39,885 nt of DNA from a virus. Taxonomy: Duplodnaviria > Caudoviricetes. The DNA is taken from positions 1 to 39,885 of the IMG/VR virus record IMGVR_UViG_3300016471_000179; one strand, written 5' to 3'. The translations under genes were made by a program, and so were the position numbers. Under the pieces are notes generated by a model. The model made no database searches. It had not been told where the DNA came from and saw nothing but the letters and a program-made list of their open reading frames with translations. Positions 1-39,885 of the stretch are shown piece by piece (within the stretch, counting starts at the first letter, position 1; every line of letters begins with the position of its first letter).

Positions 1-133
1 ATGATGTTATGAATGTAATATAGAGATCAAGAGATTAATGAAAATATCATTAAATCTTATAAAGATAAACCTCTCATAAGAAATACAACTTCTAAAGCAG
101 GAACTTTAATCTCTTTTTTAGACGAATTACATT

Positions 134-541
134 ATGACCCCCTTTGACTTTATTACCGCAATTAATCAGAGTAAAGAAAATCTAATGGTCGGTTCTGACA
201 ATGATGAACTGGCCGAAAAGATATATGATCCGTTCATCGTAAACCGAGGATTATCATTCTTTTCTGATACAATTCTCTACGCAAATGAAATGAATCGTCT
301 TTGTCTTTTAGACAAAAAACCTCAATTCTTCTATTTACTAAATAATGTGAGACCACGAAAACGATATAGCAAGTGGTTAAAAAAAGAAAAAATTGAGAAA
401 GTGGATATCATTTCAGAATATTTTGGCTATAGCAAATCAAAATCTAAAGATATCATTAGCATTCTCACCGATGATCAAATAACAATTATAAAATCGAAAT
501 TAGAAAAAGGTGGTCCTTCTGCTAAGGAGAAGAAGAAATGA
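134..541 (+). CDS. 62: Clamp loader small subunit (T4 gp62-like)
   Basis: 135 aa with PFDF..AIN, Y.PFIVNRGLS, QF.YL.N.VR.RKRYSKW and EYFGYS motifs; directly upstream of regA as in T4-like phages. Confidence 0.9.
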   Translation: MTPFDFITAINQSKENLMVGSDNDELAEKIYDPFIVNRGLSFFSDTILYANEMNRLCLLDKKPQFFYLLNNVRPRKRYSKWLKKEKIEKVDIISEYFGYSKSKSKDIISILTDDQITIIKSKLEKGGPSAKEKKK

Positions 542-936
542 GCGTAGAAAGTTTGTTAGAGGTGACGCTAAAAGAAGAAGATGATTTTTTGAAAGTAAGA
601 GAAACTCTCACTCGCATTGGCGTAGCATCTAGAAAAGAAAAGAAATTATACCAATCTTGCCATATTTTACACAAGAAAGGCAAGTATTATATCGTGCATT
701 TTAAAGAATTATTTGCATTAGACGGCAAAACAACAGACTTTGATGATAATGATCTAGGAAGAAGAAATACAATTGCCAAGTTATTAGAAGAATGGGGTCT
801 CATCAAAATTGTTAATAAGGATGCGGTTGATGCACCTACCGCGCCTCTATCACAAATTAAGATTCTTTCTTATAACGAAAGAGATGATTGGGAATTAATT
901 ACTAAGTATAGCATTGGAACTAAAAAGAGAATATAA
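538..936 (+). CDS. regA: Translational repressor RegA
   Basis: DDFLKVRETLTRIGVAS...LYQSCHILHKKGKYYIVHFKELFALDG...RRNTIAKLLEEWGL matches T4 RegA. Confidence 0.97.
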   Translation: MSVESLLEVTLKEEDDFLKVRETLTRIGVASRKEKKLYQSCHILHKKGKYYIVHFKELFALDGKTTDFDDNDLGRRNTIAKLLEEWGLIKIVNKDAVDAPTAPLSQIKILSYNERDDWELITKYSIGTKKRI

Positions 937-1391
937 TGGAAGAACTTGTTCAGGCATTGAAAGTTGCATTGGCAACTTCGTACACTTATCAACTTAAAGC
1001 ACACTACTATCATTGGAATGTAGAAGGTTCTAATTTTCCACAATATCATCAATTTTTTGGTATGATTTATGAGGATGTAGATGGTAGCATTGATCAGTTT
1101 GCAGAAGAAATTCGCGCACTCGGTGCATACGCACCGGGAAGTTATGTTAGATTTTCAGAACTATCTTTGGTTACTGGAGATGAAACAATTCCTGACGGAA
1201 TTTCCATGGCAAATAGACTTTTGAGTGATACATATATTGTGATAGATCAATTGACGAAGGTTTATGATCTTGCCGAACAATTCAACAAATATGGACTGAG
1301 CGATTTTATTGCAGGTAGAATTGATATGTTTAATAAGTGGGCATGGCAGTTGAAATCGACAACTAAAGTATCAGTCTTGACAACAACATAA
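936..1391 (+). CDS. dps: Dps-family mini-ferritin / DNA protection protein
   Basis: HYYHWNVEG.NF..YH.FF...YE......D.FAEEIRALG ferroxidase-centre signature; C-terminal K.AWQL. Confidence 0.9.
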   Translation: MEELVQALKVALATSYTYQLKAHYYHWNVEGSNFPQYHQFFGMIYEDVDGSIDQFAEEIRALGAYAPGSYVRFSELSLVTGDETIPDGISMANRLLSDTYIVIDQLTKVYDLAEQFNKYGLSDFIAGRIDMFNKWAWQLKSTTKVSVLTTT

Positions 1392-1405
1392 CAATCTGCT
1401 ACAAT
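1377..1405 (+). promoter_or_regulatory. Sigma70-type early promoter
   Basis: TTGACA (1377-1382), 17 nt, TACAAT (1400-1405) with extended -10 TG; followed by hairpin GGTGAT..ATCACC (1412-1429). Confidence 0.7.
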
Positions 1406-1459
1406 AACCTTGGTGATGGTTGTATCACCTTTTATTATTAACTTGAATGGAGTAATACT

Positions 1460-1687
1460 ATGTCTTTTGTAAACACAACAAAAACTCAAGTCGAGTATCT
1501 TGTTTCTTATCTTCGCGGCACCAATCGTGGACTGAGCGCACCACAGGCTCGCGCATTGTTTGGTATTAAAAACCTTCGCGCAAGAATGTCTGATCTTCGC
1601 CGACTAGGTTTTAAGGTCCGTAAGGGTCTAAATACTGAAGGTCGCACTACTTATTTTGTATCTCGCCGCATGATTGGGCAGGCTTAA
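1460..1687 (+). CDS. Small basic winged helix-turn-helix protein
   Basis: 75 aa, LSAPQARALFGIKNLRARMSDLRRLGFKV pattern; GGAG SD upstream. Confidence 0.65.
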   Translation: MSFVNTTKTQVEYLVSYLRGTNRGLSAPQARALFGIKNLRARMSDLRRLGFKVRKGLNTEGRTTYFVSRRMIGQA

Positions 1688-1689
1688 GG

Positions 1690-1697
1690 TATAAATA
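1690..1697 (+). promoter_or_regulatory. T4-type late promoter
   Basis: TATAAATA in intergenic DNA upstream of the structured hsp20 leader. Confidence 0.7.
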
Positions 1698-1699
1698 AT

Positions 1700-1817
1700 C
1701 ATATCCCTTGGGACCCTTGGGATATGAACTAGGCTGGCATCCTAGTTAAATCTGCCGAATCGCTACGCCTTCGGGGTAGCATTTTAATTTTAACTCGCTT
1801 AATTAAGGAGAACTACT
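1700..1817 (+). promoter_or_regulatory. ROSE-like RNA thermometer in hsp20 5' UTR
   Basis: Four hairpins; the last (1794-1810, CTCGCTT-AATT-AAGGAG) pairs the U(U/C)GCU motif with the SD, leaving a bulged G. Confidence 0.7.
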
Positions 1818-2297
1818 ATGACATTTGTACCACAACTACCTTCTGCTCTTAAAGACTTTGACAAATTCTTTGTTGGATTCGATGACACATACAATCGTCT
1901 TGCTAAAATGCATGATGACTTGACTAAGAGCATTCCTAACTATCCTCCATACAATATCCGTAAGACTGGTGACAACACCTACTCTATCGAAATTGCTGTA
2001 GCAGGCTTTGCAAAGCAAGATATTGAAATCACATTTGAGGATAACAAACTTATCGTTACCGGCAATTCTACTGACGATGGCGATAACTTCCTTTTCAAAG
2101 GCATTGCAAATCGTGCATTCACTCGCACTTTTGCACTAGATGACAAAATTGAAATCAATGATGCATCTCTTGTAAATGGCATGTTGAAAATCGCTCTTGA
2201 GCGTATCATTCCAGAACACAAGAAGCCAAAGAAAATTGAAGTTAAAGAGGCCGAAGGAAAAACTTCAAAGCGTCAACTCTTGACTGAAGATTTGTAA
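1818..2297 (+). CDS. Small heat shock protein Hsp20 (IbpA-like)
   Basis: YPPYNI...Y.IEIAVAGF, GIANRAFTRTF.L, A.L.NGMLKI.LER.IPE.KKP.KIEV alpha-crystallin motifs. Confidence 0.96.
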   Translation: MTFVPQLPSALKDFDKFFVGFDDTYNRLAKMHDDLTKSIPNYPPYNIRKTGDNTYSIEIAVAGFAKQDIEITFEDNKLIVTGNSTDDGDNFLFKGIANRAFTRTFALDDKIEINDASLVNGMLKIALERIIPEHKKPKKIEVKEAEGKTSKRQLLTEDL

Positions 2298-2304
2298 TTA
2301 ATTT

Positions 2305-2323
2305 GGGGGCTTCGGCCCCCTTT
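2305..2323 (+). terminator. Rho-independent terminator with cUUCGg loop
   Basis: GGGGGC-TTCG-GCCCCC-TTT just after the hsp20 stop. Confidence 0.8.
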
Positions 2324-2338
2324 AAATTGGAGATGAAT

Positions 2339-2641
2339 ATGAGTAATATTAAATTATTTCATTTGACAACTGGTGAAGAAATTGTTGGCGATTTACAAGA
2401 AAGTGTAGATGAAACTTATACCATTAAAAATCCATGTGCAATTGGAATTGTACCAACGCATACAGGACAAGTTACATTGAACATGCAACCATGGTTATTG
2501 TTTTCTGATACAAAGTCTGTTACCATCAAAGATTCACACGTTTTATTTACTACTGGTGTTGACATTAAGATTCTAAACAAGTATAATGAGATATTTGGAT
2601 CAGGAATCGTAATTGCTCAACAATCACCGGTAGTTAGATGA
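2339..2641 (+). CDS. Conserved T4-like hypothetical protein (possible Sm-like fold) upstream of gp43
   Basis: KLFHLTTGEEIVG...IKNP..I...PW...Y..IFGSGIV; ATG 2339 follows GGAG (the track's 2303 start overlaps the terminator). Confidence 0.7.
   Translation: MSNIKLFHLTTGEEIVGDLQESVDETYTIKNPCAIGIVPTHTGQVTLNMQPWLLFSDTKSVTIKDSHVLFTTGVDIKILNKYNEIFGSGIVIAQQSPVVR
2559..2587 (+). promoter_or_regulatory. Sigma70 consensus promoter upstream of DNA polymerase
   Basis: TTGACA (2559-2564), 17 nt, TATAAT (2582-2587), 50 nt before the gp43A start. Confidence 0.75.
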
Positions 2642-4080
2642 AATTTTACACACACTTTACCAGACAAGGAAACTACATCCTAGAACGCGGCTATGAAAAT
2701 GGCAAGCGTTTTTCTAGGAAGGTAGAATACAATCCAACTCTTTTTGTTCCAGCAAAAGAAGAAACTGAATTTCGCACATTGGAAGGTTACTATGTGTCGC
2801 CCGTAGAGATGGGCACGATGCGTGATGCTGGCGAATTTGTTAAACGATATGAAGATGTGCAGAACTTTCCTATCTATGGTTCTACAAACTATCCTTATGT
2901 TTTCATCAACGAACAATATCCAGATGAAGTGCATTATGACAGAGAATTGATTCGCATTGCAAATCTTGATATCGAGGTTGGTTCAGAGAATGGCTTTCCA
3001 GAGCCAGACAAAGCAAGCGAACCAATTACTGCAATCACCATTGAAATGAATGGACACTTTCATGTGCTGGGATGTGGTGATTATAACAATACCAGAACCG
3101 ATGTGACATATATCAAATGTGAAGATGAATCAAAACTCATTCACAAATTTCTAGAACTATGGGAACGATTCAATATCGATATCGTCACTGGTTGGAACAT
3201 TCAATTTTTTGATATCCCGTATATCTACAATCGCATCATGCGTCTGATGGGCGAGAGTGCGGCAAAACGCCTTTCTCCGTATAAACTCATTGGCGAAAGA
3301 ACGACTACAATTCACAACAAACAACAGACCGCATTTGATCTAGTTGGCATATCCATTCTAGATTACTTGGAACTGTACAAGAAATTTACTTACTCGCAAC
3401 AAGAATCATTTCGCCTGGATCACATCGCATACATTGAACTAGGCGAAAAGAAGTTAGGCTATTCTGAATATGAAACCCTGCATCAACTGTATAAACTCGA
3501 CTATCAAAAATTTATTGACTATAACATCAAAGATGTGGAACTTGTCGGCCGCCTCGATGAAAAAATGAAATTCATTGACATGGTACTTGCACTCGCATAT
3601 GATGCAAAGGTAAATCTCACCGATGTGTTTACGCAAGTACGCATGTGGGATACATTGACGCACAATGCATTGTGGAAGAAAAGCATTGTCGTTCCGCAAA
3701 AGAAAAGCACCAGCAAGAATGAAAAGTATGAGGGTGCGTATGTTAAAGAACCTAAACCCGGCAAGTATGATTGGGTGGTTTCGTTCGACTTGAACAGTTT
3801 GTATCCACATTTGATCATGCAATACAATGTTTCACCTGAAACAATTGTCAATGGTAAACATGCTAATGTAACTATTGAAGATTTGCTGAACAGAAAATAT
3901 GAACAGAATAGCGAATATGTTATGGCTGCCAATGGTCACTACTTCCGTAAAGATGTGCAAGGCTTTCTGCCTGAGATGATGCAAAGAATGTATGATGATC
4001 GTGTTCTATATAAAAAGAAGATGATTGAAGCACAGAAAGAACTAGAGAAAGTGAATGCACAGTTAAAGGATTTAAAATGA
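2638..4080 (+). CDS. 43: Family B DNA polymerase, N-terminal part (gp43A: exonuclease, palm motif A, first fingers helix)
   Basis: ExoI DIEV, ExoII TGWNIQFFDIPY, ExoIII YNIKDV, motif A SFDLNSLYPH; ends in the fingers region. Confidence 0.95.
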   Translation: MKFYTHFTRQGNYILERGYENGKRFSRKVEYNPTLFVPAKEETEFRTLEGYYVSPVEMGTMRDAGEFVKRYEDVQNFPIYGSTNYPYVFINEQYPDEVHYDRELIRIANLDIEVGSENGFPEPDKASEPITAITIEMNGHFHVLGCGDYNNTRTDVTYIKCEDESKLIHKFLELWERFNIDIVTGWNIQFFDIPYIYNRIMRLMGESAAKRLSPYKLIGERTTTIHNKQQTAFDLVGISILDYLELYKKFTYSQQESFRLDHIAYIELGEKKLGYSEYETLHQLYKLDYQKFIDYNIKDVELVGRLDEKMKFIDMVLALAYDAKVNLTDVFTQVRMWDTLTHNALWKKSIVVPQKKSTSKNEKYEGAYVKEPKPGKYDWVVSFDLNSLYPHLIMQYNVSPETIVNGKHANVTIEDLLNRKYEQNSEYVMAANGHYFRKDVQGFLPEMMQRMYDDRVLYKKKMIEAQKELEKVNAQLKDLK

Positions 4081-4592
4081 TACAAGAATACGAAGGGGTT
4101 TTACCACCAGAGTTTTGTGAGCATTTGATTCATCGTTTTGATGCCGAAGAGAAAAAAGATCAAAGTCATGATATGTTCATTCAATTAGAGATTGGTCAAT
4201 GGCAAGATGAATGCGAAGGTTTGATTGATGTTGTAAAGCGTATAGGAGAACACTATAGCGCACAATACGATCCGTACAGAATGATGCCACAACGCAGACG
4301 CATAGAAGGCTTTCGCATCAAACGATATGAACCAAACAAGCATAGTTTTCCTTTACATGCTGATGCATCAAGTGCAGAATCATGCACACGGTATCTTGCA
4401 TTCTTATGCTATCTAAACGATAGCGAAGCAGGCACTAAATTTTACATGCCAAAGAATGTGGGCGATTTGACAATTGAAGCGAAACAAGGTAAAATGTTAG
4501 TGTTTCCTCCTATGTGGATGTTTCCGCATGAGGGAATTATGCCAACTGAAAAACGAAAATATATTTTAAGCACATACTTTCATTATGTCTGA
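4077..4592 (+). CDS. 2OG-Fe(II) oxygenase (prolyl-hydroxylase-like)
   Basis: H.D (HAD), YLND...GT.F, G.MLVFPP.W.FPH.G...KY.L pattern. Confidence 0.88.
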   Translation: MIQEYEGVLPPEFCEHLIHRFDAEEKKDQSHDMFIQLEIGQWQDECEGLIDVVKRIGEHYSAQYDPYRMMPQRRRIEGFRIKRYEPNKHSFPLHADASSAESCTRYLAFLCYLNDSEAGTKFYMPKNVGDLTIEAKQGKMLVFPPMWMFPHEGIMPTEKRKYILSTYFHYV

Positions 4593-5676
4593 AAAAACAG
4601 AATTACTTAAACAAAAGAAGCAACTAGAAAATCAAATTTCTAGATACAAGAACCTTCAACTTGCAAAGAAGGTTCAATTGAATTCCGCTTATGGTGCGTT
4701 GGGCAACGAGTACTTTAGATTCTTTGACCTGCGACAAGCAGAGGCAATTACATTTTCTGGTCAACTTTCAATTCGTTGGATTGGTGAACAGTTGAATAGA
4801 TATATGAATAGATTATTGAAAACACAGGATGTTGATTATGTCATTGCGTCAGATACGGATTCTGTATACCTTCATCTTGGTCCGTTGGTTGATATGGTCT
4901 ACGGATCGAAGAATATCAAAGAAGAGAAAATTGTTGATTTCATCGACAAGGCCTGCGCGGAAAAGATTGAACCTTTTATCGACAAGGCGTATGAAGAACT
5001 TGCAAACTACATGAATGCATATGATCAAAAGATGTTTATGAAACGTGAGGTCATTGCAAACACGGGTATTTGGACTGCCAAGAAGAGATACATTCTCAAT
5101 GTGTGGGACTCTGAAGGCGTTCGTTATAATGAACCTAAACTCAAAATGTCTGGCATTGAAGCGGTAAAATCTTCCACACCAGGATCATGTAGAGAGAAAA
5201 TTAAAGAGGCATTAAAGGTTGTTATGAAAGGTACAGAGGCAGAGTTTCATGCATTCAATCAAGCATTCAAAGATGAATTTTCAAAGTTACCATTTGAAGA
5301 TGTAGCATTTCCAAGAGGTGTTTCTGAACTCACTAAATATGAAAGTAAGTCTGATGTCTATCAGAAAGGCACACCGATTCATGTTCGTGGTGCAGTGATA
5401 TATAATAAACTACTTACAGATAGAAAGTTAACCAAAAAATATCAGGCAATCAAAGACGGTGATAAGATTAAGTTTTGCTATATGAAAATGCCTAATCCTA
5501 CACATGAGAATGTGTTATCCGTTTTAAATGTTCTACCAAAAGAATTTAATCTGGAGAAGTATATCGACTACGATACACAATTTGAAAAGGCATATCTAGA
5601 ACCATTGAAAATTATTGTGAACACTTTTGGTTGGAGTGCCGAACCAGTTGCATCACTAAGAGGATTTTTCACATGA
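4585..5676 (+). CDS. 43: Family B DNA polymerase, C-terminal part (gp43B)
   Basis: Motif B KVQLNSAYGALG, motif C SDTDSVY, KKRY, C-terminal clamp-binding-like SLRGFF. Confidence 0.95.
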   Translation: MSEKTELLKQKKQLENQISRYKNLQLAKKVQLNSAYGALGNEYFRFFDLRQAEAITFSGQLSIRWIGEQLNRYMNRLLKTQDVDYVIASDTDSVYLHLGPLVDMVYGSKNIKEEKIVDFIDKACAEKIEPFIDKAYEELANYMNAYDQKMFMKREVIANTGIWTAKKRYILNVWDSEGVRYNEPKLKMSGIEAVKSSTPGSCREKIKEALKVVMKGTEAEFHAFNQAFKDEFSKLPFEDVAFPRGVSELTKYESKSDVYQKGTPIHVRGAVIYNKLLTDRKLTKKYQAIKDGDKIKFCYMKMPNPTHENVLSVLNVLPKEFNLEKYIDYDTQFEKAYLEPLKIIVNTFGWSAEPVASLRGFFT

Positions 5677-6071
5677 ATACTATACCACAAGAGTATTTAA
5701 TTCCAAGATCACAGGAAGATTTTGGATTCACCGCAATCGATGAAAGCGAACTTACACCCACATACGATCCAAATACATTTGAGACAGAAGTTATTAGAGA
5801 AACAGTTGGCGCATCCGCAGAAGGAATCGCTAGACTGGAAAATAAAATAGACACCATTTTAAATTTGTATAACGATAACAAGTTAGGACTTGATGCAGAA
5901 AGAGTTAAACTGCAACAAGAATCGGGCGCAAAACTCAAGTCTCTAGAAGAATTAATTGTGCCTTTGCTAGTTAATCTAATGAAAAATCCTGAAAAAGAAT
6001 ACATTTATTGGCCAAATCGCAAAGATAAAATTCAAGAGCAAATCAATAAAGTATTAGCACTAACACGATGA
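5673..6071 (+). CDS. Hypothetical protein (conserved T4-like)
   Basis: DFGFTAIDE...PLLVNLMKNPEKEYIYWPNR; ATGA overlap with the gp43B stop. Confidence 0.65.
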   Translation: MNTIPQEYLIPRSQEDFGFTAIDESELTPTYDPNTFETEVIRETVGASAEGIARLENKIDTILNLYNDNKLGLDAERVKLQQESGAKLKSLEELIVPLLVNLMKNPEKEYIYWPNRKDKIQEQINKVLALTR

Positions 6072-6811
6072 TGTTCGCGATTCTATTATTCATTGCCGCC
6101 ATAGGCATATCTGCGGTAGCGGCATACTTTTCCATTGTGGGTTTAGTCTCAATTTTTACTGCAAGTCCTATCGCAATTGCAATCATGGGAGGTTCACTTG
6201 AACTGGGCAAACTTGTTACGGCATCTTTTCTCTATCGTTATTGGCACAGTATTCACATTACTCTCCGGGTTTATTTCACTGCTACTGTTATCATTCTTAG
6301 TGTCATTACTAGTCTTGGCATTTTTGGTTATTTGTCCCAGTCTCATTCTGGTTCAGGTGTGGATTATGTTACCAATTCTACAAGAATCGACAACCTTAAC
6401 GAGAGACTTTCTATTGAAAAAAATAGACTGGAGATTCTACTTAAGCAATCTGCTGGATATGCTCAACCCAATCAGAAATTGGAGAGACAGATTTCAGATA
6501 CGCAGAATAAGATTGAGAATTTAACCAAAGAAATTCTACCACTCAAAGTAGAAAAGAATAAAGGCAATGCTGAAATTGGTGCAATTAGATATGTTGCTGA
6601 GTTGATTTATGGTAAGAATGATTTTGACACAATCGAAAAGGCTGTACAACTGATCATAATTGTGTTAATATGTGTGTTTGACCCACTTGCAATTTTGCTT
6701 TTAGTTGCGGCGAATCATACTTATAAAATTCATAAGTCTGGTGTTACAACGGTAGAACCAATTGCAATGGATGAAGAAAAACTTAAAAATGTTACAAAAT
6801 TTGGAGATTAA
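6068..6811 (+). CDS. Multi-pass membrane protein with coiled-coil loop
   Basis: Three N-terminal hydrophobic helices, a heptad region, then C-terminal [12 protein letters not shown]. Confidence 0.7.
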
Positions 6812-6813
6812 TT

Positions 6814-7875
6814 ATGGGTAGTTTTTTTAATGATTTAGTGGAGCAGTTAAAGGATGAAGACACTAAAATTTTGGCTGACGGTGGCGCTTCTGCTGAATTT
6901 AGCGGTTGCATTGATACTGGCTCATACGCTCTCAACGCTTTGCTTAGTGGAAGTATATACGGCGGAGTGCCAAACAATAAAGTCACCGCCTTTGCAGGTG
7001 AATCGGCAACAGGTAAAACATTCTTTGTGCTTGGAATCGTCAAGCAGTTTTTAGAAGCAAATCCAGAAGGTGGCGTTATCTATTTTGATACTGAAGCCGC
7101 AGTTACAAAATCTATGATGGAACAAAGAGGCGTAGATACTAAACGAGTTGTCATCTCTGAACCTGATACAATTCAAAAGTTTCGCCACACCGCATTACAG
7201 ATCATTGAAAAATATTCTGCACAATCAGAAGCAAAGCGCAAGCCAATGATGATGGTTCTAGATTCTCTTGGGCAGTTGTCTTCCACAAAAGAAATTGAAG
7301 ATACCGCAGAGGGTAAAGAAACCAAAGACATGACGAAGGCTTCTATTCTCAAAGCAACCTTTCGAGTACTCAATCTGAAACTTGCAAAGATTGGTGTGCC
7401 GTTGCTTGTGACTAATCATGTGTACGATGTGGTTGGTGCATACATTCCAACAAAAGAAATGTCTGGTGGTTCTGGTCTTAAGTACACCGCATCAACAATT
7501 GTATTCTTGTCAAAGAAGAAAGATAAAGATGGCACCGAAGTAATTGGTAACATCGTCAAAGGCAAACTTGTCAAATCTCGCCTCACAAAAGAAAACTCTC
7601 AAGTTGAAGTAAAAATTACTTATAGCACGGGTCTTGATCGTTACTATGGTTTGCTTGACATTGCAGAAAAGTATGATATAATCAAGAAAGTATCTACAAG
7701 ATACGAATTGCCTGATGGTTCAAAAGTTTTCGGTAAGGCAATCAACGAAGAACCTGAGAAATATTTTACAAAAGAGGTCCTTGATGCAATCGATGAAGCA
7801 TGTAAAAGAGAATTCTTATATGGACAAGATAGTATTGGATCCTCTACTGAAGAACCTTTGGAGGAAGAAGCATGA
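6814..7875 (+). CDS. uvsX: UvsX RecA-like recombinase
   Basis: Walker [24 protein letters not shown]. Confidence 0.95.
7655..7682 (+). promoter_or_regulatory. Candidate internal sigma70 promoter for gp40/gp41
   Basis: TTGACA, 16 nt, TATAAT with extended TG; lies inside uvsX. Confidence 0.4.
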
Positions 7876-8204
7876 AATATGGAGTGGATTATAGAATTAC
7901 TGATAGACTTTATACATACAAAAAAGAGCATGATTTAGCAAGCATTGAAATTCTTACGGGTAATTATAAAGATACAGAATTTACCTTTGGTTCAATCAAT
8001 GTCAAAGAAGATGAAGAAGAAAATACTGCATCAATTTCATTTGACTACACAGTACATAATGATCCATCACTAGAAGGTAATCAAGAATTCGAAGAAGTAT
8101 TAGGACTAGTCATGAACTCACTTTTAGAACATAGTCTAAGCGAGGCAGAGAAACAATATAATGATGAACGTAGAAAAGAAAATACTGAAACACCTACTGA
8201 ATGA
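7872..8204 (+). CDS. Acidic protein, probable gp40 head vertex assembly chaperone
   Basis: 110 aa between uvsX and gp41, the position of T4 gene 40; synteny only. Confidence 0.5.
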
Positions 8205-9573
8205 TGATGAGTATACTCGAAAGATTCTTCCGTTCCTTTCTGGTGATTACTTTTCAGATCATTCTGAAAAAACTGTATATGAAGAAATTCGTGATTACAT
8301 AACCAAATACAATAGTCTTCCAACGCATGAAGCAATTGTAATTGAAGTTGACAAGCGCACAAACCTATCTGGCGATCAACATAAGAAAGTTTCAAGTTTA
8401 CTAATCGAACTCAACACCTCAGAGTTTGACAAAAAAGACACCGCATGGCTTGTTGATCAAACAGAAAAATTTTGCCAAGAGAAAGCAATTTATAATGCTA
8501 TCATGGAATCAATTCAAATTCTAGATCATAATGGAAAGAGTAAATATGACAAAGGCGCAATACCTACTATTCTATCTGATGCACTTGCCGTTTCTTTTGA
8601 TAACCATGTTGGCCATGATTTTCTTGATGATGCATCGAATCGGTATGATTTCTATCATAAAGTTGAGAAGCGCATACCTTTCGATCTCGACTACCTTAAC
8701 AGGATTACAAAAGGTGGACTCCCAGAGAAAACACTAAACATCATTCTTGCGGGCACTGGTGTAGGCAAATCGATGTTCATGTGTCATTGTGCCGCATCAA
8801 ATTTATCTTTGGGCAAAAATGTACTGTACATTACACTTGAAATGGCCGAAGAGAGAATTGCAGAACGTATTGATGCGAATCTTTTGAATGTTGACATTGA
8901 TAAACTTATTTCATTACCTAAAGATTCATACATAAAAAAGATTGAAAAACTAAAAGAAAAAACGCTAGGTCGTTTAATCATCAAAGAATATCCGACCGCA
9001 AGCGCGAATGTAACTCACTTCAAACATTTGCTTAACGAACTTAAACTGAAGAGACAATTTGTTCCTGATATCATCTATATCGATTACTTGAATATTTGTG
9101 CATCGGCTAGAATGCGTCATGGTGGCAATGTCAATTCATATTCTTACATTAAGGCAATTGCAGAGGAGTTGCGTGGGCTTGCGGTCGAATATAAAGTGCC
9201 TGTTATTTCTGCTACACAAACAACCCGCGGTGGTTACTCCAACTCCGATGTTGAAATTACAGACACTTCAGAATCGTTTGGTCTGCCTGCAACCGCAGAC
9301 TTTATGATTGCTCTAATTACTACTGAAGAACTTGCTGATTTGAATCAGATACTTGTTAAGCAGTTGAAGAATCGTTATAGCAATCCAGATACAAACAAAC
9401 GATTTGTAATTGGCGTTGATAAAGCAAAGATGAAACTGTATGATTGTGAACAATCTGCACAGAATCATATTCATGATAGTGGGCAACCTTTAGAAGAAGA
9501 CAAACCACTTTTCGATAAATCAGACTTCGGAAGAAGAGACAAACAACGAAAATTTGAGGGGTTTAAAGTATGA
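8161..9573 (+). CDS. 41: Replicative DNA helicase (gp41, DnaB-like)
   Basis: Walker A AGTGVGKS, ITLEMAEE, IYIDYLNI, SATQTTR, SESFGLPATAD, KQLKNRY. Confidence 0.96.
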   Translation: MMNVEKKILKHLLNDDEYTRKILPFLSGDYFSDHSEKTVYEEIRDYITKYNSLPTHEAIVIEVDKRTNLSGDQHKKVSSLLIELNTSEFDKKDTAWLVDQTEKFCQEKAIYNAIMESIQILDHNGKSKYDKGAIPTILSDALAVSFDNHVGHDFLDDASNRYDFYHKVEKRIPFDLDYLNRITKGGLPEKTLNIILAGTGVGKSMFMCHCAASNLSLGKNVLYITLEMAEERIAERIDANLLNVDIDKLISLPKDSYIKKIEKLKEKTLGRLIIKEYPTASANVTHFKHLLNELKLKRQFVPDIIYIDYLNICASARMRHGGNVNSYSYIKAIAEELRGLAVEYKVPVISATQTTRGGYSNSDVEITDTSESFGLPATADFMIALITTEELADLNQILVKQLKNRYSNPDTNKRFVIGVDKAKMKLYDCEQSAQNHIHDSGQPLEEDKPLFDKSDFGRRDKQRKFEGFKV

Positions 9574-9914
9574 AATTTACTTTAATTGGCGAAGACTATG
9601 TTAACGGTGACAAAACTACCGTAGAATTTACTGCCGCAGATATTAATATCGTCTTGTCAAAGATGAAAGAATTTCTTTTGGGATGCGGATATGAGTGTAG
9701 GCCTGGCAATCTAGATTTTGTAGATAAGCAAATTTTAGATACACATCTACATTTTGGATACAATGGAACTATGGCAGGAGATTTTCCTCCTAGTTTATCC
9801 GAAACAATTAACCTAGGCAATTATGGCGCGGGCCAACCTGTATACGGTTTTTACAATACTGACGAAATTAGATTATCTTGGTCAGACGATTTAACTTTTA
9901 AAATGCATAAATAG
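9570..9914 (+). CDS. Hypothetical protein
   Basis: 114 aa ORF with ATGA overlap; TVEF.A......L....EFL.GCGY. Confidence 0.6.
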   Translation: MKFTLIGEDYVNGDKTTVEFTAADINIVLSKMKEFLLGCGYECRPGNLDFVDKQILDTHLHFGYNGTMAGDFPPSLSETINLGNYGAGQPVYGFYNTDEIRLSWSDDLTFKMHK

Positions 9915-9943
9915 TAGGTAAAATCTTACTATAGGGGTATAAA

Positions 9944-10555
9944 ATGCCGACTGCAAATTTGGAATTAGCAAATACATTCAATGAATGGAGAACAATAATC
10001 AACGAAGTTATTCTCAAGGTGAATAATCTTGAAAATGGTAACGGAGACATTGTTGTTGATACCATTACATCAAATACAACAAATAATATCGTAACAATTG
10101 CTAATTCTGCATGGACAACCGCGAATGTCGCATATTCTACTGCAAATTCTGCTTGGACTACCGCAAACAATGTAACTGTATCAAATACAACATTTAAAAC
10201 TTCTTACGATGTAGTTACAAGAAATAGTACTCCTGCGAGTACAATTAATTATAATTTAACGGCAGGAAAGTTTTTTTATCAGACCAATTTGAGTGCAAAC
10301 ATTACTGCTAATTTTGTGGGAGTTTCGGCAAACAATAATGTTGCCACTGAAGTACGCCTTGCAATTCAACAGGGTGCCACTCCTTATGTAGCAAATACAA
10401 TTACTTGTGATGGAAGCACACCAACTACGTTTATGTGGGCAGGAAACACCGCACCAGGCGGCACGGCAAATGGTATTGATGTTTTAAAGTTTATCATTTT
10501 AAAAGACAATGCTGGCGGTGTTGTTGTGTTGGGTAAAAACGACAGTCACGGATAA
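9944..10555 (+). CDS. Putative virion fibre/appendage protein
   Basis: NTFNEWR N-terminus, ANSAWTT heptad repeats, Asn/Thr-rich beta C-terminal domain; CATAAATA late-like promoter at 9906-9913. Confidence 0.55.
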   Translation: MPTANLELANTFNEWRTIINEVILKVNNLENGNGDIVVDTITSNTTNNIVTIANSAWTTANVAYSTANSAWTTANNVTVSNTTFKTSYDVVTRNSTPASTINYNLTAGKFFYQTNLSANITANFVGVSANNNVATEVRLAIQQGATPYVANTITCDGSTPTTFMWAGNTAPGGTANGIDVLKFIILKDNAGGVVVLGKNDSHG

Positions 10556-10560
10556 AGCAT

Positions 10561-10589
10561 TTGACAATATTATGATAGTCTGTTATACT
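10561..10589 (+). promoter_or_regulatory. Sigma70-type early promoter
   Basis: TTGACA, 17 nt, TATACT with extended TG; intergenic. Confidence 0.8.
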
Positions 10590-10617
10590 GTAGTTTCACA
10601 CACTCAGTATAACTATC

Positions 10618-10959
10618 ATGATCATACACACCTATATTGGCAAATCTAAAGAAAAGAAAAAACCTGGCTGGCAAAAACAAAAGGCAGAATATGATGCGTG
10701 GCTAAAGTCTCATGGTGTTGATCCTAATAAAAAACAAACAAAAAAGACTTTTGTTGCATATCAACCCAAGCAAGAACCTTATCGTAGAGAAACGCCTCAA
10801 TATCCATCATTAAATTCTTTTGCTGGTAATACTACCAAGTCAGAAAAAAAAGTTTATACTGGTGACAAGTTATTAGGTATTGGTACTTTACACAAATCTA
10901 ACGCAGTACCTATCTTTTCGAAAGAAGAGGCACAAGACCAAGCATCGATGCGCCGTTAA
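10618..10959 (+). CDS. Conserved basic T4-like hypothetical protein
   Basis: C-terminal YTGDKLLGIGTLHKSNAVPIFS motif, which I recall from T4-like phages. Confidence 0.7.
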   Translation: MIIHTYIGKSKEKKKPGWQKQKAEYDAWLKSHGVDPNKKQTKKTFVAYQPKQEPYRRETPQYPSLNSFAGNTTKSEKKVYTGDKLLGIGTLHKSNAVPIFSKEEAQDQASMRR

Positions 10960-10975
10960 TATACTACTTAAAAAT

Positions 10976-11009
10976 TATAAATAGCCTATCACAACGATAG
11001 GCTTTTTTT
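10976..11009 (+). terminator. Late promoter overlapping an intrinsic terminator
   Basis: TATAAATA 10976-10983, then AGCCTATC-ACAAC-GATAGGCT-TTTTTT ending right at ATG 11010. Confidence 0.75.
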
Positions 11010-12239
11010 ATGCTCAAATTCAAAGAATTCCTTGCGGAACAAAAAAATACACACATGGAACATGCAGAAGATGATGTTCTCAATGGTGGCGTAAATGGTA
11101 CAAGAAAAAGTATCAATGCACTTAGAGCGGTGCGTGATATGCTTGCCGGTCACACAGAAAGTAAAGTATCCGTCACCGTCAAATGGGATGGCGCACCTGC
11201 AATTTTTGCAGGAGAAGATCCTACAGACAAAAAATTCTTTGTTGCAAAGAAAGGCGTCTTCAATAAAAATCCAAAAATTTATAAAACTAACGCAGAAATC
11301 GATGCGGACACTTCAGGTGACCTTGCAGAAAAACTCAAAGCATGTTTAAAGGAACTTCCAGCACTTGGAATTAAAGGTGTCATTCAGGGCGATCTACTTT
11401 TTACTCAGTCTGATTTAAAATCTGCAACAATTGATGGCGAAAAGTACATTACCTTTCATCCAAACACACTTGTTTATGCAATCCCAGAAGAAAGCGAACT
11501 TGCTAGAAGTATCAAATCCGCACAAATTGGCATCGCATGGCATACCTTTTATGAAGGCGATTCATTTGAAACAATGAAAGCGGTCTTTGGTAAGAATATT
11601 TTAGGTTCAATTAAAAAAACAAGCAGAGTTTGGTCTACAGATGTAGACTATAAAGATGTTTCAGGTAAAGCAACATTGACAAAAGAAGAAACAGATAGAG
11701 TTACATCCATACTTTCTGACGCAGGTAAGATATTTTACAAGACAGACGCTAAATTATTGAATCATATTAAAGATACAGACGAACTACGCGAAAAAATTAA
11801 AACCTTTAACAATACAAAAGTCAGAAATCAATTAAAAATCAAAAATGTAAAAAGTCATGTTGCTGAACTGATTGAATTCATTGAAGCACACTACGATAAA
11901 GAGATCGCTTCAAAGAAAACTGCAAAGTCAAAAACAGAATGGGAAGCAAAAAAGAAAGATGCATTGAAATTTTTCAATACAAGAAACAAAGCACAGTTAG
12001 AAAATATCTTTACCTTGATGAATTTACTTGCTGAAGCAAAGTTGATTCTGATAAGCAAATTAGATGAAGTAAAAACGCTTGATACATTCCTATTGACAAA
12101 GAATGGATACGAAGTAACTGGTGTTGAGGGGTATGTTGCAATTGATAAACTATCTGGAAATGCAGTCAAACTGGTTGACAGATTAAGATTCAGTTATGCT
12201 AACTTTTCGCCGGATGTTATAAAAGGTTGGCAAAGGTGA
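11010..12239 (+). CDS. Conserved T4-like protein with ligase-superfamily-like motifs (DUF6267-like, from memory); candidate internal virion protein
   Basis: N-terminus MLKFKEFLAE; NTHMEHAED; KWDG, IQGDLLF, EGYV and VKLV motifs. Confidence 0.7.
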   Translation: MLKFKEFLAEQKNTHMEHAEDDVLNGGVNGTRKSINALRAVRDMLAGHTESKVSVTVKWDGAPAIFAGEDPTDKKFFVAKKGVFNKNPKIYKTNAEIDADTSGDLAEKLKACLKELPALGIKGVIQGDLLFTQSDLKSATIDGEKYITFHPNTLVYAIPEESELARSIKSAQIGIAWHTFYEGDSFETMKAVFGKNILGSIKKTSRVWSTDVDYKDVSGKATLTKEETDRVTSILSDAGKIFYKTDAKLLNHIKDTDELREKIKTFNNTKVRNQLKIKNVKSHVAELIEFIEAHYDKEIASKKTAKSKTEWEAKKKDALKFFNTRNKAQLENIFTLMNLLAEAKLILISKLDEVKTLDTFLLTKNGYEVTGVEGYVAIDKLSGNAVKLVDRLRFSYANFSPDVIKGWQR

Positions 12240-12317
12240 TCATTGAAAGGCTACACCTTTATGTATAAGAAAAAAACAAAAAATTATGGTAATGATGCAC
12301 ATTTATAGGAGAAAATA

Positions 12318-13514
12318 ATGGCAGATAAAACCGCACTTGCAGAATCTTCACAGGCACTATTTTGTTCGATATCGGATAATTTAGGGGCAAGCAACAGTAA
12401 CAAAATTTTAGATTTAAAGGTATTTCCAACTTATGTTGATTTTAAATCTAAAAACGAAAGTCTAGTAGAAGATTCTTTTAAAAGAATTTTTACTCCAGGA
12501 GTTACATTAAAAGATATAGAAAATTTTTTAATTAGCAATGTAGATTGGTACAAATCTTCTGTTTTAATTGCCAAAAAACTCATTGAAGATATTACAAATA
12601 TAGATAAAAATTATAAAATTAAACTGAAAGGATATGAAAATATCTATTATTTTAGAGGCGATGATGAAATTATGGGAAACATTCAAAAATTATTCACAAT
12701 CGCAAACAAAGCACCAATTACTAAGAAGAAACAGGCTTCTTTTGGCAATATCAATAAATGGAATCCTGCTGACATTTATTTGGCAAGTAAAAGGGCTCAC
12801 GAGGTAATTGTAGAAGATTTAAGAACTGCAAATCCAGGTGCATATAATTTCACACATCTTAATACTTTAACTGCAAATTTAATTGACAGTGGAGATTTAT
12901 TACCATTGTCTCTCAAAAAAACTACCTCTTCGGTAGAATTAGTTAAAGTGAATTTCAATAGAGAAGATGAATTAAAATATCTTAGTCAAATTTCATTTAA
13001 GTCAGTTACAAACTGGAAGCCTTATAAACCAGTCGAATTTCCTAAAAAGGGTGAGACTAGAGATATTCGAATTATTCTAAACAATGATGGAGAAATAAAG
13101 TTAAGACATGATCCTTCAGCAAAAAGATTTGTTATAGAATTTATTGGCGGTGGCGCAGAGGCAAGAGGAGGATCAATTGGTTCAATGAAAATTTTCTGTG
13201 AGTTATTAGGATTTGTTGATAAACAAACTGCGATTAAACTTTTAAAAGAATATACCGATGGCGAAAAAGAATATTTGGAGCAAATGGCTCCGATTGAAAA
13301 ATTAAAGCAATCAATGGATTCAAAAAGGTTTGATCATAAGCGAGGCGAAATTAGTGCAATCTCTATCATTAATAGAGTTATGCCAATTATAAAAGACTGG
13401 TTTTCAAGAACAGATAAAAATTCAAAAGCAGAAATTGATGATTTCATTCGAATTATGTTTGAATATGTTACTTCAAGAACCGAAAATTCTGGAAGATTTG
13501 TAATTGCAAAATAA
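12318..13514 (+). CDS. Hypothetical protein, possible PD-(D/E)XK-type nuclease
   Basis: LAES N-terminal helix, NKWNPADIYL...LLPLSLKK; appears more AT-rich than its neighbours; AGGAG SD. Confidence 0.5.
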   Translation: MADKTALAESSQALFCSISDNLGASNSNKILDLKVFPTYVDFKSKNESLVEDSFKRIFTPGVTLKDIENFLISNVDWYKSSVLIAKKLIEDITNIDKNYKIKLKGYENIYYFRGDDEIMGNIQKLFTIANKAPITKKKQASFGNINKWNPADIYLASKRAHEVIVEDLRTANPGAYNFTHLNTLTANLIDSGDLLPLSLKKTTSSVELVKVNFNREDELKYLSQISFKSVTNWKPYKPVEFPKKGETRDIRIILNNDGEIKLRHDPSAKRFVIEFIGGGAEARGGSIGSMKIFCELLGFVDKQTAIKLLKEYTDGEKEYLEQMAPIEKLKQSMDSKRFDHKRGEISAISIINRVMPIIKDWFSRTDKNSKAEIDDFIRIMFEYVTSRTENSGRFVIAK

Positions 13515-13519
13515 AATTT

Positions 13520-13527
13520 TATAAATA
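13520..13527 (+). promoter_or_regulatory. T4-type late promoter
   Basis: Intergenic TATAAATA about 60 nt before ATG 13589. Confidence 0.75.
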
Positions 13528-13588
13528 ATGAGTATGTGCAGTTAGGCTACGGCAAACCTGTAAAGGATAAGTCTAAGGAAAACTCCGA

Positions 13589-16513
13589 ATGAAAAAAGTT
13601 ATAGTTGTTTATGGCGGCGGATTTCAGCCGTTTCATCAAGGTCATATGAGCAGTTATGAGGAAGCCAAACGCGCTTTTCCATCTGCCGACTTTTATGTTG
13701 CATCAAGCAACGATACAAAAGTAAGACCAATTCCTTTTTCAGACAAAAAATTCCTAGCACAACAAGCAGGCGTTAGGGACGATTTCGTTCAGGTAAGACA
13801 ACCTGTAAATCCAGATGAGATTCTACGAAAGTATGATCCCGAAAAAGACATTTTGATTCTTGTGCGAAGTGAACGCGATCCAGTCAAGTACACTAAGAAA
13901 GACGGTTCGCCAGCATATTATCAACCGTTCAAGAATCTAAAGGACTGTAAGCCATTTGATCCTAAGACAGGACATGGTTACATTTTTGTTACAAAGAAGA
14001 AAGATTTTTCTGTTGCTGGACAAGAAGTATTCTCTGGTAGTCAGGTTCGTAAGATGTATTCTGATGCAGATGATGCTAAGAGAGAAGAGATTGTAGATGA
14101 TTTGTATCCAAAAGCAAGTAATCCAGCAAAGGTTAAAAAGTTATTAGATAAGTATATCGGTGGATTAAAAGAGGAGTTAGAAATGGATGAAGCACTCTCA
14201 TTGCAAGGGCGCCGCAAACGCGCAATGCAGGTAAGACGCCTAAGAGCGAAAATGCTGAGAGCAAGAGAACGCGCCATGAAGCGTTTCGCTAGCCAACCTA
14301 CTCTCACCAAGAGAGCAAGAAGACAAGCAGTTACATTTTTAAAACGTAGAATTGGTGGAGGCAAAGCATATCAAACATTGTCACCATCACAGAAAATTTC
14401 AATCGATAAAAAGATTGAAGCAATGAAAGGTGTAATTGGTAAAATTGGTTCTCGTTTATTACCTCAAGTGAAACGTAGAGAGGTACAACGTAGACAAAAT
14501 ATGGCACAAACAGAATCATTGAATTTTAAGTTTACAAATCTTTTTGAAAAACCACAACTTCCGCAAGATACGCATGTTGGAGGTAAAGAAGGAACTCAGC
14601 CATCCAAATATTATAAAGGTCTAGACAAAGAAACAAAAGAAAGACGCGATGCACATTTCAAACGTATGGGTCCAAAGTCAGACTCCGATAAGTCTGCATA
14701 CGCAGATGCGCCAGGCGACAAAGAGGCAAGAGAAAAAGGTATGCCTCAGTCTAAGCACACTCTAAAATTCAAGCAAATGTTTGGAGAAGAAATTGGTAAG
14801 AAAGAATTTTCTCGCTTGGATCAATTGGTTCGCCTTGGTCTTGCCGACAAGACATTGCTATCTACAATTAAGAAAGCAATGCAGAAAATTGAATCGGGTG
14901 ATGCTCTATCAAACAATGAGAGACAGGCAACGCAAAATCTCTTGTCTACCTTGCTTGACATGGTAACAAGCCAAGATCAATTATTCAATCTTGCAAAATC
15001 ATCATTGAGAAAAGAACAATACGAAGAACTTCGCGAAGCAACGTATGTTGGTAATATAGGTATTATAGAACTTGCTAAATTTTATAAAGTAGCAAGTAAA
15101 GAACATATTGAAATGTTTCAAAAACTTCTTGTGACGAAAGATTACAAAAGAGCATGGGCACTTGTTCAAGGTGCAACTGGAATGAAATTACTCGGCAAAG
15201 AATTCAATGAATCTGCGGTTCAGATTTTAGAAAAGGGTGAGTATGATGATTATGAAGAATTCGACGGTCTTGAAATGGCTCAAATTGAAGTTGCAAATCT
15301 AATACAAGATGCAGAATATTTACTTGATATTCTTTCAGAAATGGATGAAGAACCAGAAGCATGGGTTCTTTCTAAGATTACAAAAGCAGTTGACTATATC
15401 GAATCTGTAACAGACTATCTTGAATTTGAAGATGATTATGATTACAATGATGACGAAGAAGATTTTGATTCAGACTATGAAAATGAATCAGAATTTGAAT
15501 TTAGTGATACAGATGTTTATGAAGCATTATCCGATATGTCTAAAGAAGAAATGGGCGAAGAACTTCATGAAATCTATCACGTTCTACATGAAGAAATCGA
15601 AGGTCTGAAAAAGAAAGCAGAGAAGTCTGGCATTGCGTATAGCATTCTAAAGAAAGTTTATGACAGAGGTATGGCCGCATGGCAAGGTGGGCATCGTCCA
15701 GGCACAACACCACAGCAATGGGCATTTGCGCGAGTGAACTCATTCATTACGAAAGGTAAAGGAACTTGGGGCGGTGCAGATAGTGATCTAGCCGCAAAAG
15801 CAAAAGGAAGTAGCAAAAACGAAGCATTTGCACAGTTTGCCGAAACACTAGAATGGGGTACCGATGAGTTGCGTAAGAAATATGCAAGCGATACACCAGG
15901 ACAAACACCTGAAATTCAAGTTGCCAGCCATAGCACTTTAAACAATTTGTTTAAGCAAAACGTAGAAAAAATTAAGAGAGCGCATGATGTGCATGAAGCC
16001 ATTGATTGGCACCTTGACAACAAAGTACCTCTCACAGAAAATGTATATCGCGTTGGTTCTGAAATGTATTTCAAACTGTATCGCGAAGCAAGAAAACTCT
16101 ATAACGAAGGCAAGTTGGAACTTGAAGGTTTAGACAGGTCTTTAATTGAAGAAACCGAAATAGGTAAGTTTGCATTCACTGAAGAAGGGCAGCCTGTACC
16201 ACTTGATTGCCCAATGATTATGGAAGAAGAGGATGAAGATAAAGATCCGCCATTGAACAAACCAAAGCGTGGTGGATCTAAAAAGTTTTATGTATATGTA
16301 AGAAAACCTGATGGTGGTATCAAGAAAGTCACATGGGGCGACACAACAGGTCTATCAGTTAAGTTAGACGATCCAGAAGCAAGAAAATCTTTTGCAGCCC
16401 GTCATCAATGCGATATGCAAAAAGACAAAACAACTGCGGCATATTGGGCGTGCAATACACCAAGATATGCAAAACAATTGGGACTTTCCGGTGGCGGAAA
16501 CTTTTTTTGGTAG
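13589..16513 (+). CDS. 974-aa mosaic protein: N-terminal HxGH (cytidylyltransferase-like) nucleotidyltransferase domain plus multiple small modules
   Basis: VVYGGGFQPFHQGH and SGSQVRK; later modules include an Arg-rich helix, RGMAAWQGGHRPGTTPQQWAFARVNSF and KKFYVYV...ARKSFAARHQC...YWAC. Confidence 0.75.
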   Translation: MKKVIVVYGGGFQPFHQGHMSSYEEAKRAFPSADFYVASSNDTKVRPIPFSDKKFLAQQAGVRDDFVQVRQPVNPDEILRKYDPEKDILILVRSERDPVKYTKKDGSPAYYQPFKNLKDCKPFDPKTGHGYIFVTKKKDFSVAGQEVFSGSQVRKMYSDADDAKREEIVDDLYPKASNPAKVKKLLDKYIGGLKEELEMDEALSLQGRRKRAMQVRRLRAKMLRARERAMKRFASQPTLTKRARRQAVTFLKRRIGGGKAYQTLSPSQKISIDKKIEAMKGVIGKIGSRLLPQVKRREVQRRQNMAQTESLNFKFTNLFEKPQLPQDTHVGGKEGTQPSKYYKGLDKETKERRDAHFKRMGPKSDSDKSAYADAPGDKEAREKGMPQSKHTLKFKQMFGEEIGKKEFSRLDQLVRLGLADKTLLSTIKKAMQKIESGDALSNNERQATQNLLSTLLDMVTSQDQLFNLAKSSLRKEQYEELREATYVGNIGIIELAKFYKVASKEHIEMFQKLLVTKDYKRAWALVQGATGMKLLGKEFNESAVQILEKGEYDDYEEFDGLEMAQIEVANLIQDAEYLLDILSEMDEEPEAWVLSKITKAVDYIESVTDYLEFEDDYDYNDDEEDFDSDYENESEFEFSDTDVYEALSDMSKEEMGEELHEIYHVLHEEIEGLKKKAEKSGIAYSILKKVYDRGMAAWQGGHRPGTTPQQWAFARVNSFITKGKGTWGGADSDLAAKAKGSSKNEAFAQFAETLEWGTDELRKKYASDTPGQTPEIQVASHSTLNNLFKQNVEKIKRAHDVHEAIDWHLDNKVPLTENVYRVGSEMYFKLYREARKLYNEGKLELEGLDRSLIEETEIGKFAFTEEGQPVPLDCPMIMEEEDEDKDPPLNKPKRGGSKKFYVYVRKPDGGIKKVTWGDTTGLSVKLDDPEARKSFAARHQCDMQKDKTTAAYWACNTPRYAKQLGLSGGGNFFW

Positions 16514-16519
16514 AGAAAT

Positions 16520-16786
16520 ATGAATCCATATAATGAAATTTGGTTTGACGGAGTAAAAAAGAGAACATTTTTTGAATCGGTTGACGATAACGAACTTGTT
16601 TGGCATCGTGATCGTAGAGATCGCTATGTTAAAGTTGTAGAATCTAAAGATTGGAAGTTACAGATGGACAATGAACTTCCGATAGATTTAGAAGAAGGTA
16701 AGATGTACACAATCAAGGCTATGCAGTATCACAGAATTTTAAAAGGTAACGGAAACTTAGTTTTAGAAATTAGAGAGGAACTATAA
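16520..16786 (+). CDS. Small cupin-like protein
   Basis: WHRD..DR...W.LQMDNELP...YHRILKG. Confidence 0.6.
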   Translation: MNPYNEIWFDGVKKRTFFESVDDNELVWHRDRRDRYVKVVESKDWKLQMDNELPIDLEEGKMYTIKAMQYHRILKGNGNLVLEIREEL

Positions 16787-19700
16787 TGGATAAAATGTCA
16801 AGCAAATTTGGTTTGCCAGAATCATTACTTGATGCGGTCAAGAAGATTCAAACTGAAGAAACTGAATATCAGATGAAAGTAAAAGCCTTGATGAAAAAGA
16901 AAGGCATTACTTCATTAGGTCAGTTATCGCCTGATGAAAAGAAAGCATTCTTCAGTCAATTAGATTCTATGCATCAAGCAAAAAATGAAGAATTCGGTTT
17001 GTCTGAAGGTATGCTTTCTAAGTTTAAAAAGGCAGACGCCCAAACAAAAACTGATTTCAATAAGTATAATATGAAACCTTATGATGCAGTTTATACTGTG
17101 ACAATGGGCGATAAGGGCGAACCAAAATATGATTTGACAATTCTCAAACATGAGAATGGTAAGTTTTTAGCGGCACACGGATCAGTTGTTGTGAAACAAG
17201 AATTCTCTAAAGCAGAAGATGCGGCTAAATGGTTGATGAATTGGTACGAAGAAAATAAACGACCAGCAGCAAAGAATGAAAGCGTAGAGGAGTCCACTGG
17301 GGTAACAGATTACAATCCAAAAAGTCAGGGCGGCACACGAAAAGAATTAATTGCAAAGTATCACAAGACTAAGAATCCTAAAGATGCTGAGGCTGCTAGA
17401 AAGGCTGGTGCGACACAAAAAGAACTTCAGAGTGAAGAAGTTGAAATTGATGAAATGGATAAATCTCAACCTTCATCTAGTCGTGGCGCTGAAGGACTTC
17501 CAACTGGAAAGAAGGCAACTCCAATTACAGTCGATAAAGTTAAAAATGATGCATTAAAGGCGTTGCAACGAAAATACAAAACTGAAGATATGAAATCTGT
17601 TGCAAGTGAGATTGAAACTTACGCAATGAAACATGGCGGTATTGACAAAGCAGATATGATGAAAGTTGCAAATCTCTTGAAAATGGGTAAAATGAGTGAC
17701 GCAAAGAAAAAAGTTATGTCAATGGATACTGATCCTAGAGATTTTTTACTTGATAAAATGAAAAAACTTAAGATTGATGAAGCATCAAGTCAATATAAAA
17801 TTAAAAGTGTAGGAAAAGATGCAAAAGGTGACTATCACATTGATCCAAAAACTGGTGACAAAGTTTATGGCAAGGCATCTGTAGGCGACCATAAAAATCC
17901 TAATACAGGAAAAATTACATCTAGCAAACCTAAACCAAGTTTTATGGAAGAAAATGAACTTGAGGAGTCTGGTGATATGGGACCTGTAAACAGAGGTAAA
18001 GAAAAAACTGTAATGATGCGTCATAAGACTTCAGGTAAAGAAATTGTTGTTGTTCCATCTGGAGTTAAAGAAAAAGAAAAACTTGGTTTTGTCGTAGTCA
18101 AAGAAGAAAAACATCCAGAAGATGTAAAAACTTCTGCAAATAAAATGGAGCCTGAAGGCACAAAAAAGTGGTTGGCCACTCACGCAACGCATCTTAAATA
18201 TTTGAAACAAGTCAAGAAAGACAAACTTCAAGAGGCGGAGGGTGGCGGCACTTCAATTTCAAACATTAAATCGGACGCACAAGGTGCGCTTAAAAGGGCA
18301 GAACTTTTAAAGAAATCGGCAGAACTGCGTCTGCAACATGCACAAGAACGTCAATCACTTTCAAAACAAAAAAAATCATTAAGCAAGGAGCAGGTTGAAT
18401 TTATTGATGAAGAATTTTCTGATGCTCAATTAGCAAAGTTACGCGCAGAATATGGTAAACTTAACACCATTGATCCATCCAGCGATAATTATAAAAAATT
18501 GACTGCTATGCTTGATAAAATGGATAAGCAAGCACTTACAAAGATTGCCGGCGCAAATATCAAATTCATGTCTGGACTTGCAAGAAATCGCGTCAATCGC
18601 ATGAAGAACGAAGAAGTGGAAGAACTAGATGAAACTCCAAAGGTTGATCAAGGACTTTCTGGTAAACAAAAAGTTATGGCAAGAGCCTTAAGAAGAGATG
18701 ATTCTCCCATTATAAATGTAGGAAATACTACAGGTGGACAATGGAGAGGTAAAACTTCTCCTTCACCATATAAAGATAGTAATGTTGCTAAATCTGGCGA
18801 ACGCAAAGGTATGATTACTAAGTCAGCGATCCAAAGAACTAAAGATGCAATTAAATCCAGATTAAATAAGTTGAAGAAAGAAGAAGTTGAAATTGAAGAG
18901 GGTAAGTCTAGCACAGGCTATGAACTCTATCACAAAGATTTTTCTTCGGCAATGGCACATGCATATGACTTTGCAAAGAAAAAATATAACATTGAAATTG
19001 ATCCATTTGAGATTGATCGCAAAGTTGCAATGGGTCCTAAGAAGCCATCTTCAGGCAAATCAAATGCATATCGCTTGTTAGATAAGACTGGTAAAAAGGG
19101 TGTGCAGATTCAAGTCGCAAATCTTGATGATAAGAGATATGAACTCAACATGTATAAAGAAGAGATTGAAATGAATGAGGTCAAAGTTGGCGATAAAGTC
19201 ACTTTTGATCATGAAATGACCGCGGCTCCAGGCAGAACAACAAAGAAATCTGGAATCATTCACAAGATTGAAGGTGATGTTGCACATGTAAAAGTAAAAG
19301 ATAAGTATGGCGTAATTGTGCATAAGAAAAAAATGAGCGAACTTCAAAATGAAGAGATTGACCTTGAAGAAAAAGTTGTCAAAGGCAAAGGCTACGACAA
19401 TCCAGAGAATGAGCGTAAAGGTCCGGAAGGAAAAATACCGATGACAAGTCTCATGCCTGGTCATAGTGATAAGGCAGCACGATTCGCCGCAGTGCAAGCA
19501 AAAGGTACATTAGTCAAAGGTAAAGCACAAAGCGCACCACAAAAGGCGCCTCAAAAAGAGGCGGCCGATGCACCTGAATTTAAACAAGGTGGCGACAAAT
19601 TAGCAAAGAAGTTTGAAAAGGCTTTCGCTAAGATGGGGTTAAAAACTAATATCAAAATGAAAACAGTTGACAATGTTTCTATTAACGAAAAAGAAGAAGG

Positions 19701-19809
19701 AAAAAAAGATAAAGAGGCGTCAGCAAAGCAAAAGGCAGTTAAGAAAGGCGAAACACTAAGCGGTAAGCAAGAACCTATTAAGATTGATCCAGAGATTAGC
19801 GACAAATAA
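16786..19809 (+). CDS. 1007-aa Lys/Glu-rich mosaic protein, putative internal head polyprotein
   Basis: Modules separated by recurrent EE(V/I)(E/D)(I/L/M)xE linkers; located in the late region. Confidence 0.6.
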   Translation: MDKMSSKFGLPESLLDAVKKIQTEETEYQMKVKALMKKKGITSLGQLSPDEKKAFFSQLDSMHQAKNEEFGLSEGMLSKFKKADAQTKTDFNKYNMKPYDAVYTVTMGDKGEPKYDLTILKHENGKFLAAHGSVVVKQEFSKAEDAAKWLMNWYEENKRPAAKNESVEESTGVTDYNPKSQGGTRKELIAKYHKTKNPKDAEAARKAGATQKELQSEEVEIDEMDKSQPSSSRGAEGLPTGKKATPITVDKVKNDALKALQRKYKTEDMKSVASEIETYAMKHGGIDKADMMKVANLLKMGKMSDAKKKVMSMDTDPRDFLLDKMKKLKIDEASSQYKIKSVGKDAKGDYHIDPKTGDKVYGKASVGDHKNPNTGKITSSKPKPSFMEENELEESGDMGPVNRGKEKTVMMRHKTSGKEIVVVPSGVKEKEKLGFVVVKEEKHPEDVKTSANKMEPEGTKKWLATHATHLKYLKQVKKDKLQEAEGGGTSISNIKSDAQGALKRAELLKKSAELRLQHAQERQSLSKQKKSLSKEQVEFIDEEFSDAQLAKLRAEYGKLNTIDPSSDNYKKLTAMLDKMDKQALTKIAGANIKFMSGLARNRVNRMKNEEVEELDETPKVDQGLSGKQKVMARALRRDDSPIINVGNTTGGQWRGKTSPSPYKDSNVAKSGERKGMITKSAIQRTKDAIKSRLNKLKKEEVEIEEGKSSTGYELYHKDFSSAMAHAYDFAKKKYNIEIDPFEIDRKVAMGPKKPSSGKSNAYRLLDKTGKKGVQIQVANLDDKRYELNMYKEEIEMNEVKVGDKVTFDHEMTAAPGRTTKKSGIIHKIEGDVAHVKVKDKYGVIVHKKKMSELQNEEIDLEEKVVKGKGYDNPENERKGPEGKIPMTSLMPGHSDKAARFAAVQAKGTLVKGKAQSAPQKAPQKEAADAPEFKQGGDKLAKKFEKAFAKMGLKTNIKMKTVDNVSINEKEEGKKDKEASAKQKAVKKGETLSGKQEPIKIDPEISDK

Positions 19810-19810
19810 A

Positions 19811-20296
19811 ATGTTACCAGAGATTTATTGTGACATGGACCAAGTCCTTGTCAATTTTATAGGAGGAGCAAATCGGGTATTAGAAATGCAAGGATTACCC
19901 GATTTTGCAAATGCTGACAAGGAAGAAAAGTGGGAAGCACTTAAGAAAGTGCCTAAGTTTTGGGCAAATCTAGAACCTATGCGTGATGGTCTAGCACTTT
20001 GGAAATTTATTAAACCTTATGATCCTGCAATTCTTTCTACGCCTTCAAAAAGAATGCCTACATGCAGACCAGAAAAAATTGAATGGATTCGCAAGCATTT
20101 AGGTAATGTGAAAGAAATTCATCTTGTTCCTAGAGAACAAAAGCAGAATTATGCAGTCACAGTTGATGGCAAACCAAACCTATTGATCGATGATCACAAG
20201 AAAAATATCGATGAATGGGTTTCAAAGGGTGGTATAGGTATTCGACATATAAATACACAGAATACTATATCTCAACTAAGAAGATTAGGATATTAA
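19811..20296 (+). CDS. HAD-family 5'(3')-deoxyribonucleotidase-like phosphatase
   Basis: IYCDMDQVL motif I, ILS motif II, K..W, LLIDD motif IV, W...GG.GI. Confidence 0.85.
   Translation: MLPEIYCDMDQVLVNFIGGANRVLEMQGLPDFANADKEEKWEALKKVPKFWANLEPMRDGLALWKFIKPYDPAILSTPSKRMPTCRPEKIEWIRKHLGNVKEIHLVPREQKQNYAVTVDGKPNLLIDDHKKNIDEWVSKGGIGIRHINTQNTISQLRRLGY
20248..20255 (+). promoter_or_regulatory. T4-type late promoter
   Basis: TATAAATA in the 3' end of the HAD gene, about 55 nt before ATG 20310. Confidence 0.65.
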
Positions 20297-20309
20297 AAGG
20301 AGAAAAACC

Positions 20310-20792
20310 ATGGCACTATGGGGAACAAGAGATTCATACGCAATTGCAAATACAATTAGCGTAAGCAATACTGTAGCAACAACTACAGTTACGGGCACTA
20401 ATACTGCATTCACAACTGAGATAGATATTGGCGATGCGCTAGTTATCGCCGGTAAGCGCAGAAAAGTTACTGCAATTTCTGCGGCTAACTCTTTAACTAT
20501 TGATCCTGCATGGGATGGTGCAAACCAAACTGGTGCAACGATTACTGGTCAAGATGTACCTAAGTATGTGACTGCCGCAGAAATTTCGTCAAATAACATC
20601 ATTGGTGTTAACGATACTGAAGCGGCACTTGCCGCAAACAAGGCTCGCGGTATCAATACGCCAGGTTGGACTAAATTTGTCACTTATACAGACATGCACG
20701 GAACAACACGCTACAAGACAGAACCACTAGTTGTAATGTCTTCAGCAGTTACATCCGATGCACCAGATGATACTATCGCCGCAGATAGTTAA
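20310..20792 (+). CDS. Putative virion structural protein
   Basis: MALWG start, VTGTNTAF beta motif, PGW..F.TYTD.HG.TR.K.E.LV C-terminus; strong SD, late promoter. Confidence 0.6.
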   Translation: MALWGTRDSYAIANTISVSNTVATTTVTGTNTAFTTEIDIGDALVIAGKRRKVTAISAANSLTIDPAWDGANQTGATITGQDVPKYVTAAEISSNNIIGVNDTEAALAANKARGINTPGWTKFVTYTDMHGTTRYKTEPLVVMSSAVTSDAPDDTIAADS

Positions 20793-20861
20793 TCGACACA
20801 TTGGCCTGAGTCCCAGGAGTAGCATTCCCCTTCAATGGGGTTTATAAGATAGGAGAAAAAG

Positions 20862-21422
20862 ATGGCAGATAAAAAGGTTACGCAGTTAACCGCACTCACC
20901 GCAGTAGCAAACACCGATCTACTTTTAATTGTAGACGATCCATCAGGTACACCAGTATCAAAGAAAGTTGAAGTTGGCGATGTTTTTGGTGAAACTGCAC
21001 AAACAGTTTTTAGTAGCATTAACATTAGTGCTAACACTTCCGCATCAAGCGGCACAACAAAGATCGGCGGTAACACCGTTATAATTACTGCACCATCAGG
21101 TTCTACATTTACCGCAGGCGTTGTAATCAACGAAGACGGTACTGCAAGCAATACTCGCATCGAATCTGATACACAAACTAATATGTTCTTTGTGGATGCA
21201 TTAAACAATCGCATTGGTGTTAAAACAAATGCGCCAACTGTTGCGTTTGATGTGAACGATAGCAGAATTAGATTGAGAGGTATTAGTTCAGTTTCTTCAT
21301 CTAATGCCGCTGCCGAAGGTTGGACTACTGGTGAAATTGGTTGGGATTCTAATTATCTCTATGTTGCAGTTGGGTCAACAGGCGCGAATTCTATTCTGAG
21401 GACCGCATTATCTGGTTTCTAA
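20862..21422 (+). CDS. Putative virion fibre/decoration protein
   Basis: MADKKVTQLTAL...DLLLIVD; GEIGWDSNYLYVAV C-terminal motif typical of fibre proteins. Confidence 0.6.
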   Translation: MADKKVTQLTALTAVANTDLLLIVDDPSGTPVSKKVEVGDVFGETAQTVFSSINISANTSASSGTTKIGGNTVIITAPSGSTFTAGVVINEDGTASNTRIESDTQTNMFFVDALNNRIGVKTNAPTVAFDVNDSRIRLRGISSVSSSNAAAEGWTTGEIGWDSNYLYVAVGSTGANSILRTALSGF

Positions 21423-21425
21423 AAT

Positions 21426-21779
21426 ATGATTAATAATGAAGATGAATTTGACGAATATGCGATAAACAATTACAGAAATCCAAATTGCATATCAGTACTT
21501 GAATATCTTGAAGATTTAAACAAAATTAAGTATATCAAGAGATTAATTAACAAGTATGTAGATAAGAATGAATTGAGAGAAAGATTGATATTGAATCACA
21601 TCATCTTTCTCTCAAATGTTTTTGGAGTTGAAGCAACTTTAAATATGTTATGGTTTAAAGTAGAAAAAGAAAATCATCAAGTTCTAAACAGTTTTTTTAT
21701 ATTTTTAAATTATGCAAAAGAAATTGAATACAATCAAAAACTTTTAGATGAGATACAGAGAAGAGTATGGCAAACTTAG
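21426..21779 (+). CDS. Conserved T4-like hypothetical protein
   Basis: Y.NP.C....E...DL..IKYIKRL..KY.....LRERLILNHII...NVFG. Confidence 0.75.
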   Translation: MINNEDEFDEYAINNYRNPNCISVLEYLEDLNKIKYIKRLINKYVDKNELRERLILNHIIFLSNVFGVEATLNMLWFKVEKENHQVLNSFFIFLNYAKEIEYNQKLLDEIQRRVWQT

Positions 21780-22456
21780 TAGATTTATATGTTGTATATC
21801 GAATTCTGCGTAGACTTACGCAACCGTTTACCGATTGGGAAGCATACAAACTCGGTGTGATTGATGCTGAAGGAAATATTTTAAAGAAGTCTTCTGATAG
21901 ACGTACAATGGCAGAACAAGAATCTTTAACAATATTTGACATTTTAATGATTAAACTGAAAAAGTTACTTGCATTGGTGCCTGGAGGTAAAACTAGACTT
22001 GCATCATATGCGGCCGCACTCTTTTTAATTAAAGAAGGTAAGAACTTAACTGAAGAAAACTTAAATGAAAAATGGGAAGCATTTATGCAAAGTGAGGAAT
22101 ATCTAGTTGAAGATGTTGCCGCAAATTCTGTAAGTGCCGGCGGTGTAGCAGGAATTACAGGAGATCCACCGGTGCCTAAAAAAATTATGATGCGTAGATT
22201 TGCAAATAGTGATGTATTTGTTGTTGATACAGATCGATATTTAAAAGCAAGACTTGGTAAAAAGAAATATCTTAAATATGAAAAGTATGTAGGAAATGAT
22301 GATGTCGGCAATGCAATTCGTGAATATGGGCGCAAGTATCCAAAAAAACCTATCATACTTCAAGACGATAAAACTGGTGCAATGATTTTCTTGCGTTATG
22401 GCCGTAACGGAATGTTTACTGAAACCCATTCACGAAATGAGGAATCAACATGCTAG
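21767..22456 (+). CDS. Conserved T4-like hypothetical protein
   Basis: DLYVVYRILRRL..PF..W.AYKLGVID.EG; EDVAANSV linker. Confidence 0.75.
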   Translation: MANLVDLYVVYRILRRLTQPFTDWEAYKLGVIDAEGNILKKSSDRRTMAEQESLTIFDILMIKLKKLLALVPGGKTRLASYAAALFLIKEGKNLTEENLNEKWEAFMQSEEYLVEDVAANSVSAGGVAGITGDPPVPKKIMMRRFANSDVFVVDTDRYLKARLGKKKYLKYEKYVGNDDVGNAIREYGRKYPKKPIILQDDKTGAMIFLRYGRNGMFTETHSRNEESTC

Positions 22457-22575
22457 ACACATTACTTTGGATTGCAGTTGGCGCATTTATTGGATGGAAT
22501 TTTCCTCAACCATTTTGGGCGAAAATCATTCAAGAAAAAATTCAAAACGCATTTACTAAAAAGAATAACGAATAA
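22450..22575 (+). CDS. 41-aa single-TM peptide (not in the ORF track)
   Basis: MLDTLLWIAVGAFIGWNFPQPFWAKIIQEKIQNAFTKKNNE; GAGG SD; fills the gap before the spanins. Confidence 0.7.
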   Translation: MLDTLLWIAVGAFIGWNFPQPFWAKIIQEKIQNAFTKKNNE

Positions 22576-22577
22576 AA

Positions 22578-23003
22578 ATGTTTTTATTAGAGTTGTTACC
22601 ATCCTGGATATTTTATGTAATTCTATTTACAGGAATTGTTGGATTCACAATTACCTATCTTTTTAATTTCATACCATCTTTATATAAAGCGCCGGCCGAG
22701 TTTGTATCAATTTTATTAATCGTGTTTGGCACATACATGTTTGGTGCAATTTCAAACGAAGAGAGTTGGCAATTAAAAATAAAAGAATTAGAAGTAAAAG
22801 TTGCAGAAGCAGAAGCAAAATCCTCTCAAGAAACAGTAAAGGTTGTTGAGAAGGTTGTAAATAAAACCAGAATTGTTCGTCAAAAGGGTGATGAAATTGT
22901 TCGTTATGTAGACAGAGAAATCGTAAAATATGATTCTAAATGCGAAATACCAAAAGAAGTAGTTACTACGTTAAATGAAGCGACTGAAAGTCTAAACAAA
23001 TGA
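22578..23003 (+). CDS. Putative inner-membrane spanin (Rz-like)
   Basis: N-terminal TM helices, periplasmic coiled coil, C-terminal C.IP; adjacent to a lipoprotein and an endolysin. Confidence 0.7.
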   Translation: MFLLELLPSWIFYVILFTGIVGFTITYLFNFIPSLYKAPAEFVSILLIVFGTYMFGAISNEESWQLKIKELEVKVAEAEAKSSQETVKVVEKVVNKTRIVRQKGDEIVRYVDREIVKYDSKCEIPKEVVTTLNEATESLNK

Positions 23004-23263
23004 AATACATTTTAATTCTATTTACAATTGCATTGTTTGGCTGTAGTACTCCAACACCAATCACAAAAAAGTTTCCTGATGCATCAGAAACTCTCACTAG
23101 TCCTTGCCAAAAATTAAAAAGAATTGAGAAGACTGATCCACTTTTGAGTGAGGTAGTAAAATCTGTGGTTGAAAACTATACACTCTATCACGAATGTGCA
23201 TTGAAAAATGATGCTTGGATTGAGTGGTATCGTAGTCAAAAGAAAATTTTTGAAGAGAAATAA
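23000..23263 (+). CDS. Putative outer-membrane spanin lipoprotein (Rz1-like)
   Basis: Signal peptide with LFGC lipobox, Pro-rich region, PC..L, Y.EC. Confidence 0.75.
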   Translation: MKYILILFTIALFGCSTPTPITKKFPDASETLTSPCQKLKRIEKTDPLLSEVVKSVVENYTLYHECALKNDAWIEWYRSQKKIFEEK

Positions 23264-23887
23264 ATGTCATTAACACTAGAACAATTAAAACAGTTGTTAC
23301 CAAACAATTCTCATGTAGAAACTTGGTATGAATCTTTATCACAGTTTTTACCAGAATATGAGATTGATACAACAAACAGAATGGCTGCATTTATCGCGCA
23401 ATGTTCACATGAATCTGGTGAATTCACTACGCTGAAAGAAAATTTAAATTATCGTTGGCAATCATTGCGAAAAGTTTTTCCTAAATATTTTCCTAACGAT
23501 GCAATTGCACAAAAATATGCATCATTGCCCAACAAACAAGAAGCAATCGCAAATAGAGTTTATGCAAATCGTATGGGCAATGGACCAGAAGAATCTGGTG
23601 ATGGATTTAAATATCGTGGAAGAGGATTGATTCAATTGACTGGATATCAAAACTATAAACGATTTGCAGATTCATTAGGAATTACGCCAGAGGAAGCATC
23701 CGAATATTTAGAAACTTTCGAAGGTGCAACTGAATCAGCATGTTGGTTTTGGAGTACAAACAATTTAAATCAATGGGCAGACGCAGGCGATATGATTACT
23801 TTAACAAAGCGTATCAATGGTGGCACAAATGGACTTGAAGATCGTATTCAACATTATGAACATGCTCTACATGTATTGGAGAATTAA
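23264..23887 (+). CDS. Glycoside hydrolase family 19 endolysin
   Basis: AAFIAQCSHES, ENLNY, GDGFKYRGRGLIQLTG..NY, TKRINGGTNGLEDR. Confidence 0.92.
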   Translation: MSLTLEQLKQLLPNNSHVETWYESLSQFLPEYEIDTTNRMAAFIAQCSHESGEFTTLKENLNYRWQSLRKVFPKYFPNDAIAQKYASLPNKQEAIANRVYANRMGNGPEESGDGFKYRGRGLIQLTGYQNYKRFADSLGITPEEASEYLETFEGATESACWFWSTNNLNQWADAGDMITLTKRINGGTNGLEDRIQHYEHALHVLEN

Positions 23888-24217
23888 ATGCCTCCTCTAT
23901 GTAGTATGCTACAAGATGGTGACAATGGCTCTTTAAGTAGTAAAAGAGTAGTTACATTTTTGGCATTTATTTTTTGTAGCATTGCTTTCTTTGCAAATTT
24001 GTTTTTTGGCATGGAAGTAAAGGATTATATGTTTGAAGGTATGATGGTCATTGCAGTTGCAGGTTTGGGAGTAACTGTAACAGAGAAGTTTGCCAGAAGA
24101 TCGACATATCGATCTGAAGGGTATGAGAATTTTACAGAAACCAAAGAATACCGACATATAAATAGAACAGATACAGGTGGGACAAAATTACCTAAACAAT
24201 ATGATAGGGAATTGTGA
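23888..24217 (+). CDS. Two-TM membrane protein, candidate holin
   Basis: SSKRVVTFLAF...two TM helices...EKF and a charged tail, directly after the endolysin. Confidence 0.55.
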   Translation: MPPLCSMLQDGDNGSLSSKRVVTFLAFIFCSIAFFANLFFGMEVKDYMFEGMMVIAVAGLGVTVTEKFARRSTYRSEGYENFTETKEYRHINRTDTGGTKLPKQYDREL

Positions 24218-24247
24218 TTTGCAATTCTTGCAGTATTGTATTATAAT
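24157..24247 (+). promoter_or_regulatory. Late promoter plus sigma70 promoter upstream of 24287
   Basis: TATAAATA 24157-24164; TTGCAA (24219-24224), 17 nt, TATAAT (24242-24247). Confidence 0.55.
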
Positions 24248-24286
24248 AACGGTGTTGCCTTTCAAGAAAAATAATAAAAAGAAACC

Positions 24287-24715
24287 ATGGTTAATGACGT
24301 TACAGAAATCAAGATAGATGTTGAAGTACTTAAAGAAAAAGTAGACAACATTACTCAATTGTGCAACAAAATGGATTCAGTTATTGATAAACTGGTGAAT
24401 AATCATGACCGTATGGTTAATCAAATCTACGAAGATATGGAAAAAAGAAAACAAGATACTGTAACTGACATTAAAGAGTTGCATTCAAGAATTACTACAG
24501 TTGACAGAAACCTATCTGATAAGATAGAATTGACTGAGCGTAGGATCATGGATGAGATTAAATCTCTCCGTGCCACCATAGACGCGCACAACAAAAAAGA
24601 AGATGAAGATATTAAAAAACTCTTTCAATGGCGATGGATGGTAGCAGGCGGCATCGTTGTCATTGTGTGGATTATTTCCAATAGCACATTCATTACAAAA
24701 CTCCTAGGTCATTAA
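24287..24715 (+). CDS. Coiled-coil protein with C-terminal TM anchor
   Basis: Heptad-rich body ending WRWMVAGGIVVIVWII. Confidence 0.7.
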   Translation: MVNDVTEIKIDVEVLKEKVDNITQLCNKMDSVIDKLVNNHDRMVNQIYEDMEKRKQDTVTDIKELHSRITTVDRNLSDKIELTERRIMDEIKSLRATIDAHNKKEDEDIKKLFQWRWMVAGGIVVIVWIISNSTFITKLLGH

Positions 24716-24716
24716 T

Positions 24717-24757
24717 TTGACATCTAGCAGTTTGTCTGCTATACTAGACAAACTAGC
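24717..24757 (+). promoter_or_regulatory. Sigma70 promoter with the -10 box inside an inverted repeat
   Basis: TTGACA 24717-24722, 17 nt, TATACT 24740-24745; AGTTTGTCT (24729-24737) / AGACAAACT (24746-24754). Confidence 0.75.
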
Positions 24758-24784
24758 ATCTTTCTGTAAATAATAGGATACATC

Positions 24785-25816
24785 ATGAGTTTGTGGATTG
24801 ACCAACAGTACATTGGTACTATTTCCATTCGATTAGACAAATTCTCCCGAAAGGGAGATTATTTGTACAATTTTCGGTGTCCGATCTGCGGAGATAGTCA
24901 AACCAATCGTAACAAAGCAAGAGGATATCTTTACGCACAAAAAGGCGGCATGTTTTATAAATGTCACAATTGTTCGGCAAGTATGTCACTTGGAACACTC
25001 ATTAAAGAACTTGATCCTGCACTCTACAAAGAATACTGTCTTGAAAGATATAAGGCAGGAGAAACTGGTGTTCGCAAGGCACATAAAGAACATGGATTTG
25101 TATTTAAACCCGTTGTCTTTGAAAGCACAAAAAAAGATAACGCATTCAAAGGTTTATTATTGCCAATAAAAAAATTGGCAGATAAGCATGAGGTACGCGA
25201 ATACTTACGAAGTCGAAAAATTCCAGAACATAGATATGAAGACTTATACTATGTGGATGATATTCAAAAGTTTAAGCAGTTTGCAAATGGTTATGATGAA
25301 AAAATCAAAGGCAATGAACCTCGCCTAGTGCTACCTTTTTTCGATCAAGAAGATGAACTCATTGGTTTGTCTGGTAGAGCAATTCGCGGCGAAAAATTAC
25401 GTTATGTTACAATTCGTATAAAAGATGATGTGCCAATGATTTTTAGTCAGCAAAATGTAGACAAACTTCAGACAATTTATGTGACAGAAGGTCCAATTGA
25501 TAGTTTATTTTTACCGAATGCAGTTGCAGTGGGTAATGCGAATCTTAAATCTGTAGGTGAAGTGTTTGACAAAAACAATCTTATTTTGATTTGGGATAAC
25601 GAACCTAGAAATAAAGAAATAGTTAGAGAAATCAAAGACGCTATTGATAGCGGCTTTAGAGTTTGTATTTGGCCACAAAAAGTATTGGAAAAAGATATTA
25701 ACGATATGATTGTAAAACAAAAACTAAGCGTAGAAGAAATCGTATCTACTATAAATAAAAATACTTTTTCTGGTCCAGAAGCGTTATTACAATTTAATTT
25801 ATGGAAAAAAGTATGA
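24785..25816 (+). CDS. 61: DNA primase (gp61)
   Basis: Zn finger FRCPICGDS...KCHNC; TOPRIM TEGPIDSLF, DNEPRN, KDINDM. Confidence 0.96.
   Translation: MSLWIDQQYIGTISIRLDKFSRKGDYLYNFRCPICGDSQTNRNKARGYLYAQKGGMFYKCHNCSASMSLGTLIKELDPALYKEYCLERYKAGETGVRKAHKEHGFVFKPVVFESTKKDNAFKGLLLPIKKLADKHEVREYLRSRKIPEHRYEDLYYVDDIQKFKQFANGYDEKIKGNEPRLVLPFFDQEDELIGLSGRAIRGEKLRYVTIRIKDDVPMIFSQQNVDKLQTIYVTEGPIDSLFLPNAVAVGNANLKSVGEVFDKNNLILIWDNEPRNKEIVREIKDAIDSGFRVCIWPQKVLEKDINDMIVKQKLSVEEIVSTINKNTFSGPEALLQFNLWKKV
25750..25757 (+). promoter_or_regulatory. Candidate late promoter upstream of thyX
   Basis: TATAAATA about 55 nt before the thyX ATG, inside the primase 3' end. Confidence 0.45.
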
Positions 25817-26502
25817 AGGTAAAATTAATTTCATATTCACAAGTAAACGTAGGTGCTTTCAACGATGATGAATATACAGGATACCCTGCTACCGCTCAAG
25901 AATTGGTCGCCTTTTGCGCCCGTGTATCGAATCCAGCCAATCAGTTCAATACACAAACCTCAGAACGACTTATTCAATACCTCATCAAACACAAGCACTG
26001 GTCACCACTCGAAATGGTCTCCGTCTGTCTCGAAATTGAAACAACAAGAGATATTGCCAGACAATTTCTACGCCATCGTTCATTCTCATTTCAAGAATTC
26101 TCACAAAGGTATGCCAACCCAACTCAGGAATTGTCTTTTGTACTTAGAGATGCAAGACTTCAAGATACCAAGAATCGACAGAATAGCATAGAGTTAGACA
26201 AAAAAGATAATCTTCATGAGAAGTGGGAACACGCACAAAGAAGAATTATTGCAGAAGCAAAAGCCACATATGAGTGGGCAGTTAGAAACGGTATTGCAAA
26301 AGAACAAGCAAGAGCGGTGTTACCAGAAGGACTTACTGTATCGCGATTGTATGTCAATGGTACATTGAGAAGTTGGATACATTATATAGAACTAAGAACT
26401 GGCAATGGTACACAAAAAGAACATATTGAAATTGCAAAGGCATGTGCTGATATAATTTCAAAAATATTTCCAATGGTAACAGATTTTGTAGAAAAGGAAT
26501 AA
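25813..26502 (+). CDS. thyX: Flavin-dependent thymidylate synthase ThyX
   Basis: HWSPLEM, RHRSFSFQEFSQRY (RHRx7S), AKEQARAVLP, GTQKEH. Confidence 0.96.
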   Translation: MKVKLISYSQVNVGAFNDDEYTGYPATAQELVAFCARVSNPANQFNTQTSERLIQYLIKHKHWSPLEMVSVCLEIETTRDIARQFLRHRSFSFQEFSQRYANPTQELSFVLRDARLQDTKNRQNSIELDKKDNLHEKWEHAQRRIIAEAKATYEWAVRNGIAKEQARAVLPEGLTVSRLYVNGTLRSWIHYIELRTGNGTQKEHIEIAKACADIISKIFPMVTDFVEKE

Positions 26503-26503
26503 G

Positions 26504-28291
26504 ATGAAAATAGACCTTTCGAGGGATTCGTTGTTCGATGATTTAGGAATTAAAAGATTAAAAGAAAGTTACATGCGCGAGGATGAACAAAGTCCTCAAG
26601 AAAGGTTTGAATACGTTTCAAAGGCTTTTGGATCGAATGAAGAACACGCACAGAGATTATATGATTATTCATCTAAACACTGGCTTTCATATAGTACACC
26701 AATTTTATCTTTTGGTCGAAGCAAGCGCGGTCTTCCTATATCATGTTTTTTGCCGTATTTGGATGATTCCGCAGAGGGCCTAGTTGATTGTCTTTCTGAA
26801 GTAAACTGGTTATCAATGTTAGGAGGGGGAGTTGGAATCGGTATTGGCATTCGTTCTGCCGATGATAAATCTGTTGGTGTTATGCCTCACTTACGCACTT
26901 ATGATGCGTCAAGTCTCGCATATCGCCAGGGCCGCACTCGTCGTGGCTCTTATGCCGCTTACCTCGATATCTCTCATCCAGATATTCTTATATTTCTCGA
27001 AATGAGAAAACCAACTGGTGATCCTAACATGAGAGCGATGAATCTTCATCATGGCATTAATATCACAGACAATTTTATGCAACTGATTGAAAAGTGCATG
27101 AAACATAAAGATGCAGATGATTCTTGGCAATTAAAGGATCCAAATACAGGAGAAATTAGAGAAGTTGTTTCTGCTAGAGAATTGTGGCAGAGAATTCTTG
27201 AAACTCGCATGATGACTGGTGAGCCATACTTGCATTTCATTGATACAAGTAACAGAGCAATGCCTGAGTTTCAAAAGAAACTTGGTCTGTCAATTCGTCA
27301 GAGCAACTTGTGTTCTGAAATTATTTTACCAACAGGCAAAGATCGAACCGCAGTTTGTTGTTTGTCTTCAGTTAATTTGGAGTACTTCGATGAGTGGAAA
27401 AATAATAAACAGTTCCTCCGCGATGTTGCTGAGATGCTCGATAATGTTTTACAATATTTTATTGATAACGCGCCAACTACCATACCCAGAGCCATTCATT
27501 CTGCTAGGTCTGAGCGTTCTATTGGTATTGGAGCCTTAGGCTTTCACGCATACTTGCAGAAAAATAATGTGCCGTTTGAATCAGCCCTTGCCGTAGGTAG
27601 AAACAAACAAATTTTTAAACATATTAGGAGTAAACTAGATGAAGCAAATCTTCAACTCGGTAGTGAACGTGGTGAAGCACCCGATGCTACGGGTACTGGT
27701 CAGCGGTTTAGTCATATGTTGGCTATTGCTCCAAATGCTTCTTCGTCTATCATCATGGGAAATACTAGCCCTAGTATTGAGCCTTACCGTGCTAACGCAT
27801 ACCGTCAGGACACTTTATCTGGATCATCTTTAAATAAAAATAAATGGTTGAATCGAGTTATTGAAAAACATTTGGCAGGTGATGGAGAAACAGTATCACA
27901 AGATGAGTACAACGAAATTTGGTCAAGCATTATTGCAAACGATGGCTCAGTTCAACACCTAACATGGATGGACGATTGGACAAAAGACGTTTTCAAAACT
28001 TCAATGGAAATCGACCAGCGATGGATTATTCAGCACGCCGCAGATCGTCAGCAATATATCGATCAAGCACAAAGTCTAAATTTATTTTTTAGACCAGATG
28101 TAAACATTAAATATCTTCATGCAATTCATTTCATGGCATGGAAGATGGGTTTAAAAACTTTATATTATTGTCGTTCAGAAAAAATTGGTAAAGCAGACAA
28201 GGTTGCAAAGAAAATCGAAAGAGAAGTTATTAAAGAACTTGATATGAAGGCAATTGTAGAGGGAGAAAATTGTTTAGCATGTGAGGGATAA
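26504..28291 (+). CDS. nrdA: Class I ribonucleotide reductase alpha subunit (short form, no evident ATP cone)
   Basis: TPIL, ISCF, SNLCSEI, CCLSS, APNASSS, LKTLYY, C-terminal CLACEG. Confidence 0.95.
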   Translation: MKIDLSRDSLFDDLGIKRLKESYMREDEQSPQERFEYVSKAFGSNEEHAQRLYDYSSKHWLSYSTPILSFGRSKRGLPISCFLPYLDDSAEGLVDCLSEVNWLSMLGGGVGIGIGIRSADDKSVGVMPHLRTYDASSLAYRQGRTRRGSYAAYLDISHPDILIFLEMRKPTGDPNMRAMNLHHGINITDNFMQLIEKCMKHKDADDSWQLKDPNTGEIREVVSARELWQRILETRMMTGEPYLHFIDTSNRAMPEFQKKLGLSIRQSNLCSEIILPTGKDRTAVCCLSSVNLEYFDEWKNNKQFLRDVAEMLDNVLQYFIDNAPTTIPRAIHSARSERSIGIGALGFHAYLQKNNVPFESALAVGRNKQIFKHIRSKLDEANLQLGSERGEAPDATGTGQRFSHMLAIAPNASSSIIMGNTSPSIEPYRANAYRQDTLSGSSLNKNKWLNRVIEKHLAGDGETVSQDEYNEIWSSIIANDGSVQHLTWMDDWTKDVFKTSMEIDQRWIIQHAADRQQYIDQAQSLNLFFRPDVNIKYLHAIHFMAWKMGLKTLYYCRSEKIGKADKVAKKIEREVIKELDMKAIVEGENCLACEG

Positions 28292-28292
28292 A

Positions 28293-28487
28293 ATGAGTAA
28301 AATTGTTCTATTAAAAGATTTTTATGAAATGAAAGAACAAAAGGAAAAAGAACTTTTGTTTTATAAAGAAAAATTAGAAGAACTTCAAGAAAAGATGTAT
28401 TGGTTAGAAAGAGATTTAACACTCACGAAAAATATCATAAAAATGATAGAAGAAGAACGATTGCAAAATATACAAAAGGAGACATAA
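28293..28487 (+). CDS. Small coiled-coil hypothetical protein
   Basis: KEKELLFYKEKLEELQEKM; fills the gap and has an SD. Confidence 0.65.
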   Translation: MSKIVLLKDFYEMKEQKEKELLFYKEKLEELQEKMYWLERDLTLTKNIIKMIEEERLQNIQKET

Positions 28488-29119
28488 TGGCGTTTCTAGT
28501 CGCTAATATACCAAGAATTCGTTGTTACATTCGAAAAGAATTTCTTTATAACTTTGAAAAAGGTTTTGGTGAATATGTGCCGTGCATTTGGATATCGGTT
28601 AAATCAATGAGCCGAAGAGCATTTTTTATTGAATCTTATTTACCTGAGTATGGTGCTTTGTATGATAAACTTCCACTTCACGCATATGTAAGTAGAGATC
28701 ATGATTTAGAGATAGATAAATTTTTACCTCTAGATCATTTGCAAATATGGGACTGTTTGAGTTATGATATGACAGTAATTCAGAAATCATTTTTAAGTAA
28801 TTTGAGTGGTAAATTTTACGCAAAAGATAAACAATGGTATCATGGTAATTATTTATTTACGATTGACAATTGTGCATCAGATGAAACTTTAGATGTTGGC
28901 GATAGTGAGAATCCAGAAGATCACAAATCATATAATTTTCTAGAACTTGAAAATGGGCAGTATGCCGCACAACCAAACAATCGTTGTATTTTCTTTGATG
29001 CGGCAAGCAATCCTAAAGAATTGAAATTTCCAGACTTTAAAGTTTGCACAAAGAAATATGTTGTAGAACAAAATCCAAAATGGGCAATTGGTGATACTGA
29101 CGCGGTGATGTACGAATGA
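28487..29119 (+). CDS. Conserved phage hypothetical protein
   Basis: MAFLVANIP...GALYDKLP...LQIWDC.SY...G.YLFTID...HKS.N...GQYAAQPNNR; AGGAG SD before ATG 28487. Confidence 0.75.
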   Translation: MAFLVANIPRIRCYIRKEFLYNFEKGFGEYVPCIWISVKSMSRRAFFIESYLPEYGALYDKLPLHAYVSRDHDLEIDKFLPLDHLQIWDCLSYDMTVIQKSFLSNLSGKFYAKDKQWYHGNYLFTIDNCASDETLDVGDSENPEDHKSYNFLELENGQYAAQPNNRCIFFDAASNPKELKFPDFKVCTKKYVVEQNPKWAIGDTDAVMYE

Positions 29120-29418
29120 ATATTATTATAGAACTCATATCTCTTTTCATAGCAACTTTACTCTTTGCGCTTTTCTTTCGAAAAGCAAATGAGCAGATAG
29201 AGATTGAAGAAAAATCAAAATTAATTGATATCTACATTGAAAAAATAGGAGATGTTTATTATGCATGGCACGAAAAAGATTTTTTGTATCAGTCCAAAGA
29301 TACTGTAGAATTAGTAAAGTATATCAATATCAAATTTCCAAAAAGTTTAATAAAAATAACATCAGATAAGGAACTCATATGGCTACAGGAAGTAAAAAAA
29401 CAACTGAATCTAAACTAA
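29116..29418 (+). CDS. Hypothetical protein with N-terminal TM helix
   Basis: Hydrophobic N-terminus; ATGA overlap. Confidence 0.55.
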   Translation: MNIIIELISLFIATLLFALFFRKANEQIEIEEKSKLIDIYIEKIGDVYYAWHEKDFLYQSKDTVELVKYINIKFPKSLIKITSDKELIWLQEVKKQLNLN

Positions 29419-30383
29419 CGGGAGAAAGAACTGCATTTAAACCATTTAATTATCCTTGGGCATATGAAGCATGGTTAAAACATGAACAAAGTCATTGGCT
29501 ACACACTGAAGTGCCAATGCTTGAAGACGTTAAAGATTGGAAAAATAAACTAAACGAGAATGAAAAAAAGTTTCTTACACATATTTTTCGTTTCTTTACA
29601 CAAGGCGACATTGACGTTGCTGGTGGTTATGTAAAAAATTACTTACCTTATTTTCCACAACCAGAAGTTCGCATGATGCTATGCGGGTTTGCCGCAAGAG
29701 AAGCATTGCATATTGCCGCATATTCTCATCTGATTGAGACACTTGGATTACCTGAAACCATGTACAATGAATTCTTAACATACCAGGCAATGAAAGAAAA
29801 ACATGAGTATGTTCTAGATATCGCAGGGCAAAATTCATCTAAAGAAAATACCGCAAAGCATATCGCAACTTTCTCTGCATTCACAGAGGGTATGCAATTG
29901 TTTTCATCATTCATTATGCTATTGAACTTTCCGCGTCATGGTAAGATGAAAGGTATGGGACAAATTGTCACATGGTCAATCGTTGATGAAACACAACATG
30001 CTGAATCAATGATTAAACTTTTCAGAACATACATAGAAGAAAATCGTGAGATTTGGAACGATGACCTCAAGTCGAAGATTTATGTCATCGCAGAAAAGAT
30101 GGTAGAACTTGAAGACAAGTTTATTGATCTCGCATTTGAGATGGGAGAAATGGAAAATCTCAAGGCAGAAGATGTGAAGGAGTACATTCGCTATATTGCA
30201 GATCGCAGATTGATCTCTCTTGGCATGAAAGGTATCTTCAAGCGCAAGAAGAATCCATTGCTTTGGGTAGAGGAAATGATTAATGCACCAACTCACACAA
30301 ACTTCTTTGAGAATCGTGCTACAGATTACGCAAAAGGCGCATTGTCTGGTAGATGGGAAGACGTATGGGGCAAAGCAGCATAA
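29379..30383 (+). CDS. nrdB: Class I ribonucleotide reductase beta subunit
   Basis: FFTQGD, EALH..AY, EGMQLFSSF, DETQH di-metal ligands, NFFE.R.T.Y. Confidence 0.96.
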   Translation: MATGSKKTTESKLTGERTAFKPFNYPWAYEAWLKHEQSHWLHTEVPMLEDVKDWKNKLNENEKKFLTHIFRFFTQGDIDVAGGYVKNYLPYFPQPEVRMMLCGFAAREALHIAAYSHLIETLGLPETMYNEFLTYQAMKEKHEYVLDIAGQNSSKENTAKHIATFSAFTEGMQLFSSFIMLLNFPRHGKMKGMGQIVTWSIVDETQHAESMIKLFRTYIEENREIWNDDLKSKIYVIAEKMVELEDKFIDLAFEMGEMENLKAEDVKEYIRYIADRRLISLGMKGIFKRKKNPLLWVEEMINAPTHTNFFENRATDYAKGALSGRWEDVWGKAA

Positions 30384-31153
30384 AAAAATATAAAAGTATT
30401 TTTATTAGTGATGTACACCTTGGAACGAAAGATTGTAAAGCAGAATTTCTAAATAATTTTCTAAAGCATAACGATTGCGAAACGCTTTACTTAATTGGCG
30501 ACATAATTGATGGATGGAAAATACAACAAAATAGATGGCGATGGAAACAAAGTCATACGAATGTTGTACGCAGAATCTTGGGTCATGCAAAGCGAGGCAC
30601 AAAAGTTATTTACGTTGCAGGAAATCATGATGAGTTTTTAAGACCATTCATACCATATGGAGTATCTTTTGGTAATGTTGAAGTGTGTAATCATATAACT
30701 CATGTAGGTGCTGATGGTAAAAAATACTTAGTTGTACATGGAGATTTGTTTGATGGTATTACAAGACTTGCGCCATGGATTAGTTTTTTAGGCGACAGGG
30801 CTTATGATATAATTCTAGGGTTCAATACTAAATTCAACTGGTGGAGGCATAAATTTGGATTCGGCTATTGGAGTTTATCTAAGTATCTTAAGCATAAAGT
30901 CAAGCGGGCTGTGGATTTTATTTTTCAGTTTGAGCGCAATCTTACTGACTATGGCCGTAAGCGTGGTTTTGACGGGGTTATTTGTGGACACATCCACAAA
31001 GCAGAAATCAAAGAGATCAACGGAATCATCTACATGAATGATGGTGATTGGGTTGAATCATGCACCGCACTCGTAGAACATCACGATGGCAGATGGGAAA
31101 TTGTACAATGGAATAATATATTAGATGAAAACAGTTCTAATCATAACGGATAA
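30353..31153 (+). CDS. LpxH-like metallophosphoesterase, PlcP (phospholipase C)-type
   Basis: FISDVHLG, GDIIDGW, GNHDEFLR, HGD.FD, CGHIH, NDGDWVESCTALVE. Confidence 0.85.
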   Translation: MGRRMGQSSIKKYKSIFISDVHLGTKDCKAEFLNNFLKHNDCETLYLIGDIIDGWKIQQNRWRWKQSHTNVVRRILGHAKRGTKVIYVAGNHDEFLRPFIPYGVSFGNVEVCNHITHVGADGKKYLVVHGDLFDGITRLAPWISFLGDRAYDIILGFNTKFNWWRHKFGFGYWSLSKYLKHKVKRAVDFIFQFERNLTDYGRKRGFDGVICGHIHKAEIKEINGIIYMNDGDWVESCTALVEHHDGRWEIVQWNNILDENSSNHNG

Positions 31154-32123
31154 CCTTGCGAATCAAATCAATGGCGTTGTTACGACATACAAAAATATTG
31201 AAGCGTGTGCGATTCGCGATGGTTTTCGGTTCGTTTATATTACTCCCAATGAGTTCCGCTACTTTGATTGTCCTATCTACAACGAAGTCAAGATTGCCTA
31301 TCCAAGGAAAATGGGCGAGAAGATTGAGAAGATATGTCCGGATCATATCCATATCGCCACAGAGGGTCCTGTGGGTTTGTGGGCTAGAGCATATCTTACA
31401 AAACATGGTTATCGCTACAATACTGCTTACCATACTAAGTTTCCTGAAGGGCTGAAAACTCTTGCTGGAATCCCAGAATCTTTGACATGGCTATATATTA
31501 AGTGGTTTCACAGACACACTGGTAAAGTTTTATCGACAACCCAAAGTATGGTTGATCAATTAAAAGAAAAGAAATTAATTGCCGATATCGTACCATGGAC
31601 AAGAGGTGTAGACAGAGCAATATTCAATTCATCATATCGTAACAAAAAGGATAAAGTCATAGATTTATTATGTGTTTCTCGCGTAAGCAAAGAAAAAAAT
31701 TTAGAAGATTTCTTTGAATTAAAATATTCAAATGCTCGCAAGACTATGGTTGGTGATGGACCAATGTTAGAGATATATAAGAAGAATTATCCTGATGTCA
31801 ATTTTGTTGGATTTAAAGTAGGAAAAGATTTAGCAGAATATTTTGCAAATGCTGATGTATTTGTTTTTCCAAGTAAATGGGAAACTTTTGGTATTGTGAT
31901 GATTGAAGCAATGGCATGTGGTACTCCCGTTGCCGCATATCCTACACAGGGACCTATTGATGTTATTGATGAAGAATTTACTGGATATATGAGTATTGAT
32001 TTAACTTTTGCAATTGATAAATGTCTCATGCTGAATAGAAAGATTGTGGAAGAAAAAAGTTTTCGTTGGAGTTGGGACGAAGCATGGAGTATATTTAAGA
32101 ACAATTTAGTTTCCATAAAATAA
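31125..32123 (+). CDS. GT4 glycosyltransferase (Agt-like glycolipid synthase)
   Basis: TD....QINGVVTT, IHIATEGPVG, YHTKFPE, RGVD, RVSKEKN, ETFGIVMIEAMACGTPVAA. Confidence 0.88.
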   Translation: MKTVLIITDNLANQINGVVTTYKNIEACAIRDGFRFVYITPNEFRYFDCPIYNEVKIAYPRKMGEKIEKICPDHIHIATEGPVGLWARAYLTKHGYRYNTAYHTKFPEGLKTLAGIPESLTWLYIKWFHRHTGKVLSTTQSMVDQLKEKKLIADIVPWTRGVDRAIFNSSYRNKKDKVIDLLCVSRVSKEKNLEDFFELKYSNARKTMVGDGPMLEIYKKNYPDVNFVGFKVGKDLAEYFANADVFVFPSKWETFGIVMIEAMACGTPVAAYPTQGPIDVIDEEFTGYMSIDLTFAIDKCLMLNRKIVEEKSFRWSWDEAWSIFKNNLVSIK

Positions 32124-32137
32124 CTAACGGAGAGAGT

Positions 32138-32341
32138 ATGACAACAGGGTACAAATTATATTGCGAATCATGCGGAGAAGATTCTTACGTTGAACTAAAC
32201 AAACATCCAAAATATTGTCCATCGTGTGGTGCAGAAATTGATGATACAAATGTTGCTGAAGAAGAACTTGATGATATTGATGAAGAATGGGAAAAACTTT
32301 CAGAACAGTCTTTACGCGATTTAGACGATGAGTGGGAATAA
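32138..32341 (+). CDS. Small zinc-ribbon protein with acidic tail
   Basis: CESC...CPSCG. Confidence 0.7.
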   Translation: MTTGYKLYCESCGEDSYVELNKHPKYCPSCGAEIDDTNVAEEELDDIDEEWEKLSEQSLRDLDDEWE

Positions 32342-32898
32342 TTTTGATTTATGCAGGAATTGATTATTCTATGACATCTCCAGCAATCTGTCTATATAAT
32401 GATGTTGCTGGAGAATTCACTTTTGAAAATTGTAATTTATATTTCATGACACAAACAAAAAAGTACGAAGTTTCATTTAAGAATGTAAGTGGTCAATATT
32501 TTGAATATGCAAATGAGATGCAAAGATATGATATTATTTCTAGTTTTTTTATTGATCGAATTCTGGAGACCTATGAACCCACCAAAGTTTTCATAGAAGA
32601 TTATTCGATGGGGTCAAAAGGTCGTGTGTTTAACATCGCAGAGAATACGGGCGTATTGAAATATAGATTTTTTCAATTTCACATTCCTTTTGTAACTGTA
32701 CCACCAACAGTCATTAAAAAGTTTGCCACAGGTAAAGGCAACTCAAATAAAGAAAAATTACAAGAAGTCTTTGAACAAGAAAACTCTATTCGATTGAAAG
32801 AAGAGTTAAACATGACAGAAAAGCAATGGAATCCTTCGTCGGATTTAATTGATGCCTATTATATTTGCAAATATGGATACTCTAATGAAAATGGATGA
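32332..32898 (+). CDS. RuvC-like (RNase H fold) nuclease
   Basis: GIDYSMTSPA, FIEDY, IAENTG, PT.IKKFATGKGN..K, D..DAY. Confidence 0.8.
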   Translation: MGIILIYAGIDYSMTSPAICLYNDVAGEFTFENCNLYFMTQTKKYEVSFKNVSGQYFEYANEMQRYDIISSFFIDRILETYEPTKVFIEDYSMGSKGRVFNIAENTGVLKYRFFQFHIPFVTVPPTVIKKFATGKGNSNKEKLQEVFEQENSIRLKEELNMTEKQWNPSSDLIDAYYICKYGYSNENG

Positions 32899-33502
32899 AG
32901 ACAAAAACCCTTTTGCTGGTCTTTTTGATAATAAGATCATTGATGCAAAACCAGTCAGTAACTTAATCACAATATATCTCTCAGGAGAAATAGGAACACC
33001 AGAAAAATACATTGGTTGCATTGATGCAATTCGAAATGCTGGTGAACATGATATTGTTCGCATACATCTTAATTCGCCTGGCGGCGATTTATTTACAACA
33101 ATTCAGTTTATGAGAGCAATTGTTGAAACTCGCGCAATGGTAGTCGCTTCAGCAGAAGGCGCATGTATGTCTGCGGCAACAATGTTATTTTTGTGTGCTG
33201 ATCGATATGAAATTTCAGAGCATTGTTTATTCATGTTTCATAACTACTCTGGTGGCACATTTGGCAAGGGTGGAGAAATGTATGATCAATTAAAGCATGA
33301 AAGAAAATGGTCAGAAAAAATTATTCGAAAAATATATAGTAAGTTCTTGACTGAGGATGAAATTTGTAGTATACTAGAAAATAAAGATATTTGGATGGAA
33401 GGTGAAGAAGTTTTAAAGAGACTTGAAAAAAAATCATCTCCAGTTGAATCGCCTTCTAAAAGTAAACCATCAGCGAAAAAGAAAATTCCGCCCAAAAAAT
33501 AA
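32885..33502 (+). CDS. ClpP-family serine protease
   Basis: IHLNSPGG, CMSAAT (catalytic Ser), FMFH, D.W. Confidence 0.85.
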   Translation: MKMDEDKNPFAGLFDNKIIDAKPVSNLITIYLSGEIGTPEKYIGCIDAIRNAGEHDIVRIHLNSPGGDLFTTIQFMRAIVETRAMVVASAEGACMSAATMLFLCADRYEISEHCLFMFHNYSGGTFGKGGEMYDQLKHERKWSEKIIRKIYSKFLTEDEICSILENKDIWMEGEEVLKRLEKKSSPVESPSKSKPSAKKKIPPKK

Positions 33503-33517
33503 ATAAGGTCATATATT

Positions 33518-34345
33518 ATGTATCATTTGAAATTCAATTTTTATCACATAGGCGATCAAATCGCAACCACTGCTATGCCAGAAAACATTCACAACGTAAC
33601 TGGTGAGAAATGTATCATTTCAGATAAAAGAATTTGGGCGCTCAAACATAATCCTTATGTTGTCTTCATGGATGAAGAAGAAGCAAACAAGCATCCCATG
33701 ATCAGTTTGATTCCAGACTGTAGAATACAAGAACAAGTAAAGCAATACGCAGATATAATGAAATGTCCAATCTCAAATGGACAGACCGAATACATGTGCA
33801 TTCAATTAGGTTTCAATAATGTTCATCTAAGACATTCCCGCCTTTACATTTATGAAGACGAAAAGATTGTACCAAATCGAATCGTTGTTCACACCACAGG
33901 TTCAGATAGAACACGCGATGGTGAAATCGCAATTCGGACCACATCAGGAGAAGATGATGTTCGTATCATGTCCGATGATGTTATCAATTCTATTTTAAAG
34001 AACTACGAAGATTATGAGATTATTCAGATTGGTGGTGATAACGATAAGCCTCTTGGTGGCAATAGCACAAACCTCTGTGGCAAATTAGACTATTGGGAAG
34101 TCGCAAAACTCATCGCAGGTTCGGCAAAATTCATAGGCGTAAACTCAGGGCCAATGCACATTGCAAATTGTTATCCTAGAGTAGAAAAGAGAATCGTTCT
34201 ACAAGAGTTTCCAATTGATACGTTGATGACATACAAAGCAGGTGACATACGCAATTGGCTATTCTCTTGGATTGATCCAACATGCACTTTCTTTAATAAA
34301 TTTGACCACGATGTAGGCTATACCTACTCACATAAAAAACTATGA
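33518..34345 (+). CDS. GT9-like (heptosyltransferase-type) glycosyltransferase
   Basis: IGDQI N-terminus, IIQIGG, FIGVNSGPMHIA. Confidence 0.65.
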   Translation: MYHLKFNFYHIGDQIATTAMPENIHNVTGEKCIISDKRIWALKHNPYVVFMDEEEANKHPMISLIPDCRIQEQVKQYADIMKCPISNGQTEYMCIQLGFNNVHLRHSRLYIYEDEKIVPNRIVVHTTGSDRTRDGEIAIRTTSGEDDVRIMSDDVINSILKNYEDYEIIQIGGDNDKPLGGNSTNLCGKLDYWEVAKLIAGSAKFIGVNSGPMHIANCYPRVEKRIVLQEFPIDTLMTYKAGDIRNWLFSWIDPTCTFFNKFDHDVGYTYSHKKL

Positions 34346-35094
34346 AAAAAATTACAGTTGTCGTTGTAGGCAATACGCATCAAAAGGGTATGCGTTTTGC
34401 AATTGATAGAACATTAGAAAATACACCTGATGTCGAAAGTGTTTTACAGGTTGGCAATATACCTCTTGGATATGGTCATCATGTTTACATTCGAGACAAT
34501 TTCAATGTTGATGATTACAGTTACTTCATGATCAAGAATCTATGGGCACACATTAAAACAGAATTTGTGCTTGTCGTTCAATATGATGGTATGGCGGCGA
34601 ACAAGTTAGCATGGTCAGACGATTATTATAATTATGATTACATTGGTGCACCATGGCCTGATCGATTCACATGGATTGGCGCAGATGAGAAAGTTGGCAA
34701 CGGCGGATTTAGTCTTCGTAGTGCTAGATTGTTAGAAGCATTGCGTGATCCGTTCATCAAACTTGATACTAATAGCAATAGACTACGAAATGAAGATGCG
34801 GTAATTTGCCAAGGGCATTCTTCGTTTCTAAGAAAAAAATATGACATTAAATTTGCCACCATAGAAGTGGCAAACAAATTCAGTCATGAGTGGTGCAATC
34901 CTACAGGGGAAACATTTGGTTTTCATGGTGCATGGAACTTTCCGTTGTTTTTTGACGAAGATATTTGCCTGAAATATCTACTTGACATTCCAAAAGAACA
35001 CTGGTATAATGATAAACTACAGATGCTAGAAATGATCTGTAGGAAAAAAGATTATGGCAAACTATGGAATGCAATTATGCATAAGGTAAAATGA
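34342..35094 (+). CDS. Putative glycosyltransferase-like protein (DUF5672-like, from memory)
   Basis: QYDG, YDYIGAPW, VGNGGFSLRS, ED, FGFH. Confidence 0.7.
   Translation: MKKITVVVVGNTHQKGMRFAIDRTLENTPDVESVLQVGNIPLGYGHHVYIRDNFNVDDYSYFMIKNLWAHIKTEFVLVVQYDGMAANKLAWSDDYYNYDYIGAPWPDRFTWIGADEKVGNGGFSLRSARLLEALRDPFIKLDTNSNRLRNEDAVICQGHSSFLRKKYDIKFATIEVANKFSHEWCNPTGETFGFHGAWNFPLFFDEDICLKYLLDIPKEHWYNDKLQMLEMICRKKDYGKLWNAIMHKVK
34982..35010 (+). promoter_or_regulatory. Sigma70 consensus promoter
   Basis: TTGACA, 17 nt, TATAAT with extended TG, upstream of 35091 and the small-ORF array. Confidence 0.7.
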
Positions 35095-35378
35095 TTGACG
35101 TACTACGACCTACGGCGGAATGGATTAGAGATGATTGGAATTCAAATAAGTTTCGTTTCTTAGCAGAATTACTTGCATGGGCAATTTCAATTGGATGTGC
35201 AATTACTATGGCACTTACTGTACCAAATCCGCCTCTTCTTGCTTTGTATCCTGCATGGATAACTGGATGTGCTATATATGCTTGGGCTGCATGGACTCGG
35301 AAATCTTTTGGCATGTTGGCTAACTATCTCTTGTTGACAACCATTGATAGTGTTGGGTTGGTAAGGATGTTAATGTGA
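35091..35378 (+). CDS. Small three-TM membrane protein
   Basis: Hydrophobic 95 aa, R.SFGMLANY. Confidence 0.7.
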   Translation: MIDVLRPTAEWIRDDWNSNKFRFLAELLAWAISIGCAITMALTVPNPPLLALYPAWITGCAIYAWAAWTRKSFGMLANYLLLTTIDSVGLVRMLM

Positions 35379-35614
35379 AAGAAAGTATCATCAAAGCCGG
35401 ACTCGATTCTGGCATGTTAAATTATGTTGATAATGAGACACCGAGGCAGTACTTCATTTCGCATTGGGCAGACGAAGAATGCTTGGAACAATTCGCAGAC
35501 TTGCTTATCCAAGAATGTTGTGCTATAATTAAAGAGTGGAAAAAGGAACCTTTTCCATTCGATGAAGACTTGGCAGTGTCTCTTCTTAGAGAACATTTCG
35601 GAGTGGAAGAATGA
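35375..35614 (+). CDS. Divergent array paralogue 1
   Basis: EQFADLLIQECC...EHFGVEE. Confidence 0.75.
   Translation: MKESIIKAGLDSGMLNYVDNETPRQYFISHWADEECLEQFADLLIQECCAIIKEWKKEPFPFDEDLAVSLLREHFGVEE
35501..35529 (+). promoter_or_regulatory. Candidate promoter at the head of the array
   Basis: TTGCTT, 17 nt, TATAAT with extended TG. Confidence 0.5.
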
Positions 35615-35799
35615 ACGAACGAATTAGAGAACTTGCTAGACATGCAGGATTCGAATTGAACCCTGCACACTTTGATCATGAAAAGTTCGCCGAGTTGATT
35701 GTAGAAGAATGTGCTAATGTCGCCGATGAGAATTACATTCATCGCGGAAGTAGAACTTGTGGGCTAGCGATTAGACTACATTTCGGAGTTGAAGAATGA
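35611..35799 (+). CDS. Array paralogue 2
   Basis: MNERIRELA...EKFAELIVEEC...HFGVEE. Confidence 0.85.
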   Translation: MNERIRELARHAGFELNPAHFDHEKFAELIVEECANVADENYIHRGSRTCGLAIRLHFGVEE

Positions 35800-35960
35800 G
35801 TAAATTCAGTGAATTACTTGAAGAATATCTAGACGAGCGTGATCGCCAAAATAGCGATTACTATGATAACCGATATATTGGTTCCAAAATTCAAGGCAGA
35901 GAATTGATGCAGGAACTAGCGAAAGCAATGGATAAATTGATTCATGGAGTTGAAGAATGA
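35796..35960 (+). CDS. Unrelated 54-aa ORF in array (not in track)
   Basis: MSKFSELLEEYLDERD...KLIHGVEE; ATGA overlaps at both ends. Confidence 0.75.
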   Translation: MSKFSELLEEYLDERDRQNSDYYDNRYIGSKIQGRELMQELAKAMDKLIHGVEE

Positions 35961-36301
35961 ACGAACGAATTAGAGAACTTGCTGAACAGGCTGGATTGAA
36001 AGTAAATGCAGATGGCGAAATTGGACCTGCTTTCTTTGGTTCCATTGATGCTGGATACAAAAAGTTCGCCGAGTTGATTGTTCAGGAATGTGCTGATGTT
36101 GGTTCTAAATTTAGTCAAGCACACCCAGAAGATATTCGTTATCAGATCAAAAGACATTTCGGAGTTGAAGAACCTAAAGGTTATCAACCTACAGGTTGGG
36201 TGTGCCCAAAATGTGGCACTGATAGAACCAAGGCCGCTTGTCCTCGTGGCCGTGGAGCAGCAACAGATGGTAGTTGCCCTATGTTTGGAGTAGCACAATG
36301 A
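35957..36301 (+). CDS. Array paralogue 3 with C-terminal Cys-rich (CxxC) extension
   Basis: HFGVEE continues in frame into GWVCPKCG...C...C. Confidence 0.85.
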   Translation: MNERIRELAEQAGLKVNADGEIGPAFFGSIDAGYKKFAELIVQECADVGSKFSQAHPEDIRYQIKRHFGVEEPKGYQPTGWVCPKCGTDRTKAACPRGRGAATDGSCPMFGVAQ

Positions 36302-36510
36302 ATACAATTAGATTATGTAAAAGAGAAGTAGAGCGAATTCGAGAACTGTTTGACACCATACATCAAACCGGTAATGTTGGGTTTGTCACTCTTACTCGAG
36401 ACGCAGAGGACTCTGGTATTGGCTATGAACTTAGAGCCACCTTTCAGATTACTCACAAAGACACAGATGGTGATTTTGTTGTAACTATCACTGACCATAG
36501 AGATTGGTAA
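36298..36510 (+). CDS. Hypothetical protein, paralogue of 38815-39039
   Basis: SGIG...G.F...ITD.R.W; ATGA overlap at 36298. Confidence 0.7.
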   Translation: MNTIRLCKREVERIRELFDTIHQTGNVGFVTLTRDAEDSGIGYELRATFQITHKDTDGDFVVTITDHRDW

Positions 36511-36511
36511 T

Positions 36512-36730
36512 ATGAACGAACGAATTCGACTACTTGCTGAACAGGCTGGATTGAAAGTAAATGCAGATGGCGAAATTGGACCTGCTTTCTTTGGTTCCAT
36601 TGATGCTGGATACAAAAAGTTCGCCGAGTTGATTGTTCGGGAATGCTTGTTAAAAATTGAGAATGAGCGGTTTGAACTTCCTGATTTTATTATTGATAGC
36701 GTCAAACAACATTTTGGAGTTGAAGAATGA
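36512..36730 (+). CDS. Array paralogue 4
   Basis: MNERIRLLA...KKFAELIVREC...HFGVEE. Confidence 0.85.
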   Translation: MNERIRLLAEQAGLKVNADGEIGPAFFGSIDAGYKKFAELIVRECLLKIENERFELPDFIIDSVKQHFGVEE

Positions 36731-36894
36731 AACAGTATAATGTCTGGTATGGTGCGGTACCTTTTCAAAACAAAACTTTTAGGTCTTGGAAAGAGGCAGT
36801 GGCTTTTATGAAAGAACAATTGGATGCTGGTGTGATTGTGCGATCAGTAACAAAAGAGGAAGTGGAAGAAGAATATTTTGGATTTGAAGAATGA
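36727..36894 (+). CDS. Unrelated 55-aa ORF in array (not in track)
   Basis: MKQYNVWYG...EEYFGFEE; ATGA overlaps at both ends. Confidence 0.7.
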   Translation: MKQYNVWYGAVPFQNKTFRSWKEAVAFMKEQLDAGVIVRSVTKEEVEEEYFGFEE

Positions 36895-37160
36895 ATGAAC
36901 GAATTAAAGAACTTGCCGAACAAGCATGGCGTGCTGCCTCTGACGAAGTAGCACATCTCATCCGTGTTCATAATAGGTCATATTCACAGGATGAGATCAC
37001 AGATATTTTTGAAATTAAATTCGCCGAGTTGATTGTTAGGGAATGTGTCGAAGTATGTGGTTCTGTTGCGGCAGTTAGAGCAGGATATCACGATGCAGAT
37101 GGTAGAGATACAGCAGATTCTTGTGGTGATCAGATTAAAGAACATTTCGGAGTTGAATGA
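36891..37160 (+). CDS. Array paralogue 5
   Basis: MNERIKELA...KFAELIVREC...HFGVE. Confidence 0.85.
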   Translation: MNERIKELAEQAWRAASDEVAHLIRVHNRSYSQDEITDIFEIKFAELIVRECVEVCGSVAAVRAGYHDADGRDTADSCGDQIKEHFGVE

Positions 37161-37372
37161 TGAACGAACGAATTCGACTACTTGCTGAACAGGCTAAAGC
37201 AGAATCTAACCAATGGCTTGGTAGTAAACCTGCAATTACAATAACATACGATGAGTTGGAAAAGTTCGCCCTGTTGATTGTCCGGGAATGTGCTAATAGA
37301 ATAGATTATTGGGAATCAAGACAGGGCGAACATTCTGATGATTTACTAAAACATTTCGGAGTTGAAGAATGA
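37157..37372 (+). CDS. Array paralogue 6
   Basis: MNERIRLLA...EKFALLIVREC...HFGVEE. Confidence 0.85.
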   Translation: MMNERIRLLAEQAKAESNQWLGSKPAITITYDELEKFALLIVRECANRIDYWESRQGEHSDDLLKHFGVEE

Positions 37373-37491
37373 CCGAAGGTGACCGAGCAGGTTGGTGGGC
37401 CGTTGTATATCTACTTATGGTAGGTGTGGCCGCTTATTTCACTATGTTTATGGTCATTTTCAGTTTTATTAAACAAATGTTTTGGAGTTAA
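37369..37491 (+). CDS. 40-aa single-TM peptide in array (not in track)
   Basis: MTEGDRAGWWAVVYLLMVGVAAYFTMFMVIFSFIKQMFWS. Confidence 0.7.
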   Translation: MTEGDRAGWWAVVYLLMVGVAAYFTMFMVIFSFIKQMFWS

Positions 37492-37494
37492 AGA

Positions 37495-37704
37495 ATGAAC
37501 GAACGAATTAAAGAACTATTATGTCAAGCATATGATCAAGCGGTGCCAGAAACTTGGACTACACTTTCTTCTGAACAATTAGAAAGAGTGTATGAAAAGT
37601 TCGCCGAGTTGATTGTGCGTGAGTGTATCGCCAATTGTGATGACTTGAATAGCATGAAGTATATTGCTGATCACTTTGGCATCAAGATAGAGGGTTTGGA
37701 ATGA
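37495..37704 (+). CDS. Array paralogue 7
   Basis: MNERIKELL...EKFAELIVREC...HFGI. Confidence 0.85.
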   Translation: MNERIKELLCQAYDQAVPETWTTLSSEQLERVYEKFAELIVRECIANCDDLNSMKYIADHFGIKIEGLE

Positions 37705-37955
37705 ACGAACGAATTCGAGAGTTGATGATGCAGAGTTGGAATACCTATTACAATGAAGAAGTAAATGGTACACGGTTTCCAGTTGTGCAAAAATTTGATG
37801 CAGAAAAGTTCGCCGAGTTGATTGTTCGTCAATGCGGTTACTATGCTGATATTTTTGAAGCGGTAGGTTGTCCAGATGACATGGATCCAACAGAAACCAA
37901 ACCCAGTGATTATATTAAGAGACATTTTGGAGTTGAGGAATGGCAACTTTTATAA
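37701..37955 (+). CDS. Array paralogue 8
   Basis: MNERIRELM...EKFAELIVRQC...HFGVEE. Confidence 0.85.
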   Translation: MNERIRELMMQSWNTYYNEEVNGTRFPVVQKFDAEKFAELIVRQCGYYADIFEAVGCPDDMDPTETKPSDYIKRHFGVEEWQLL

Positions 37956-38173
37956 AGGCCTTGGTAGAAAATCCATATTATTTGAGGGACTGTGATCTTG
38001 GTCAATATGGTGATTATAAGTCTGCTAGATATTTCAACACACATAATCAGGAACAATATCTTCCTTTAGATGTTATCCTAGACGATGGTATCTACTACCC
38101 ATATTTTAATAGAGAGCAAATGACCCCTATTTGGCGTGGAATGAAAATAAAACATTTCGGAGTTGAAGAATGA
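37940..38173 (+). CDS. Unrelated 77-aa ORF ending in the array's C-terminal box
   Basis: MATFIKALVENP...KHFGVEE. Confidence 0.75.
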   Translation: MATFIKALVENPYYLRDCDLGQYGDYKSARYFNTHNQEQYLPLDVILDDGIYYPYFNREQMTPIWRGMKIKHFGVEE

Positions 38174-38382
38174 ACGAACGAATTAGAGAACTTATGATAC
38201 AATCCAATCCCGATGGTGATTTTTCGGAAGTTGAATGGGTGCTTGAAAAGTTCGCCGAGTTGATTGTTCGGGAATGTGCCAATCAATGTGACTTATTGTT
38301 GGATCATAAAATAAGTTCAGAATGGTCAAGAGGAACACACGATTGTTCCAGAGCGATTAAACAACATTTTGGAGTTGAATGA
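38170..38382 (+). CDS. Array paralogue 9
   Basis: MNERIRELM...EKFAELIVREC...HFGVE. Confidence 0.85.
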   Translation: MNERIRELMIQSNPDGDFSEVEWVLEKFAELIVRECANQCDLLLDHKISSEWSRGTHDCSRAIKQHFGVE

Positions 38383-38825
38383 TGGAAAATAAATCATGGG
38401 TTATTGACCTTGAAACCGATCCTGAAACAGGAGACTTGATTCTCCCTTTGAATGATGCTATACTAGAGGGAACAGGTTGGCAACCTGGAGACACTATCGA
38501 ATGGATTGATAACAAAGATGGGAGTTGGACTATGAAGAAGAAAGAAATGCAATGGGTAATGGTCGAATGCGTTTCAATATTTCGTCAACGATACATGGTA
38601 CAGGTTCCTGCCGGAAAGGCAGAGTGGGCGCTAGATACTGTTACATGCGAAGAAGCAAAAGAGTTTTCTCAAGAACATCTTGGTGAAACAATTGTCTCGC
38701 ATCGTGTGGTAACTGAAGATGAGGCATTGCAAATGTGCAATCAAGACAATAATTATTGTCGAAATTGGTCTGATGAAAAAAAGAAAGAGGCATTCTTTAC
38801 TGAATGGAAAAAAGATGGTGAGTGA
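38379..38825 (+). CDS. AbrB/MazE-like swapped-hairpin domain fused to a conserved phage domain
   Basis: GDLILPL...IL...GW.PGDTIEW.DN.DGSW; second domain EFSQEHLGETIVSHR. Confidence 0.65.
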   Translation: MMENKSWVIDLETDPETGDLILPLNDAILEGTGWQPGDTIEWIDNKDGSWTMKKKEMQWVMVECVSIFRQRYMVQVPAGKAEWALDTVTCEEAKEFSQEHLGETIVSHRVVTEDEALQMCNQDNNYCRNWSDEKKKEAFFTEWKKDGE

Positions 38826-39039
38826 AATCAATTTAAGCGTTGATGAATTGAAGACAATTCTTTCTATCATTAATGAATTGAATCCTGTTAATGAAGCAAG
38901 ATTATTCTCTGGTCGTGCTACAATTACATGTGATAATTCTTCAGGTATTGGCAGTATTGTGAAAGTATCTACACCAATGACATGTGGAAATTACCACGGC
39001 GAGTTTACTACTATAATTACCGATGAAAGGAGTTGGTAA
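38815..39039 (+). CDS. Hypothetical protein, paralogue of 36298-36510
   Basis: DNSSGIGS...GEF...ITDERSW. Confidence 0.7.
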   Translation: MVSEINLSVDELKTILSIINELNPVNEARLFSGRATITCDNSSGIGSIVKVSTPMTCGNYHGEFTTIITDERSW

Positions 39040-39311
39040 TGACGCTACCTGATGAACGCTATCGTGCAATGAAGTGTGGTTATCAATTTCTCATGGAATT
39101 GTGCAACCCTCAAGCAACACCGAAAGTGCCTAGGGCAGTTCGTCAGAGAGCGGCAGGCATTCTCAGACACTATCCGGGCAACTATCATTTTGAAATGATT
39201 GCAGAAGCATTGCCGAATGAATTTTCAAAAACAAATCCATTCTTAAATCTAAGACTTGTAGACAAGCAGGAGAATGATGATGAATTCGACCCACCACCAA
39301 GTGTTGCTTGA
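39033..39311 (+). CDS. Conserved small phage protein
   Basis: MTLPDERYRA....FL.EL..P..TPKVPRAVRQRA..ILRHYP. Confidence 0.75.
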   Translation: MVMTLPDERYRAMKCGYQFLMELCNPQATPKVPRAVRQRAAGILRHYPGNYHFEMIAEALPNEFSKTNPFLNLRLVDKQENDDEFDPPPSVA

Positions 39312-39438
39312 TAACGAAGCGATATATCGCTTTCTGAAAGACTTATTGGATCCTGAGATGTATGGATACGCAGTCACCGCCGAAGTTCGTGACAGAGCAA
39401 GAGAGTTACTTAGTCAAATGAAAGTTGAAACAAAATGA
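39301..39438 (+). CDS. Small hypothetical protein (not in track)
   Basis: FLKDLLDPEMYGYAVTAEVRDRARELL; ATGA overlap with the next gene; start codon uncertain (GTG/TTG). Confidence 0.6.
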   Translation: MLLDNEAIYRFLKDLLDPEMYGYAVTAEVRDRARELLSQMKVETK

Positions 39439-39885
39439 AAGTTTACATTGGTCCTTATAAAAACTGGTTCGGTCCTTATCAGTTAGCCGAGAAACTTTGC
39501 TTTTGGGCAAAGAAAGAAAAAGACGAATTTGGATTTGAGCGTGAGCCAGATTGGGTTCATAATTTTGGGAATTGGCTTGCGACTGGTTCTTGGGATGATG
39601 AAAAGTCTGATCCATTCAATCGCAAAAAAGAACACAAAACACTACTCTACAAGTTTCTGCTTTGGATAGATAAGTTTAAAAAGCGCAGAATGTATATCAA
39701 GATTGATCGCTATGATACATGGTCAATGGATAGCACATTGGCGCCTATTATTCTGCCAATGTTGAAACAGTTGAAAGCAACGAAACACGGGTCTCCTATT
39801 GTTGATGATGAAGATGTGCCAGAAAAATTTCACACTTCATACGATTCACATAATTATGATCAACTGGATCTTTTTCCAGAAAAAA
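39435..39885 (+). CDS. Conserved phage protein, truncated by window end
   Basis: MKVYIGPYKNWFGPYQLAE...IDRYDTWSMDSTLAPIILPMLKQLK..KHGSP.VDDEDVP; open to the end of the window. Confidence 0.75.
   Translation, partial: MKVYIGPYKNWFGPYQLAEKLCFWAKKEKDEFGFEREPDWVHNFGNWLATGSWDDEKSDPFNRKKEHKTLLYKFLLWIDKFKKRRMYIKIDRYDTWSMDSTLAPIILPMLKQLKATKHGSPIVDDEDVPEKFHTSYDSHNYDQLDLFPEK

Follow-up and report, generated by a model that had tools for sequence, protein, structure and literature searches.

We propose that gene halves, whole genes and unrelated passenger genes are reshuffled at three short DNA blocks across lake phages, and that this is likely to proceed by general homology-directed recombination of the phage RecA/UvsX type and not through a site-specific integrase. 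The array described here lies in the window (the whole 39,885-nt stretch analysed) of an uncultured freshwater phage, and reassortment is known from the comparison of assembled sequences rather than from an observed recombination event.

A gene family and its passengers between three blocks

The operon-like array consists of nine paralogous family genes (~72 aa) and five unrelated passenger ORFs (Table 1), on a contig that is 24% complete and carries T4-like core genes. The promoter match upstream suggests that the array may be an early operon. Each family gene is built as block A (start), variable segment V1, block B (middle), variable segment V2 and block C (end and Shine-Dalgarno sequence, SD). 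The blocks measure 24-36 nt and lie within coding sequence, B in mid-gene; C includes both a GGAG and the stop/start overlap, and B has no SD role.

Table 1 Features of the array and related loci in the window
Feature	Position	Strand	Remarks
RecA/UvsX-type recombinase	6814..7875	+	candidate catalyst
Promoter match, sigma-70-type	34982..35010	+	12/12, extended -10; upstream of array
Family gene 1	35375..35614	+	A divergent; B at 35486, C at 35591
Family gene 2	35611..35799	+	A 35611, B 35680, C 35776
Passenger ORF	35796..35960	+	ends in partial C box; other location in relative L308
Family gene 3	35957..36301	+	reading continues past C (36152) into Cys-rich extension
B-to-B segment	36059..36636	+	100% identical in L308, flanks differ
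Passenger ORF	36298..36510	+	homologues in L061, L138, L191 and L306 arrays
Family gene 4	36512..36730	+	
Passenger ORF, C-terminus YFGFEE	36727..36894	+	homologues with weak box at end (L219) or no box (L301)
Family gene 5	36891..37160	+	
Family gene 6	37157..37372	+	A at 37160
Passenger ORF, hydrophobic	37369..37491	+	box C read in different frame
Family gene 7	37495..37704	+	C degenerate
Family gene 8	37701..37955	+	reading continues past C (37920)
Passenger ORF, C-terminus KHFGVEE	37940..38173	+	6 homologues
Family gene 9	38170..38382	+	

The original prediction had recognised only block C, listing 14 copies of this box. A position-weight scan recovered 11 clear ones, starting at 35591, 35776, 36152, 36707, 36871, 37140, 37349, 37475, 37920, 38150 and 38362, with scores of 21.7-41.2 against a best of 7.5 in 70 kb of control sequence. 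The remaining three fall below threshold: the copy at 35943 matches perfectly over its 3′ 15 nt, the one at 36284 is a weak match and the one at 37672 lacks the GGAG. An exact 21-mer of the box has four copies in the window, every one inside the array. The predicted start/stop overlap is absent at 36155 and 37923, where the gene's translation reads through the box. The off-frame box in 37369-37491 and the passenger endings IHGVEE, YFGFEE and KHFGVEE were described correctly. Only the five passengers are unrelated ORFs, the other nine of the 14 belonging to a single family of paralogues. A single box as boundary is too narrow a view, as blocks A (8 copies in the array) and B (9 copies) were overlooked and are conserved as DNA to the same degree as C. 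The box forms the 3′ end of the family genes, and the mid-gene block B shows the same kind of shuffling.

Homologues of the passengers end with the box, without it or with it in a different frame, and block C is therefore not a protein motif, which removes a protein-level reason for the shared C-terminus in other contexts. The six homologues of the KHFGVEE passenger end in HFGVEE (two), HLEIEE, YFGVE, QIGVE and ILEVE, and its copy in L216 opens with an A-like start; of the homologues of 37369-37491, the one in L060 ends in a perfect box read off-frame and the one in L078 in a degenerate box.

The blocks are fixed at silent sites. In block B of 156 units that have neither V1 nor V2 in common, the codon is AAG in 124/136, TTC in 125/156, GCC in 141/156, GAG in 128/139 and TTG in 144/156 cases, compared with frequencies of 0.17-0.32 for the same codons within V segments; in block C of such units, GGA occurs in 150/155, versus 0.24. 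The same blocks are present in phages with RecA proteins that share 33-36% identity with that of the window.

The family comprises 10,362 clusters at 50% identity, with 8-18 copies per carrier genome in the four carriers that are at least 90% complete, and its proteins contain an invariant Cys and a near-invariant His. Its reading frame is preserved in 357/358 A-B and 362/370 B-C spacers, the in-frame ones having no internal stop, and synonymous to non-synonymous counts of 619:149 (V1) and 751:224 (V2) indicate that the V halves are under purifying selection. The family has no PHROG match, no Pfam match above cut-off and no INPHARED phage match, and its viral-library matches are uncharacterised or unnamed phage proteins. 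Searches for PDB sequence and Foldseek matches returned none at E≤0.001 and the best VIA Z was 4.9, which does not equate to a new fold. No paper on the family was found in the open-access literature searched. All 16 matches among 185,579 species genomes come from MAG contigs spanning mixed phyla; 15 of these contigs measure ≤20 kb, and the matches are probably mis-binned phage pieces. Among the matches listed for RNA run X17 there were only block-sized pieces of ≤45 nt, which are uninformative on expression of this phage.

Reassortment of halves and neighbours

V1 and V2 are almost unlinked. Across 483 distinct units, V1 is common to 224 pairs and V2 to 210, with both common to 5, and at ≥95% identity the corresponding figures are 5 of 77 and 3 of 53; these pairs are non-independent, having lineages in common. 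The second halves of genes 2 and 9 each occur with six first-half types, and the first half of gene 7 with seven second-half types. Neighbours are likewise seldom kept, the next gene in 5/85 V2-sharing pairs and the previous gene in 9/118 V1-sharing pairs.

Segments held in common start and stop at blocks. For segments matching the window, 75/82 ends lie at a block (null 0.44) and 7/82 elsewhere, which bears out the proposal that the box is a portable boundary where neighbours change. An all-versus-all comparison placed 338/401 ends at blocks (null 0.415), a count inflated by the demand for a block in each match, with 25/401 ends off blocks and a further 38 inside a block on just one of the two sides. 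Within the array, genes 3 and 4 are 97% identical over the first 134 nt and begin to diverge in block B. Relative L308 contains pieces of the window at 96-100% identity in changed order, with junctions mostly at blocks.

Exchange joins like block with like block among three distinct block sequences, and no single crossover position was found in block B, C and A having been looked at in a smaller set. Linkage to V1 and to V2 each declines gradually inside B, where codons 5-6, which are polymorphic, show no linkage to V1 and little to V2; with regard to hypermutation as an alternative, these codons are kept in 3/5 unrecombined pairs and differ by one base in 2/5 (n=5). No excision circle or clean deletion joint was found in the assembled contigs of 8 of 20 listed runs. 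Because the short side of the joints among the matches listed measures 20-39 nt and the sequence in between is unknown, these joints are not evidence of deletion, and they may stem from other phages.

Recombination mechanism and alternative explanations

We hypothesise that exchange is catalysed by RecA/UvsX-type recombination, a candidate enzyme being encoded in the window and in 4/4 carriers at least 90% complete, and that it could occur both during co-infection and between copies within one genome. A crossover in B would yield an in-frame chimera, and one in C or A would provide an incoming gene with a ribosome site, since C has the GGAG and the stop/start overlap. Passengers may join first by an illegitimate event beside a C or A block and then move with that block, and frequent exchange could keep silent sites uniform. 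Exact identity across B in random unrelated units (median 14 nt) is short for so high an exchange rate, and this leaves room for a helper factor. T4 is described as recombining at microhomologies of 6-10 bp in the part of the source available (PMC9391042).

The blocks could instead be sites of a dedicated site-specific recombinase or nickase, unrecognised or host-encoded, making the array a true cassette system; we regard this as unlikely. It would account for rare codons that are constant across very distant phages, for the TTCG..GAGTTGA core common to the B and C consensus and for reassortment faster than ~5% point divergence, but three different block sequences exchanged like with like, and the lack of a single crossover point, argue against it. 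Known enzymes are also missing. The screen covered five families: PF00589 occurs in 0/1 for the window's own contig (24% complete), where the earlier observation also saw no integrase, in 0/5 contigs at 45-81% completeness and in 0/5 including four at ≥98% (phage contigs only), and PF00239, PF00078, PF01797 and PF02371 occur in 0/4 carriers at least 90% complete. The near-complete carriers (n=4) thus have no tyrosine or serine recombinase, reverse transcriptase, or IS110 or HUH transposase, and the 150 most frequent of the 393 neighbour clusters include no known recombinase family. An attC site consists of a core (motif GTTRRRY) and an inverse core that form a single-strand hairpin. In C blocks, GTTRRRY occurs in 80/483 and the inverse core in 1/483, and the DNA folding of the blocks is about equal to that of shuffled sequence. 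The integron-like mechanism originally inferred is therefore not supported, with no integrase (contig and 4/4 near-complete carriers), no attC hairpin or inverse core and no fixed crossover.

A slightly less probable and also unlikely explanation, compatible with homology-directed shuffling, is that the blocks are RNA-level signals, such as a RegA-like translational operator, a nuclease site or an A:B hairpin, with shuffling as a by-product. In its favour, a gene for a RegA-type regulator is present on the contig, the SD and start region falls in C/A, and A and B form an imperfect inverted repeat whose mean duplex energy is -9.5 kcal/mol versus -6.9 kcal/mol after synonymous recoding. However, B sits mid-gene, fold z-scores range from +0.58 to -2.53 (below -2 in 1/8) and the blocks have no Rfam match. 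A hairpin between A and B, whether attC-like or regulatory, was rejected: complementarity is present but covariation is absent, true partners giving -9.46 against -9.35 +/- 0.08 when shuffled, and pair retention equals independence at 6/6 positions.

It is highly improbable that reassortment is largely assembler mis-joining at repeats. Every sequence is a metagenome assembly and contigs do break at blocks, but exact identity across B reaches at least 31 nt in 1.2% and at least 55 nt in 0% of 19,921 pairs of unrelated units, recombinant pairs differ within the block, identical combinations recur in separate contigs (L306/L248; L308/L274), and other runs (X3, X4, X5) yielded contigs of 948-1006 nt that span several blocks in the window's order. 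Equally remote is a selfish mini-element spreading between phages with its protein incidental: the family is virus-restricted, multi-copy and scattered in several clusters per genome, but its V halves are under purifying selection with frame preserved, there are no terminal inverted repeats and no transposase, and the boxes are all on one strand except at 1/482 loci.

Relation to known systems and implications

The best reading of the array is homology-linker shuffling that resembles PeSL cassettes but operates inside genes. PeSL (promoter-early stem-loop) cassettes are ~100-bp intergenic promoter-plus-hairpin elements of T4-type phages, for which the available parts of two papers report mini-circles, identify no integrase and draw a likeness to integrons (PMC2839356, PMC4122927). 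As described there, both systems have repeated linkers in variable regions of T4-like phages where small genes are gained, lost and replaced, and such changes are bounded by a repeat in the array too. Unlike these cassettes, the array linkers are 24-36 nt, coding and without promoter or terminator, one of them lies mid-gene and yields chimeric proteins, and no circle was seen in contigs. A promoter scan inside the array gave a sole + strand match of 9/12, with total matches below the shuffle mean, and the repeat has no stem-loop terminator.

The gp38 adhesin of T2/T6-type phages, with glycine-rich motifs between hypervariable segments, similarly has constant motifs parting interchangeable variable segments in one protein, according to the passages available (PMC3157838). 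There, however, gp38 is a single virion gene with a known function, and its segments often move as a set, whereas the array family has 8-18 copies per near-complete genome, almost unlinked halves and foreign genes on the same blocks. Integron cassettes, as covered in the available text (PMC8618304), are likewise tandem arrays in which small ORFs, most of them unknown, change order at repeated boundaries downstream of a single promoter; the array differs in having no IntI-type tyrosine recombinase, folded attC or fixed crossover, and in boundaries within coding sequence. Start-associated sequences (SAS) of cluster K mycobacteriophages, proposed translation-initiation signals, are also conserved SD-holding repeats just upstream of unrelated genes, but they do not form the 3′ end of genes from one family of paralogues, and the passages available make no shuffling claim (PMC3203893). 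Diversity-generating retroelements differ again, as reverse transcriptase (PF00078) occurs in 0/5 carriers, four of them near-complete, and diversity here arises by segment exchange.

The proteins may be small three-helix scaffolds made early in infection, and gene position and selection make it likely that their variable parts act on host or defence targets. A more speculative view, which we hold as possible though doubtful, casts the three blocks as recombination signals under selection. They would serve a diversity-generating system common to unrelated large lake phages, in which an antibody-like V1 x V2 library of small scaffold proteins is exchanged against host defences or for host takeover; block C would also act as a plug for foreign genes, and an unrecognised factor might assist.

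Under homology-directed shuffling, the array puts the linker model of modular phage evolution to a large natural test, below the gene level. Short coding blocks that match at silent sites, even between phages with only one third identity in RecA, bound near-free reassortment of protein halves, and the same blocks carry foreign genes with a ribosome site supplied. Provided that host or defence proteins are the binding partners of the variable halves, the array would be a diversity generator that operates with neither integrase nor reverse transcriptase.

Architecture of the array

Nine of the 14 ORFs in 35375–38382 are paralogues overlooked in the original prediction. They follow the pattern MNERI..–V1–KFAELIV.EC–V2–HFGVEE and belong to an unnamed family of ~72-aa phage genes, in which blocks at the start (A, eight copies), middle (B, nine copies) and end (C, the box) enclose two variable halves, V1 and V2. 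The five remaining ORFs, hereafter passengers, are unrelated to this family. Blocks A and B are as conserved at the DNA level as the end block C. The box, of which 14 copies had been proposed as cassette boundaries, is real, with 11 clear copies detected by a weight-matrix scan in 35591–38385 (best control score 7.5), whereas three of the listed positions are degenerate. Its predicted stop/start use does not extend to two clear copies, which an ORF instead reads through.

The blocks are DNA-level features. Across 79 loci, collected by protein patterns, they contain fixed and often rare codons (CGA in 124 of 135 MNERI, GGA in 93 of 94 HFGVEE). In a non-redundant set of 156 of the 201 units (a unit being one A–V1–B–V2–C gene), in which each V1 and V2 cluster is represented once, the block B codons AAG, TTC, GCC, GAG and TTG reach 80–92%, versus 17–32% within the variable halves. 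The same blocks are present in genomes whose RecA is 33–36% identical to that of the window, and array segments are shared at 95–98% between two genomes in which RecA is 65% identical.

Features of the window and of other contigs (L-numbers) carrying family blocks
Contig	Position	Feature	Remark
Window	2638–4080	Family B DNA polymerase, first ORF	Polymerase split in two (2638–5676)
Window	4077–4592	2OG-Fe(II) oxygenase ORF	Between the polymerase ORFs, overlapping both
Window	4585–5676	Family B DNA polymerase, second ORF	
Window	13589–19809	Two very long ORFs (974 and 1007 aa)	Largely without annotation, purine-skewed region; the 974-aa ORF, the first, matches cytidylyltransferase-like and DUF5824
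Window	34342–35094	DUF5672 ORF	
Window	34982–35010	Sigma-70-type promoter motif match, 12/12	Upstream of the array, in the 3′-terminal part of the DUF5672 ORF
Window	35796–35960	Passenger	
Window	35957–36301	Family gene 3	
Window	36152–36301	Box C read through in family gene 3	~40-aa Cys-rich (CxxC) extension, with a second, weak C-like box at its end; the L308 copy is identical
Window	36298–36510	Passenger	
Window	36512–36730	Family gene 4	
Window	36727–36894	Passenger	
Window	37369–37491	Passenger	
Window	37940–38173	Passenger	
L162	1246–1740	Tad3 (Thoeris inhibitor) Pfam match	Lies ~1 kb 3′ of a family gene; cluster present in three loci
L183	9448–10344; 10422–11447	TctC and DctP solute-binding proteins (with L212)	
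L194	~7300–7460	C box immediately 3′ of an ORF's stop	
L212	10487–11368	TctC/DctP solute-binding protein	
L217	397–1504	Nine tRNA genes	Last, tRNA-Trp (1386–1459)

Exchange at the blocks and portability of the box

Exchange appears to occur at the blocks. Among pairs from 483 distinct units (482 loci), V1 is common to 224, V2 to 210 and both to five, a pattern first found in a smaller set of 237 units; V2-sharing pairs have the next gene in common in five of 85 cases, and V1-sharing pairs the previous gene in nine of 118. Of the 82 ends of segments that match the window, 75 fall at a block, where 44% would be expected. In an all-versus-all count, which admitted only matches containing a block, 338 of 401 ends lay at a block, 25 lay clear of one and 38 fell in a block on just one of the two sides. 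The relative L308 shares window positions 36059–36636 at 100% identity, bounded by two B blocks with different flanks, and passenger 35796 is relocated in it; within the window, family genes 3 and 4 have 134 nt in common, starting at A and reaching B, beyond which they differ. That such apparent reassortment reflects assembly chimerism is unlikely.

The proposal that the box is a portable joint holds, and a C-terminus shared for protein-level reasons fails as an explanation, because passenger homologues differ in the presence of the box, its frame and their endings. Among boxes ending passengers (n = 118), 32 lie in another reading frame, 14 of these being strong, and a single passenger ends in ..KVFGVEE in L223 and in ..KETFRS in L397. 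The homologue of passenger 36727 in L301 lacks the box, that of passenger 37369 in L078 has a degenerate one, and the six homologues of passenger 37940 show five different endings. An automatic classifier divided 833 distinct C junctions into 233 family-to-family, 407 family-to-passenger, 60 passenger-to-family, 55 passenger-to-passenger and 78 without an ORF on one side, part of the passengers so called probably being degenerate family genes. In L217, a strong C box lies within ~20 nt after tRNA-Trp and is followed by a homologue of passenger 37940; the ORF preceding the C box of L194 has an end that may resemble methionine aminopeptidase.

Candidate mechanisms and known systems

Linkage decays across block B, which argues against a single cut site. 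In identical-V1 pairs (n = 43), identity falls from 0.93 at B codon −2 to background by codons 5–6, and in identical-V2 pairs (n = 14), B codon 6 is common to eight, dropping to 0.21–0.29 with V2 divergence (random, 0.15). Of 72 V1-sharing pairs, 70 lose exact identity within 26 nt; of 50 V2-sharing pairs, 38 lose it within 9 nt. This pattern would fit repeated crossovers, or short patches of gene conversion, distributed over the block, and either could also hold silent sites uniform. T4 is reported to recombine at microhomologies of 6–10 bp (PMC9391042). RecA is present in all four near-complete carriers, the phage genomes with family copies. Block B is non-consensus in four of five unrecombined pairs, all from three related contigs, a hint of a link with absent recombination. 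Blocks A and B form imperfect inverted repeats, and a test for A:B covariation found none.

The integron-like mechanism originally predicted is not supported by these sequences: PF00589 is absent from the window contig (24% complete) and from 10 other carriers (four near-complete), the blocks have neither inverse core nor folding, and linkage speaks against one cut site. Nor does the array fit the integron definition as worded in PMC8618304. Resolvase, RT, Y1 transposase and IS110 profiles matched none of the four near-complete carriers, and the 150 most frequent among 393 neighbour clusters included no site-specific recombinase or RT. Linker shuffling works alike in PeSL, as outlined in PMC2839356, whereas the family repeats contain no promoter or hairpin and the family linkers are coding, and we therefore rejected PeSL as an identity for the array. 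The alternation of constant and variable parts resembles that of gp38 (PMC3157838). None of the papers listed by literature searches describes the family. We conclude that the array is real and is best read as linker-mediated modular shuffling, the new element being its apparent action inside genes.

The protein family and its phages

The window, a linear 39.9-kb record covered in its entirety, encodes a clamp-loader subunit, RegA-type regulator, family B polymerase, RecA/UvsX, DnaB-like helicase, ThyX, NrdAB and RuvC-like resolvase, a gene set that makes it a T4-like phage. Runs containing at least half of the window are freshwater metagenomes (seven rows, two studies; two are possible sources). 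The TctC and DctP proteins of carriers are a possible hint of betaproteobacterial hosts.

The family lacks a counterpart in PHROG and Pfam, a match among 50,697 phage records and a relative with a solved structure; its profile is matched by 10,362 clusters at 50% identity (E ≤ 0.001), and every one of its nearest Atlas clusters is viral. Near-complete carriers (n = 4, 322–374 kb) have 8, 12, 14 and 18 copies spread over several clusters, and less complete ones (n = 6) have 1–13. The predicted structure consists of three helices (mean pLDDT 87), and structural searches with this model gave no informative match. Since spacers keep the frame (357 of 358 and 362 of 370) and shared variable halves differ mainly at silent sites (619:149 and 751:224, pairs not being independent), the family genes are under protein-level selection. 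The perfect promoter match upstream suggests that the array is expressed early. We infer from this promoter, the size of the genes, their purifying selection and their diversity that the variable halves may act on host or defence targets.

Follow-up and report, generated by a model that had tools for sequence, protein, structure and literature searches.

The phage array at 35375-38382 carries a genuine duplicate of one variable segment (V1): a 107-nt repeat whose two copies lead into unrelated second segments (V2a and V2b). The duplicate belongs to an array built from conserved boxes. We consider it probable that the V1/V2 pairings arise by general homologous recombination inside these boxes, and that the products are early proteins predicted to bind host targets. 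The window analysed here is the entire contig of 39,885 nt, which is approximately 24% complete as a virus genome; the sequencing runs containing this phage are labelled freshwater, lake or aquatic.

The array consists of eight full genes ordered box A-V1-box B-V2-box C, together with a divergent member and five unrelated passenger genes; all lie on the + strand and nearly all overlap stop to start. The boxes are 22-45 nt long, coding and in frame. Four of the five passengers end in box C, which holds a GGAG ribosome site about 8 nt before the next ATG as well as the stop/start overlap for the next gene. A sigma-70-type promoter at 34982..35010 (+), scoring 12/12 against the consensus and with an extended -10, is likely the early promoter of the array. 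Across related loci, a site of 11-12/12 lies at most 2 kb upstream on the coding strand in 75/106, compared with 3/106 on the other strand and 10/131 shuffles.

The array opens with the divergent member (35375..35614), in which boxes A and B are eroded and box C is intact, and which aligns with the V1 of an L141 gene and of protein P0087. Family gene 1 (35611..35799) is followed by a passenger with a terminal box C (35796..35960), copies of which stand at 96-98% behind another V2 in loci L141 and L148. Family gene 2 (35957..36301) comprises box A, V1, box B (36062), V2a and a box C (36155) that is read through into a Cys4 zinc-ribbon-like tail (36176..36301; Pfam Zn_ribbon_10 reaches only E 0.014, below the cut-off). 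Beyond a further passenger (36298..36510), with relatives at 84-99% in L137, L043 and L141, family gene 3 (36512..36730) consists of box A, the same V1 as gene 2, box B (36617), V2b and box C (36710). The remainder of the array is formed by a passenger ending in box C-like sequence (36727..36894), family gene 4 (36891..37160), family gene 5 (37160..37372), a passenger flanked by two box C copies (37369..37491), family genes 6 (37495..37704) and 7 (37701..37955), a passenger with a terminal box C (37940..38173) and family gene 8 (38170..38382). Copies of the 37369 passenger at 93-94% end at the same boxes in L230, L238 and L242, and the V2 of gene 8 is found at 89-92% beside other V1 segments in L001, L025, L063 and L215.

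The original prediction had reported that 35977-36083 and 36532-36638 are identical. Exact-match comparison verifies this, with a maximal exact match of exactly 107 nt in which each copy (35977..36083 and 36532..36638, both +) takes in the end part of box A, V1 and most of box B. It is the longest exact repeat of the 39,885-nt window, the next longest being 36 nt. The identity does start in box A, but 20 nt after the ATG, inside the box and not at its end as had been stated. The V2 segments downstream are indeed unrelated, with translations and peptides as quoted in the prediction, and the 5' end of gene 36512 matches that of gene 37160 over 36 identical nt. Counted from the ATG, genes 35957 and 36512 differ at 4 of their first 134 positions (offsets 15, 18, 19 and 127) and are unrelated beyond.

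A misassembly had been named as a danger for this repeat, and the duplication is upheld by the assembly graphs of three runs and by a second assembly, evidence made of contigs and graphs in which no single piece covers the whole stretch. Each of the Logan graphs of runs X2, X3 and X5 represents the repeat by a single contig of exactly 107 nt, whose depth is close to the two downstream branches added together: 20.8 vs 13.1+12.5 in X2, 27.4 vs 15.5+11.2 in X3 and 31.6 vs 8.1+26.4 in X5; the fourth graph examined, that of run X8, contains parts of the repeat region only. The layout recurs at 99.9% identity, with SNPs of its own, in contig OGWB01000023.1 (L149/L152), and the two window proteins are recorded on 15 and 16 contigs. 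At 31-mer resolution the way from V1 to V2a is a single unbranched path; that from V1 to V2b rests on the larger assemblies because it crosses a 31-nt word shared with 38246.

Other V1/V2 pairings, proposed as something to look for in related phages, proved plentiful. In protein sets selected by the window's own segments, of which 332/388 proteins were parsed, the window V1 alone is found in 53 proteins, joined to 39 V2 kinds, and its identical core in 21 proteins, joined to 11 V2 kinds. Conversely, V2a is found in 49 proteins with 31 V1 kinds and V2b in 32 proteins with 20. A third swappable module is the Cys4 tail seen in gene 35957, which follows 43 V2 kinds, joined at box C. The boxes build new fusions beyond the family too: in P0130 and P0173 this tail is attached to unrelated passenger genes, in P0130 exactly at box C.

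An unselected set was built from 431 parsed profile hits (326 unique), 343 ORFs being dropped as unparsable; the 290 genes from 160 loci that were kept yield counts describing typical members only. They comprise more than 200 kinds each of V1 and V2. Among pairs of genes sharing V1, 7/126 also share V2, and 7/126 of those sharing V2 share V1, while 43/43 V1 kinds and 34/37 V2 kinds seen twice have at least two partner kinds. V1/V2 pairing is near-free, although a residual linkage persists (5.6% of same-V1 pairs share V2 vs 0.3% at random). In 84/118 pairs with the same V1 and different V2, the V1 segments are less than 90% identical, which places them in separate genomes and not in one assembly graph. 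Segment exchange crosses phage lineages: one complete phage of 169 kb carries V1 at 90-91% DNA identity, while its RecA-type protein reaches only 32%. Both segments evolve under purifying selection, with dN/dS of 0.12-0.13 for V1 and 0.15-0.16 for V2, whether pairs are defined by protein or by DNA. The pattern of the window recurs in three other arrays (L196, L230 and L242; 3/160 loci), each with two copies of one V1 or V2 whose partners differ.

The boxes are conserved at the DNA level. Across 183 genes found by peptide pattern, in loci of 34-55% GC, silent sites within the boxes are fixed: AAG is used at 0.92 vs a background of 0.29, GCC at 0.85 vs 0.19, GAG at 0.88 vs 0.19 and CGA at 0.87 vs 0.18. 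At most diagnostic box positions the preferred silent codon reaches 0.76-0.98, with background use of 0.15-0.33. As for the near-identical segments that other loci share with the window, 79/82 of their ends fall inside boxes, which represent 34% of the array (the rows overlap and are not independent). Together with the pairings and with loci L141 and L151, these box-bound ends give strong support to the central proposal of the original prediction, namely that segments are shuffled by crossing over within the conserved boxes.

The history of the locus can be followed in some detail. Locus L141 carries the block running from box B to box B (36059..36636, +; V2a, tail, passenger, box A and V1) with 1 difference in 578 nt, preceded by another V1 and followed by another V2, both joints falling in box B. 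L144 contains 36512-36636 at 100% behind a different upstream sequence, and the 36-nt 5' allele also begins genes in L056 and L229. As the passenger, the 36512-type 5' allele and V1 travel together in L141, and L144 likewise carries the allele with V1, the 37160 copy is not needed as a donor of the 5' end of gene 36512. That gene had been read as the recent chimera: it is recombinant at box B, but gene 35957 is equally recombinant when set against L141, and which copy is newer cannot be told. Nor can the direction of the event be fixed, since V1+V2a also occurs elsewhere (P0121 and P0122). P0003, present on 2 contigs, joins V1 and V2b behind a 35957-type start, a combination that is also the expected product of assembly collapse.

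The sister strain L151, with 30 SNPs in 6.1 kb of flanks, shows two box-to-box deletions. One removes gene 35611 (C to C); the other removes 36637..37616 (+, B to B) and creates a new V1 + V2(37495) gene, P0016, found on 3 contigs, all of one source. Both junctions lie inside exact 22-nt box matches, such as short-word assemblers can misjoin. Run X2 contains a minor branch of depth 2.7 from V1(37495) into another V2, and branch depths are uneven in runs X5 and X1; rough as these depths are, they suggest mixed arrangements within samples. In X5, over 36054-37164, the V2b branch is three times as deep as that of V2a (26.4 vs 8.1), which suggests that a genotype lacking the V2a block is common in this sample. 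Recombination was predicted to be ongoing, which is likely in view of the near-identity of the segments and the existence of a sister strain, rather than from reads. Most simply, the window layout could have arisen when two genomes bearing V1, one with a V1 gene after the 35796 passenger and the other with an L141-type block, underwent a single out-of-register crossover at box B. By an equivalent route, a 555-nt unit would have been inserted as a circle into a V1+V2b gene, and P0003 would represent the empty site.

Boxes of one type keep the same position in the frame throughout the copies, and a crossover between like boxes should therefore give an in-frame and still translationally coupled gene. 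Crossovers from A to A and from C to C would move whole genes and passengers, those from B to B would swap half-genes, and read-through of box C would add a tail. Homologous recombination at the boxes would also keep them uniform. The enzyme would likely be a UvsX/RecA-type machinery acting during co-infection. The window and 4/5 carrier genomes contain RecA-type genes; that of the window (6814..7875, +; TIGR02012 E 5e-26, below the cut-off) encodes a RecA-family protein with no link to the array, a candidate strand-exchange enzyme that we take to be UvsX from the T4-like gene order. The replication genes of the window are altogether T4-like and also include a family B polymerase in two pieces and a DnaB-type helicase, the T4 names being presumptive.

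Searches for a dedicated machinery were negative within their scope. Phage_integrase matched 0/5 carrier genomes (3 complete, the window genome being outside this set; control 14/14) and the reverse transcriptase model RVT_1 matched 0/5 genomes (3 complete, the window fragment included; control 3/14). No recombinase or reverse transcriptase was detected among 64 neighbours scanned, and no neighbour family is conserved (the commonest occurs in 19/252 loci). A helicase search of five fragment genomes gave no match and carries no weight. From the lack of an integrase, a reverse transcriptase, an A bias, a conserved neighbour or a hairpin, and from the presence of RecA-type genes, we infer general homologous recombination. 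The idea of a hairpin was rejected. Box A and box B look like imperfect inverted repeats, but whole-gene folding gave z-scores of 0.21 and -0.21; 20-42% of synonymous recodings pair as well as the consensus A-B duplex; and for A-B and B-C pairing on both strands 9-46% of recodings are as good (RNA energies only). Pairing of boxes within their own gene was compared with pairing across genes, with 17/200 permutations. For T4, homology of less than 50 bp is cited as enough for recombination (PMC2839356). Stretches of 22-30 nt are short for RecA-type exchange, and a targeted helper may be coded elsewhere in the genome, of which the window is a 24%-complete fragment.

Other explanations have to be weighed against general recombination at the boxes. 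It is hardly credible that the duplication and the many pairings are artefacts of assembly graphs misjoining at boxes of 22-36 nt. Common assemblers use 21-nt words, which the boxes exceed in length; Logan contigs break at boxes, and the L151 junctions and P0003 resemble misjoin products. However, in 3/4 runs the depth of the 107-nt node roughly equals that of its two exits added together, all 8 genes recur in the same layout in a second assembly with its own SNPs, and Logan proteins P0005, P0013, P0034, P0039, P0049 and P0054 pair V1-type segments with different V2. The V1 alleles have moreover diverged, and misjoins cannot produce silent-site fixation. A local tandem duplication or gene conversion in this genome alone, followed by divergence of V2, is likewise very improbable. 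It would suit the identical V1 copies 555 nt apart and the 36-nt match to 37160, and L196, L230 and L242 have comparable within-array duplicates. Against it, V2a and V2b are unrelated despite V1 being 100% identical, each occurs with 20-31 other V1 kinds, and the intervening block is found in L141 with other partners. Intragenomic events do contribute, as in L151, yet they cannot supply segments, and the evidence already speaks against them as the only cause.

A dedicated site-specific or templated system acting on the boxes, whether integron-like, DGR-like or based on an unknown recombinase, seems unlikely to us. The boxes are letter-for-letter constant across distant phages, as recognition sites are, and their length is low for general recombination. 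On the other hand, neither Phage_integrase (5 carriers) nor RVT_1 (5 genomes), nor a conserved neighbour or hairpin was found, identity stops at many offsets within box B, and three different boxes are in use. It is possible, although we rather doubt it, that shuffling is a neutral by-product, the boxes being kept as translation signals and homogenised repeats and the specific V1-V2 pair being irrelevant. This explanation has the same recombination mechanism and differs only on selection for pair diversity. Near-free pairing implies little selection on particular pairs, box C/A is the ribosome site and start region, and unrelated passengers are carried by the same boxes. But the V segments are under purifying selection as protein, and box B, which lies mid-gene and has no role in translation start, is equally fixed.

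Comparison with known systems of module exchange helps to situate the array. PeSL cassettes of T4-type phages are reportedly the subject of work by Comeau et al. in 2014 (PMC4122927). According to Arbiol et al. 2010 (PMC2839356), PeSLs are intergenic motifs of a promoter plus a stem-loop that move whole genes in T4-type phages, and their mini-circles have been demonstrated. PeSLs and the boxes of the array alike are short repeats placed in the early, variable regions of T4-type phage genomes; recombination between them deletes or inserts unknown ORFs, and in neither case was a dedicated recombinase found. Repeat-to-repeat deletion and insertion of ORFs is observed here in assemblies, through L151, L141 and the passenger ends in boxes, and mini-circles, shown for PeSLs, are possible for the array. 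Unlike PeSLs, the repeats of the array are coding, in frame and three per gene, and half-genes and tails are swapped besides whole genes. A sigma-70 promoter at each repeat is absent, the one 12/12 site being upstream of the array; inside it, each strand has a single 9/12 site and the minus strand also has a 10/12 site, and the sites found number 15 vs 20.9 in shuffles. Stem-loop terminators at each repeat are also absent: the 5 terminator-like sites (3.0 expected) do not recur at the boxes.

The gp38 adhesins of T2/T6-type phages diversify by GRM/HVS shuffling, with exchanges in or near conserved motifs, according to the corresponding study (PMC3157838). As in that account, conserved motifs of the array form a frame separating hypervariable segments, and swaps take place at conserved in-frame motifs. 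In contrast to gp38, a single virion adhesin that has glycine-rich motifs and draws on a limited set of segments, the array family is multi-copy and made of acidic helical proteins of about 75 aa, with early-type promoters and boxes that are helical and not glycine-rich. A DGR differs from the array, which shows no reverse transcriptase and no A-specific changes: A takes part in 56% of allele differences and T in 54%, and the segments differ in length and are unrelated. Like the array, DGRs and integrons produce many variants of small modules at a single locus, or many arrangements of them. Unlike an integron, the array has no attC-like hairpin and no IntI-type tyrosine recombinase was found (0/5 carriers, 3 complete, the window genome being outside the set). 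The array works like PeSL and gp38 exchange but lacks the defining features of both, as well as those of DGRs and integrons.

The protein family is large. A profile search retrieved 8,762 clusters at 50% identity, the family occurs on approximately 3,400 viral stretches, and five large phage genomes hold 2-18 matches each. Members have a median of 76 aa and 95% are net acidic. In AlphaFold2 models (pLDDT 88.7 and 78.0) the boxes form three helices, V1 a hairpin-bearing loop and V2 a helix extension plus a loop; the homodimer prediction scores 0.25. The family has no PHROG and no NCBIfam or Pfam match above the cut-off, no meaningful PADLOC match and no match in the cultured phages searched. 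ESM Atlas matches are unnamed viral clusters only, and those of BFVD are uncultured Caudovirales or unnamed entries. Neither structure model has a PDB match at E 0.001, and the best VIA structure comparison reaches Z 4.7; novelty of the fold does not follow from missing structural matches. A full-text literature search, with most subscription journals and supplements outside its reach, retrieved no description of the family. Family genes also lie on 21 GTDB MAG-contig loci (L153-L173) labelled Bacteroidota, Actinobacteria, Burkholderiales and others, one of them (L170) being a 183-kb contig in a Haliscomenobacter MAG. These loci are probably phage DNA binned with hosts or bystanders and their labels span several phyla; no host is therefore assigned.

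The function of the family can be approached from its early context, size, charge, copy number and the selection on its inserts only. On these grounds and on the models, we tentatively propose that the three boxes may build a constant three-helix frame displaying V1 and V2 as target-binding parts, in acidic early proteins dedicated to host takeover or counter-defence. A broader and more speculative idea, about which we remain doubtful, is that distant lineages of freshwater phages share one recombinase-free combinatorial protein library. The DNA of the three-helix frame would double as crossover and ribosome site, two (sometimes three) binding modules would be selected independently, half-gene swaps would assemble two-headed adaptors or inhibitors of host proteins, and the present locus would have captured one swap almost unchanged. 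The family evolves by exchanging half-genes at fixed in-frame joints, which leads directly to new phage proteins and helps to explain why so many phage genes appear unique. The locus supplies a near-intact event with named parent and product alleles (the window, L141, L151, P0003 and P0016), and such matched allele pairs make the mechanism and the separate roles of V1 and V2 testable. A natural small frame tolerating hundreds of inserts may also serve as a protein scaffold.

Several other features of the window deserve mention. The family B DNA polymerase is split over two ORFs (480 and 363 aa; 2638-5676), both matching polymerase models, and between them sits an unrelated 171-aa gene (4077-4592) whose product, judged by eye, we take to resemble a 2OG-Fe(II) oxygenase. 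This T4-like phage also carries a Dps-like gene at 936-1391 (NCBIfam DpsA E 4e-14, below the cut-off). Two large proteins of 974 and 1007 aa are encoded at 13589-19809; the sole match of the former is N-terminal and cytidyltransferase-like, and the latter has no NCBIfam match. Over 1-39885, the sigma-70 sites of 11-12/12 number ten on the + strand and none on the - strand, several of them lying among the replication genes. Directly upstream of the array (31125-35094) are glycosyltransferase-like genes, a RuvC-like gene, a ClpP-like gene and a DUF5672 gene.
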